Source of the DNA: an uncultured Prolixibacteraceae bacterium
GTDB taxonomy: Bacteria > Bacteroidota > Bacteroidia > Bacteroidales > FEN-979
Length of the DNA stretch: 32,000 nt
Direction: 5' to 3'
Assembly (NCBI GenBank): GCA_964429135.1
Contig: CAYSAU010000017.1
Coordinates: 23,538 to 55,537, forward strand
The notes under the pieces were generated by a model. The model saw only the letters and a list, made by a program, of their open reading frames with translations, searched no databases and was not told where the DNA came from. Both the position numbers and the translations under genes were made by a program. How positions within the stretch are numbered: the first letter of the stretch is position 1; each line of letters begins with the position of its first letter. Below, piece after piece: positions 1-32,000 of the stretch.

Positions 1-844
1 AATGCGGACGGGCAATGCGAAGAATAGGATGCATCCTGGATTTGGTGAATTTTGAACTGATGCGTGAGAATTTCAAAGGCGCTTTTAGAAATGACCGCCT
101 CAGGCTCTGGGATTGATCATCAAAATAATCTCCTTTGCCTGATTGTTCAAAGTAAAAAGCATAATAATTCTTTCCACTGCTGTAAAATAAAGAGGCAAGG
201 ATTTTATTGGATCCAATGGGAATACTGTCCACCAATATTTCTTCGTATACCACTTTAAACCCATCGCCTTTCTGCAGGCCGTAAAAATCAACAGTCCAAG
301 CATAAATATCAGCCATGTGCATCCCCAGGTTCATATCAAGTTTGCCTTCAGAAAAGGCATTCCAAAGAGAAGAAGTGATTTGTCCGCTGGCGGTCTTCAC
401 ACGGGTCGTGACCTTTTTTTTATCACGGTAAACCCTCAGGGAATCCCGGAAATCATAAACCACAAATTCAATTTCATTGAGTTCATAGATAAAATATAAG
501 GTTTTCCGGGTAGAATCCTTTTTCGAAATCCTGGCAAAAGGTTGACCTGCTTTCAGTTTTTTTACATCAAAAACAGAGGTGGTTGTCTTCGCGATCTTGT
601 CAATCATTTGTGCTGATACGTATGGTGATAACAGCAGCGCGAGGTTTTGGTTATGGGATACTTTCCCCTGGTGAATATCCAGGCTATCGATGTTAATTTT
701 ATAGGCCATATGAGGTTTTGGAGGCGTATGCGGAATGGGAGTCTTTTGATGGATAACAAAAAAATAAACCAAGAGAAAAAGAATGATGACAGAGACAAAG
801 GTAAACGCTACAACAGTGGTAAATTTGAAATGAATTCCTGACAT
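1..844 (-). CDS. M23 family metallopeptidase (peptidoglycan endopeptidase-like), N-terminal part only; the C-terminus lies beyond the left edge
   Basis: Not in the supplied ORF track because the frame is open to the window edge. Manual minus-strand translation from ATG (844..842) gives an uninterrupted 281-codon frame. It starts with an N-terminal TM anchor (MSGIHFKFTTVVAFTFVSVIILFLLVYFF). It ends ...SLRRSFLKAPLKFSRISSKFTKSRMHPILRIARPH, the RISSxF..R.HPI....R.H lead-in that precedes the HxGxD zinc site of M23 peptidases. It starts 5 nt after the phosphoesterase stop, so co-transcription is likely. Confidence 0.75.
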   Translation of the reverse strand, partial: MSGIHFKFTTVVAFTFVSVIILFLLVYFFVIHQKTPIPHTPPKPHMAYKINIDSLDIHQGKVSHNQNLALLLSPYVSAQMIDKIAKTTTSVFDVKKLKAGQPFARISKKDSTRKTLYFIYELNEIEFVVYDFRDSLRVYRDKKKVTTRVKTASGQITSSLWNAFSEGKLDMNLGMHMADIYAWTVDFYGLQKGDGFKVVYEEILVDSIPIGSNKILASLFYSSGKNYYAFYFEQSGKGDYFDDQSQSLRRSFLKAPLKFSRISSKFTKSRMHPILRIARPH

Positions 845-849
845 ATTGA

Positions 850-2007
850 TTAATTAAAAGAAAGGTTGATTTGTACTATTTCCGGCCTGTTTCCCAGTCG
901 GATAGGAGGTCCCCATGTGCCAAAACCAGTAGAAACGTAGATATGCGTTTTTCCAATTTGTTTATATCCCTGACTGACTTCATATATGGCAGATGTAATA
1001 TAATTCAACGGCCAAAGTTGCCCGTGGTGGGTATGACCCGACAACTGCAGATCAATGCCAAGGGCAGCGGATTGTTCCAAGTGAAAGGGCTGGTGGTCCA
1101 TCAGGATAACAGGGCGGGAGAGGTCTATTCCCTTCGTGAGAAAGGATAATTCTTTTCTGGGTTTTCCGGAGAATCTTGGTTTATCACGGTCATCCCGACC
1201 GATAAGGTAAAAACAATCATGGATGAGCAGGCAGGTATCTCGTAACATAGTAATTCCATGATTCGAGAGGTAGTTGATGGCAGATTCAGCGCCTCCGATA
1301 TATTCATGATTTCCGGGAATGGCAAAAACCCCTAAACGGCTTTTTATCCTTACCAGATCAGAACCCAGATCGTTGTGAATTACAGGAGCGAGATCTTCAT
1401 CTACCAGATCCCCGGCAAACAATACAATATCGGGTTGAAGCGCATTGATCGAGCTGACCAGACGACCAGCTTTACGATTGGCGATCAGGGTTCCCAGGTG
1501 AATGTCGGAGGCCATGACAATGTTGAGGGTTTTGTATCCCTCAACAGTTTTTTTGATGTGAAGGTTCAGTGTTTTTATCCTTGGTGTTCTTGCATTGATG
1601 AAGCCGGCCGCGACAATGACGGAGACCAGGATAACCGATGCCAAAAAAACCAACATCTTTGTTCTTGCGTAATCTGAGAAGAAAATCCGTGGGTAGCAAT
1701 GAAAAAAATGATTCACTACCCGGCTGATATCAAGAATCAGGACAATCAGAAAAAAATATAACATGAATGCCAGCCAGAATGACCCGATCCAGGTAATGAT
1801 CCCGGTAAACATACAGGGGCAGGTACGCTCGAGAATGCGGGCCAGGATAAAGGTCGATGCCATACTCCAGAACCCTATTGTAAACCATAATCTTCCGGAA
1901 CTTCCGGGGATAAACGCTTGCAGCCCGCGGATGAAAATGTAATAGTTGACCAGACCGTATATCAGGGTGACCAGGCTAAGGAAAATGATTAAAGCACTTA
2001 CTTTCAT
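850..2007 (-). CDS. Membrane-anchored metallophosphoesterase (calcineurin-like)
   Basis: 385-aa ORF with an ATG start. Several N-terminal TM helices are followed by ordered phosphoesterase motifs: MASDIHLG (DxH), AGDLVD (GDxxD), PGNHE (GNHE) and SGHTHHG (GHxH). Confidence 0.85.
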   Translation of the reverse strand: MKVSALIIFLSLVTLIYGLVNYYIFIRGLQAFIPGSSGRLWFTIGFWSMASTFILARILERTCPCMFTGIITWIGSFWLAFMLYFFLIVLILDISRVVNHFFHCYPRIFFSDYARTKMLVFLASVILVSVIVAAGFINARTPRIKTLNLHIKKTVEGYKTLNIVMASDIHLGTLIANRKAGRLVSSINALQPDIVLFAGDLVDEDLAPVIHNDLGSDLVRIKSRLGVFAIPGNHEYIGGAESAINYLSNHGITMLRDTCLLIHDCFYLIGRDDRDKPRFSGKPRKELSFLTKGIDLSRPVILMDHQPFHLEQSAALGIDLQLSGHTHHGQLWPLNYITSAIYEVSQGYKQIGKTHIYVSTGFGTWGPPIRLGNRPEIVQINLSFN

Positions 2008-2035
2008 AAAATATTCCCGGCTTGAATTATTGCTG

Positions 2036-2074
2036 CAAAGATACTTTTTCGATGCTGATTATTTTTTAAATTTG
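2036..2074. promoter_or_regulatory. Divergent candidate Bacteroidota -7 boxes
   Basis: CAAAGATA at 2036..2043 is the reverse complement of TAnnTTTG and lies 28 nt upstream of the minus-strand ATG at 2007. TAAATTTG at 2067..2074 fits TAnnTTTG and lies 31 nt upstream of the ATG at 2106. No clear -33 TTTG partner is present for either. Confidence 0.35.
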
Positions 2075-2105
2075 AACAGATTAACCAACACTAAATTCTT
2101 TGGTC

Positions 2106-3836
2106 ATGAATTCTGGGTTCTTTTTGACTTGGATTGATTATGTCATCATGATTGTTTATTTCGTTTTTGTGCTTGGTATCGGATGGGCCTTGAAACGGTT
2201 TATGAATACTGCCAATGCCTTTTTGGAAGCAGGACGTGCGATGCCTGCCTGGGTGGCTGGACTAGCTTTTATTTCTACAAACCTCGGCGCTTTAGAAGTG
2301 ATGGGTATGACGGGGTCAGGCGCTAAATACGGTATGCTTACCGCACATTTCTATTGGGTGGGGGCCATCCCTGCCATGGTTTTTCTGGCCCTCTTTATGA
2401 TGCCTTTTTACTACGGATCAAAAGCCAGATCCGTGCCAGAATACCTTAAACTAAGGTTCGATGAAAAAACCAGGGGTTTGAATGCTATACTGTTTGCCCT
2501 GATGACTATCCTCGCTTCCGGAATATCCATGTACGCCCTTGCCATTCTCCTGGAAAAAGTTCTTGGATGGAATTTCCATCTCAGCCTGATTTTATCTGCC
2601 GCCATTGTATTAGCATACACTTACCTGGGAGGACTTTCATCCGCCATCTATAATGAAGTTTTGCAATTTTTTATCATTGTTATCGGCCTATTGCCGGTCG
2701 TGATTCTGGCGCTATCTGATCTTGGAGGCTGGACTGGGATGAAAGAGCAGCTCTCACCCATAGTCGCGGAAAAAGGTTTTGCCCCTGATACCTGGACCAC
2801 TACCTGGAAATATACTGCCAGTGCAGCGTCCAATCCCCTGGGCGTGGAATGGTATGGCATCTTTGCAGGACTTGGATTTGTTCTTTCCTTCGGATATTGG
2901 TGTACGAACTTTCTGATCGTTCAACGTGCGATGTCAGCCGAATCACCGACCGCTGCCAGAAATACTCCACTTATCGGAGCCCTTCCGAAAATGTTTATTC
3001 CTTTTCTGATCATCGTTCCGGGTATTGCCGCCCTTGTGCTCCTGAATAAACCCGGGAGCGGTTTTTCCTTACCGGAAATTTCTCCCGGGCAATATAATTA
3101 TGATTATACCATCATCGCTTTGTTGAAGCAATACCTTCCGGCTGGTGTGCTCGGACTGGGGATTACAGCACTGCTGGCTTCATTCATGTCAGGTATGGCC
3201 GGAAATGTTTCTGCCTTTAATACGGTTTGGACTTACGATATATACCAGAGCTATATTCGCCCGTCCACAAATAAGAAAGAATCCGATGAGAAACATTATC
3301 TGCTGGTGGGCAGAATGGCAACGATTTTCGGGGTGGTGGTAAGCATAGCTGCAGCATATCTGGCAAGCCTTTTCGGAAATATTATGGATTTCCTGCAAAC
3401 CATTTTTTCCATGATCAATGCCCCCTTGTTTGCTGTTATTTTTTTGGGAATGTTCTGGAAAAGAACAACCGGACATGGCGCTTTTATCGGTTTGCTTTCA
3501 GGATTTATCATCGCCCTGTTACATCATGGCCTAACGGCTCCGCAAGGAGCAATCACACTCGTGAAAGGGGGATGGATCAGTCAACTTTATATTTATCCGG
3601 TCGAAATGGCCCAGAATTTCTGGACAGCTATCTTTGCCTTTACTTCTGCCACTGTTCTAACTATCGTCATCTCCTGCTCGACAAAACAACTGAAATCAGA
3701 TGAAGATCTTAAAGGCCTTGTCTATTCACTTACACCGAAATACAGGGAAGAACATGTGAACTGGTACTATCGTTCTTCCACACTTGCCGCGATTGTACTG
3801 ACTATAGCCATACTTCTAACGATATTATTCTGGTGA
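2106..3836 (+). CDS. Sodium:solute symporter family (SSS/SLC5) transporter; substrate unknown
   Basis: The track ORF opens at a TTG (2100); the first ATG is at 2106. The protein is about 576 aa and polytopic (roughly 13 hydrophobic segments). Its length and glycine-rich helices (AFISTNLGALEVMG, GGLSSAIYNEVLQ) are typical of the SSS family. Confidence 0.85.
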   Translation: MNSGFFLTWIDYVIMIVYFVFVLGIGWALKRFMNTANAFLEAGRAMPAWVAGLAFISTNLGALEVMGMTGSGAKYGMLTAHFYWVGAIPAMVFLALFMMPFYYGSKARSVPEYLKLRFDEKTRGLNAILFALMTILASGISMYALAILLEKVLGWNFHLSLILSAAIVLAYTYLGGLSSAIYNEVLQFFIIVIGLLPVVILALSDLGGWTGMKEQLSPIVAEKGFAPDTWTTTWKYTASAASNPLGVEWYGIFAGLGFVLSFGYWCTNFLIVQRAMSAESPTAARNTPLIGALPKMFIPFLIIVPGIAALVLLNKPGSGFSLPEISPGQYNYDYTIIALLKQYLPAGVLGLGITALLASFMSGMAGNVSAFNTVWTYDIYQSYIRPSTNKKESDEKHYLLVGRMATIFGVVVSIAAAYLASLFGNIMDFLQTIFSMINAPLFAVIFLGMFWKRTTGHGAFIGLLSGFIIALLHHGLTAPQGAITLVKGGWISQLYIYPVEMAQNFWTAIFAFTSATVLTIVISCSTKQLKSDEDLKGLVYSLTPKYREEHVNWYYRSSTLAAIVLTIAILLTILFW

Positions 3837-3911
3837 AAAATTGTATTATATAACGTTGTTATCTAAGTACCTTATTACCATTTTTTAGAAATATCATAAC
3901 ATCAAATTAAA

Positions 3912-4175
3912 ATGGGCATTGACATCAAGTTTCCGATCGGATTAATGTTCTCAATTTTGGGACTCTTACTTACTTTTTTCGGCATTTTTACCCATGCCGA
4001 TCAGGATCTCTATTATCGTTCATTAGGCATCAATGTGAACCTTTGGTCGGGTATCGGAATGCTGGTATTTGGCCTGATTATGCTGTTACTTGCATTTTTT
4101 ACACGAAAGAAAAAAAATACAGGATATGAAATCAATCCAAAGGGCGTTTTTAAAGACACGGATCGGTTATCTTGA
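3912..4175 (+). CDS. Small two-TM membrane protein (hypothetical)
   Basis: 87-aa ORF with two clear hydrophobic helices (FPIGLMFSILGLLLTFFGIF; LWSGIGMLVFGLIMLLLAFF) followed by a basic tail (TRKKKN). Its 3' end overlaps the likely ogt start by 50 nt. Confidence 0.5.
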   Translation: MGIDIKFPIGLMFSILGLLLTFFGIFTHADQDLYYRSLGINVNLWSGIGMLVFGLIMLLLAFFTRKKKNTGYEINPKGVFKDTDRLS

Positions 4176-4617
4176 AGTAATTGCTTCAGAGAAGGGGATC
4201 AAGGCTTTATCCTTTGTTAATTTCCGGGTCAGGATAACAAGGGTACCTCACGCACTCCGGGATTGTACCGATCAGTTGGAAGAGTATTTTCAGGGGACCA
4301 GGCAATCTTTTTCTCTCCCCCTGGATCTGGTTGGTACTCCTTTCCAGGAGAAAGTCTGGTTGGAAACCCTTAAAATCCCATACGGAGAAACCATATCCTA
4401 TATAGATCTGGCAAAAAAGATGGAAAACCCCAAAGCACTCAGGGCTGTTGGCGGTGCCAACGGAAGTAACCCGGTCTCTATTATCGTCCCCTGTCATAGG
4501 GTGATCGGAAAAGATGGTAAACTCTTGGGTTATGCCGGTGGCTTGTGGCGCAAGAAATGGTTGCTTGAACATGAGCATGCCTTTGCTCAACGTGATCTTT
4601 TCTATGGGAAGTACTAA
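4126..4617 (+). CDS. ogt: Methylated-DNA-[protein]-cysteine S-methyltransferase
   Basis: Active-site PCHRV is at 4489..4503 within IIVPCHRVIG. The upstream YGETISYIDLA...RAVGGANGSNP helix-turn-helix/Asn-hinge region is present. Start is assigned to the internal ATG at 4126 (MKSIQRAFLKTRIGYLEV), since the track ORF start at 4090 adds a non-conserved extension. Confidence 0.9.
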   Translation: MKSIQRAFLKTRIGYLEVIASEKGIKALSFVNFRVRITRVPHALRDCTDQLEEYFQGTRQSFSLPLDLVGTPFQEKVWLETLKIPYGETISYIDLAKKMENPKALRAVGGANGSNPVSIIVPCHRVIGKDGKLLGYAGGLWRKKWLLEHEHAFAQRDLFYGKY

Positions 4618-4627
4618 TACTCATTCT

Positions 4628-4715
4628 CAGTTAGCATTTTAAACATATTGTACCGTCAAACCACGAACAGAAGGGTTTCACTGATTCCTGCCCTAAAGGA
4701 GTAAAATGCTAACTG
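4628..4715. other. 88-nt structured element closed by a perfect 14-bp inverted repeat
   Basis: CAGTTAGCATTTTA (4628..4641) is the exact reverse complement of TAAAATGCTAACTG (4702..4715). The 60-nt interior can form two further stems: GTCAAACC/GGTTTCAC (4655..4662 with 4674..4681, one mismatch) and TTCCT/AGGAG (4685..4689 with 4697..4701, one G-U pair). It lies between ogt and the arsR1 promoter. Confidence 0.45.
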
Positions 4716-4772
4716 GATTATCTGGTCAACTCTTAAATTTCACAAAAAAATATCAAAGTGTTAAAATTTTTG

Positions 4773-4805
4773 TATTTTTGTTTCGTTATTCTACGAAATA
4801 CAAAA
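4773..4805 (+). promoter_or_regulatory. Candidate arsR1 promoter -7 box overlapping an imperfect palindrome (putative ArsR operator)
   Basis: TATTTTTG at 4773..4780 fits TAnnTTTG. The palindrome is TTTCGT (4781..4786), a 6-nt spacer, then ACGAAA (4793..4798). It is extended by TTTTG (4776..4780) pairing with CAAAA (4801..4805), with a 2-nt bulge. It ends 3 nt before the ATG at 4809. Confidence 0.45.
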
Positions 4806-4808
4806 TAT

Positions 4809-5117
4809 ATGAGCACGAAAAGAAAATATTATACTGAATCCCAGGAGAAAATGTCCCGGTATGCGAAAGCCATTGCGCATCCGGCAAGGGTCTATATCCT
4901 AGACTTCCTTGCCGATAACATGGATAAGTGTTGTTACAGCGGCGACATGGCTGAAGATATCCCTATTGCCCGATCAACCCTTTCAGAACATCTGAAGGCA
5001 TTGAAGGAGGCTGGCCTCATCCAGGGAGAAATCAATCCTCCTTATATCAAATATTGTATCAACAAAACCAATTGGGATGAGGCCAGGGAGATGTTTGAGG
5101 ATTTTTTCGGAAAATGA
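4809..5117 (+). CDS. arsR: ArsR/SmtB family metalloregulator (paralog 1)
   Basis: Winged-HTH core AHPARVYILDFL...IARSTLSEHLKALKEAGLI. A vicinal Cys pair (DKCCYSGD) sits at the position of the As(III)-binding CxC of type-1 ArsR. Start is assigned to ATG 4809; the track ORF start at 4758 adds a hydrophobic junk extension. Confidence 0.85.
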   Translation: MSTKRKYYTESQEKMSRYAKAIAHPARVYILDFLADNMDKCCYSGDMAEDIPIARSTLSEHLKALKEAGLIQGEINPPYIKYCINKTNWDEAREMFEDFFGK

Positions 5118-5148
5118 GATGATTTGAAGATTTAAAAACTAATTAGAT

Positions 5149-5382
5149 ATGGAAATAAAAATATTAGGCACGGGCTGTCCTAAATGCAAGACACTGGATA
5201 AACTCACCCACGAAGTGGTTGAAAAAAATAACATTGACGCCACCATTACAAAAGTGGAAGACATTATGGAAATCATGAAGTACGGGGTCATGTCAACGCC
5301 TGCACTGGTGGTTGATGGCAAAGTAATCCTTAAGGGACGTGTTCCTTCAGCAGAGGAAATCAAACAACTATTAACCAAATAA
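5149..5382 (+). CDS. Small thioredoxin-fold protein (redox-active disulfide protein 2 type)
   Basis: 77 aa, MEIKILGTGCPKCKTL... with a CPKC redox motif near the N-terminus and the STPALVVDGK cis-Pro region. This matches the small Trx-like proteins commonly found beside ArsR-regulated permeases. Confidence 0.85.
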   Translation: MEIKILGTGCPKCKTLDKLTHEVVEKNNIDATITKVEDIMEIMKYGVMSTPALVVDGKVILKGRVPSAEEIKQLLTK

Positions 5383-5392
5383 AACGATTAAA

Positions 5393-5824
5393 ATGAGAAG
5401 AATTATCATTTTTTTTATGGCATTGGTCGTAGCAACCGGCATTTATGCTTGCACAGGTAGCTCATCCAACAATTTAAACGAAGCAGCATATATTGCTCCT
5501 GATAAAAAGATTGAGGTTTTCTATTTTCACTTTACCCGTCGGTGTATGACATGCAACAACGTGGAGAAAGTGTCCAAGGAGGCTGTTGAAAAACAGTTTG
5601 CAGCACAGGTGAAAAGGGGCGAGATTACATTTACAAGTGTCAACCTTGACGAAAAAGATGGTCAAGCAATAGGTGCAAAGTATAAAGTCGAAGGACAATC
5701 ACTGATCATCATTTCCGGTGATAAACGTGTTGACCTTACCGATAAGGGATTTATGTACGCTAACAACAGCCCGGAGAAACTGAAAGCGGAGATAAAGACA
5801 GCGGTGGAAGGCATGATGAAATAA
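5393..5824 (+). CDS. Periplasmic thioredoxin-like CxxC lipoprotein (ArsF-like family naming in public annotation)
   Basis: Lipoprotein signal MRRIIIFFMALVVATGIYAC (Cys+1). A single CxxC motif is present (FTRRCMTCNN). The size is 143 aa. I recall similar proteins being annotated as the ArsF family, but I cannot verify that here. Confidence 0.65.
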   Translation: MRRIIIFFMALVVATGIYACTGSSSNNLNEAAYIAPDKKIEVFYFHFTRRCMTCNNVEKVSKEAVEKQFAAQVKRGEITFTSVNLDEKDGQAIGAKYKVEGQSLIIISGDKRVDLTDKGFMYANNSPEKLKAEIKTAVEGMMK

Positions 5825-5909
5825 TTAAAAGATATGGTGATGTGAAAATGATTTGTTCATTTAATCAACACTGCTACATCTCAATAAGCAATCATTAAAT
5901 CGTCAAATT

Positions 5910-6608
5910 ATGCAATGGTTACAAACCCTATTGGAAAATTCTCAATATGCAGCGCTTACAGCATTTATCCTGGGCTTGATGACGGCCATCAGCCCTTGTC
6001 CCTTGGCGACCAATATTTCTGCCATCGGTTTCATTAGCAGGGATATTGAAAACCGCAGACGGGTATTTGTCAAAGGCTTGGTTTACACGCTGGGACGTGC
6101 AGTTTCATATACAGGTCTGGGGTTTGTTTTGTTTTTTGGTGCAAGTAAAATGCATGTTACAATGCTTTTTCAGGGATGGGGTGAGAAAATCCTTGGGCCA
6201 TTGCTGATCATCATCGGATTGTTGATGCTCGATCTCATCAGGATAAAATTTCCCGGATTTTCAGGATTGACAGAAAAAATGGGAGAACACAGCAAACACA
6301 GCTACTGGGGAACATTGATGTTAGGAATGGTCTTTGCCATGGCATTTTGCCCTTACAGCGGCGTGCTCTACTTTGCCATGCTCATACCCATGACAATAAC
6401 CAGCGTAAGTGGACTGTATTTGCCAGTTGTCTTTGCCATTGCAACCGGGCTTCCTGTGATCATTTTTGCATGGTTGCTTGCCTATGCAGTAGGGAATGTA
6501 GGGAAACTATACAACCAGATTAAAACTTTCGAACTTTGGTTCCGCAGAGTTGTTGCTGTTCTATTCATTTTGGTGGGGATCTATTATATCTTGATTTTTC
6601 TGATCTAA
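5910..6608 (+). CDS. CcdA/DsbD-like transmembrane thiol-disulfide transporter (ArsG-like family naming in public annotation)
   Basis: 232 aa with about 6 TM helices. One Cys lies in each half within Pro-containing TM motifs (AISPCPLATN and AFCPYSGV), as in the CcdA/DsbD-beta electron-transfer core. Confidence 0.7.
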   Translation: MQWLQTLLENSQYAALTAFILGLMTAISPCPLATNISAIGFISRDIENRRRVFVKGLVYTLGRAVSYTGLGFVLFFGASKMHVTMLFQGWGEKILGPLLIIIGLLMLDLIRIKFPGFSGLTEKMGEHSKHSYWGTLMLGMVFAMAFCPYSGVLYFAMLIPMTITSVSGLYLPVVFAIATGLPVIIFAWLLAYAVGNVGKLYNQIKTFELWFRRVVAVLFILVGIYYILIFLI

Positions 6609-6639
6609 AGATGTTAAAATTCGAAGATATAAGCCTGTA

Positions 6640-6647
6640 TATATTTG
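6640..6647 (+). promoter_or_regulatory. Possible internal -7 box ahead of the permease gene
   Basis: TATATTTG fits TAnnTTTG and lies 16 nt before the ATG at 6664. It sits in the loop of a 7-bp inverted repeat, AAGATAT (6624..6630) with ATATCTT (6651..6657). Confidence 0.3.
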
Positions 6648-6663
6648 ATAATATCTTGCAATT

Positions 6664-7983
6664 ATGGAATTTAAGAAAGAAATAAAAATTCTGGGATGGT
6701 TGTTGGTGGGATTTTTGGCAGTGTTTTTTTTACCGTTGGGAAATCAAGTATTCAACACGGCTATTGATGCTACTCTGGACCTTTCCAAATGGTACGCTCG
6801 GGAGCATGTGGTGCTTTGCCTGCTGCCGGCTTTTTTGATTGCCGGGGTGATCTCAGTGTTTGTCAGCCAGGCCTCCGTGATCAAATACTTCGGAGCTAAA
6901 GCAAAAAAATGGGTAGCCTATACCGTGGCAGCGGTTTCTGGAACCATTCTGGCTGTTTGTTCCTGCACGATTTTACCCTTATTCTCCAGCATTCATAAAC
7001 GGGGAGCCGGATTAGGACCCGCCATCGCCTTTCTTTATTCAGGTCCGGCCATCAATATCCTGGCCATCATCCTTACAGCCAGGATTTTAGGATTTGAACT
7101 TGGTCTTGCCCGGGTGATTGGCGCTGTTCTCTTCAGTGTTATCATAGGATTGATCATGGCCTTCATATACCGGAAAGAAGAAAGAACGAAGGCAGAAGAA
7201 CAAATGAATTTCCCGGATATTCCGGAAACCCGTCCGCTTTGGCAAACTTCTTCCTTCTTTTTCACACTGGTACTGATACTGGTATTTGCCAACTGGGGAA
7301 AACCTGAGGCGGGAGAGACCACTGGGTTATGGTACCAGATATGGCACCTCAAATGGTTCATCACCGGGGCGTTCGGACTGATTCTGGGGGTTATTATGGT
7401 GACGGTATTGAAGCTGAAAAGCTGGCAGGTTGCCATGGCTGTTGTAGCTACCGGATTGACAGCCCTGCTTTTTCAAAACCCGATGATCTCTATGGTAAGT
7501 GGTATCGCGGCTGTAAGCATCATCAGTTTATTGGACAAGGCTCCAGAAAGTGAAAACCGTGAATGGATCCTTTCAAGCTGGGGATTTACCAAACAGATTG
7601 TTCCCCTGCTGGCTATCGGGGTAGTGATCGCCGGGTTTCTCCTGGGATCGACTCACGATGATGTGAGCATCCCCGGAGTGATCCCTAACACCTGGGTGGC
7701 CTGGCTGGTAGGAGGTAACTCCCTTTGGGCAAACCTATCTGCTTCCGTTATAGGGGCGTTCATGTATTTTGCCACCCTTACCGAAGTGCCTATTTTGCAA
7801 GGACTTATCGCTTCGGGGATGGGAAAAGGACCGGCACTGGCGCTGTTGTTGGCCGGACCTTCATTGTCGCTGCCCAATATGCTGGTGATCAGGGGGGTGA
7901 TTGGCATGCAAAAAACATTGGTATATGTAGTGACGGTGATTGTTCTATCGACGGTTGCAGGGTTGATTTTTGGAATGGTATAA
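6664..7983 (+). CDS. UPF0718/ArsP-like permease
   Basis: 439-aa polytopic membrane protein. It has the intramembrane vicinal cysteine motif AVCSCTILPLF that is characteristic of the predicted-permease family containing the organoarsenical exporter ArsP. A central cytoplasmic loop (YRKEERTKAEEQ) separates two repeat halves. Confidence 0.75.
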   Translation: MEFKKEIKILGWLLVGFLAVFFLPLGNQVFNTAIDATLDLSKWYAREHVVLCLLPAFLIAGVISVFVSQASVIKYFGAKAKKWVAYTVAAVSGTILAVCSCTILPLFSSIHKRGAGLGPAIAFLYSGPAINILAIILTARILGFELGLARVIGAVLFSVIIGLIMAFIYRKEERTKAEEQMNFPDIPETRPLWQTSSFFFTLVLILVFANWGKPEAGETTGLWYQIWHLKWFITGAFGLILGVIMVTVLKLKSWQVAMAVVATGLTALLFQNPMISMVSGIAAVSIISLLDKAPESENREWILSSWGFTKQIVPLLAIGVVIAGFLLGSTHDDVSIPGVIPNTWVAWLVGGNSLWANLSASVIGAFMYFATLTEVPILQGLIASGMGKGPALALLLAGPSLSLPNMLVIRGVIGMQKTLVYVVTVIVLSTVAGLIFGMV

Positions 7984-8074
7984 GATTAACAGGCTGAAAT
8001 TGCTTAACATGTGTTCATTACCAAGCTGAGGATGAATCAATTGAAAAATTAACCGTTATATATATCAATCACAT

Positions 8075-8842
8075 ATGAAAAAATCAATCGGTTTTATCGG
8101 CTGCGGGAGAGTTACCCGGATTATTCTGCAAGCTTTTCAGAACAAAGGGTTTACTACCCTTAAAGTCGTGGTGAGCGATACCAACAATGATGTGACTGCA
8201 AACCTTCAGCGCCTGTTCCCGTTTATTACCATTGCACCGGCTGAAGAGGCTGCGAAACAGTCAATTCTCTTCATCGCGCTGCACCCTCCGGTCATCATGG
8301 AAACCTTGGATAAATTAAAAGGGTTTATTTCCCCGGATGCCATTGTGATCTCCCTTGCCCCGAAGATCACCATCGAAATGATCTCTGGAAAATTGAACGG
8401 GTTGATTAAGGTAGCCAGGCTAATCCCCAATGCCACTTCAGTGATCAACGAAGGCTTCAATCCCGTTGCCTTTTCCAAAGGCTTCACGCCTAAGGAGGAT
8501 ATCCTTGACCTTTTGAGATTACTGGGCGATACTTTTGAAACAGAGGAATCCAAACTGGAAGCCTATGCCATCGTCTCTGCCATGTTGCCCACTTATTTCT
8601 GGTTTCAATGGCAGGAGTGTGTGAAGATTGGTGAACAGATTGGTTTGACAGGCGAAGAGTCGCGCCAGGCAGTAGCCGCAACCCTGGATAAAGCGATACA
8701 AACCTTGTTTTCATCTGGAATGACCTGCGATCAGGTCATCGATCTGATCCCGGTAAAGCCCCTCGGGGAGTACGAGAGGCAGATCAGAGAGATTTTCAAC
8801 ACAAAACTGATTGGTTTATTTGAAAAAATTCAACCAAAATGA
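8075..8842 (+). CDS. Pyrroline-5-carboxylate-reductase-like NAD(P)-binding oxidoreductase (non-canonical)
   Basis: N-terminal Rossmann motif MKKSIGFIGCGRVTRII and a P5CR-like length (255 aa). I cannot find the ProC C-terminal S/T-P-G-G-T-T signature. The stop overlaps the next start (ATGA at 8839..8842). Confidence 0.65.
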   Translation: MKKSIGFIGCGRVTRIILQAFQNKGFTTLKVVVSDTNNDVTANLQRLFPFITIAPAEEAAKQSILFIALHPPVIMETLDKLKGFISPDAIVISLAPKITIEMISGKLNGLIKVARLIPNATSVINEGFNPVAFSKGFTPKEDILDLLRLLGDTFETEESKLEAYAIVSAMLPTYFWFQWQECVKIGEQIGLTGEESRQAVAATLDKAIQTLFSSGMTCDQVIDLIPVKPLGEYERQIREIFNTKLIGLFEKIQPK

Positions 8843-11304
8843 AAATATATCTTCTGAGTAGTTTGGTGCTGCTGGCTGTCTTTTTGGCTTTCATGATGAC
8901 TATGCATCAGGAGAAGCGTAGCCCTGTGTCTGATCGTAACCTCATCACCAAAACAGGTGTTTGCCCTCCATTTTATCTCTATGCTGAAGACGGCAGTCTG
9001 ATCGATCCTGTTCACAACATCAATGCCCAAGTGCCCTATTCTCCGAAACAGACCTGCGGGAAATGCCATGATTATAGTAAAATCACCAAAGGGTTTCATT
9101 TTCAGCAGGGGAAAGATGAAATGGCTTACGGAGCCTATGCCGAACGCTATCAATGGGTAACCACACCGGGGAACTATGGCGGTAACTGGTGTTCACCGGC
9201 TCCGCTTTACAATTATCTGTCCCCTAAGGATAATCCATCGGCAAAAGAGATGGATATGACCTCCTTTTCTTTTATCACCAGTGGTTGCGGAACATGCCAT
9301 CCGGGAGGAGGCTCATTTGAATTCGACCGTAACGGAAAACGTTATCCGGAAGCGATGAAAGAACTTGGTTATTCAGCCGGTGGGATAAATAATTTTGACG
9401 GAGATTATTACCAGGCACATTGGGATAAGAGTGGGGTAGGGGAAGGCGACTGCATGCTTTGTCATTTACCTGAATACGATTTCAAAGGCCGGAATACTCA
9501 TTTACTGAAATGGAACTTTGCCTGGATGTCCACAGTCGGATCGGGATTGGCATCCGTTTCCGGATCTGTCAAAGACTCGGTTCCGGTAACCGTTAGTTAT
9601 GACGTGTCGAAGTTCGGCAAGGACGGAAAGCTTTCCATGCACTTGTTGCGGGAACCCCGTAATGAAACCTGCCTGAACTGTCATGCCAAACCACAGTGGA
9701 AAAAGCGGGGAGCCTCTTTTTCAGCTACTACCGATGTCCATATGGCTAAAGGAATGAAGTGCGTGGATTGTCATCCAGCCGGCTCCATGTCTACAGATGA
9801 ACGGATTAAAGGGAAAGAGATTCACCAGTTTGGAAAAGGCGACGACCCCGGAGGACATGTTCGGGATGATCTCGACAACACGATGCGGACATGTAAAGAC
9901 TGCCATCTCACCGGGTATCTGAACGCTCCGATTGCCAACCATTCTTGGCTTCCCGCCTTCCACCTGGAGGAGCTCTCCTGCCAGGCCTGCCATATCCCGG
10001 AACGCAGGGTTAAAGCGGCATTGGTACAAGTCAGCGATGTGTACAATCCCGGGACAAAAATTTCACCCCCGGCAAAGTATATCTGGACCTTTTATGATCA
10101 ACAGATGAATTACTGGAATCATTACGGTGAGCTATCCATGTTTACGTACATGGACCAGCCATCCGATCCTTTTATACCGCAATATGCGCAATATAAGGAA
10201 CAGATCTTCCCGGTGAATCCGGTTCATAGCGCCTGGCCGGGGATTTTTACCCCTGGAAAAGCAGGCTTACACCAGCCTAGGATGAAGGATGTCTATGACA
10301 TGTGGACCAAACACCGGAAGGATCAGACCGCTTTCCCGGAACTCGCCCTGATCAGAGATGACAACGGTGACAGCATCCCGGAAGTTAACCGGCCGGAAGA
10401 AATCGATGCCCTGATACACTCCCTTAGCGGTTACCTTTCCAGCATCGGATACAACCTAACCGCCCGAAAGGTGGTTTGGGTGAACAACGACAGGATGTAT
10501 ACGAACGGCAACTCCTATAAAATGTTGGACAAAGAGGATTGGGAATCCTCTCCATACGCCTCTGTATACAAATACAACCACGATGTAGCTCCCGCCAAGG
10601 CGGGACTGGGAATCAAAGGGTGCACGGAATGTCATTCCTTTACCTCCGCTATGTTTTACGCTCAGGTCGTTAAATATCCATTTGGTGAAAACGGAGCTCC
10701 TGTGCTTGAACCTCAGTACAAACGAATGGGAATGAACGGTTTTTTCGTCTGGATGTCGGCTTTCCGCGAACAGATCCTTAAATCGGTTGAATATCCCGCT
10801 TTTATGCTCCTGTTCATACTGATCGTACTTTCCATCCTGATGAAGGTAAATCAAACGCAAGGTTATATAAAGATCACATCCGTCACCAGGTGGATCATCT
10901 GTGGCATTGCATTTACCGGTTTTCTTTTTGTTTATTACCAACCAGAACTGAACAGTTACATCCTTCCTGAACGGATGTGGCTGGATAAAAATCATTTCTG
11001 GATCAGCGGACTGGCGATCCTGATTGGGATCTATACCTGTCTGGTGATGCGAAAGGCCGGCATAAAGTCTGGATGGTTATACCATCTCCAAAACATCAGC
11101 ATCTGTATGGCCGTTGTTTCTGGGTTCTTGATGGTGATACGCTTTGAGGCGATTGAGCTTCTGGTGAAAGTGGCTTATACAATGTTTGACCTGGGTATTG
11201 TCGTCTCCATCCTGCTAGCTATGATCTGTTTCCTTCGTAATCTGGCTAACTTTCAGAACGACAATTTCCAACTCTTTCCTATGTTTACCTTTCCGGAAAA
11301 TTAA
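8839..11304 (+). CDS. Octahaem c-type cytochrome with a C-terminal five-helix membrane domain
   Basis: 821 aa with an N-terminal signal/anchor (LLSSLVLLAVFLAFMM). Eight CxxCH motifs are present: CGKCH (aa 73-77, nt 9055..9069), CGTCH (150), CMLCH (205), CLNCH (278), CVDCH (308), CKDCH (352), CQACH (381) and CTECH (595). Five hydrophobic helices span roughly aa 652-799. Confidence 0.85.
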   Translation: MKIYLLSSLVLLAVFLAFMMTMHQEKRSPVSDRNLITKTGVCPPFYLYAEDGSLIDPVHNINAQVPYSPKQTCGKCHDYSKITKGFHFQQGKDEMAYGAYAERYQWVTTPGNYGGNWCSPAPLYNYLSPKDNPSAKEMDMTSFSFITSGCGTCHPGGGSFEFDRNGKRYPEAMKELGYSAGGINNFDGDYYQAHWDKSGVGEGDCMLCHLPEYDFKGRNTHLLKWNFAWMSTVGSGLASVSGSVKDSVPVTVSYDVSKFGKDGKLSMHLLREPRNETCLNCHAKPQWKKRGASFSATTDVHMAKGMKCVDCHPAGSMSTDERIKGKEIHQFGKGDDPGGHVRDDLDNTMRTCKDCHLTGYLNAPIANHSWLPAFHLEELSCQACHIPERRVKAALVQVSDVYNPGTKISPPAKYIWTFYDQQMNYWNHYGELSMFTYMDQPSDPFIPQYAQYKEQIFPVNPVHSAWPGIFTPGKAGLHQPRMKDVYDMWTKHRKDQTAFPELALIRDDNGDSIPEVNRPEEIDALIHSLSGYLSSIGYNLTARKVVWVNNDRMYTNGNSYKMLDKEDWESSPYASVYKYNHDVAPAKAGLGIKGCTECHSFTSAMFYAQVVKYPFGENGAPVLEPQYKRMGMNGFFVWMSAFREQILKSVEYPAFMLLFILIVLSILMKVNQTQGYIKITSVTRWIICGIAFTGFLFVYYQPELNSYILPERMWLDKNHFWISGLAILIGIYTCLVMRKAGIKSGWLYHLQNISICMAVVSGFLMVIRFEAIELLVKVAYTMFDLGIVVSILLAMICFLRNLANFQNDNFQLFPMFTFPEN

Positions 11305-11347
11305 ACTGTTTCTTTTGATCATGGCTTGTTTCATTCTTGACACATCC

Positions 11348-13735
11348 TTACTGTCCCACTCTGATCAGCCCTTCCTCTGACTCAGAGGTCGTTGGTTTTT
11401 TCACTTTTTGCTGGGTTTGAGCATGCATCGACCAGGAGAGACCAACCCAAAGAACCCTGGAATCGGTCTTGCTCGTATTATGGAGCGTAAACTGCTCGTT
11501 TGTGGTTTCGATAATCCATCTGCGGCTGTTGAAGATATCCGAAAGGGTGAGTGATAAGGTGAATTTCTTGTCAAAAAAGGATTGCCTAACACTCAAATCT
11601 GTAGTATGGATCCCGTGCAGAAAAAACTCAGGCAGGTCAGAGGGGGAACTGTAAGAAAAGGTTCCCAGGATTTCTCCCTGTTTCCAAGGGAAAAATGATG
11701 CTTTGATCGAAAAGCCCCAGGCAAAGCCTTCTGAAGAGAGATCTACCCCTTTAAAATTACCTGCTGATTTGCTATACCACACGGAGATCCCCGATTGAAC
11801 AGTCATCCATCTGCCAACATCAAGGGTTCCATCAATCCCTCCACCGATTTTTCGCAGCCAGTCGCCGTTGGCATAGGTAGTCACCAGGGTATCAGGCGGA
11901 ATCAGGTATGAAACCTGTACGATGAAATTCCGGGCATCGCTGTAGTACAGCTGACTTAACAAGCGGAAGTTTTTTGTAGAATAGCTGTGGCTGAACTCAA
12001 CTTTGCTGGTTAGTTCCGGGTTGAGGTTCTTGTTCCCTGTTTCCACCGTTTTTTCATCAATCACGTTGATGTAGGGATTCAACTGGGGATAGGTCGGACG
12101 GGTTACGCGCCTTGTATATCCCAATGAGAGGTTTTGGGTGGGTGAAAGTGACAGGGAGAGCTCCAGAAAAGGGAATGGGAAGAAATACTCCGCAAAAAGG
12201 TTCTCGCCTGTCGTGTTCTGATGAAGATTTCGGGTATTGTATTCCAGCCGGATGCCTGCTTTCCAGAAGAGTCTGCCGAAAAGACTGTCGGAAGCCATGG
12301 CATATCCGGCATAAATGTACTCGTGTTGCTCCAGATCGTTGGAATAAGTGGGATTCAGGATCCAGGCACCTGAAAGTGTATCCAGGTTCCAGAAGTTGTA
12401 GGCAAATGAGTTCCATCGGGAAAAAAAACGTAATCCGGTTTCCAGTTTTCCCTTGCGGAACACCGGCCTGAGATAGTCAGCATGAATGGTCACATTGGTT
12501 GGGGCTCCTCCTCCCTCGGATTTCTGCAGGAGGCGATCCTCCAGGTAATAATCGGCAAAACGTGTTCCTTTGGTACGGGAGAAAAAGGTCTCTATGGAGA
12601 ATTCATGGCGGTTCCGGTCAAAAATATGCTTGTAGTTCAGTGAAACCTCCGCCATTGTCCGGGCATGAGTGATGTCGTTCCTACGATGAAGTCCGGTTAC
12701 TGTATCGGCTCCGGAAATCTGAGAGCCTTCCACCTGCTGGTCGTTCCTCAGGCTGGGAAAAGATAATTTTGCATCCAGCGATAACACATCCCGTTTCCCT
12801 GGTCTATATCCGGCTGATAGTGACACCTGCTGTGTCTCGCTGAAACGCCGGGTGTACATTGTCTGGTTCACCTTCTCCCCGGATGCTAAAAAAGTGCGGT
12901 TGAGCGAACTGCTGATCTGCTGGGGGTCGTATCGGCCGGTATATCTGATACCGACATCCCAGACCGCGTTGGCAAATGAAAATGCTGCTCCTCCATTGAC
13001 CTTATTGGAAATCCCCCAGTTCAGGTTGGCTGACCCGGAAATCCCGGAAGCTTTGCGCTGTTTGGTTACAATGTTGACGATGCCACCGGTTCCTTCGGCA
13101 TCGTAGGCGGCATCCGGACTGGTGATCAGTTCGATGTTGCTGACCTGGGAGGCCGGGATTGCATCAAGTGCCGATAGGGTAGTGGGTCGACCGTCAAGAA
13201 GCACCAGGATGTTTTTATTTCCCCTTAGGTAGATATGGTCGTTGTGATCGATGGTGACTGCCGGTTGACTCTTCAGCACATCCAGGATATTACCGGAAGC
13301 AGATCCCGCACTTTTGGCAACTTGGATGGTGGTCTTTTCGACTGTGGTCTCCTGCTCCCTGACCCTTCCCACTACCTGTAATTCGTTCAGAGAAACCGAG
13401 GAAAGACTTAGCCCGATGGGATCAGGAAGATGATATAATCTTCCCAGAAGCCGAACCGGTACATAGGCATGGTTATACCCAACAAAACTGCAACGCAGCA
13501 GGTAATCACCCGGTGTGACTCCGAAAATCCGGAATTCTCCCTTTTGCGTAGTGACCACACCGGTAACCAGCGCGGTGTCGGTAGTCCGGCATAAAACCAC
13601 ACTGACATATTCAAGTGGTTGACTGGTTAAGGAATCGATCACTATTCCTGAAAAAACAACCGTTTCCGGTTTTTGAGAAAAGGCATAAGGAAGATAATGA
13701 AAGAAAATTAAACAAAGGAGGAAAAAAAACTTCAT
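11348..13735 (-). CDS. TonB-dependent receptor-like outer-membrane beta-barrel with an N-terminal CarboxypepD_reg domain
   Basis: 795 aa with signal peptide MKFFFLLCLIFFHYLPYAFS. A carboxypeptidase-regulatory-like domain follows (GIVIDSLTSQPLEYVSVVL...GEFRIFGVTPGDYLLRCSFVGY), then a plug-like region. The long barrel has alternating beta-strand patterns and an aromatic C-terminal region (VLWVGLSWSM). Confidence 0.85.
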   Translation of the reverse strand: MKFFFLLCLIFFHYLPYAFSQKPETVVFSGIVIDSLTSQPLEYVSVVLCRTTDTALVTGVVTTQKGEFRIFGVTPGDYLLRCSFVGYNHAYVPVRLLGRLYHLPDPIGLSLSSVSLNELQVVGRVREQETTVEKTTIQVAKSAGSASGNILDVLKSQPAVTIDHNDHIYLRGNKNILVLLDGRPTTLSALDAIPASQVSNIELITSPDAAYDAEGTGGIVNIVTKQRKASGISGSANLNWGISNKVNGGAAFSFANAVWDVGIRYTGRYDPQQISSSLNRTFLASGEKVNQTMYTRRFSETQQVSLSAGYRPGKRDVLSLDAKLSFPSLRNDQQVEGSQISGADTVTGLHRRNDITHARTMAEVSLNYKHIFDRNRHEFSIETFFSRTKGTRFADYYLEDRLLQKSEGGGAPTNVTIHADYLRPVFRKGKLETGLRFFSRWNSFAYNFWNLDTLSGAWILNPTYSNDLEQHEYIYAGYAMASDSLFGRLFWKAGIRLEYNTRNLHQNTTGENLFAEYFFPFPFLELSLSLSPTQNLSLGYTRRVTRPTYPQLNPYINVIDEKTVETGNKNLNPELTSKVEFSHSYSTKNFRLLSQLYYSDARNFIVQVSYLIPPDTLVTTYANGDWLRKIGGGIDGTLDVGRWMTVQSGISVWYSKSAGNFKGVDLSSEGFAWGFSIKASFFPWKQGEILGTFSYSSPSDLPEFFLHGIHTTDLSVRQSFFDKKFTLSLTLSDIFNSRRWIIETTNEQFTLHNTSKTDSRVLWVGLSWSMHAQTQQKVKKPTTSESEEGLIRVGQ

Positions 13736-13812
13736 ATCAGTTAGACACCTTACGAGCAGAAAACTTTCGTCACAGAAAAAACAAAAAATAAATGAAATTA
13801 TTGTTAAATTTT

Positions 13813-13859
13813 AACGTAAAAATACGTCATTATAAAAACCAACGTATATTTGCGTCATT
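13813..13859 (+). promoter_or_regulatory. arsR2 promoter region: two 19-bp direct repeats, each containing ACGT-N7-(A/G)CGT; the second overlaps a -7 box
   Basis: AACGTAAAAATACGTCATT (13813..13831) and AACGTATATTTGCGTCATT (13841..13859) are identical at 15 of 19 positions. TATATTTG at 13845..13852 fits TAnnTTTG and lies 30 nt upstream of the ATG at 13883. Confidence 0.5.
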
Positions 13860-13863
13860 CATT

Positions 13864-13879
13864 TTCAAATTTTCAAATC
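13864..13879 (+). repeat. 16-nt element TTCAAATTTTCAAATC, copy 1 (3 nt before the arsR2 ATG)
   Basis: Exact 16-mer shared with 15549..15564. It is itself a tandem TTTCAAAT duplication. Confidence 0.6.
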
Positions 13880-13882
13880 GAC

Positions 13883-14218
13883 ATGGTTGCAGCTAAAACA
13901 GGACTATTCGACCAAGATCTTAAAACCAGTGCTACTTTCTTCAAAGCATTGGGTCACCCAGCCCGTCTGACTATCCTGAAATATCTGGGTGGAATGCAAA
14001 TGTGCATGACCGGTGACATCTGCGATGAGTTGCCCCTGAGCAGAACCACCGTGATGCAGCACCTGAAAGCGTTGAAAAAAGCCGGACTGATTCAGGGAAC
14101 GGTAGAAGGTACGCGGGTGAACTATTGCCTGAACCCCTGTGCCATCAAAGATCTCAAAAAAATATCCAATGACTTGTTACTTGAACTGAACATTTCGGGA
14201 AACAACACATGTCACTAA
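13883..14218 (+). CDS. arsR: ArsR/SmtB family metalloregulator (paralog 2)
   Basis: HTH core GHPARLTILKYL...LSRTTVMQHLKALKKAGLI. Cysteines in MCMTGDICDEL occupy the position of the As(III) site. Start is assigned to ATG 13883. This is the first gene of arsR-arsC-arsM-acr3. Confidence 0.85.
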   Translation: MVAAKTGLFDQDLKTSATFFKALGHPARLTILKYLGGMQMCMTGDICDELPLSRTTVMQHLKALKKAGLIQGTVEGTRVNYCLNPCAIKDLKKISNDLLLELNISGNNTCH

Positions 14219-14244
14219 TCATCAACAGATTAAAATATAAATAC

Positions 14245-14664
14245 ATGACGAAAATTCTTATACTTTGTACCGGGAACTCTTGTCGAAGCCAGATGGCCGA
14301 AGGGTTTCTGAAATCATTTGACCCTTCGCTGGAGGTCTTTTCAGCCGGTACCCATCCAGCTTCTAAACCTAATCCGTATGCGGTGGAGGTCATGCGGGAA
14401 GCAGGCATCGATATCTCATCCAACCAACCTAAAAACGTTGGTTTGTTTGTGGATCAACCCTTTGATTATGTGATTACGGTATGCGATGGCGCCAAAGAGG
14501 TTTGCCCTCTTTTTACCGGTAAGGTTGAACACCGCCTCCACATCGGTTTTGAAGACCCAGCCGATGCTTGCGGAACCCGGGAAGAAATCTTATCGGTCTA
14601 TCGGAAAGTCAGGGATCAGATTCATGAACGGTTTTTGAAATTCTATCAGGATTTGAAAACTTAA
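14245..14664 (+). CDS. arsC: Arsenate reductase, LMW-PTP/thioredoxin-coupled type
   Basis: P-loop CTGNSCRS (CX5R-S, nt 14266..14289) in MTKILILCTGNSCRSQMAEG. The downstream Cys pair VCDGAKEVCP (spacing C-x6-C) matches the Cys82/Cys89 disulfide cascade of Trx-coupled ArsC. Start is assigned to ATG 14245. Confidence 0.9.
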   Translation: MTKILILCTGNSCRSQMAEGFLKSFDPSLEVFSAGTHPASKPNPYAVEVMREAGIDISSNQPKNVGLFVDQPFDYVITVCDGAKEVCPLFTGKVEHRLHIGFEDPADACGTREEILSVYRKVRDQIHERFLKFYQDLKT

Positions 14665-14685
14665 AGATTTGAAAATAAAAAAGTT

Positions 14686-15510
14686 ATGAAGAATAATAAA
14701 AAGAAGATCAATCTAAAAGAACTGGTACAAAAAAAATACAGCGAGATCGCCAATCAATCGAAAACCGCGAACCAGTCATCCTGCTGTGGGAGTGGACCCT
14801 GTTGCGGAGAAGCGGATTATACCGTGTTCAGCGACGATTATACCGGAAATGATGGGTATAACCCTGATGCCGATCTGGGACTTGGATGCGGGATCCCGAC
14901 AGATTTTGCCCAATTGAAACCTGGAGATCATGTTCTCGATCTGGGCAGCGGCGCCGGCAACGATTGTTTCGTGGCCCGCGCGCTGGTTGGGGATGCAGGC
15001 CACGTGATCGGCCTCGACTTCACTGATGCCATGATCGAAAAGGCCGGTGAAAACAACCGGAAGATGGGTTATGCCAATGTGGAATTTGCGAAAGGCGACA
15101 TTGAAGCGATGCCGTTTCCGGATAACCGCTTCGATGTGATCCTCTCCAACTGTGTACTGAATCTGGTCCCCGACAAAGGAAAAGCATTTGCCGAGATCTT
15201 CCGGGTACTGAAGTTCGGGGGACATTTCTGTATCTCCGATGTAGTTCTGAGGGGAGAACTGCCCGAAGCCCTGAAAAAAGATGCTGAACTATACGCCGGT
15301 TGCGTTTCCGGAGCCATCGACAGGGATCAATATACAGCCATTATCCGGAAAACAGGCTTCCTGGAGATCACTATTCATAAAGAAAAACCTATCAAACTTC
15401 CCGATACATTGCTGTCAAACTACCTCAGTGAAAAGGAAATAATTGATTTCAAGAAAGGCAAAACCGGCATCCTCAGCATCACAATCTCCGGAAGAAAATT
15501 TGAAAATTAA
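14686..15510 (+). CDS. arsM: Arsenite S-adenosylmethionine methyltransferase
   Basis: SAM-binding motif [14 protein letters not shown] Cys-rich N-terminus ([12 protein letters not shown]) is present. Conserved cysteines occur in [15 protein letters not shown] and YAGCVSGA, consistent with the ArsM As(III)-binding cysteines. Confidence 0.9.
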
Positions 15511-15548
15511 AAAATCATCAGCACCTCAAAATCAAAACACTAATAATC

Positions 15549-15564
15549 TTCAAATTTTCAAATC
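15549..15564 (+). repeat. 16-nt element TTCAAATTTTCAAATC, copy 2 (1 nt before the acr3 ATG)
   Basis: Exact match to 13864..13879. It lies in the 55-nt arsM-acr3 spacer. Confidence 0.6.
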
Positions 15565-15565
15565 A

Positions 15566-16624
15566 ATGAAGACTCAACTCAAAATCTTAGATAGATACCT
15601 GACCCTGTGGATTTTTCTCTCCATGTTTGTTGGCGTTTTTTCAGGGTATCTTTTTCCAGTCGTAGTGGATTTTTGGAACATGTTCAACTCCGGCACCACC
15701 AACATTCCCATCGCCATCGGACTCATTCTGATGATGTACCCTCCGTTGGCCAAGGTGAAGTATGAGGAGCTGGGGATGGTGTTCCGGAACGTCAAGGTTC
15801 TCGGGCTTTCCCTTATCCAGAACTGGATCGTGGGGCCTATATTGATGTTTACCCTGGCCATCGCATTCATCAAGCTCTTCCCTGGAGAAAATTATTCCAA
15901 CCTTCCGTATATGTACGGGATCATTCTGATCGGACTGGCCCGGTGCATTGCCATGGTGATCGTGTGGAACGAGCTGGCCAAAGGGGATACGGAGTATTGT
16001 GCCGGGTTGGTGGCCTTAAACTCCATTTTCCAGGTTCTTTTGTTCTCTGTCTATGCCTATCTGTTTATCGCCATCATGCCCGGATGGTTCGGTGTACCTA
16101 CCAATCCGATTGTAGAACAGATCACCATCGGCCAGATTGTCGAGAGCGTTTTCATCTATCTTGGGATCCCCTTTATTGCCGGCTTCCTAACCCGGTTTAT
16201 CCTCATCCGGGTTAAAGACAAAACCTGGTACCATACGAAATTCATTCCGAAAATCAGTCCGCTCACCCTCATCGCCCTGCTGTTCACGATCGTGGTGATG
16301 TTCAGTCTCAAAGGGGAGTACATCGTCAAGCTACCGCTGGATGTAGTGATGATTGCCATTCCCCTTATCCTTTATTTTCTGATCATGTTCCTGTTCTCCT
16401 TCTGGATGAGCAAAAAGGCGGGTGCAAACTACCCTCAATCGGCTACTTTGTCGTTCACCGCTGCCAGCAACAATTTTGAGTTGGCTATAGCCGTAGCCAT
16501 CGCTATTTTCGGGATCACCTCCGGCGAAGCCTTTGCCGCCGTGATCGGCCCCCTGGTCGAAGTCCCCGTGATGCTGGGGTTGGTTAGTCTGGCTTTCTGG
16601 TTCAAAAAGAAATACTTTACCTGA
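15566..16624 (+). CDS. acr3: ACR3 family arsenite efflux transporter
   Basis: [17 protein letters not shown]... is a typical Acr3 N-terminus. The protein has about 10 TM helices and the conserved Cys in [15 protein letters not shown]. The track ORF start at 15443 would overlap arsM by 68 nt with a low-complexity extension, so ATG 15566 is preferred. Confidence 0.9.
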
Positions 16625-16664
16625 CCTTAACAAACGGTGACATAGACAAACCAGACGTGGAATG

Positions 16665-19600
16665 TTAATCTACAAAATCTCTCGTTGCTGTTAATGTGGA
16701 ATATTGCTTCAATATAGCAAACAACTTCTCCTTTTGTATTGGTTTTGCCAGATAGCCATCGCAGCCGGCAGCCAGAAAGCGTTGTTCATCACCGGTTTGT
16801 GCATAAGCGGTAGTTGCGATAATGGGTAACTCAGGGCGGAACTCACGGATACGCGTAGTTGCTTCCAACCCGTTCATAACAGGCATTTTAATATCCATCA
16901 GCACCAGCGAAATATCGGAATATTGTTTGCATAAGGACACGGCTTCTTCACCATTTTTGGCCAGCAGGTAATCGCATCCGGCCAATCTCAAAACAACTTC
17001 CATGTAAAAATAATTTGATTCTTCATCTTCGGCTAAAAGTACCAGGGGTTTCCTTACCGGAGAAGTATTTTTCTTCCCGGCTGGAAGTGTTTTATCGGCA
17101 TGCTCCCTTACTACGTAAGGTACCGTAAAGGTGAAGGAGGAACCTTTGCCTTTTTCGGAAGTGGCTGAAATGGCGCCTCCAAGCAGTTTAACCAAACCAC
17201 TGGCAATGGAGAGCCCAAGCCCACTGCCTTCATGGCCGCGTTTATCGGATGGGTCTTCCTGGGTAAACATAGTAAAAATTTCATCCAGCATTTTTGGTGC
17301 TATCCCTCTACCGGTATCCTTTACATAAAATTCAACAAAGCCTTCATTAAGTTTGTATCCACAGCCTATACTTCCCCTTTCAGTAAATTTCAATGCATTG
17401 TCTAACAGCGCATGAAGTGTTTTACCGATCAATTCGGGATCAGAATCAAGGACTAAATCAGCGTCATGGTGATTATCAGTTTCAAACGATATGCTTTTAG
17501 ATGTGCATAATTGCATTACATCTTTTGTAATTTCTTCAAAGAATGGTTGTAAGAGGAACTCTTTTTTATGCACCTCCATGGTGCCAGAAAAAATCCGCGC
17601 CATGTCCATATAATCCCTCACGGTATTCATCAGGCGGTTACTCGATTGTTGCACCATTGCAAGCATTTTCTCTTTATCTTCCAGAGAAATGCCTTCATCC
17701 AACATTAATTTGCCAAACCCCAGTATTCCGTTAAGTGGTGTTCTGATTTCGTGTGAGATATTATTGATAAATGCTGTTTTCAGCTTGTCGCTTTCCTGGG
17801 CTTTTTCTTTGGCCGCGACCAATGCTTCGAGTGTCCTTTTTCTGTCGGTGATATCTTGCTTAATACTGACAAAGTTGGTGATAACTCCCTCACGATTTAC
17901 AATGGATGAGATAATCGCCTTTGCCCAGTACAATTCCCCGCTTTTCTTTTTATTTAAAAATTCACCCTCCCAGTTGTTGCCCGAAAGAATGGTATCCCAA
18001 ACCTCCTTGTAAAAGGCTTTGGAATGATGCCCTGATTTCAAAATATTGGTTTTTTTGCCTTTTACCTCGTCAAAGCAATAGCCTGTCAATTCTGTGAAAA
18101 ATGGATTGACATATTCAATAATGCCTTCTATGTTGGTTATCATTACCGAGATTGAACTTTGTTCAACGATCCTGGAAAGTTTAATCGCCTGTTCCTCTAA
18201 CTGTATATGTTCAGTGATGTCTCTTATACATGCTACCCTAAAATATTCACCATTATAAAATATGTCCTTGGCTTCAATTTCGGCATCGAAAGTAGAGCCA
18301 TCTTTTCGTATTACCTTTATTTGATAGGGTGTTGCAACTTTTTTTGAAAGATTAGCTTTCACGATTGCATGCGAAACAGGATGAATCAGGTTGAATAAAT
18401 GCATCCCTGTCAATTCATCTCTTTCGTAACCAAGCATTTTTACTGCGCTTTGATTGACATCAATGGTGATGGCATTATTGTGGATAATAATTCCTTCAAA
18501 GGTAAAAGATGCCAGCTTCTTGAATCTGTCCTCGCTTTCTTTTAATTTTTCTTCCGTCTTCTGTTTTTTGATGATAATGGAAGCTTGTTGAATAAATGCT
18601 TCGATCAGTTCGGTGTTGATGGGTTCGGATTTTGTATTTGTGGTGAAAGTGACATTGCCGATAATTTGCGTGTCTTGTTGAAAAGCAATGCTATACATCT
18701 TTTCGATAGAGAACATCTTTTTGACAGTATTGCCGATGGCGGCCGAGAGTCTGTCATTGAAAAGACCCGGAAAGTCAAATTCCATTTCTTCTAATCTGCC
18801 GCTGGTAATCTTTTCATAATATTTGGTTGAAATTTCTCCTTCCAGCTTGTTGATGTCAAATCCGAGAAGCCTGGAAAGTTCAGCCGTTTTTTTGCCAATA
18901 CCCTCTGTATGCTTTATTTTCCATCGGTTTTGACTAGGATCATATTCCAACAGAGCAACGATTGAATGGCCTTCAAATAATTCGTAGAGTTTATGAACCG
19001 TATAGGTGTAGATTTCCTGAATGGAAGTTAACTCAACCATTTCGAATGCAGTTTGAGCCAGAAAAGCTTTATGTTTCTCACTTAGTCGCAGCGCTTCCTC
19101 AGCCTGCTTGCGTTGGGTGATGTCGGAGAATACCGTGGAGAAAAAACCCCTTTGCGGACATCCTGCAGTGACATGGAGATATTTATCCAAAGGTGGAAAG
19201 TAAGCTTCAAATTCTGCTGGTTCGCCAGTTTCGGCAACTTGAGCATAGGTTTCAAGAAAGGGTATCTTTTTTGTTCCATATAGCTCTGACGCTTTTATCC
19301 CGATCACTTCTCCACGATTTTTTCCGATAATTCTATTGTAAGCAGGATTCATATCCAAAATGATGTAATCAACAGCTTTCCCGTTTTCGTAAATAATCTC
19401 ATCCAGACAACTGGCAGAAGCCATGTTCTCAAACATTGACTTGAATTGAGATTCACTTTTTCTGAGCGACTCTGATGTTTTTTGATAATCCGCTTTTACT
19501 CTTGCTTCCTCCAGCGCCCGCTTTACGGCTATGGGAAGCCTTTCGTGCCTGTCTTTTAATACATAGTCCACTGCACCCAGCTTAAGCAATTCAACGGCAG

Positions 19601-19895
19601 TTTCTTCGCCAATGGTTCCTGAAACGCAGATAAACGGTGTCTCGGGACAAAGCTCCCTGCATATTTCCAAGGCTCCGAAAGCATCAAATCCCGGGAGTTT
19701 GAAATCAGCCAGGATGAGATCGAAGCTGGTTTCGCGCAGCAAGGCAGTGAAGCCTTCTTCATTCTCAACATGGGTCAGATCCAGTCGATAACCTGCAGTT
19801 AATAACTGTTCGCGCATTAACTCCATGTCCCTGAGTGAATCCTCCAGAACAAGAACCTTAAGTTCTTTGCTTTCGGTCTCTGTTTTTACCTTCAT
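16665..19895 (-). CDS. Hybrid sensor histidine kinase with receiver domains at both termini and multiple PAS domains
   Basis: 1076 aa. The N-terminal REC is VLVLEDS...LILADFKLPG. Several PAS/PAC-like repeats follow (for example GEYFRVACIRDITE and WAKAIISSIVNREGVITNFVSIKQDITDRK). The HisKA H-box is NISHEIRTPLNG. HATPase_c has G-boxes (DTGRGI, GSGLGLSI). The C-terminal REC is VLLAEDE...VLMDIKMPVMNG...TAYA. No TM segment is visible. Confidence 0.9.
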   Translation of the reverse strand: MKVKTETESKELKVLVLEDSLRDMELMREQLLTAGYRLDLTHVENEEGFTALLRETSFDLILADFKLPGFDAFGALEICRELCPETPFICVSGTIGEETAVELLKLGAVDYVLKDRHERLPIAVKRALEEARVKADYQKTSESLRKSESQFKSMFENMASASCLDEIIYENGKAVDYIILDMNPAYNRIIGKNRGEVIGIKASELYGTKKIPFLETYAQVAETGEPAEFEAYFPPLDKYLHVTAGCPQRGFFSTVFSDITQRKQAEEALRLSEKHKAFLAQTAFEMVELTSIQEIYTYTVHKLYELFEGHSIVALLEYDPSQNRWKIKHTEGIGKKTAELSRLLGFDINKLEGEISTKYYEKITSGRLEEMEFDFPGLFNDRLSAAIGNTVKKMFSIEKMYSIAFQQDTQIIGNVTFTTNTKSEPINTELIEAFIQQASIIIKKQKTEEKLKESEDRFKKLASFTFEGIIIHNNAITIDVNQSAVKMLGYERDELTGMHLFNLIHPVSHAIVKANLSKKVATPYQIKVIRKDGSTFDAEIEAKDIFYNGEYFRVACIRDITEHIQLEEQAIKLSRIVEQSSISVMITNIEGIIEYVNPFFTELTGYCFDEVKGKKTNILKSGHHSKAFYKEVWDTILSGNNWEGEFLNKKKSGELYWAKAIISSIVNREGVITNFVSIKQDITDRKRTLEALVAAKEKAQESDKLKTAFINNISHEIRTPLNGILGFGKLMLDEGISLEDKEKMLAMVQQSSNRLMNTVRDYMDMARIFSGTMEVHKKEFLLQPFFEEITKDVMQLCTSKSISFETDNHHDADLVLDSDPELIGKTLHALLDNALKFTERGSIGCGYKLNEGFVEFYVKDTGRGIAPKMLDEIFTMFTQEDPSDKRGHEGSGLGLSIASGLVKLLGGAISATSEKGKGSSFTFTVPYVVREHADKTLPAGKKNTSPVRKPLVLLAEDEESNYFYMEVVLRLAGCDYLLAKNGEEAVSLCKQYSDISLVLMDIKMPVMNGLEATTRIREFRPELPIIATTAYAQTGDEQRFLAAGCDGYLAKPIQKEKLFAILKQYSTLTATRDFVD

Positions 19896-19898
19896 CGT

Positions 19899-20345
19899 TT
19901 ATTCCATTGAGGGTTTTTCATTCAGCATGGCCCAGAACACGCCGATGTGTTTTACCGCTTCAAGAAAATCCTTGAAGTTTACCGGTTTCACCACATAGGC
20001 ATTGACACCCAGGGCATAGCATTTTTTCAGGTCGGATTCTTCGCGAGAAGCTGTAAGCATGACTATTGGAAGCATTTTTAATTTTTCATCGCGCCGGATG
20101 GCTTCCAGCGTTTCAATGCCATCCATACGAGGCATTTTAATATCCAGCAGCAGCACAACTGGGTTCCCCTTTTTACGGGTTTTGAACCGGCCTTCATAAT
20201 TCAGGTATTCCATTACTTCCACACCGTCGTTAGCCACAACCACCTGGTTCGCGAGCTTATGTTCCTTTAATGCTTCAAGGGTCAGTTCCACGTCCTGAGG
20301 ATTGTCTTCGGCTAGCAATATTGTTTTTAATTCATTCATGATCAT
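19899..20345 (-). CDS. Stand-alone receiver-domain response regulator
   Basis: ILLAEDNPQDVEL...LLLDIKMPRMDG...MLTAS...KP are the REC hallmarks, and there is no output domain. The start ATG overlaps the upstream kinase stop (TAATG). The stop lies 3 nt before the hybrid kinase start. Confidence 0.9.
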   Translation of the reverse strand: MIMNELKTILLAEDNPQDVELTLEALKEHKLANQVVVANDGVEVMEYLNYEGRFKTRKKGNPVVLLLDIKMPRMDGIETLEAIRRDEKLKMLPIVMLTASREESDLKKCYALGVNAYVVKPVNFKDFLEAVKHIGVFWAMLNEKPSME

Positions 20346-22375
20346 TACCCTTTGTTTTTTGGTAAACTGAAAAAGAATGTTGCCCCTTGACCGGGTTCTG
20401 CTTCGGCCCAAACCCGTCCTTTATGCTTATGAATAATGCGTTGTACATTGGCAAGTCCTATGCCTGTGCCTTCAAATTCGGCCACGGAATGTAGCCGTTG
20501 AAAAACGCCAAACAATTTGTGTGCATATTTCATATTAAAACCCACCCCGTTATCACGAACGAAAAATACGAAATTTTTCTCTTCCTCTTTGAAGCCAATG
20601 GATATTTCTGCCTTTTTGATAAACCGGGTAAATTTAACGGCATTCTCAAGCAAATTCACCCAAACCTGTTTCAGCAGGGAATAATCTCCCGAAACATGTG
20701 GCAATTCCTGTACTTCCCAGCGAATCTCTCTTTTTTCTGTATCTTGTTTTAAAGTTTCAACTACCTCCCTTACCAGCCTGTTCATTTCTATTTTGGTTTT
20801 TTGGACCTCCTGGCGGCCGGTTCTTGAGAACTTCAACAAATCATCGATGAGTGTTCCCATTTGTCCGGCAGCATCTGTTATAGTTGTCAGATAATATTGC
20901 GCTTTTTCGGGCAGGTCGGCGCTGAATTTATCAATCAGCAAATTTACGTATCCATTAATGTGGCGCAAGGGCGCCCGCAGATCATGGGAAACCGAATAAG
21001 TAAAAGCTTCAAGTTCCTTGATTGTTGCATCGAGTTGGGCAGTGCGGTCAATGACACGCTGTTCCAGTTGCTCGTTCAGTTTCTGGATCTCTTTCTCCGT
21101 GGTTTTGCGCTTGGTGATATCAGTCATAATATGCACAGCGCCAACTAATTCCTGGTTTTCGTCAAGAATCGGGTCCACCACCACTTCAAACACCGATTCG
21201 CCAAGAGCCAGTTCCATCAACTCTCTGTTTTTACTTATTCTTGTTCGCACGAATGGGCAATTTTCTATCGGATTTTCAGTACCGTGGATTAAATGAAAGC
21301 ACTGTTTTCCAAATGGATTACTTGAACCGCGCTCAATAATTTTTTGAAAAGCTTTATTCTGCTGAACTACCTTTTGATCACTATCGAGAATTGCAATCCC
21401 ATCTTGAATGGAATCAAAAGTTTTGCTCCAATGACGGGAGGCTTGCTGAATCTTTTGCTCGGCTTGCTTTTGTTCGGTGATATCTCTAAATTCAACAGTT
21501 CTGACAGTTTTTCCTTTATATGGGATATTTCTTGCTTCCAGTCTAATCGGATACAATTCTCCATTTTTGCGTAAACCAACGGCTTCATAAGGTTTTTCGT
21601 AGCCAGACAAAATATTATTCATAACCTTATCCCTTGTTTCCGGAGCGATAAGCAATAAACCGTCCATCCCAATCAGTTCATCGTAAGAATAGCCTGTTAT
21701 TTTCGAAAGTCCCTGATTGCACTCTAAAATAAGCCCTTTATCATGAATGGTAATACCGCCAAAAGAGGCATCATGCAAAGCTTTAAAGCGTTCTTCACTT
21801 TCGCGAAGCACCTGCTCCACCTGTTTAAGCTCCTTATTTGTTGCCTGATGTTTTTCATTGTCGCGGGATAATTTTTGAATGATATCGGCATCTCTGTAAT
21901 TTTCTGTCAACCCCAAAGAAAAAATCAACGCCAGATCCAGTTCAATCACTTTTTTGAATTGCAGCAATAACATTTCGTCCTCAGCACTAAATGGTCTTTC
22001 TTTATTGTCAAGCACACATATAGTCCCAAAAGGTGTTTGATCCGGGAAATTTATCGGATAACCGAGGTAAGCTATCATCCCGAGTTTTATATCGGGATTC
22101 TTCTCCCAATACTTATTTTTCAAGGCATTGGGAATGCGAAGCTTTTTTTGCGTTTTGATCACCGTTTCGCAATACAATCCATACCAATGATCTTTGTCGC
22201 CAACTTTATATGGATTATTTTCCGTTTCACTTGAAGTGAAAACTTCCATATATTCATTTTCGGTTTTCATGATCAAAGCTGCGGGAACATGCATAATACC
22301 TGCAATTAAGTTCGCTATTTCCTGCCACTTTTTTAAAAAACCACGAGGTATCTTCTCAAATGAATTTTCCTGCAT
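20345..22375 (-). CDS. Cytoplasmic sensor histidine kinase (GAF - PAS - PAS - HisKA - HATPase_c)
   Basis: 676 aa with no TM segment. There is an N-terminal GAF-like domain (GYPINFPDQTPFGTICVLDNKERPF) and two PAS domains (GGITIHDKGLILECN...; IAILDSDQKVVQQN...). The H-box is SVSHDLRAPLRHINGY. The ATPase G-boxes are DNGVGF and GTGIGLANV. Confidence 0.9.
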   Translation of the reverse strand: MQENSFEKIPRGFLKKWQEIANLIAGIMHVPAALIMKTENEYMEVFTSSETENNPYKVGDKDHWYGLYCETVIKTQKKLRIPNALKNKYWEKNPDIKLGMIAYLGYPINFPDQTPFGTICVLDNKERPFSAEDEMLLLQFKKVIELDLALIFSLGLTENYRDADIIQKLSRDNEKHQATNKELKQVEQVLRESEERFKALHDASFGGITIHDKGLILECNQGLSKITGYSYDELIGMDGLLLIAPETRDKVMNNILSGYEKPYEAVGLRKNGELYPIRLEARNIPYKGKTVRTVEFRDITEQKQAEQKIQQASRHWSKTFDSIQDGIAILDSDQKVVQQNKAFQKIIERGSSNPFGKQCFHLIHGTENPIENCPFVRTRISKNRELMELALGESVFEVVVDPILDENQELVGAVHIMTDITKRKTTEKEIQKLNEQLEQRVIDRTAQLDATIKELEAFTYSVSHDLRAPLRHINGYVNLLIDKFSADLPEKAQYYLTTITDAAGQMGTLIDDLLKFSRTGRQEVQKTKIEMNRLVREVVETLKQDTEKREIRWEVQELPHVSGDYSLLKQVWVNLLENAVKFTRFIKKAEISIGFKEEEKNFVFFVRDNGVGFNMKYAHKLFGVFQRLHSVAEFEGTGIGLANVQRIIHKHKGRVWAEAEPGQGATFFFSLPKNKG

Positions 22376-22411
22376 ATTATTTCCCCTTTTTATAACGGAT
22401 CATTGAATCTT

Positions 22412-22419
22412 CAAAAATA
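22412..22419 (-). promoter_or_regulatory. Possible -7 box for the phosphorelay operon
   Basis: CAAAAATA on the plus strand is the reverse complement of TAnnTTTG. It lies 36 nt upstream of the minus-strand ATG at 22375. Confidence 0.3.
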
Positions 22420-22436
22420 AAAATTTAAATATAATC

Positions 22437-23183
22437 CTATTCCTGCGTTTTCTTCTTCAGGAAAGGGTAGAGGATACTGTACCCGTAGCCCAGTACAAGC
22501 ATCCCCATGCCCCACCAGAATGCCAGCGGAGAATCAAACCACCATAGCAGCGCAAAGATGACAATAAGCAGGATCATCGGTATCATCACAACTGGTTTTT
22601 TAGTAGGAGCCGGATAATGAATCCCTGAAACCTGAAGAATGATGGCTGCCGCCACGCTTAGAAATAACACCCCCTGTTCCCAGGCAGGCAAAGTCAACTC
22701 TTCGTCGGGAAGGAGAAGAAAAATCCACATCGCCACGAATCCGGCAATCAGCGTAACCGGTAAACCGGTATATCCTTTAAGTCCGCGTACCGTATCCATC
22801 ACCCGGAATTTCGATAACCGCATCGCACCGGAAGCGACCATCAATGTGGGGAAGAGGGACCTGACTGCCAGTGCCTGTCCGGGAAGTGTAACCGTAAACA
22901 CCAACACTGCCGGAGCGACCGAAAAAGAGAGGAAGTCGACGAAGGTATCGAGTTCGGCTCCAAATGCGCTGGTACCTCGCACCCAACGTGCTACCGCCCC
23001 ATCTAAGGAATCAAAAATCCAGGCCAGGAAGATGAGCAGACAACCCATAGCAACCGGTTCTCGCTCGTCATTAACCATTCCATGAAAAACGAAGATTATG
23101 CTTAGAAAACCGGAGAACAGCGCAAGTATGGTAATGCTGCAGGGAAGCCATTGCCTCCACCCGGAAATGGGGAAGATGTTCAT
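22437..23183 (-). CDS. pssA: CDP-diacylglycerol-serine O-phosphatidyltransferase (CDP-alcohol phosphatidyltransferase family)
   Basis: Signature D-x2-D-G-x2-A-R-x8-G-x3-D-x3-D is present in FDSLDGAVARWVRGTSAFGAELDTFVDF. The protein is polytopic, 248 aa. Confidence 0.8.
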   Translation of the reverse strand: MNIFPISGWRQWLPCSITILALFSGFLSIIFVFHGMVNDEREPVAMGCLLIFLAWIFDSLDGAVARWVRGTSAFGAELDTFVDFLSFSVAPAVLVFTVTLPGQALAVRSLFPTLMVASGAMRLSKFRVMDTVRGLKGYTGLPVTLIAGFVAMWIFLLLPDEELTLPAWEQGVLFLSVAAAIILQVSGIHYPAPTKKPVVMIPMILLIVIFALLWWFDSPLAFWWGMGMLVLGYGYSILYPFLKKKTQE

Positions 23184-23218
23184 CTGTAACTTGTTTATCT
23201 GTTGAAATTATATATATG

Positions 23219-23959
23219 TTATGCCAATCTTACTGTCATCAATTCAGCAACAGGCGTAACCCCAGCGGTGACCCATTCGCCCGGTTTGACCAGCATTCTT
23301 ACCTGCGGTTCGGGGAGGTAAAGGTCAAGGCGGGACCCGAATTTCATCATGCCGATACGTTCACCCTGCTTCACGGGAACGGAACGGGTTGTATCAGGCC
23401 AATATACCACTCGTCGCGCGATCGGACCCACGATCTGAAAAACCAGGCATCCAGTATATTTGTTTACGATACGGATCGCGTTATGCTGGTTCACAGCCGA
23501 AGATTTTTCTTTGATCGTCAACAGATGTTTCCCAGGGTAATAGCCCAGGAATTCAGATTCTCCACCGATTGGAGCCCGGTTCACATGGACATCCATCAGG
23601 CTCAGAAACACACTAATCCTAACCACCGGTACATTGGAAAATTCTTCCAGTTTGTCCACAGTGGTCATTTTCAGGCCGGAATCCAGACAGATTTTCCTGA
23701 ATTCAGCGGCTGAAAAACAGTTAATGCTGGTGACCTTCCCGTCTGCAGCCGATAAAATCAGGCGTTCATCCTCCTGAACATCCCGGTCTGGATCACGGAA
23801 AAACCAGATCAGGTAAGCCGTCAGGACTGTCAGAACCGGGATCATGACGACAAGCATTAGTTTGGATGATATCCCGGAGAAGGTCACGCTTGTTGCAATG
23901 ACTGCTCCTGTCAACCAGACTGCTACAAGATGCGATATGACCTCTTTTCGGATTTTCAT
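23219..23959 (-). CDS. psd: Phosphatidylserine decarboxylase proenzyme (short type)
   Basis: 246 aa with N-terminal TM helices. The self-cleavage region is GERIGMMKFGSRLDLYLP (G-S motif). It starts 1 nt after the CPBP-1 stop and ends 35 nt before pssA. Confidence 0.8.
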   Translation of the reverse strand: MKIRKEVISHLVAVWLTGAVIATSVTFSGISSKLMLVVMIPVLTVLTAYLIWFFRDPDRDVQEDERLILSAADGKVTSINCFSAAEFRKICLDSGLKMTTVDKLEEFSNVPVVRISVFLSLMDVHVNRAPIGGESEFLGYYPGKHLLTIKEKSSAVNQHNAIRIVNKYTGCLVFQIVGPIARRVVYWPDTTRSVPVKQGERIGMMKFGSRLDLYLPEPQVRMLVKPGEWVTAGVTPVAELMTVRLA

Positions 23960-23960
23960 C

Positions 23961-24863
23961 TTAAAAAGCTATTATTTCCCAGAAACCCAGTAGGATAAAC
24001 GCCAATCCCATCAGAAGATGGCAGATCACTACCCCAATCAGGTTATGATGTCTGGCATACAGCCATCCCCATAAAAGGCTGATTGAAAATGTCATCAGGG
24101 CAAAAGGGAGCGAATAGACCGTATGGATCGCACCAAAGATCAGAGAGACAGCAACTACTGACCAGAAAACTTTCCCTTTTCCCAACAGTATTAGTTCGGT
24201 AGAGCTCTGAATCACCCCTCTGATCAGAAACTCCTGTAGCGGAGCGCTGATGATGTAAGTGTAAAGAAACAAGGTACTCAGCTCCTCGAAGGCAATCAGC
24301 GATTTTCCCTTTAGCAATGTTTCGGAATGTATCATCACGATCTTGAGAACCACCAAACCGGCAACAATCACTCCGGAGGCAAGCAACGCCTCTGTAACCG
24401 ATTTTCTCCAGTTATTCAGGGTAACTCCATAGGCCGAAAGAGGAAAACCACTTTTACGTATCAGGAGGACCATCAGTACCACTTGGCTTAGCACGAAAAA
24501 TAACCCAAACCAACGTATCAAAACTGGTTTGGAAGCATCGAACAAACCAGGCTGATAGAAAAATGCAAGTAAAAAAATGTAAATACTGACTCCGATCGCG
24601 AACCAAAGGAGAAGACTCGAAGCAACCGTTCGTAATTTGAGGGACTCTGCCAGCTCCTCATTTTTTTGTTGCAGGGCAAACTCCCGTGCTTCCACCTTAA
24701 CCGACATCATGCCAAAGACCTCTGCCAGCTCGGCAACTTCCGGTGGGTTCCTGGTTTCGTCAGTATACTGTAATAAATCATCCACATTCTGGTAAGAACC
24801 CTGGGTGATCTTGCGGGCATGTTCAGTGATGGAGTGGATTGCTTCTTTTGTTTCTTCTGCCAT
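23961..24863 (-). CDS. CPBP (CAAX/Abi) family intramembrane protease homolog with an N-terminal HAMP-like cytoplasmic domain (paralog 1)
   Basis: 300 aa. The first ~75 aa are soluble (ITEHARKITQGSYQNVDDLL...PEVAELAEVFGMMSVKVEAREFAL). About seven TM helices follow, carrying CPBP motifs: SAPLQEFLIRG (QExxxR instead of EExxxR), IFGAIH (FxxxH) and a distal His in VICHLLMG. Confidence 0.8.
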   Translation of the reverse strand: MAEETKEAIHSITEHARKITQGSYQNVDDLLQYTDETRNPPEVAELAEVFGMMSVKVEAREFALQQKNEELAESLKLRTVASSLLLWFAIGVSIYIFLLAFFYQPGLFDASKPVLIRWFGLFFVLSQVVLMVLLIRKSGFPLSAYGVTLNNWRKSVTEALLASGVIVAGLVVLKIVMIHSETLLKGKSLIAFEELSTLFLYTYIISAPLQEFLIRGVIQSSTELILLGKGKVFWSVVAVSLIFGAIHTVYSLPFALMTFSISLLWGWLYARHHNLIGVVICHLLMGLAFILLGFWEIIAF

Positions 24864-24888
24864 GGTCTATATGGGGTACTGCATTGCC

Positions 24889-24896
24889 CAAAAATA
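24889..24896 (-). promoter_or_regulatory. Possible -7 box for the CPBP-1/psd/pssA operon
   Basis: CAAAAATA on the plus strand is the reverse complement of TAnnTTTG. It lies 25 nt upstream of the minus-strand ATG at 24863. Confidence 0.3.
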
Positions 24897-25030
24897 CAAA
24901 AACGATTTCATTTAATTGGCATATTGATGAGAGAGATCAGACTGATTACACCGATTTTACCCGAGGTTATCCTTAGTACCAGTGTCATTCGTGTTCTATT
25001 CTCAAATTGTAATAGAATTTGTCCCTAACG

Positions 25031-26830
25031 CTATTCCATCATTACATTAATACAAACTCCTGGTCCTGTATTGGCAATGATCGCCGGGGTAGAATACTCA
25101 ATAAACAGAGGTTTTTGTCCGGTTAACTTCTCCATAAATTCCAAATAAAACGCAACTTTTTCAGAGTCCTTGGCATGCGTAATAGCATAACCCCATACCG
25201 GTCGACCGGTAATCTCTTTCGTAACATTCCGGATAACATTCTGCAAACTACCCTTTAGCGAAAAGGATTTTGCAAAAACTTCGGCTGTTCCCTCATTGTT
25301 TATAGCAATGGCAGGCTTAATATCTAATAAGTTGGCAATGAAACCTTTTAGCGGACTTACCCGTCCGCTTTTTGCAATATACTTCAGAGAATCGAATCCC
25401 GCCCGTAAGATGATCTTTGATTTCCATAAAGGCACCCACTGCAGGATTTCTTCGTGCGAGGCTCCCGAAGCAATGGCGCGTGCAATCCTGAGTACCAGCA
25501 AGCCTTCTCCACCCGACAGGGAAGCTGAATTCACCACATCTATTCTTTTCTTATAGAGATTTTGCATTTCCCGGGCTACCTTCAGACTGGCCGCCCAGGT
25601 TCCCGTCATTTTTTCACTGAAATGGACAGCGATAACAGACTGGTAACGAGAGAGCAGATACTCATAGGTATGTTCAAATTCCCGGGCCGAATTTTGAGAG
25701 GTGGTTGGCCGGATCGATGAGGTTTTCATTTTCTCATAGAATTCCAGCGGCATCAGGGTGATCCGGTCAAGATAAAATTCCTCTCCGAAATGGAGGATGA
25801 ATGGGATCACATGAATCTGGTATTGATCCAGTATCTGTTGAGGCAGATCACAACCCGAGTCGGTCATTAAGGCGATATCCGACTTCCGGTTTAGCCGGAT
25901 CTCCTGCTGCATCACCATATCATCCGCTTTCTGGTAACTCAACGTTCCCATCTGTTGCAGATGGGCTACCATCTGATCCGGCCGATCGGTATGAAGATGT
26001 ATGTGAAGTTTACGGGGGGAACCGGCAACCACTAGAGAATCGCCTAGTTCTCCTATCTTTTCTGCTATTGTTTTCTTATCCAGCCGATCCCCTGAGATGA
26101 GCGCTTCAGTACAATACCGGTAAGTGATCTTCTCATGAGGAAGCTGAGACCATTCAGCTTGTTCCTCTTCATATGTATTTGGTAGAAAACTTCTTTCCTG
26201 GTCTCCATAAAGGAAGAAATCGCGGATCCCTTCCAGAAAAAAGACAAATCCTTTACCGCCGGCATCCACCACCTGGGCCCTTGCAAGCAGAGCCAGCTGG
26301 CTGGTCGTGGCTGCCAGGGATTCCAATGCCCGGTTGTAGGCTTCTGAAAACAAAGAAACAAAATCATCTACCCTGTCACGCAAGTTATACAAACAGTCAG
26401 CCCAGTCGCTGATCACCGTCAGAATTGTCCCTTCAACCGGGTTGGATATGGCTTCGTAAGCATACCTGACGGCTTGTTTCATGCTCTCTGCGAAGGAATT
26501 GATATTCAAAGTCTCATGGTCGGGGATCTCGTTGCTGAACCCATACAGGAACTGTGCAAAGATGATTCCGGAGTTTCCACGGGCTCCTGTCAGAGCAGCA
26601 TCGGCCATTGCAACAACTGTTCTCTTTGCATCACTATCAGGTTTGGTAGCCTCTGTCATATACCGCAACGTCCAGGCAAGATTAGTGCCCGTATCGGCGT
26701 CTGCTAACGGAAATACATTGATGTCGTTGAGCAGTTTCTGGTTTTGTGAAATGCGCTGTGCCCCGGCACGAAAGGCGTAATAGAGCTGCTGTCCGTCAAT
26801 TTTGTTGATTTGTTGGATAATCATTATCAT
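25031..26830 (-). CDS. DhaL/DAK2 domain - DegV domain fusion protein (single-chain fatty-acid-kinase-like)
   Basis: 599 aa. The N-terminal half has DAK2 motifs (LADADTGTNL, GARGNSG, VVDAGGKG) and a YloV/FakA-like central segment (YRYCTEALISG...LGDSLVVAGSPRKLHIHLHTDRP). The C-terminal ~290 aa has DegV hallmarks (IALMTDSGCDLPQQ, RPTTSQNSAREF). Confidence 0.85.
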   Translation of the reverse strand: MIMIIQQINKIDGQQLYYAFRAGAQRISQNQKLLNDINVFPLADADTGTNLAWTLRYMTEATKPDSDAKRTVVAMADAALTGARGNSGIIFAQFLYGFSNEIPDHETLNINSFAESMKQAVRYAYEAISNPVEGTILTVISDWADCLYNLRDRVDDFVSLFSEAYNRALESLAATTSQLALLARAQVVDAGGKGFVFFLEGIRDFFLYGDQERSFLPNTYEEEQAEWSQLPHEKITYRYCTEALISGDRLDKKTIAEKIGELGDSLVVAGSPRKLHIHLHTDRPDQMVAHLQQMGTLSYQKADDMVMQQEIRLNRKSDIALMTDSGCDLPQQILDQYQIHVIPFILHFGEEFYLDRITLMPLEFYEKMKTSSIRPTTSQNSAREFEHTYEYLLSRYQSVIAVHFSEKMTGTWAASLKVAREMQNLYKKRIDVVNSASLSGGEGLLVLRIARAIASGASHEEILQWVPLWKSKIILRAGFDSLKYIAKSGRVSPLKGFIANLLDIKPAIAINNEGTAEVFAKSFSLKGSLQNVIRNVTKEITGRPVWGYAITHAKDSEKVAFYLEFMEKLTGQKPLFIEYSTPAIIANTGPGVCINVMME

Positions 26831-26854
26831 CTTTTTATTTCAGGTAAAAGTATA

Positions 26855-26862
26855 TAATTTTG
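26855..26862 (+). promoter_or_regulatory. Candidate -7 box for the 363-aa/CxxCxxCC operon
   Basis: TAATTTTG fits TAnnTTTG and lies 15 nt upstream of the ATG at 26878. It is only 24 nt from the divergent DhaL-DegV start. Confidence 0.35.
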
Positions 26863-26877
26863 GTTCAGATTTTCGGG

Positions 26878-27966
26878 ATGATGAACTACAATAACATAAC
26901 TGGTATTGTAACAAACAAACTGACGTGGTCCGGTGACCAAGAGATGGTTGATCGGATGGCCAATCACTATCGGGTGTGGCAACTGCTGCGGGATAACCGA
27001 ACCTGGGCTTCTCCTCTTGTAGAATCTTATGCATTCACTCTGCTTCCGGAGTCGGTCAGTCTTTCCGATTGTCATGCCTTCATCAACCGGATGATGGATC
27101 TTTTCCTCCGGAATCCTTTTTTGGTAAGGTTTCTGGATAAAGCTTCCGGCAAGGCATTTCCGGTACTCCGGCACCGGTTGCAAACCGAAGGTCATAAAGT
27201 TATCACAGATGCCCTGGCATTCGCAATGGCACTGGAGCGACTCACCCGTGCCTGTTACCAGGATGCCCTGTTTTTTGAAGAGTGTATAAGGATCCTCCGG
27301 GAAAGAAGTAAAAAACAAAAGTCCTGGAACGCTATTCCCCTTTTCTATCAGATCAAAGCAATATCTCTTGAACCGGTAATCCGGTCGATGATAGGCGCCC
27401 ACAAGCGGCCACCCGAAAAACTTGGAAAGAGTTCTGGTTCCCGGGCGTTGCAGATCAATATTCTGGAAGCCACTTTTTCGGACTGGTTGATGGGATTGTA
27501 CGACAATGCCATGACAGGGTGGGTGTTGGCTATCCACAAAGCAGGAAAACACAGGATAGATCCTGCTACCGGTGCAGGACCGAACTTCTGGGAAGAGAGC
27601 CGGAAAGCCTTAGGGATCCGGCCTCCTTTGCCAGGGAAATGGGTTGACCTTTACCAGGCTTGGAATATGGCCTTTGTGTCAAAAATGTATGACTTTCCCT
27701 ATATCATAGCCAAATTACTAATCCCTCAGGTGGCTGATTACCAAAATCATTCGGAAATCTATATGTACAACAGAGTGATCGCTCTTTACCTGTATATGAG
27801 TTATTTTTCTTTTGACACAGCGGATCCGGAGCGAAGACTACTGATCCGGATGCGCTGGAATGACGAACAGTTGACTCGCACGTGGGGTAAAATCAACAGG
27901 GAATGCGCCAGAGAATATGTTCTCAGCGTCAGGCAGGCAAAACGGAGTCAACAACAAAAAAAATGA
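26878..27966 (+). CDS. Hypothetical soluble protein, family not recognised
   Basis: The track ORF opens at a TTG (26860); the first ATG is at 26878 (MMNYNNITG...), giving 362 aa. The protein looks helical, has no TM segment, and has a basic tail (RQAKRSQQQKK). Its stop overlaps the next start (ATGA at 27963..27966). It is preferred over the antisense ORF 26827..27552. Confidence 0.6.
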   Translation: MMNYNNITGIVTNKLTWSGDQEMVDRMANHYRVWQLLRDNRTWASPLVESYAFTLLPESVSLSDCHAFINRMMDLFLRNPFLVRFLDKASGKAFPVLRHRLQTEGHKVITDALAFAMALERLTRACYQDALFFEECIRILRERSKKQKSWNAIPLFYQIKAISLEPVIRSMIGAHKRPPEKLGKSSGSRALQINILEATFSDWLMGLYDNAMTGWVLAIHKAGKHRIDPATGAGPNFWEESRKALGIRPPLPGKWVDLYQAWNMAFVSKMYDFPYIIAKLLIPQVADYQNHSEIYMYNRVIALYLYMSYFSFDTADPERRLLIRMRWNDEQLTRTWGKINRECAREYVLSVRQAKRSQQQKK

Positions 27967-28511
27967 ACGAAAACCAGGTTCACCTAAAGATGAAACCATT
28001 ACCGGCCGGATTCCTGTTAAAGGTAAAATGGGCTGGTGCCCGGCTGATTTTCTTTTTCTTTTTGGCTTTAGGCTTACTTACCGGTGGAATCATCTGTTGG
28101 TTCTTTGCCCCTCTTTATTCCTGGTATTTCTTCGGTGAGTTCAACTTCACAAAATACATCCGGTTTATTTATCCCATTATGCTGGAGTGGATCAAAGTCG
28201 AAATCCGGTATATCAAACATAAGAAGTACCGCAACCATTTTCCGGTATCACTGACAGCGCCTCCCATGATGTTTCCCGAGAAAACTCATCTGAGAATAAG
28301 TCAAACCTGGATGGGACCCAAAGATAATTGCAACGGATGTATCCGCTGTTGTGTACTGGCGGAATGCCCTCTTATTGATATGCAACGGAAAACCTGTCTG
28401 AGCTATGGTACCTTTTTCTGGAGATACTTCCATTGCGGAAGATACCCGGAGAACCAGGAACAGATCGATTTTTACCAGTGTCCGAAATGGAGTTTTAAAG
28501 TTTTTCTCTAA
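27963..28511 (+). CDS. Membrane-anchored YkgJ/UPF0153-type cysteine-cluster (CxxCxxCC) protein
   Basis: Start is assigned to ATG 27963 (MNENQVHL...), giving 182 aa. There is one TM helix (LIFFFFLALGLLTGGIICWFFAPL). The CNGCIRCC motif is at 28329..28352. It is followed by CPLID...TCLSYG...FHCGRYP, the second half of the PF03692-like zinc/iron-chelating pattern. Confidence 0.65.
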   Translation: MNENQVHLKMKPLPAGFLLKVKWAGARLIFFFFLALGLLTGGIICWFFAPLYSWYFFGEFNFTKYIRFIYPIMLEWIKVEIRYIKHKKYRNHFPVSLTAPPMMFPEKTHLRISQTWMGPKDNCNGCIRCCVLAECPLIDMQRKTCLSYGTFFWRYFHCGRYPENQEQIDFYQCPKWSFKVFL

Positions 28512-28559
28512 AATTCAATTAAATTTATCAAAAAAATCTGACCTTAAAATCCCAGTTTT

Positions 28560-29405
28560 ATGAAAACAAATTTTTATGGTAAGATGCAATCCCTCGTTAA
28601 GTTTTTAGCAGTCGGACTGCTGTTATGGAATTGCAGTGGAGGAATCAGGGAACAAACGTCTCAAAAGACATCTGCTGATACTCTTTTTCCGGAAGCAAGA
28701 TTATCCACAGAAATCAAACAGGAGTTATACGCCTTGCCCACTCCGCTTGAAATCACGATAATTCTTGAAAAGAGCAGGGCAGGATATATTTTCGATATCA
28801 CCAATCCACCCGTGAATGCAGCGAAATATATCGCAGAAAGAGAAAAAGCGCTGAACCTGGGAGTTTATACCGCCGATTTGGCCTATTCTGCCACCTATGG
28901 TCAGAAGGATGCCACAAACAAGTTTCTGGCCTGTACGGCAAAATTATCGGATGAATTGAGCATAACCGGAATTTATGAGGCTGGACTGGTAGAACGGATC
29001 AAACGGGTGGGTAATAACCGTGACAGTTTGGTCGGTATGGTTGAAAATATACTGATGCATACTAGTTCTTTGCTTGCCCGGCAAAATCGCCATTATATTG
29101 CAGTACTGATTGCCACAGGGGCTTTCGTGGAAGGGTTATACCTTGCTGCAGAGCTGAATATTGTGGCGGAAAACAATACCTTGATCTCTTCGGCTATCCT
29201 GAAGCAAAAAGATCATCTTGACAAACTGCTCACCGTTATGGAAGCATTTCGCGAATGCCAGCAAATGGATGCTTTATTTCAACGACTAACATCGCTGCGA
29301 TCTGTTTTCACTGGTTTTGGCCTGAAACCAGGGAAATCACTGCCCCGAGAAAAGGCCATGGTGCTCAGCGATGTTGTAGAGAAAGTAAGAAACGAAATCA
29401 TATAA
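28560..29405 (+). CDS. Hypothetical lipoprotein (helical, periplasmic or surface)
   Basis: Lipoprotein signal with lipobox (KFLAVGLLLWNC-SGG). The 281-aa mature part looks alpha-helical and I recognise no catalytic motif. An alternative start is ATG 28584. Confidence 0.6.
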   Translation: MKTNFYGKMQSLVKFLAVGLLLWNCSGGIREQTSQKTSADTLFPEARLSTEIKQELYALPTPLEITIILEKSRAGYIFDITNPPVNAAKYIAEREKALNLGVYTADLAYSATYGQKDATNKFLACTAKLSDELSITGIYEAGLVERIKRVGNNRDSLVGMVENILMHTSSLLARQNRHYIAVLIATGAFVEGLYLAAELNIVAENNTLISSAILKQKDHLDKLLTVMEAFRECQQMDALFQRLTSLRSVFTGFGLKPGKSLPREKAMVLSDVVEKVRNEII

Positions 29406-29411
29406 TTATCA

Positions 29412-29460
29412 GAACCCGGAACTTGCTTCATTCGTCCGGATTCTTCCTTTCATTATTTCT
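29412..29460 (+). terminator. Candidate intrinsic terminator after the lipoprotein gene
   Basis: GAACCCGGA (29412..29420) pairs with TCCGGATTC (29435..29443): a 9-bp stem with one mismatch and a 14-nt loop. A T-rich tract follows (TTCCTTTCATTATTTCT). Confidence 0.45.
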
Positions 29461-29518
29461 GATTTCGTAATTGTATGCCAACCAACAATGTAATAATGGA
29501 TGAACACCTCCTTCTGTT

Positions 29519-30436
29519 ATGGAAAACCTGAACCCCAAAGTCATAAAAGCGCTGACCGAACATGCCAACGAGATCGTGGCAGGGTCGTATAAGAATGTAG
29601 ATCAAATTTTTAAGCTGACCGACCAGACTAAAAATTCACCCGAACTGGCCGAACTGGCCGAGACCTTCGGCATGATGACGGTAAAGATCGAAGCAAGGGA
29701 ATATGCTCTTGAAAACACCATTGAAGAGCTGAAAAAAAAGAATGTGCAGATAGAACTGCTGAACAACCAGCGGTCCCTGCTCAGTATTGTCTTTGTAGGC
29801 ATTGTCCTGCTGATCACATGCTATATTTTCGTTCTGGGTTTTATCCACGATCAAACCTTCTCCAATCAATTCATCGCAAAATTTGTCACCAATTATCCGG
29901 TAGTTGAGATTATCTCACTGATAGCAGTACTCATGATGGTTCTGACCAGTAACCTTCGCCTAAAAGATTTCGGTTTAACTTTTACAGGTTGGAAACGATC
30001 AGTCATAGAATCCTTGATCACTTCCGGTGCGTTTATTCTCCTGCTTGTGGTGATAAAGTATCTCAGCAACCGTTATCTTCCGGGTCTTTTCCGGGAAAAG
30101 AAACTTTTCGATCTCTCCTATTTTGGTGTCACCTACATCACCTATCTGGGGGTGGCTCCCCTCCAGGAGTTTATTGCCCGCGGGGCGGTACAGGGCACTC
30201 TGGAAAAGATCCTGGATCTCCGTTACCGGGGATTTTTTGTCATCCTGGTTACCACTTTTCTATTTGGAGCCGTGCACATGATGACTTCCCTAAACCTGGC
30301 AATAGTTTCGTTTATCACCGGGTGGCTCTGGGGCTGGATGTATCACCGTCAGAAAAATCTTATAGGCGTAAGCCTTTCTCATTTTCTGATCGGAAATATT
30401 TCGGGGCTGATGGGGTATTGGACTTTATTAGAATAG
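29519..30436 (+). CDS. CPBP (CAAX/Abi) family intramembrane protease homolog with an N-terminal HAMP-like cytoplasmic domain (paralog 2)
   Basis: 305 aa. The N-terminus LTEHANEIVAGSYKNVDQIF...PELAELAETFGMMTVKIEAREYAL aligns nearly residue-for-residue with paralog 1. CPBP motifs are VAPLQEFIARG (QExxxR), LFGAVH and SLSHFLIGN. Confidence 0.8.
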   Translation: MENLNPKVIKALTEHANEIVAGSYKNVDQIFKLTDQTKNSPELAELAETFGMMTVKIEAREYALENTIEELKKKNVQIELLNNQRSLLSIVFVGIVLLITCYIFVLGFIHDQTFSNQFIAKFVTNYPVVEIISLIAVLMMVLTSNLRLKDFGLTFTGWKRSVIESLITSGAFILLLVVIKYLSNRYLPGLFREKKLFDLSYFGVTYITYLGVAPLQEFIARGAVQGTLEKILDLRYRGFFVILVTTFLFGAVHMMTSLNLAIVSFITGWLWGWMYHRQKNLIGVSLSHFLIGNISGLMGYWTLLE

Positions 30437-30500
30437 AAACAAATTACCCATTTAAAAGAATAATACGACTCTAAGCTCACGAGGAGGAGGTTTGAGTGAT

Positions 30501-30530
30501 TTTGCTATCCCGAAAATTGTTATATCTTTG
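30501..30530 (+). promoter_or_regulatory. Candidate Bacteroidota sigma-A promoter for the dynamin-like gene
   Basis: TTTG at 30501..30504, an 18-nt spacer, then TATCTTTG at 30523..30530 (fits TAnnTTTG). It lies about 75 nt upstream of the ATG at 30606. Confidence 0.5.
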
Positions 30531-30562
30531 CACCCGGCAATGGAGTCTGCCATAAACCGTCC

Positions 30563-30604
30563 TGAATGACTGATGACTCCTGACTAAACGAAGTCAGTCA
30601 TTCA
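30563..30604 (+). promoter_or_regulatory. 5'-leader hairpin abutting the dynamin-like start codon
   Basis: TGAATGACTGA (30563..30573) is the perfect reverse complement of TCAGTCATTCA (30594..30604), giving an 11-bp stem and a 20-nt loop. TGACT recurs at 30567, 30574 and 30581 (7-nt phasing). The 3' arm ends 1 nt before the ATG at 30606. Confidence 0.5.
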
Positions 30605-30605
30605 A

Positions 30606-32000
30606 ATGCCCGAGTCACATCCATACAGGAATCAACCGGAGATGCCAGGTTTTCAGAATTTTCTGAAAACACTTGAGCAGTTTTACAGGCAATTGAACCT
30701 TCCTGAAAAATCTGATGAACTACAACGGATTGCTACAACGATTACTGCATCAGACTTCATCGATGTGGCCGTTGTGGGGCAGTTCAAGGCCGGAAAGAGC
30801 TCCTTTATCAATTCCCTCCTGGGAGAACAGGTCATCCCAACCGGGTTTCTGCCAGTCACTTCGGTCATAACCCGGGTCCGTTATGGCAAACACCTTGAGG
30901 TCATTTTAAAGCATCAAAACGGGCAGTCGGAGACCATTCCGCCTGAAAAGCTGATCGAGTATTGTTCTGAGCAGTTCAATCCCGGCAACAAAAAAATGAT
31001 TGAAGTCATCGATGTTTACCACCCCGTTCTGCGTGACATCTGGAAGATCCGCCTTGTCGACACCCCAGGCCTGGGAAGCATCTCTGAGGAGACCACCCAA
31101 GTGACTACCCGATGGCTGAATGAGGCCAGTTTCGCCCTTCTCATCATCAGCTCCGAGAGGCCGCTTTCTGCGGCAGACCTTGGAGTCGTCGAGGAGTTGA
31201 AGAAGATCTGTCCGAGGATTTCTCTGATCATCACAAAAATCGACCTTGTTCCGCAGGATGAACACCCGCGCCTGATGGAGTATATCCAAACCGGCATCTC
31301 ATCTATTTCCACGGATTACCCGATTCAGATCCTGGGATACTCCATCTATAACCATTCCGACGATTACAGAGGAAAGATCCTTCAACAGATCATCCGTCCC
31401 ATGCAGGAGCAGTTTGCTGACGAAAAGGCCTTGGTGTCGGTGCATAAGATCTCGGGCCTGGTCAGGGATTGCCTGCAGTACACGGAAATCGTCTTGCGAA
31501 GCCAGGAAAAGTTCAGGGACAATGAAAAGCAGCTGCTCGGGGTGATCAGTGAGATCGAAAAAAACAGAGAGCATTACAAGACGGAACTGCTATATACAAC
31601 AACTGCCTTCAAGGGTGAAGTGAGAGCGATGCTGGAGAATATCATTATCCCCTTCCAGGAAGAGATTATCCGGAAGCTGAACAGTTCTTTCGATAAGGAG
31701 ATGGAATTGCACAAGGGGATGCTGTACAAAGTGACCCGGTGGTTTGAGAAGTGGATCATCGATTCTATCCGCAGCGAGGTAAACCAGACTTATCGAGATA
31801 CTCTGCCGAAAATAGACTTGTTCCTGGATGGCAAGGCCGGATTTTACACCCATTTCATCAAAACCTTCCAGCAATCCTACAAACAGTTCATCCATGATCT
31901 CTACAGTGTCGATATCAGGATCGAACCCGTAAGCGTGGCTCCGTTACCTATCGGGACCCCTGATATTTCCGTTTACCGGATCTTTGATTCTCACCTGGAT
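30606..32000 (+). CDS. Bacterial dynamin-like GTPase, N-terminal ~465 aa; continues beyond the right edge
   Basis: Not in the ORF track because the frame is open to the window edge. Manual translation from ATG 30606 (in-frame TAA at 30585) runs uninterrupted to 32000. G1 is VVGQFKAGKSSFINSLLG (30777..30800). The G2 Thr is in LPVTS. G3 is DTPG (31059..31070). G4 is TKID (31233..31244). A long helical stalk-like region follows. An alternative start is Met13 (30642). Confidence 0.8.
   Translation, partial: MPESHPYRNQPEMPGFQNFLKTLEQFYRQLNLPEKSDELQRIATTITASDFIDVAVVGQFKAGKSSFINSLLGEQVIPTGFLPVTSVITRVRYGKHLEVILKHQNGQSETIPPEKLIEYCSEQFNPGNKKMIEVIDVYHPVLRDIWKIRLVDTPGLGSISEETTQVTTRWLNEASFALLIISSERPLSAADLGVVEELKKICPRISLIITKIDLVPQDEHPRLMEYIQTGISSISTDYPIQILGYSIYNHSDDYRGKILQQIIRPMQEQFADEKALVSVHKISGLVRDCLQYTEIVLRSQEKFRDNEKQLLGVISEIEKNREHYKTELLYTTTAFKGEVRAMLENIIIPFQEEIIRKLNSSFDKEMELHKGMLYKVTRWFEKWIIDSIRSEVNQTYRDTLPKIDLFLDGKAGFYTHFIKTFQQSYKQFIHDLYSVDIRIEPVSVAPLPIGTPDISVYRIFDSHLD

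Follow-up and report, generated by a model that had tools for sequence, protein, structure and literature searches.

An octahaem cytochrome c family linked to ars genes across bacterial phyla

Why does a gene for an octahaem c-type cytochrome lie at the tail of an ars operon, and is the dehydrogenase-like gene that overlaps it a dedicated partner? These questions were raised by the 32,000-nt stretch of DNA analysed here (the window), for which an earlier note had proposed that the two proteins could form an arsenic-inducible transmembrane electron conduit. A literature search returned nothing on the octahaem family and no experiment on any of its members.

Organisation of the ars operon and its operator

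The promoter and operator of the cluster were located at 4773..4798 (+). Reading of the sequence gave a TAnnTTTG box at 4773-4780, which we take to be a Bacteroidetes-type -7 box, followed by the palindrome TTTCGTTATTCTACGAAA (TTTCG-N8-CGAAA) at 4781-4798, which ends 11 nt 5' of the arsR1 ATG. The exact TTTCG-N8-CGAAA pattern was found once in the whole window, ahead of arsR1, and 98 times in 162 related loci (1.78 Mb), against approximately 1.7 copies expected. More than half of these copies (52/98) lay no more than 200 nt upstream of an ArsR1-type gene, and others were upstream of ArsP (19), ArsC (9), the cytochrome (3), and the P5CR-like gene (2). These genes are linked to the ArsR1-type regulator by a conserved operator.

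The first gene, arsR1 (4809..5117, +), encodes an ArsR/SmtB-family regulator of 102 aa (Pfam HTH_5, 8e-11), which scored 47 bits against NF033788 and did not reach the cut-off of 55. As arsR1 was called as 102 aa in loci L084 and L085, ATG 4809 is more likely to be its start than GTG 4758. Cys58 and Cys100 were invariant and Cys59 was usual among 46 homologues (numbering of the 119-aa ORF). On the same strand, arsR1 is followed by genes for a predicted cytoplasmic ArsE-family thioredoxin-like protein (5149..5382; TIGR00412, 125.6 bits, cut-off 62; PF13192, Thioredoxin_3), an ArsF-family protein predicted to be a periplasmic thiol protein (5393..5824; NF040494, 111.3 bits, cut-off 60), an ArsG-family/CcdA-DsbD_2 membrane protein (5910..6608; NF040495, 315.4 bits, cut-off 200; DsbD_2, 1.4e-20), and an ArsP_1-family permease (6664..7983; Pfam PF03773, 2e-67). 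The gaps from arsR1 to the 255-aa gene were 31, 10, 85, 55, and 91 nt. These matches bear out the same-strand cluster that had been described earlier.

The four upstream genes exceed the curated cut-offs of the cassette formed by ArsP and the organoarsenical-resistance system ArsEFG, whose members are named in NCBIfam as MTH895/ArsE thioredoxin-like, nitrophenyl compound nitroreductase subunit ArsF, and aromatic aminobenzylarsenical efflux permease ArsG. Judged by their domains, ArsE, ArsG, and ArsF look like a relay from thioredoxin through CcdA to a periplasmic CxxC protein; the ArsG/CcdA-type protein is a candidate transmembrane thiol-disulfide relay, and the ArsF-family protein shows a hydrophobic leader at its N terminus, a putative lipobox Cys (…IYAC…), and the CxxC motif RRCMTCNN. 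The CIPC thioredoxin lipoprotein, the rhodanese-like gene, and the DGC gene that are present in other islands were absent from the window; thus, without the lipoprotein, ArsF would have to be the thiol partner. This cassette is repeatedly extended by the cytochrome and by the P5CR-like gene, neither of which is known to us from the described ArsEFG/ArsP systems.

Downstream of the cytochrome, a convergent gene (11348..13735, -) encodes a TonB-dependent-receptor-like outer-membrane beta-barrel (OMP_b-brl_3, 1e-72). Its membership of the system is uncertain, and the outer-membrane channel adjacent to the cytochrome differs elsewhere, being an Alginate_exp porin in 22 of 83 loci and Porin_O_P in L170. 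A second ars operon (13850..16624, +) comprises arsR2 (13850-14218), arsC of the LMW-PTPase type (14209-14664), arsM (14686-15510), and acr3 (ORF 15443-16624, with its true start probably near 15566).

The octahaem cytochrome and its ars linkage

The cytochrome gene (8839..11304, +) encodes 821 aa, and its start overlaps the stop of the 255-aa gene (8075..8842, +) in an ATGA at 8839-8842, as the earlier note had read. Also in agreement with that reading, the protein carries a signal or anchor sequence (hydrophobic stretch at aa 1-24), eight CxxCH motifs (aa 73, 150, 205, 278, 308, 352, 381, and 595), a long haem-free insert, and five C-terminal helices; the motifs and insert were recovered by motif scan, and the anchor and helices by hydropathy and AlphaFold2. 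Approximately 0.003 CxxCH motifs would be expected by chance in the protein, as estimated from residue frequencies, and the scan found no CxxCK, CX3CH, CX4CH, or CX15CH variant. All eight motifs were kept in 60 of 60 homologues.

Seven haem motifs form a core (9055..9993, +), with haems 1-4 at nt 9055-9069, 9286-9300, 9451-9465, and 9670-9684 and haems 5-7 at nt 9760-9774, 9892-9906, and 9979-9993. The insert of 209 aa (9994..10620, +) separates haems 7 and 8, and its aa ~440-580 were modelled with good confidence by AlphaFold2 as an alpha/beta domain; the sister groups also have an insert, yet a shorter and different one. The eighth motif (aa 595-599; 10621..10635, +) is approximately 35 residues ahead of the first C-terminal membrane helix and was invariant across all four architectural classes. 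In the haem region, the AlphaFold2 model was of low confidence, and ligation was read from conservation alone. Six distal-His candidates are common to the whole superfamily. Two non-haem cysteines were invariant, namely, Cys42 (nt 8962-8964, +), just 5' of the core, and Cys118 (nt 9190-9192, +). Relatives that are soluble or fused to thioredoxin have His in place of Cys42, and this Cys/His switch between classes suggests that position 42 is an axial-ligand position; one haem would probably be His/Cys-ligated via Cys42.

In searches of Pfam, NCBIfam, and PDB sequences, the cytochrome, which the earlier note had been unable to assign by eye, matched no characterised octahaem family. It shares eight c haems and a periplasmic location with the tetrathionate reductase OTR, the sulfite reductase MccA, and HAO/ONR, and the similarity detected was weak and local, covering haems 4-7 (TIGR04315, 33.6 bits, cut-off 375; NrfB, 40.5 bits, cut-off 184). 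Unlike these proteins and the pentahaem NrfA/NrfB, it has no CxxCK or CX15CH, and, to our knowledge, none of them has a fused membrane domain. No PDB relative of the octahaem protein was found by sequence or fold search.

More than 1000 homologues (~815 aa) carry all eight CxxCH motifs, Cys42, and Cys118. Relatives are encoded by 413 GTDB species in more than 10 phyla, and the best 80 loci span many phyla. Across 83 loci, the neighbouring genes included ArsR (60), ArsP (51), ArsE (43), ArsF (35), ArsG (35), Acr3 (32), ArsC (28), and ArsM (17). When the count was restricted to the 36 cytochrome loci with at least 5 kb on either side, ArsR was present in 30/36, ArsP in 26/36, and any of ArsP, ArsC, ArsM, or Acr3 in 28/36; ArsC, ArsM, or Acr3 was within 10 kb of the cytochrome in 20/36. 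Soluble relatives were located inside ArsR-ArsP-Trx3-...-ArsM-ArsC-Acr3 operons. Three relatives (P0151, P0498, and P0479) are fusions of the octahaem domain with a thioredoxin domain whose CIPC motif recurs in the island-encoded Trx lipoprotein; P0151 (L169), the one fused relative whose context was examined, lies in an ArsR-ArsP-Trx3-Trx-DsbD-DGC cluster. As an internal control, all five b561-type relatives examined were located away from ars genes. The co-occurrence with ars genes anticipated by the earlier note is real and general across phyla. Of the observations that the note had named as counting against its reading, those open to sequence analysis were looked for and not found: the cytochrome matched no characterised family, the pair was not routinely located away from ars genes, and the 255-aa protein was not a ProC equivalog.

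Residence in ars islands might nevertheless reflect another stress. The ArsR1-type regulon could answer reactive sulfur species or polysulfide, antimony, tellurite, or selenite, with the cytochrome acting on a sulfur or chalcogen compound through a His/Cys haem as in TsdA/SoxAX; the proximity of ArsC, ArsM, and Acr3 would then result from shared islands. Cys ligation of c haems is characteristic of sulfur enzymes, and the islands are rich in thiol- and sulfur-handling genes (rhodanese-like, TauE, DsbD/CcdA, Trx, and AhpD-like CMD, with AhpC in L169). Moreover, ArsR1, with its two- or three-Cys pattern, weakly resembles the persulfide/sulfite sensor BigR (22.6 bits), and regulators of its type (C58/C59 + C100) could sense another thiol-reactive stress. 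However, the operator also precedes ArsC genes, the upstream genes exceed the ArsE, ArsF, and ArsG cut-offs, and the cytochrome of L170-L172 is embedded, in the same orientation, within ArsR-ArsP-...-ArsM-ArsC-Acr3 strings. Furthermore, a homologous ArsR-ArsP-ArsE-DGC operon in P. mercurii ND132 is arsenic-induced (bioRxiv 10.1101/2022.10.17.512643). A function outside arsenic handling was considered improbable.

The membrane domain and its origin

The C-terminal membrane domain (aa 634-804; 10738..11250, +) was modelled by AlphaFold2 with a domain pLDDT of 87 as five helices (634-674, 681-700, 719-739, 746-767, and 770-804), and hydropathy gave five hydrophobic segments within aa 645-806. It had no match in Pfam, NCBIfam, PDB sequences, or Foldseek. 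Sister proteins with the same 7+1 haem pattern carry, in addition, PF01292/TIGR01583, i.e., an FdnI-type dihaem cytochrome b. When the membrane tail was aligned with the tails of these b561-type relatives using hhalign, the probability was 98% (E 7e-14); restricted to TM2-5, it was 48% (E 2e-4), so that homology of this part on its own is only moderate. Helices 4 and 5 align to the 'TGxxM ... YTLHD' region, in which 'YTLHD' is matched by 'YTLFD' in the window protein, with the loss of one His. The b561-type tails have five conserved His columns, of which one (H719, periplasmic side) is retained in the window family. The probable ancestor is thus FdnI/HydC (formate dehydrogenase-N gamma; Ni/Fe-hydrogenase cytochrome b; PF01292), and we interpret the five-helix domain as a His-depleted derivative of it.

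The closest described architecture is that of the inner-membrane CbcL/MtoC/MtrH family, which includes the quinone-linked CbcL of Geobacter sulfurreducens. In these proteins, a single chain carries a periplasmic multihaem c domain followed by a C-terminal multi-helix membrane domain of the HydC/FdnI dihaem type; the window protein has the same domain order, and its sister group, with PF01292/TIGR01583, matches the architecture exactly. CbcL is described as carrying nine CxxCH motifs, typically six helices, and three conserved His for b haem (PMC6295460), whereas, compared by description, the window protein has eight motifs, five helices, one conserved His, and no PF01292. CbcL serves extracellular electron transfer, and the window family resides in ars islands.

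Because one of five His is retained and no domain match was found, transmembrane electron transfer via haem b is unlikely. The domain could still hold one b haem on the periplasmic side, or a haem ligated jointly by H719 and a residue of the soluble domain. The conserved residues of the domain (R643, E644, K648, P710, R712, D716, N718, H719, F720, G762, Y780, and D784) are all on the predicted periplasmic side, with sidedness taken from the positive-inside rule, and cluster near haem 8.

This clustering can also be read as the mark of a quinol-dependent periplasmic arsenical reductase. The five-helix domain would oxidise menaquinol on the periplasmic side, as do CymA, NrfH, and ImcH (anchor plus c haems), and the octahaem chain would pass the electrons to arsenate or a pentavalent organoarsenical, serving respiration or detoxification with no need for a thiol relay. 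Descent from a quinone-linked cytochrome b fusion lineage and a weak NapC/NirT-like similarity of the cytochrome (PF03264, 21.3 bits) are consistent with this, and the family is carried by Ignavibacteriota (L049 and L053), cultured members of which are reported to respire arsenate with canonical Arr absent (PMC5492636). However, the same study ascribed the arsenate respiration of M. roseus to molybdoenzymes, many carriers of the family are Bacteroidales MAGs, and no known quinol-binding family was detected in Pfam, NCBIfam, PDB-sequence, and Foldseek searches. Moreover, quinol cannot be the donor for the ars-linked relatives that are soluble or fused to thioredoxin, since these lack a membrane domain. 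A reductase fed by quinol in this way was judged rather unlikely.

The P5CR-like protein and the proposed role of the cytochrome

The earlier note had recognised a P5C-reductase layout in the 255-aa protein but no ProC signature; the layout was confirmed, and the protein is not a ProC equivalog. The nearest solved structures were P5C reductases (3e-26), and Pfam gave F420_oxidored (5e-10) with a sub-cut-off match to P5CR_dimer; the score against TIGR00112 (proC) was 89.9 bits, under the cut-off of 196.75. The layout of a Rossmann domain and a P5CR dimerisation domain is common to ProC and ComER-like paralogues. In contrast to ProC, the 255-aa protein carries DLIPVKP and the family-specific SAMLPTYFWFQW, together with the family motifs GFIGGGR, SLAPK, and RLIPNATS, and its conserved context is the ars island rather than proline synthesis. 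The S/T-P-G-G-T-T signature of ProC (P5C-binding) presumably belongs to the C-terminal region that holds DLIPVKP. Since a signal peptide is absent, the protein is predicted to be cytoplasmic. It may act as a P5CR-fold reductase that uses NAD(P)H and a substrate other than P5C.

Whether the two genes are partners was judged from their distribution. The cytochrome was present at 8 of 25 well-flanked P5CR-like loci and missing from 17, ArsR-ArsE-ArsF-ArsG-ArsP-P5CR-ArsR2-ArsC-... islands without a cytochrome being common, and the P5CR-like gene was present at 23 of 36 well-flanked cytochrome loci. Most cytochrome loci outside Bacteroidota lack the P5CR-like gene. The usual gene order is the reverse of that in the window, with the cytochrome first and gaps of 17-200 nt; an overlap like that of the window was found elsewhere only in the closest relative, L004, and L005 has the same order with a gap of approximately 24 nt. 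The two genes are separable. In approximately 37 loci, nevertheless, the P5CR-like gene directly adjoined the cytochrome on the same strand, a closer association than shared island residence, and one that may have a functional basis.

The proposed conduit, in which the dehydrogenase docks to the membrane domain and electrons from NAD(P)H flow through that domain to the eight haems upon arsenic induction, would draw on this adjacency, the translational coupling in the window, and the predicted cytoplasmic C-terminus of the cytochrome. It also has a precedent in STEAP-type reductases, in which an F420_oxidored fold is fused to a haem-containing membrane domain. However, the sole conserved His of the membrane domain is on the periplasmic side, and with one of five His retained, no chain of cofactors spans the bilayer. 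Pfam and NCBIfam profile searches detected no flavin- or haem-binding feature in the 255-aa protein. Together with the separability and variable order of the genes and the membrane-less ars-linked relatives, these results do not sustain the conduit, which was considered very improbable.

We regard it as somewhat probable that the cytochrome is an accessory, periplasm-facing, membrane-tethered redox protein of ArsR-controlled islands in anaerobic bacteria, fed by a thiol relay and/or wired to menaquinol. Within this explanation, held as a whole at that strength, the P5CR-like gene is a separate island member and not the dedicated electron feeder of the cytochrome; it would belong to the ArsR1 regulon and work independently, its coupling to the cytochrome being incidental to this lineage. 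The octahaem module would have been inherited from a lineage fused to an FdnI/HydC-type dihaem cytochrome b, and in the ars-linked branches the b-haem domain would have been depleted of His (as in the window), deleted, or swapped for a thioredoxin domain. As the b-haem domain is degenerate, the protein is seen as a membrane-tethered periplasmic redox protein and not a transmembrane wire. Reductant may reach the periplasm from the ArsE-type thioredoxin through the ArsG/CcdA-type membrane protein to ArsF or the Trx lipoprotein; alternatively or additionally, menaquinol may deliver it at the periplasm-side cluster of R712, D716, N718, H719, Y780, and D784 beside haem 8. The haem chain would then link this supply to redox chemistry on a periplasmic arsenical or an arsenic-thiol adduct. 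That an uncharacterised octahaem family resides in ars clusters suggests that arsenic handling includes a previously unrecognised step based on haem.

Haem motifs, candidate haem ligands and relatives of the cytochrome

Both open reading frames of the pair were recovered as the earlier note had described them, namely, 8075..8842 (+) for a 255-aa protein and 8839..11304 (+) for an 821-aa protein, with the ATGA at 8839-8842 common to both. The eight CxxCH motifs claimed for the 821-aa product were located at residues 73, 150, 205, 278, 308, 352, 381, and 595, and the haem-free stretch ahead of the last one, previously put at about 210 aa, was measured at 209 residues. Moreover, hydropathy analysis bore out the N-terminal hydrophobic segment and the five C-terminal ones, and the tail helices in the AlphaFold2 model spanned residues 634-674, 681-700, 719-739, 746-767, and 770-804. 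By our estimate, about 0.003 CxxCH motifs were expected by chance against the eight found, and all eight were invariant across 60 homologues. No variant haem motif, including CxxCK and the CX15CH-type long-spacer motif, was found in a sequence scan of the protein.

Haem ligation was read from conservation, the AlphaFold2 model being unreliable in the haem region. Six His residues outside the motifs (H87, H301, H329, H368, H375, and H581) were universal in all four architectural classes of relatives. Position 42 was Cys in the window family, that is, the 821-aa cytochrome and its relatives with a five-helix tail (invariant 'VCPPF'), His in the soluble and thioredoxin-fused relatives, and mixed in the b-type relatives, which carry a PF01292 cytochrome b tail. 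Such a His/Cys switch is the pattern expected of an axial haem ligand, and position 42 may serve as one. Together with the six universal His residues, it gave seven candidate distal ligands for eight haems; therefore, the sixth position of one haem may be open or occupied differently. The second invariant cysteine, Cys118 ('WCSPAP'), was specific to the window family.

A search of 5.8 billion protein sequences with the cytochrome returned 1083 matches, and the best 120 of them were mostly about 815 aa long, 54-99% identical, and named at most 'multiheme c-type cytochrome'. When a single genome of each GTDB species was scanned by pattern, relatives were found in 413 species. The best 80 of these were without exception MAGs, distributed among Bacteroidota, Ignavibacteriota, Hydrogenedentota, KSB1, Latescibacterota, Nitrospirota, Planctomycetota, Sumerlaeota, Spirochaetota, Armatimonadota, and Chloroflexota. 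No plasmid-borne homologue was found by tblastn against 72,556 plasmids. Compared with PDB chains, the cytochrome sequence gave a chance match only (E 0.87), and Foldseek with the full-length AlphaFold2 model (pLDDT 68, poor in the haem region) gave nothing below E 0.5 in the PDB. The earlier note had left the assignment to a known family undecided, and an identity as OTR, MccA, HAO, or NrfA was rejected since the scores were far under the cut-offs and the diagnostic motifs (CxxCK for NrfA and CX15-17CH for MccA) were missing; TIGR04315, for example, scored 33.6 bits against a cut-off of 375. In the case of NapC/NirT/CymA, the PF03264 match reached 21.3 bits, under the cut-off of 24.1, and covered residues 193-312 only. 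These proteins consist of a single N-terminal anchor and a tetrahaem domain, whereas the overall architecture of the cytochrome is different.

An exhaustive profile search followed by domain scans identified sister proteins of 840-1230 aa with the same 7+1 haem module, the C-termini of which were FdnI/HydC-type dihaem cytochromes b (PF01292; TIGR01583 over cut-off). The third group of relatives was either soluble (577-590 aa) or carried a C-terminal thioredoxin domain with CIPC in place of the membrane domain. Natural octahaem::thioredoxin (CIPC) fusions were observed in the relatives P0151 (L169:8001-10031), P0498, and P0479, and the next gene after P0151 encoded an AhpC/TSA-type redoxin. These fusions are a Rosetta-stone hint of coupled haem and thiol redox chemistry in ars islands.

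The membrane domain and the P5CR-like protein

The five-helix tail was recognised by neither Pfam nor NCBIfam (no PF01292 and no TIGR01583), and its profile gave only chance matches in the PDB. With the model of the domain (pLDDT 87), Foldseek found nothing below E 0.5 in the PDB, FdnI included. When the tails of the window family were aligned with those of the cytochrome-b-bearing relatives, hhalign gave a probability of 98% (E 7e-14). For TM2-5 alone, after removal of the shared pre-membrane motif and the first helix, the probability was 48% (E 2e-4), and helices 4-5 still aligned. The 'AYTLFD' of the window family fell under the 'YTLHD' of the b-type relatives. Five conserved His columns were counted in the tail region of the b-type relatives versus one (H719) in the window family, in which the other positions were Phe or variable. 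Taken together, the tail alignment, the loss of His, and the lack of database recognition led us to read the five helices as a putative His-depleted derivative of cytochrome b and not as a transmembrane carrier. On our reading, they are unable to pass electrons across the bilayer. The conserved residues of the domain (R643, E644, K648, P710, R712, D716, N718, H719, F720, G762, Y780, and D784) would, according to the positive-inside rule, all lie in periplasm-side loops or at periplasmic helix ends. The helices could serve as an anchor for the protein, and a quinol or ligand site may have persisted on their periplasmic side. An arsenical reductase fed by quinol only would depend on a site of this kind and would give no part to the thiol proteins encoded near the cytochrome; we regard it as unlikely.

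The union of multihaem c and FdnI/HydC-type cytochrome b in one chain is the architecture of Geobacter CbcL (PMC6295460), which the sister proteins match. Like CbcL, MtoC, and MtrH, the window protein has an N-terminal periplasmic multi-CxxCH domain (eight invariant CxxCH), and its tail, without a direct match to their HydC/FdnI-like domain (PF01292), aligned with the tails of the PF01292-bearing sister proteins at the 98% given above. Three conserved b-haem His are reported for the membrane helices of those proteins (PMC6295460), while the window protein keeps only H719. In its mode of action, it most resembles the CbcL-type cytochrome bc fusions, from which it probably descends; however, it was not filed as a member of that type because the defining b-haem ligands are missing. 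The 821-aa protein carries its eight haems on the periplasmic side, and the helix bundle that tethers it has lost the b-haem ligands.

The 255-aa protein matched PF03807 (5e-10, residues 5-95) with the conserved glycine-rich GFIGxGR of an NAD(P)-binding Rossmann fold, and its best PDB matches were P5C reductases (3e-26). It was rejected as a functional ProC, as it scored 89.9 bits with the TIGR00112 equivalog model against a cut-off of 196.75 and the ProC motif was missing; Pfam P5CR_dimer reached 17.2 bits against a cut-off of 25. Among the 21 members of the P5CR-like family aligned, none had the S/T-P-G-G-T-T motif, and the conserved C-terminal motif was DLIPVKP. It sits in the C-terminal region where we take the substrate-binding S/T-P-G-G-T-T of ProC to lie, the equivalence being our own reading. 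The earlier remark that a protein of P5CR fold lacked the ProC signature was thus upheld. For the P5CR-like protein, a cytoplasmic location, dependence on NAD(P)H, and a substrate that is not P5C are predicted.

In metagenome loci centred on the P5CR-like gene, the cytochrome was found in 18 of 80; of the 25 loci flanked by 1.5 kb or more on both sides, 8 had it. Many of the loci without it had the order ArsR-ArsE-ArsF-ArsG-ArsP-P5CR-ArsR2-ArsC-(ArsM or HgcA)-Acr3 or ArsR-rhodanese-P5CR. When both genes were present, the cytochrome usually came first, with a gap of 17-200 nt (about 34 loci). The gene overlap of the window recurred only in L004, the locus of its closest relative, and in L005 the two genes were in the same order, about 24 nt apart. 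A P5CR-like neighbour was mostly absent from the cytochrome loci outside Bacteroidota. Since the P5CR-like gene often occurs without the cytochrome and in variable order, and the cytochrome often without it, the P5CR-like protein was considered a separate member of the ars islands. Accordingly, its gene is a non-obligate partner and, besides the cytochrome, a second ars-island gene that is widely conserved and unassigned.

Starting from the two adjoining genes, the earlier note had proposed that the P5CR-like dehydrogenase and the octahaem protein form an arsenic-inducible transmembrane conduit from NAD(P)H to haem. The proposal was not supported, given one conserved membrane-domain His only and a P5CR-like gene separable from the cytochrome, and we consider such a conduit highly improbable. 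Transmembrane reductases of the STEAP/Fre type pair an F420_oxidored-like NADPH domain with a haem-b membrane domain, in which paired His residues ligate the haem and which links cytoplasmic NADPH to the outside. A STEAP-like NADPH-to-haem reductase was rejected, as the membrane domain has no His pair (the single conserved His is on the predicted periplasmic side) and the dehydrogenase gene is separate and dispensable.

Arsenic islands and a putative ArsR1-type operator

The same-strand cluster upstream of the pair was confirmed and consists of arsR1 (4809..5117 +) and genes for an ArsE-family thioredoxin-like protein, an ArsF-family CxxC protein, an ArsG/CcdA-type membrane protein, and an ArsP_1 permease; the ArsE, ArsF, and ArsG assignments were over the NCBIfam cut-offs. 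On the 3' side of the cytochrome lie a convergent TonB-like barrel and then a second operon, arsR2-arsC-arsM-acr3 (13850..16624 +). For the acr3 ORF listed as 15443-16624, the TTG start at 15443 creates a 68-nt overlap with arsM (end 15510); the conserved part that matches ACR3 starts at residue 46, and a Met in frame near 15566 is the likelier start. Directly after acr3, 16665-22375 (-) encodes two large hybrid histidine kinases with PAS/GAF domains (1076 and 676 aa) and, as a separate protein, a 170-aa receiver. Further on, one 599-aa ORF at 25031-26830 (-) has Dak2, FakA middle, and DegV domains in a single chain and looks like a fatty-acid kinase A subunit fused to a FakB-type fatty-acid-binding protein.

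The survey of ars neighbourhoods suggested in the earlier note revealed co-location and co-orientation of the cytochrome with ars genes across distant taxa. ORFs were called in 83 cytochrome-centred loci, with the window proteins and accessory proteins from loci L001 and L002 as queries. ArsR was found in 60 loci, ArsP in 51, ArsE in 43, the P5CR-like protein in 36, ArsG and ArsF in 35 each, Acr3 in 32, a rhodanese-like protein and a Trx lipoprotein in 29 each, ArsC in 28, an AlgE-like porin in 22, ArsM in 17, and DGC in 14. When only loci with at least 5 kb on either side were counted, ArsR was present in 30/36 and at least one of ArsP, ArsC, ArsM, and Acr3 in 28/36. The five cytochrome-b-type relatives examined served as an internal control, and no ars genes were near any of them. 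In three of these five (L168, L174/L175, and L176/L177), a Gfo/Idh/MocA oxidoreductase gene was located just 5' of the b-type relative (match at 8001), with an ApbE flavin-transferase gene too in two, which suggests a separate conserved dehydrogenase-cytochrome-quinone system unrelated to arsenic.

Recurrent cassettes, with CYT as the cytochrome, were ArsR-rhodanese-CYT-P5CR in Bacteroidales, ArsR-ArsE-ArsF-ArsG-ArsP-CYT-P5CR, and ArsR-ArsP-CYT-ArsE-DGC in Latescibacterota, Nitrospirota, and Anaerolineales. The soluble relatives were found in mid-operon, as ArsR-ArsP-Trx3-Trx-CYT-porin-ArsC-Acr3 in L170 and ArsR-ArsP-Trx3-DUF6951-CYT-ArsM-ArsC-Acr3-Trx-DsbD in L171/L172, and the thioredoxin-fused form as ArsR-ArsP-...-Trx3-Trx-DsbD-DGC-CYT::Trx-AhpC in L169. 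In Pseudodesulfovibrio mercurii ND132, the ArsR-ArsP-ArsE-DGC operon, which shows homology to part of these cassettes, was reported to be upregulated by arsenic (bioRxiv 10.1101/2022.10.17.512643).

Several accessory genes were also observed. A gene that scored as HgcA, the mercury-methylation corrinoid protein, was located at L001:20792-21823 (NF040863, 432 bits against a cut-off of 275), and such genes occurred in ArsR2-ArsC-HgcA-Acr3 strings in L001, L007, L093, L110, L116, L127, L140, and L142. There, hgcA occupies the ars-operon slot held by arsM in the window, which fits the reported hgcAB-arsR link. In the rhodanese-like protein (about 140 aa; L006:13513-13929 and 28 other cytochrome loci), which the window lacks, the catalytic Cys is replaced by Asp ('FADxVGLRS') and a CxC motif, 'SGSCMCQLK', is conserved at the C-terminal end; its gene lies in the cassette ArsR-rhodanese-(cytochrome)-P5CR-like. 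Outer-membrane channel genes that differed among lineages adjoined the cytochrome, namely, the OMP_b-brl_3 TonB-like barrel in the window (11348-13735 -), an Alginate_exp porin in 22/83 loci (e.g. L002 8519-9943), and Porin_O_P in L170 (9731-10771). These neighbours are a hint that the cytochrome system includes its own route for the substrate across the outer membrane.

Upstream of arsR1, a Bacteroidetes-type TAnnTTTG box at 4773-4780 is directly followed by the palindrome TTTCGTTATTCTACGAAA at 4781-4798, which ends 11 nt 5' of the probable arsR1 start, ATG 4809. The pattern TTTCG-N8-CGAAA occurred 98 times in 162 related loci (1.78 Mb) compared with about 1.7 expected, an enrichment of more than 50-fold, and was present in the window and in 66 of 177 fetched loci. 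Copies within 200 nt upstream were counted for ArsR1-type genes (52), ArsP (19), ArsC (9), ArsE (5), the cytochrome (3), the P5CR-like gene (2), and the rhodanese-like gene (2). A second copy was often found directly 5' of ArsP, about 1.8 kb past the first (e.g. L001 5616 and 7553), implying a putative internal regulated promoter in many islands, not in the window. In the ArsR1-type proteins, Cys58 and Cys100 were invariant and Cys59 was usual. ArsR1 would be the regulator that binds the palindrome. The window has one exact copy, and neither a terminator nor a TAnnTTTG box was seen in the 91-nt gap ahead of 8075, so that the arrangement is consistent with a single arsR1-headed transcript that would include the P5CR-like and cytochrome genes. 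A sigma-70 promoter and terminator scan, which is unsuited to Bacteroidota, gave counts at chance level. The cytochrome is assigned to a putative ArsR1-type regulon.

Proposed function and its meaning

The cytochrome travels with a cytoplasm-to-periplasm thiol relay, composed of ArsE/Thioredoxin_3, a CcdA/DsbD-type protein, and ArsF or a CIPC thioredoxin lipoprotein, and one of its branches is physically fused to a CIPC-type thioredoxin. The idea that ArsE, ArsF, and ArsG serve solely as a CcdA/ResA-like system for maturation of the apocytochrome was rejected, since the ArsR-ArsE-ArsF-ArsG-ArsP cassette commonly occurs where the cytochrome is absent. Overall, we lean towards a membrane-tethered periplasmic octahaem protein of ars islands that is fed by thiols and/or quinol and acts on an arsenical. 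The haem chain would exchange electrons with periplasmic thiol proteins and/or menaquinol at the conserved periplasm-side cluster, and these electrons would be used on an arsenical or an arsenic-thiol adduct, possibly at a Cys-ligated haem. Thiol- or quinol-driven reduction of a pentavalent arsenical would be thermodynamically easier than anaerobic oxidation of a trivalent one.

More specifically, the cytochrome might be a haem-based, molybdenum-free periplasmic arsenical oxidoreductase. As(III), or an arsenical with methyl or aromatic groups, would be bound at a haem with a thiolate ligand (Cys42 and perhaps also Cys118), and its oxidation state would be altered by the octahaem chain, which the CcdA/thioredoxin relay or menaquinol would feed. 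The P5CR-like protein would then be a cytoplasmic reductase of a pentavalent organoarsenical, with the product exported by ArsP. This detailed version is quite unlikely as a whole. If true, it could be the missing enzyme where arsenate is reduced independently of Arr, or give anaerobes a way to detoxify organoarsenicals by redox chemistry without oxygen. A further rival is a thiol or sulfur stress function without arsenic, which we consider improbable.

To our knowledge, arsenic redox enzymes are molybdoenzymes (Arr, Aio, and Arx) or small thiol reductases (ArsC), and we know of no ars operon described with cytochromes. In the literature searched, the coverage of which was incomplete so that an earlier description is possible, no publication on a multihaem cytochrome as an ars-operon component was found, and the cytochrome gene was unmentioned in the Melioribacter (PMC5492636) and Anaeromyxobacter (PMC4432346) papers. 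We rate the cytochrome as a multihaem lineage that arsenic islands have captured and reshaped. In evolutionary terms, it exemplifies how a fusion of the respiratory cytochrome bc type lost its b haems and was recruited into a stress regulon. A conserved octahaem family resides in ars operons with a putative ArsR-type operator in hundreds of mostly uncultured anaerobic species of more than 10 phyla. Its members are candidates for arsenate respiration without Arr and for O2-free redox handling of methylated arsenicals, and the family is a candidate lead on the real role of the ArsE/F/G thiol relay. If they act on arsenicals, they would represent a new enzyme class for the anaerobic arsenic cycle in sediments, digesters, and wetlands.

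What the first reader, a model, noticed from the sequence alone, without database searches (positions are those of the whole stretch)
23961..30436. Two inverted CPBP/Abi paralogs with a shared N-terminal HAMP-like domain and a QExxxR active-site variant bracket a 4.6-kb cassette
Seen in sequence: the genes at 23961..24863 (-) and 29519..30436 (+) encode 300- and 305-aa proteins. Their first ~75 residues align almost position-for-position (ITEHARKITQGSYQNVDDLL...PEVAELAEVFGMMSVKVEAREFAL against LTEHANEIVAGSYKNVDQIF...PELAELAETFGMMTVKIEAREYAL). That segment resembles a HAMP AS1-connector-AS2 unit, but it is placed at the extreme N-terminus with no preceding TM helix. Both then have about 7 TM helices with CPBP motifs, and in both the first Glu of EExxxR is Gln (PLQEFLIRG, PLQEFIARG). 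They point outward and enclose four genes: the DhaL-DegV fusion, a 363-aa unknown, a membrane CxxCxxCC protein and a lipoprotein. Established knowledge: the first Glu is catalytic in Rce1-type CPBP proteases, and non-catalytic Abi-domain scaffolds exist (for example S. aureus SpdC). Inference: these may be signal-transducing or scaffold pseudo-proteases, or proteases with altered chemistry, that regulate the enclosed genes and the adjacent lipid genes. A bacteriocin or self-immunity role typical of Abi proteins is an alternative.
Basis: partly seen in the sequence, partly recalled or inferred. Interest (0 to 1): 0.75.

Follow-up and report, generated by a model that had tools for sequence, protein, structure and literature searches.

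The report
Signal-coupled CPBP membrane proteins, altered site
The two genes are real paralogs from a large, unstudied family of Rce1-like membrane proteins that have lost two of the four usual protease residues and are always fused to a cytoplasmic signalling domain; here one copy sits in a phospholipid-synthesis operon and the other is paired with a conserved cysteine-rich membrane protein.

Summary
ORFs 23961..24863(-) and 29519..30436(+) are full-length paralogs (35% identity, E=4e-63). Both have the Rce1/CPBP fold and a shared N-terminal unit that is a divergent HAMP (hhalign probability 85%; below the Pfam cutoff).

QExxxR is a family-wide trait, not a local mutation. An in-silico mutant scan places Gln in the first-Glu column. 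It also shows that the motif-3 Asn/Asp is an invariant Gly (HxxxG).

The family is large: 873 clusters at 50% identity with E<=1e-30. Relatives carry cNMP-binding, GAF or receiver domains where these two carry the HAMP-like unit. The CPBP domain therefore acts as a signalling output module.

The "bracketed cassette" is not a functional unit. It is two divergent operons:
- A-type copy: FakA/DegV fusion, CpbA, Psd, PssA. This order is conserved down to 44% identity.
- B-type copy: paired with the 8-Cys membrane protein in 32 of 36 loci, across phyla and across sensor-domain types.

The lipoprotein gene is specific to this lineage.

The most likely role is a signal-controlled, non-proteolytic membrane regulator. 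A hydrolase with a re-wired active site is not excluded. I found no support for a bacteriocin-immunity, sorting-protease or phage-defence role.

The parts
23961..24863 (-). cpbA: A-type HAMP-like-CPBP protein, 300 aa (QExxxR / FxxxH / HxxxG)
   Evidence: ORF. PF02517 45.8 bits. 35% identical to CpbB. Orthologs of 44-90% identity lie directly upstream of psd.
24690..24839 (-). Divergent HAMP-like unit of CpbA (residues 9-58)
   Evidence: Pfam HAMP E=0.023, 15.4 bits, profile positions 10-51 of 53. Family profile vs HAMP profile: hhalign 61-85%.
24219..24236 (-). QEFLIR, motif 1 of CpbA (residues 210-215)
   Evidence: Q210, E211 and R215 are invariant in the 18-sequence alignment.
29519..30436 (+). 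cpbB: B-type HAMP-like-CPBP protein, 305 aa
   Evidence: ORF. PF02517 47.6 bits. AF2 pLDDT 86.9. Fold match to MmRce1 4CAD. Orthologs are paired with the Cys8 protein.
29543..29692 (+). Divergent HAMP-like unit of CpbB (residues 9-58); AS2 continues as one helix through a coiled coil into TM1 (residues 41-110)
   Evidence: Pfam HAMP E=0.045-0.071. hhalign 85.1%, score 30.1, against shuffles of 8.8+-1.8. AF2 helices 6-20, 27-32 and 41-110.
30164..30181 (+). QEFIAR, motif 1 of CpbB (residues 216-221); Gln in the first-Glu column of EExxxR
   Evidence: Against PF02517, Q216E gains 4.1 bits and E217Q loses 5.0 bits; the L215E and F218E controls lose about 1 bit.
30263..30277 (+). FGAVH, motif 2 (FxxxH, residues 249-253)
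   Evidence: F249 and H253 are invariant in 85 sequences. H253A loses 5.7 bits.
30380..30394 (+). HFLIG, motif 3 variant HxxxG (residues 288-292); Gly in the Asn/Asp column
   Evidence: H288 is invariant and G292 nearly so. G292N gains 3.2 bits and G292D gains 2.5 bits. H+4 is Gly in nearly all representatives.
27963..28511 (+). Cys8 partner: 182-aa membrane-anchored protein with CxxCxxCC and 8 invariant Cys; conserved neighbour of B-type CPBPs
   Evidence: Identical to P0121. 146 homologs, all 'hypothetical', none with a Pfam domain. Invariant Cys list. Adjacency statistics. AF2 pLDDT 88.4.
26860..27966 (+). 368-aa unknown protein, first gene of the plus-strand operon; recurs with the B module in Bacteroidota relatives
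   Evidence: No Pfam or NCBIfam hit. Homologs found in L003, L031, L033, L034, L036/37 and L039.
28560..29405 (+). 281-aa putative lipoprotein inserted between partner and cpbB; lineage-specific
   Evidence: Next to the CPBP-partner pair only in the window's own lineage and L003; elsewhere partner and CPBP are 0-38 bp apart. A homolog also lies about 3.1 kb from distant HAMP-like CPBPs in L058/L059. The lipobox reading (LLWNC) is inferred from the sequence.
25031..26830 (-). FakA-like (Dak2 + FakA_M) - DegV fusion, first gene of the minus-strand operon
   Evidence: Pfam Dak2, FakA-like_M and DegV. NCBIfam DegV domain above its cutoff (227.5 vs 99.7 bits); YloV, FakA and FakB1 models match below their cutoffs. 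Directly upstream of A-type CPBPs in L003, L033 and L061.
23219..23959 (-). psd (phosphatidylserine decarboxylase); starts 1 nt after the cpbA stop codon
   Evidence: PF02666 E=1.6e-30. The same A-type CPBP -> Psd junction occurs in L003, L024/25, L033 and L061.
22437..23183 (-). pssA-like CDP-alcohol phosphatidyltransferase
   Evidence: PF01066 E=6.6e-14. Follows psd in L003, L024 and L033.

Best explanation
Shown: CpbA and CpbB are two diverged paralogs (A-type and B-type) of a large, uncharacterised branch of the CPBP/Rce1 superfamily. The membrane domain keeps the Rce1 fold. Its intramembrane polar site is remodelled and then frozen: QExxxR, FxxxH and HxxxG instead of EExxxR, FxxxH and HxxxN/D. 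The Rce1 general-base Glu and the oxyanion-hole Asn are both gone. The second Glu, the Arg and both His are invariant. Every member has a cytoplasmic signalling module at the N-terminus. In these two it is a divergent HAMP. In relatives it is a cNMP-binding, GAF or receiver domain. In the CpbB model the module joins TM1 through one continuous long helix, and the alignment shows the same linker in relatives.

Inferred mechanism: the CPBP domain is a signal-controlled membrane output module. The N-terminal bundle probably dimerises. Changes in its state would be passed down the long helix into TM1 and would alter access to the conserved polar cavity. I think the cavity most likely binds a membrane-embedded client and so regulates it, rather than cleaving it. 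This is how characterised CPBP-like proteins with altered motifs (APH-1, SpdC, SpbR, probably LnsB) and Abx1 work.

Inferred clients: for the B-type copy, the co-encoded 8-Cys membrane protein. Its invariant juxtamembrane LTAPP linker is a candidate docking segment. For the A-type copy, a component of the co-operonic phospholipid pathway (FakA/DegV fusion, Psd, PssA).

The 'bracketing' is simply these two modules lying back to back as divergent operons.
For: - Paralogy and fold.
- Motif register: Q216E +4.1 bits, G292N +3.2 bits, controls about -1 bit.
- Family-wide QE: 116 of 120 homologs and essentially all of 143 representatives at 50% identity. H+4 is Gly.
- Family size: 873 clusters at E<=1e-30.
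- Input domains swapped at one position: cNMP-binding, GAF and receiver, HAMP-like.
- Continuous helix 41-110.
- B-type and partner: partner within about 1 kb on the same strand in 32 of 36 loci (0-111 bp in 27 of them). The partner also sits next to cNMP and GAF forms in Syntrophaceae, Syntrophomonadales and Clostridiaceae. Thirteen exact matches of longest-contig length between the two hit lists.
- A-type and Psd/PssA/FakA-DegV: five lineages, 44-100% identity. Rearranged but still clustered in L033, L034, L036/37 and L039.
- Literature: Glu140/His173 form the Rce1 catalytic dyad, and His227/Asn231 are also needed (PMC12067869). Proteolytically competent CAAX proteases have EExxxR/FxxxH/HxxxB, while SpdC, LnsB and SpbR have degenerate motifs and non-catalytic roles (PMC12260438). 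The scaffold APH-1 has QExxR plus two His (PMC6588880).
Against: - No experiment and no complex model exists; physical contact with the partner, Psd or PssA is inferred from synteny only.
- Known CPBP pseudo-proteases have degenerate, drifting motifs. Here Q, E, R, H and H are invariant over hundreds of clusters and several phyla, which fits a chemical role as well as a structural one.
- Fusion to cNMP, GAF and REC input domains is more typical of enzymes than of scaffolds.
- Many cNMP-type members, and one HAMP-like clade, lack the partner, so the client cannot be universal.
- The wider neighbour census shows no dominant family.
- HAMP membership is below the Pfam cutoff.
Confidence: 0.45

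Rival explanations
1. Signal-gated intramembrane hydrolase with a re-wired active site. The retained Glu (E217) and His (H253) would activate water. The new Gln (Q216) would supply the amide that the lost motif-3 Asn used to give, as in the Gln-Glu dyad of eqolisin (G1) glutamic peptidases (my own knowledge, not tested here). The substrate would be the juxtamembrane linker of the Cys8 partner for the B-type, and a lipid or a protein of the PE pathway for the A-type.
For: Strict invariance of Q, E, R, H and H across the family. The two changes (E to Q, N to G) are fixed together. Ligand- or phosphorylation-sensing input domains are typical of regulated enzymes. The partner has an invariant, unstructured LTAPP linker next to the membrane. 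The FakA/DegV neighbour uses free fatty acids, which a membrane hydrolase could release (inference).
Against: The residue equivalent to the Rce1 general base is lost, and mutating that Glu, or the Asn, severely impairs Rce1 (PMC12067869). No CPBP member with Q at this position is known to be active; the one characterised precedent, APH-1, is a scaffold.
Confidence: 0.3
2. Ordinary Abi/CPBP bacteriocin self-immunity or bacteriocin-processing proteins.
For: Membership of Pfam PF02517, the family that includes Abi immunity proteins.
Against: No bacteriocin, peptide-export or modification genes are nearby. The neighbours are lipid-synthesis genes and the Cys8 protein. The canonical motifs are not intact. 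A cytoplasmic signalling domain is always attached.
Confidence: 0.03
3. Myxosortase-like sorting protease that processes a Cys-containing client, either the Cys8 protein or the lipoprotein.
For: The nearest curated NCBIfam models are MrtS, MrtJ and Mrt_core (E 1e-7 to 1e-9). The clients of that family carry an invariant Cys (abstracts listed).
Against: Scores of 21-37 bits fall far below the cutoffs of 75-130. The partner has no C-terminal TM-plus-basic-tail sorting signal, and its Cys residues form an 8-Cys cluster. The lipoprotein is not conserved with the pair. The catalytic Glu is missing.
Confidence: 0.05
4. Anti-phage, cyclic-nucleotide-activated membrane effector (Pycsar/CBASS-like abortive infection).
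For: cNMP-binding relatives resemble the cNMP domains of Pycsar effectors. The Legionella homolog sits next to an Apyc1-like MBL gene.
Against: PADLOC finds nothing for the window proteins, and the hits on relatives are to the shared cNMP domain only. Only 1 relative turned up in 2.9 million viral contigs. The window copies carry HAMP-like, not cNMP, domains and sit in housekeeping lipid operons with stable synteny. No cyclase gene is adjacent here.
Confidence: 0.03

Closest known systems
Rce1 / CPBP (type II CAAX prenyl endopeptidase, Pfam PF02517; structure MmRce1, PDB 4CAD)
   Same: Passes the Pfam model. The AF2 model superposes on 4CAD. Motif 2 FxxxH, the motif-3 His, the second Glu and the Arg of motif 1 are conserved.
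   Different: The first (catalytic) Glu is Gln and the motif-3 Asn/Asp is Gly, family-wide. It has an N-terminal cytoplasmic signalling domain and coiled coil, and 7 rather than 8 predicted TM helices. No prenyl-CAAX substrate context.
[quoted passage not shown]
   Same: CPBP-related fold with Gln-Glu in motif 1 (QExxR) plus two conserved intramembrane His. It works as a non-catalytic, client-binding subunit of a membrane complex (PMC6588880).
   Different: APH-1 is eukaryotic, has no signalling domain, and has QExxR spacing rather than QExxxR. Homology to this family is at superfamily level only and was not tested directly here.
Bacterial CPBP pseudo-proteases and regulators (S. aureus SpdC/LyrA, SpbR, LnsB; GBS Abx1)
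   Same: CPBP-like membrane proteins that act without proteolysis by binding other membrane proteins. They often control envelope or lipid-polymer synthesis (PMC12260438, PMC7387801, PMC3578759).
   Different: SpdC, SpbR and LnsB have degenerate, poorly conserved motifs, and none of the four is described with cytoplasmic sensor domains. Here the altered site is invariant and a sensor domain is always present.
HAMP domain (Pfam PF00672)
   Same: Helix-connector-helix of matching length with the conserved Gly after AS1 and a xELAxLAxxFxxM-type AS2. Profile-profile match at 85%. Tandem duplication in one relative (P0326).
   Different: Below the Pfam cutoff. The connector is 7 residues longer and holds a short helix. 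It lies at the extreme N-terminus, upstream of TM1, not downstream of TM2, so it feeds into a membrane domain rather than out of one.
YkgJ / CxxCxxCC putative metal-chelating domain (Pfam PF03692), for the partner protein
   Same: CxxCxxCC signature and eight conserved Cys.
   Different: No Pfam hit in any of 15 members. hhalign against E. coli YkgJ aligns only 12 columns at 5.7% probability. The partner also has an N-terminal membrane anchor and an invariant LTAPP linker.
Myxosortases (MrtX/MrtS/MrtJ, NCBIfam)
   Same: The nearest curated sequence models for the CPBP core.
   Different: Scores are 3-5 times below the cutoffs. There is no C-terminal sorting-signal client, and the catalytic Glu is replaced.

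Membership tests
CPBP / Rce1-like (PF02517) | Matches the Pfam HMM above the gathering score | tested here: met
   45.8 and 47.6 bits against a cutoff of 22.4.
CPBP / Rce1-like (PF02517) | Rce1 fold | tested here: met
   Foldseek top hits are 4CAD chains: prob 1.0, TM 0.54-0.59, 237-245 columns. The model has pLDDT 86.9.
CPBP / Rce1-like (proteolytically competent members) | Motif 1 EExxxR with the first, catalytic Glu | tested here: not met
   QExxxR in 116 of 120 homologs and in essentially all representatives. Register shown by Q216E +4.1 bits against controls of about -1 bit.
CPBP / Rce1-like (proteolytically competent members) | Motif 2 FxxxH | tested here: met
   F249 and H253 are invariant. 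H253A loses 5.7 bits.
CPBP / Rce1-like (proteolytically competent members) | Motif 3 HxxxN/D | tested here: not met
   The His is invariant, but H+4 is Gly. G292N gains 3.2 bits and G292D gains 2.5 bits.
CPBP / Rce1-like (proteolytically competent members) | Endoprotease activity | not testable with these tools
   Needs biochemistry.
HAMP (PF00672) | Matches the Pfam HMM above the gathering score (25 bits) | tested here: not met
   15.4 and 13.9 bits for the two window proteins. 14 of 33 family members hit HAMP, best E=2.4e-4, and none of the scores shown for the window proteins reaches the cutoff.
HAMP (PF00672) | Profile-profile homology to bona fide HAMP domains | tested here: inconclusive
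   hhalign gives 61% (33 sequences) and 85% (57 diverse sequences), score 30.1, against column shuffles of 8.8+-1.8 with a maximum of 15.4. A PDB sequence-profile search found no HAMP chain.
HAMP (PF00672) | Helix (AS1) - connector - helix (AS2) with AS2 continuing into an output helix | tested here: met
   AF2 helices 6-20 and 41-110, with a 20-residue connector that contains helix 27-32.
HAMP (PF00672) | Parallel dimeric four-helix bundle | not testable with these tools
   Only monomer prediction was available.
YkgJ / CxxCxxCC (PF03692), for the partner | Pfam or profile homology beyond the Cys motif | tested here: not met
   None of 15 members hit PF03692 at E<=10. hhalign against verified E. 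coli YkgJ: 12 columns, 5.7%. No PDB fold match.
Myxosortase family (NCBIfam Mrt_core, MrtS, MrtJ) | Score above the curated cutoffs | tested here: not met
   21-37 bits against cutoffs of 75-130.
Abi bacteriocin-immunity proteins | Genetic linkage to bacteriocin structural or export genes | tested here: not met
   No bacteriocin, peptide-export or modification family appears among the recurrent families of the 131 neighbour ORFs from 59 loci, or among the window's gene calls.
Known anti-phage defence systems (PADLOC) | Match to a defence-system protein model | tested here: not met
   No hit for any window protein. One relative in the viral contigs.

The most novel reading that the evidence does not exclude
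The QExxxR/HxxxG CPBP domain is a previously unrecognised class of signal-transduction output domain. It would be a membrane-embedded enzyme with a re-wired Gln-Glu/His active site, switched by cNMP, GAF ligands, phosphorylation or a reversed HAMP. Together with an 8-Cys metal- or redox-binding partner it would control membrane phospholipid head-group composition (PE, and perhaps DGTS or PC).
Probability: 0.15. Interest if true: 0.85.

Novelty: new variant of a known kind. Interest (0 to 1): 0.62.

Why it matters
CPBP/Rce1-like proteins are abundant in bacteria, and for most of them the function is unknown.

This work defines a large, phylogenetically broad subfamily: at least 873 clusters at 50% identity, found in Bacteroidota, Deltaproteobacteria-type lineages, Firmicutes and Legionella. 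Three features set it apart:
- An invariant but non-canonical intramembrane site.
- An obligatory cytoplasmic sensor domain (HAMP-like, cNMP-binding, GAF or receiver).
- In many lineages, a dedicated 8-Cys partner protein that has no family assignment.

If the domain is an output module, it links second-messenger and two-component signalling directly to an intramembrane device. In Bacteroidota it links them to phosphatidylethanolamine synthesis and fatty-acid recycling.

The family also offers a natural test of what the first Glu and the motif-3 Asn contribute in the Rce1 family. Homologs in Paenibacillus, Brevibacillus and Legionella give cultivable organisms in which to run those tests.

Tried and rejected
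- PDB sequence search with CpbB alone, with the N-terminal profile and with the full-length profile found nothing relevant. Neither Rce1 nor any HAMP chain was reachable by sequence.
- Pfam and NCBIfam gave nothing for the 368-aa protein, the lipoprotein or the Cys8 partner.
- Foldseek of the partner model against the PDB gave no match.
- hhalign of the partner against E. coli YkgJ matched only the Cys motif.
- No DNA inverted repeats flank the region, so it is not a mobile cassette.
- The sigma-70 promoter and terminator scan was uninformative: counts were near shuffle expectation, and that consensus may not apply to this probably Bacteroidota organism.
- Literature searches for cNMP-CPBP or CAAX/Abi with a cyclic-nucleotide-binding domain found no description of this architecture. 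Pei et al. 2011 could not be read.
- The neighbour-gene census found no single dominant neighbour besides the partner.
- The tblastx search of window 30437-32000 against the loci held at that point found nothing. The region was later identified as a dynamin-like gene that runs off the window.

Full report
**1. Observation**

ORFs 23961..24863(-) and 29519..30436(+) exist as described, at 300 and 305 aa. I call them CpbA and CpbB. They align end to end at 35% identity, E=4e-63. Both pass Pfam PF02517 (Rce1-like) over the last ~90 residues, and nothing above threshold covers residues 1-80.

Between them lie four genes:
- A Dak2 + FakA_M + DegV fusion (25031..26830, -).
- A 368-aa ORF with no family hit (26860..27966, +).
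- A Cys-rich membrane protein.
- A 281-aa putative lipoprotein (28560..29405, +).

On the minus strand, downstream of cpbA, psd begins one base after the cpbA stop. A pssA-like CDP-alcohol phosphatidyltransferase follows, then a histidine kinase and a response regulator.

The window is 100% identical to a Logan contig (L013) and 98% identical to a 347-kb ENA contig. Its closest genome relatives are Prolixibacteraceae, Draconibacterium and Bacteroidales MAGs. The gene after cpbB is a dynamin-like GTPase that runs off the window.

**2. The CPBP domain and its motifs**

An AF2 model of CpbB, built on 85 homologs, has pLDDT 86.9 and seven TM helices. Its only significant PDB fold match is MmRce1 (4CAD; prob 1.0, TM 0.54-0.59).

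In an 18-sequence alignment that includes distant relatives, Q210, E211, R215, F243, H247 and H282 (CpbA numbering) are invariant. Of 120 homologs, 116 have QExxxR, two have HExxxR and two are fragments. Of 143 representatives at 50% identity, all intact ones have QE apart from one GGE variant.

To fix the register I scored point mutants of CpbB against PF02517:

| Variant | Bits | Change from wild type |
|---|---|---|
| Wild type | 49.6 | - |
| Q216E | 53.7 | +4.1 |
| E217Q | 44.6 | -5.0 |
| L215E (control) | 48.5 | -1.1 |
| F218E (control) | 48.2 | -1.4 |
| G292N | 52.8 | +3.2 |
| G292D | 52.1 | +2.5 |
| H253A | 43.9 | -5.7 |
| H288A | 43.3 | -6.3 |
| R221A | 43.4 | -6.2 |

So Gln sits in the first-Glu column of EExxxR.

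[quoted passage not shown] Glu141, His227 and Asn231 are also required (PMC12067869). This family therefore lacks the general-base Glu and the oxyanion-hole Asn, and keeps the other conserved residues.

Canonical EExxxR/FxxxH/HxxxB is the stated hallmark of proteolytically competent CAAX-type proteases. SpdC, LnsB and SpbR have degenerate motifs and non-catalytic roles (PMC12260438; PMC7387801). The scaffold APH-1 carries QExxR plus two His (PMC6588880).

**3. The N-terminal unit**

As single sequences, CpbA and CpbB give sub-threshold Pfam HAMP hits that cover almost the whole model (E=0.023 and 0.071). Among 33 family N-termini, HAMP is the most frequent hit: 14 members, best E=2.4e-4.

I built a reference HAMP profile from ten sequences. 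Each was verified at 35-65 bits on Pfam HAMP.

| Family N-terminal profile | hhalign probability | Score | Column-shuffle controls |
|---|---|---|---|
| 33 sequences | 61% | 25.7 | 9.3+-1.9, max 15 |
| 57 diverse sequences | 85% | 30.1 | 8.8+-1.8, max 15.4 |

The only gap is a 7-residue insertion in the connector. AF2 places helices at 6-20 and 27-32. A single helix runs from 41 to 110, so AS2 continues through a coiled coil into TM1. One relative, P0326, has two tandem copies.

I conclude that this is a divergent HAMP-like unit in an unusual position, upstream of the membrane domain. Formal Pfam membership is not met.

**4. Family size and architecture**

A full HMMER search of 1.84 billion representatives found 873 clusters at E<=1e-30 and 1580 at E<=1e-10. 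Most of the best hits are 375-425 aa.

The position held by the HAMP-like unit is held by other domains in relatives:
- cNMP-binding domains.
- GAF domains, in six of the ten longer forms examined.
- A receiver domain, in P0251.

All share the linker helix. The QExxxR CPBP domain is therefore a common output attached to interchangeable cytoplasmic input domains.

NCBIfam has no model for the family. The nearest are myxosortase models, far below their cutoffs. PADLOC finds nothing for the window proteins. Only one relative occurs in 2.9 million viral contigs.

**5. What is conserved around the genes**

I collected 8 genome loci, 80 metagenome loci and loci from exact-protein look-ups. I then searched all their ORFs with HMMs and phmmer.

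B-type CPBPs (at least 52% identical to CpbB):
- The Cys-rich protein lies on the same strand within about 1 kb in 32 of 36 loci, upstream or downstream. The gap is 0-38 bp in 26 loci and 111 bp in one (L028).
- In the five loci of the window's own lineage (window, L003, L012-L014) the gap is about 1 kb, because the lipoprotein gene is inserted there.
- Two of the four exceptions are contig-end cases.

The same partner also sits next to other forms:
- cNMP forms in Syntrophaceae, Syntrophomonadales and Clostridiaceae.
- GAF forms (L073-L080).
- Distant HAMP-like forms (L067, L071, L079, L081/82).

The two independent hit lists share 13 exact longest-contig lengths.

The partner family has 146 members, all annotated 'hypothetical' and none with a Pfam domain. 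Eight Cys are invariant or nearly so, along with an LTAPP linker and a CPKW motif near the C-terminus. Its AF2 model is confident (pLDDT 88.4) but has no PDB fold match. Similarity to YkgJ/PF03692 is limited to the CxxCxxCC motif.

The partner can also occur without a CPBP neighbour:
- Behind a sulfatase-family gene near a PEMT gene, in Smithella.
- Fused directly to a cNMP-binding domain (P0199).

A-type CPBPs (44-100% identical to CpbA):
- They have no adjacent partner.
- They sit directly upstream of psd (then pssA) in five lineages: the window group, L003 at 90%, L061 at 72%, L033 at 63% and L024/25 at 44%.
- The FakA/DegV fusion sits directly upstream in four of these lineages.

In several Bacteroidota contigs the A and B modules and the 368-aa gene stay clustered, but in different orders (L033, L034, L036/37, L039). 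In L033 the partner lies outside the pair. A DUF3419 (BtaA-like) gene and a methyltransferase lie between the 368-aa gene and the B-type copy.

A census of 131 neighbour ORFs from 59 non-redundant loci shows no dominant family. Lipid enzymes do recur: Psd 3, PssA-type 3, DUF3419 2, DegV/Dak2 2, PlsC-type acyltransferase 2.

**6. Interpretation**

The 'two inverted paralogs bracketing a cassette' picture is geometrically correct. Functionally it is two divergent operons:
- Minus strand: fakA/degV-cpbA-psd-pssA. The kinase and regulator genes may also belong to it.
- Plus strand: unk368-partner-lipoprotein-cpbB.

There are no flanking DNA repeats.

Shown:
- Paralogy.
- The Rce1 fold.
- The doubly altered, invariant site.
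- The interchangeable sensor domains.
- The two distinct conserved linkages.

Inferred: the N-terminal bundle dimerises and controls the membrane cavity through the continuous helix, and the cavity engages a membrane client.

I favour a non-proteolytic regulatory role (confidence about 0.45), for two reasons. Every proven CPBP protease cited in these papers keeps the canonical motifs. Every characterised member with altered motifs, including the QExxR-bearing APH-1, acts without proteolysis.

A hydrolase with a re-wired Gln-Glu/His site stays a serious rival (about 0.3), because the altered site is invariant and the input domains are typical of enzymes.

Bacteriocin-immunity, myxosortase-like sorting and anti-phage effector readings are each disfavoured by the tests above.

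**7. Novelty**

I found no paper describing this architecture, the QExxxR/HxxxG variant as a family trait, or the Cys8 partner. Public annotations call these proteins generic 'CPBP family intramembrane glutamic endopeptidase' or 'cyclic nucleotide-binding domain-containing protein'.

It is a new variant within a known superfamily, not a new kind of system. Its function is still inferred only.

Noticed in passing
L008 (Draconibacterium orientale MAG), 691-4885: The cassette is degraded. FakA/DegV is in two fragments. Psd, CpbA, the partner and the lipoprotein are missing. The unk368 ORF runs into the last 42 codons of cpbB. This is either a real deletion or an assembly artefact.
   Followed up: no
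L022/L023/L054 (e.g. L022:415-2727): The B-type CPBP is broken into 85-aa and 121-aa ORFs beside an intact partner gene and an intact A-type paralog. It looks like a pseudogenised B copy.
   Followed up: no
L003:10946-11884 (-): A third paralog (A-type, 55% identical to CpbA) lies convergent with cpbB. L003 is labelled an Alphaproteobacteria MAG but is 78-90% identical to this Bacteroidota-type cassette, which suggests mis-binning.
   Followed up: partly
L033:8153-10347 (-); the same in L031: A DUF3419 (BtaA-like, E=2e-91) gene and a class I methyltransferase gene lie between unk368 and the B-type CPBP. They are a possible betaine-lipid (DGTS) synthesis pair and add another lipid head-group context. 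The BtaA assignment is from my own knowledge.
   Followed up: partly
L010:5001-7132 (Legionella maioricensis): A cNMP-binding CPBP homolog is followed by an Apyc1-like metallo-beta-lactamase gene, a possible cyclic-nucleotide phosphodiesterase.
   Followed up: no
L019:5001-5885 (P0199): A cNMP-binding domain is fused directly to the Cys8 partner module, with no CPBP gene within 5 kb. The partner itself can therefore be under cyclic-nucleotide control.
   Followed up: partly
P0251 (396 aa); P0247, P0260, P0262, P0279; L074, L076, L080: Receiver-CPBP and GAF-CPBP architectures exist within the same QExxxR family.
   Followed up: yes
L094:8382-10744: Two cNMP-CPBP genes lie in tandem and overlap by a few bases.
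   Followed up: no
window 30606-32000 (+): A dynamin-like GTPase gene (567 aa in L013) runs off the window end, followed by a Na+/H+ exchanger. A 99.7%-identical strain contig (L014) has trmE/mnmE at this position instead, so the junction just after cpbB varies between strains.
   Followed up: partly
L015/L016 (Smithella sp. SDB), 3170-5507: The Cys8 partner overlaps the end of a PF00884 sulfatase-family membrane protein gene. The LtaS/EptA-like reading of that gene is my own. A PEMT gene is nearby and no CPBP gene is present.
   Followed up: no
P0326 residues ~10-100: Two tandem copies of the HAMP-like unit precede the CPBP domain, reminiscent of poly-HAMP arrays.
   Followed up: no
window 16665-22375 (-): A GAF/PAS histidine kinase (676 aa), a response regulator and a 1076-aa hybrid kinase follow pssA on the same strand, with only 61 bp between pssA and the kinase. 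They may be part of the same transcription unit.
   Followed up: no
window 26824-26878: The FakA/DegV and unk368 genes diverge with only about 30-50 bp between their possible start codons. Public gene calls use a 597-aa FakA/DegV start at 26824. Promoters must overlap coding sequence.
   Followed up: no
Neighbour census A7 (59 loci): B12-binding radical SAM enzymes with DUF4070 recur next to family members (3 loci; Radical_SAM in 4). I did not establish which sensor type they accompany.
   Followed up: no
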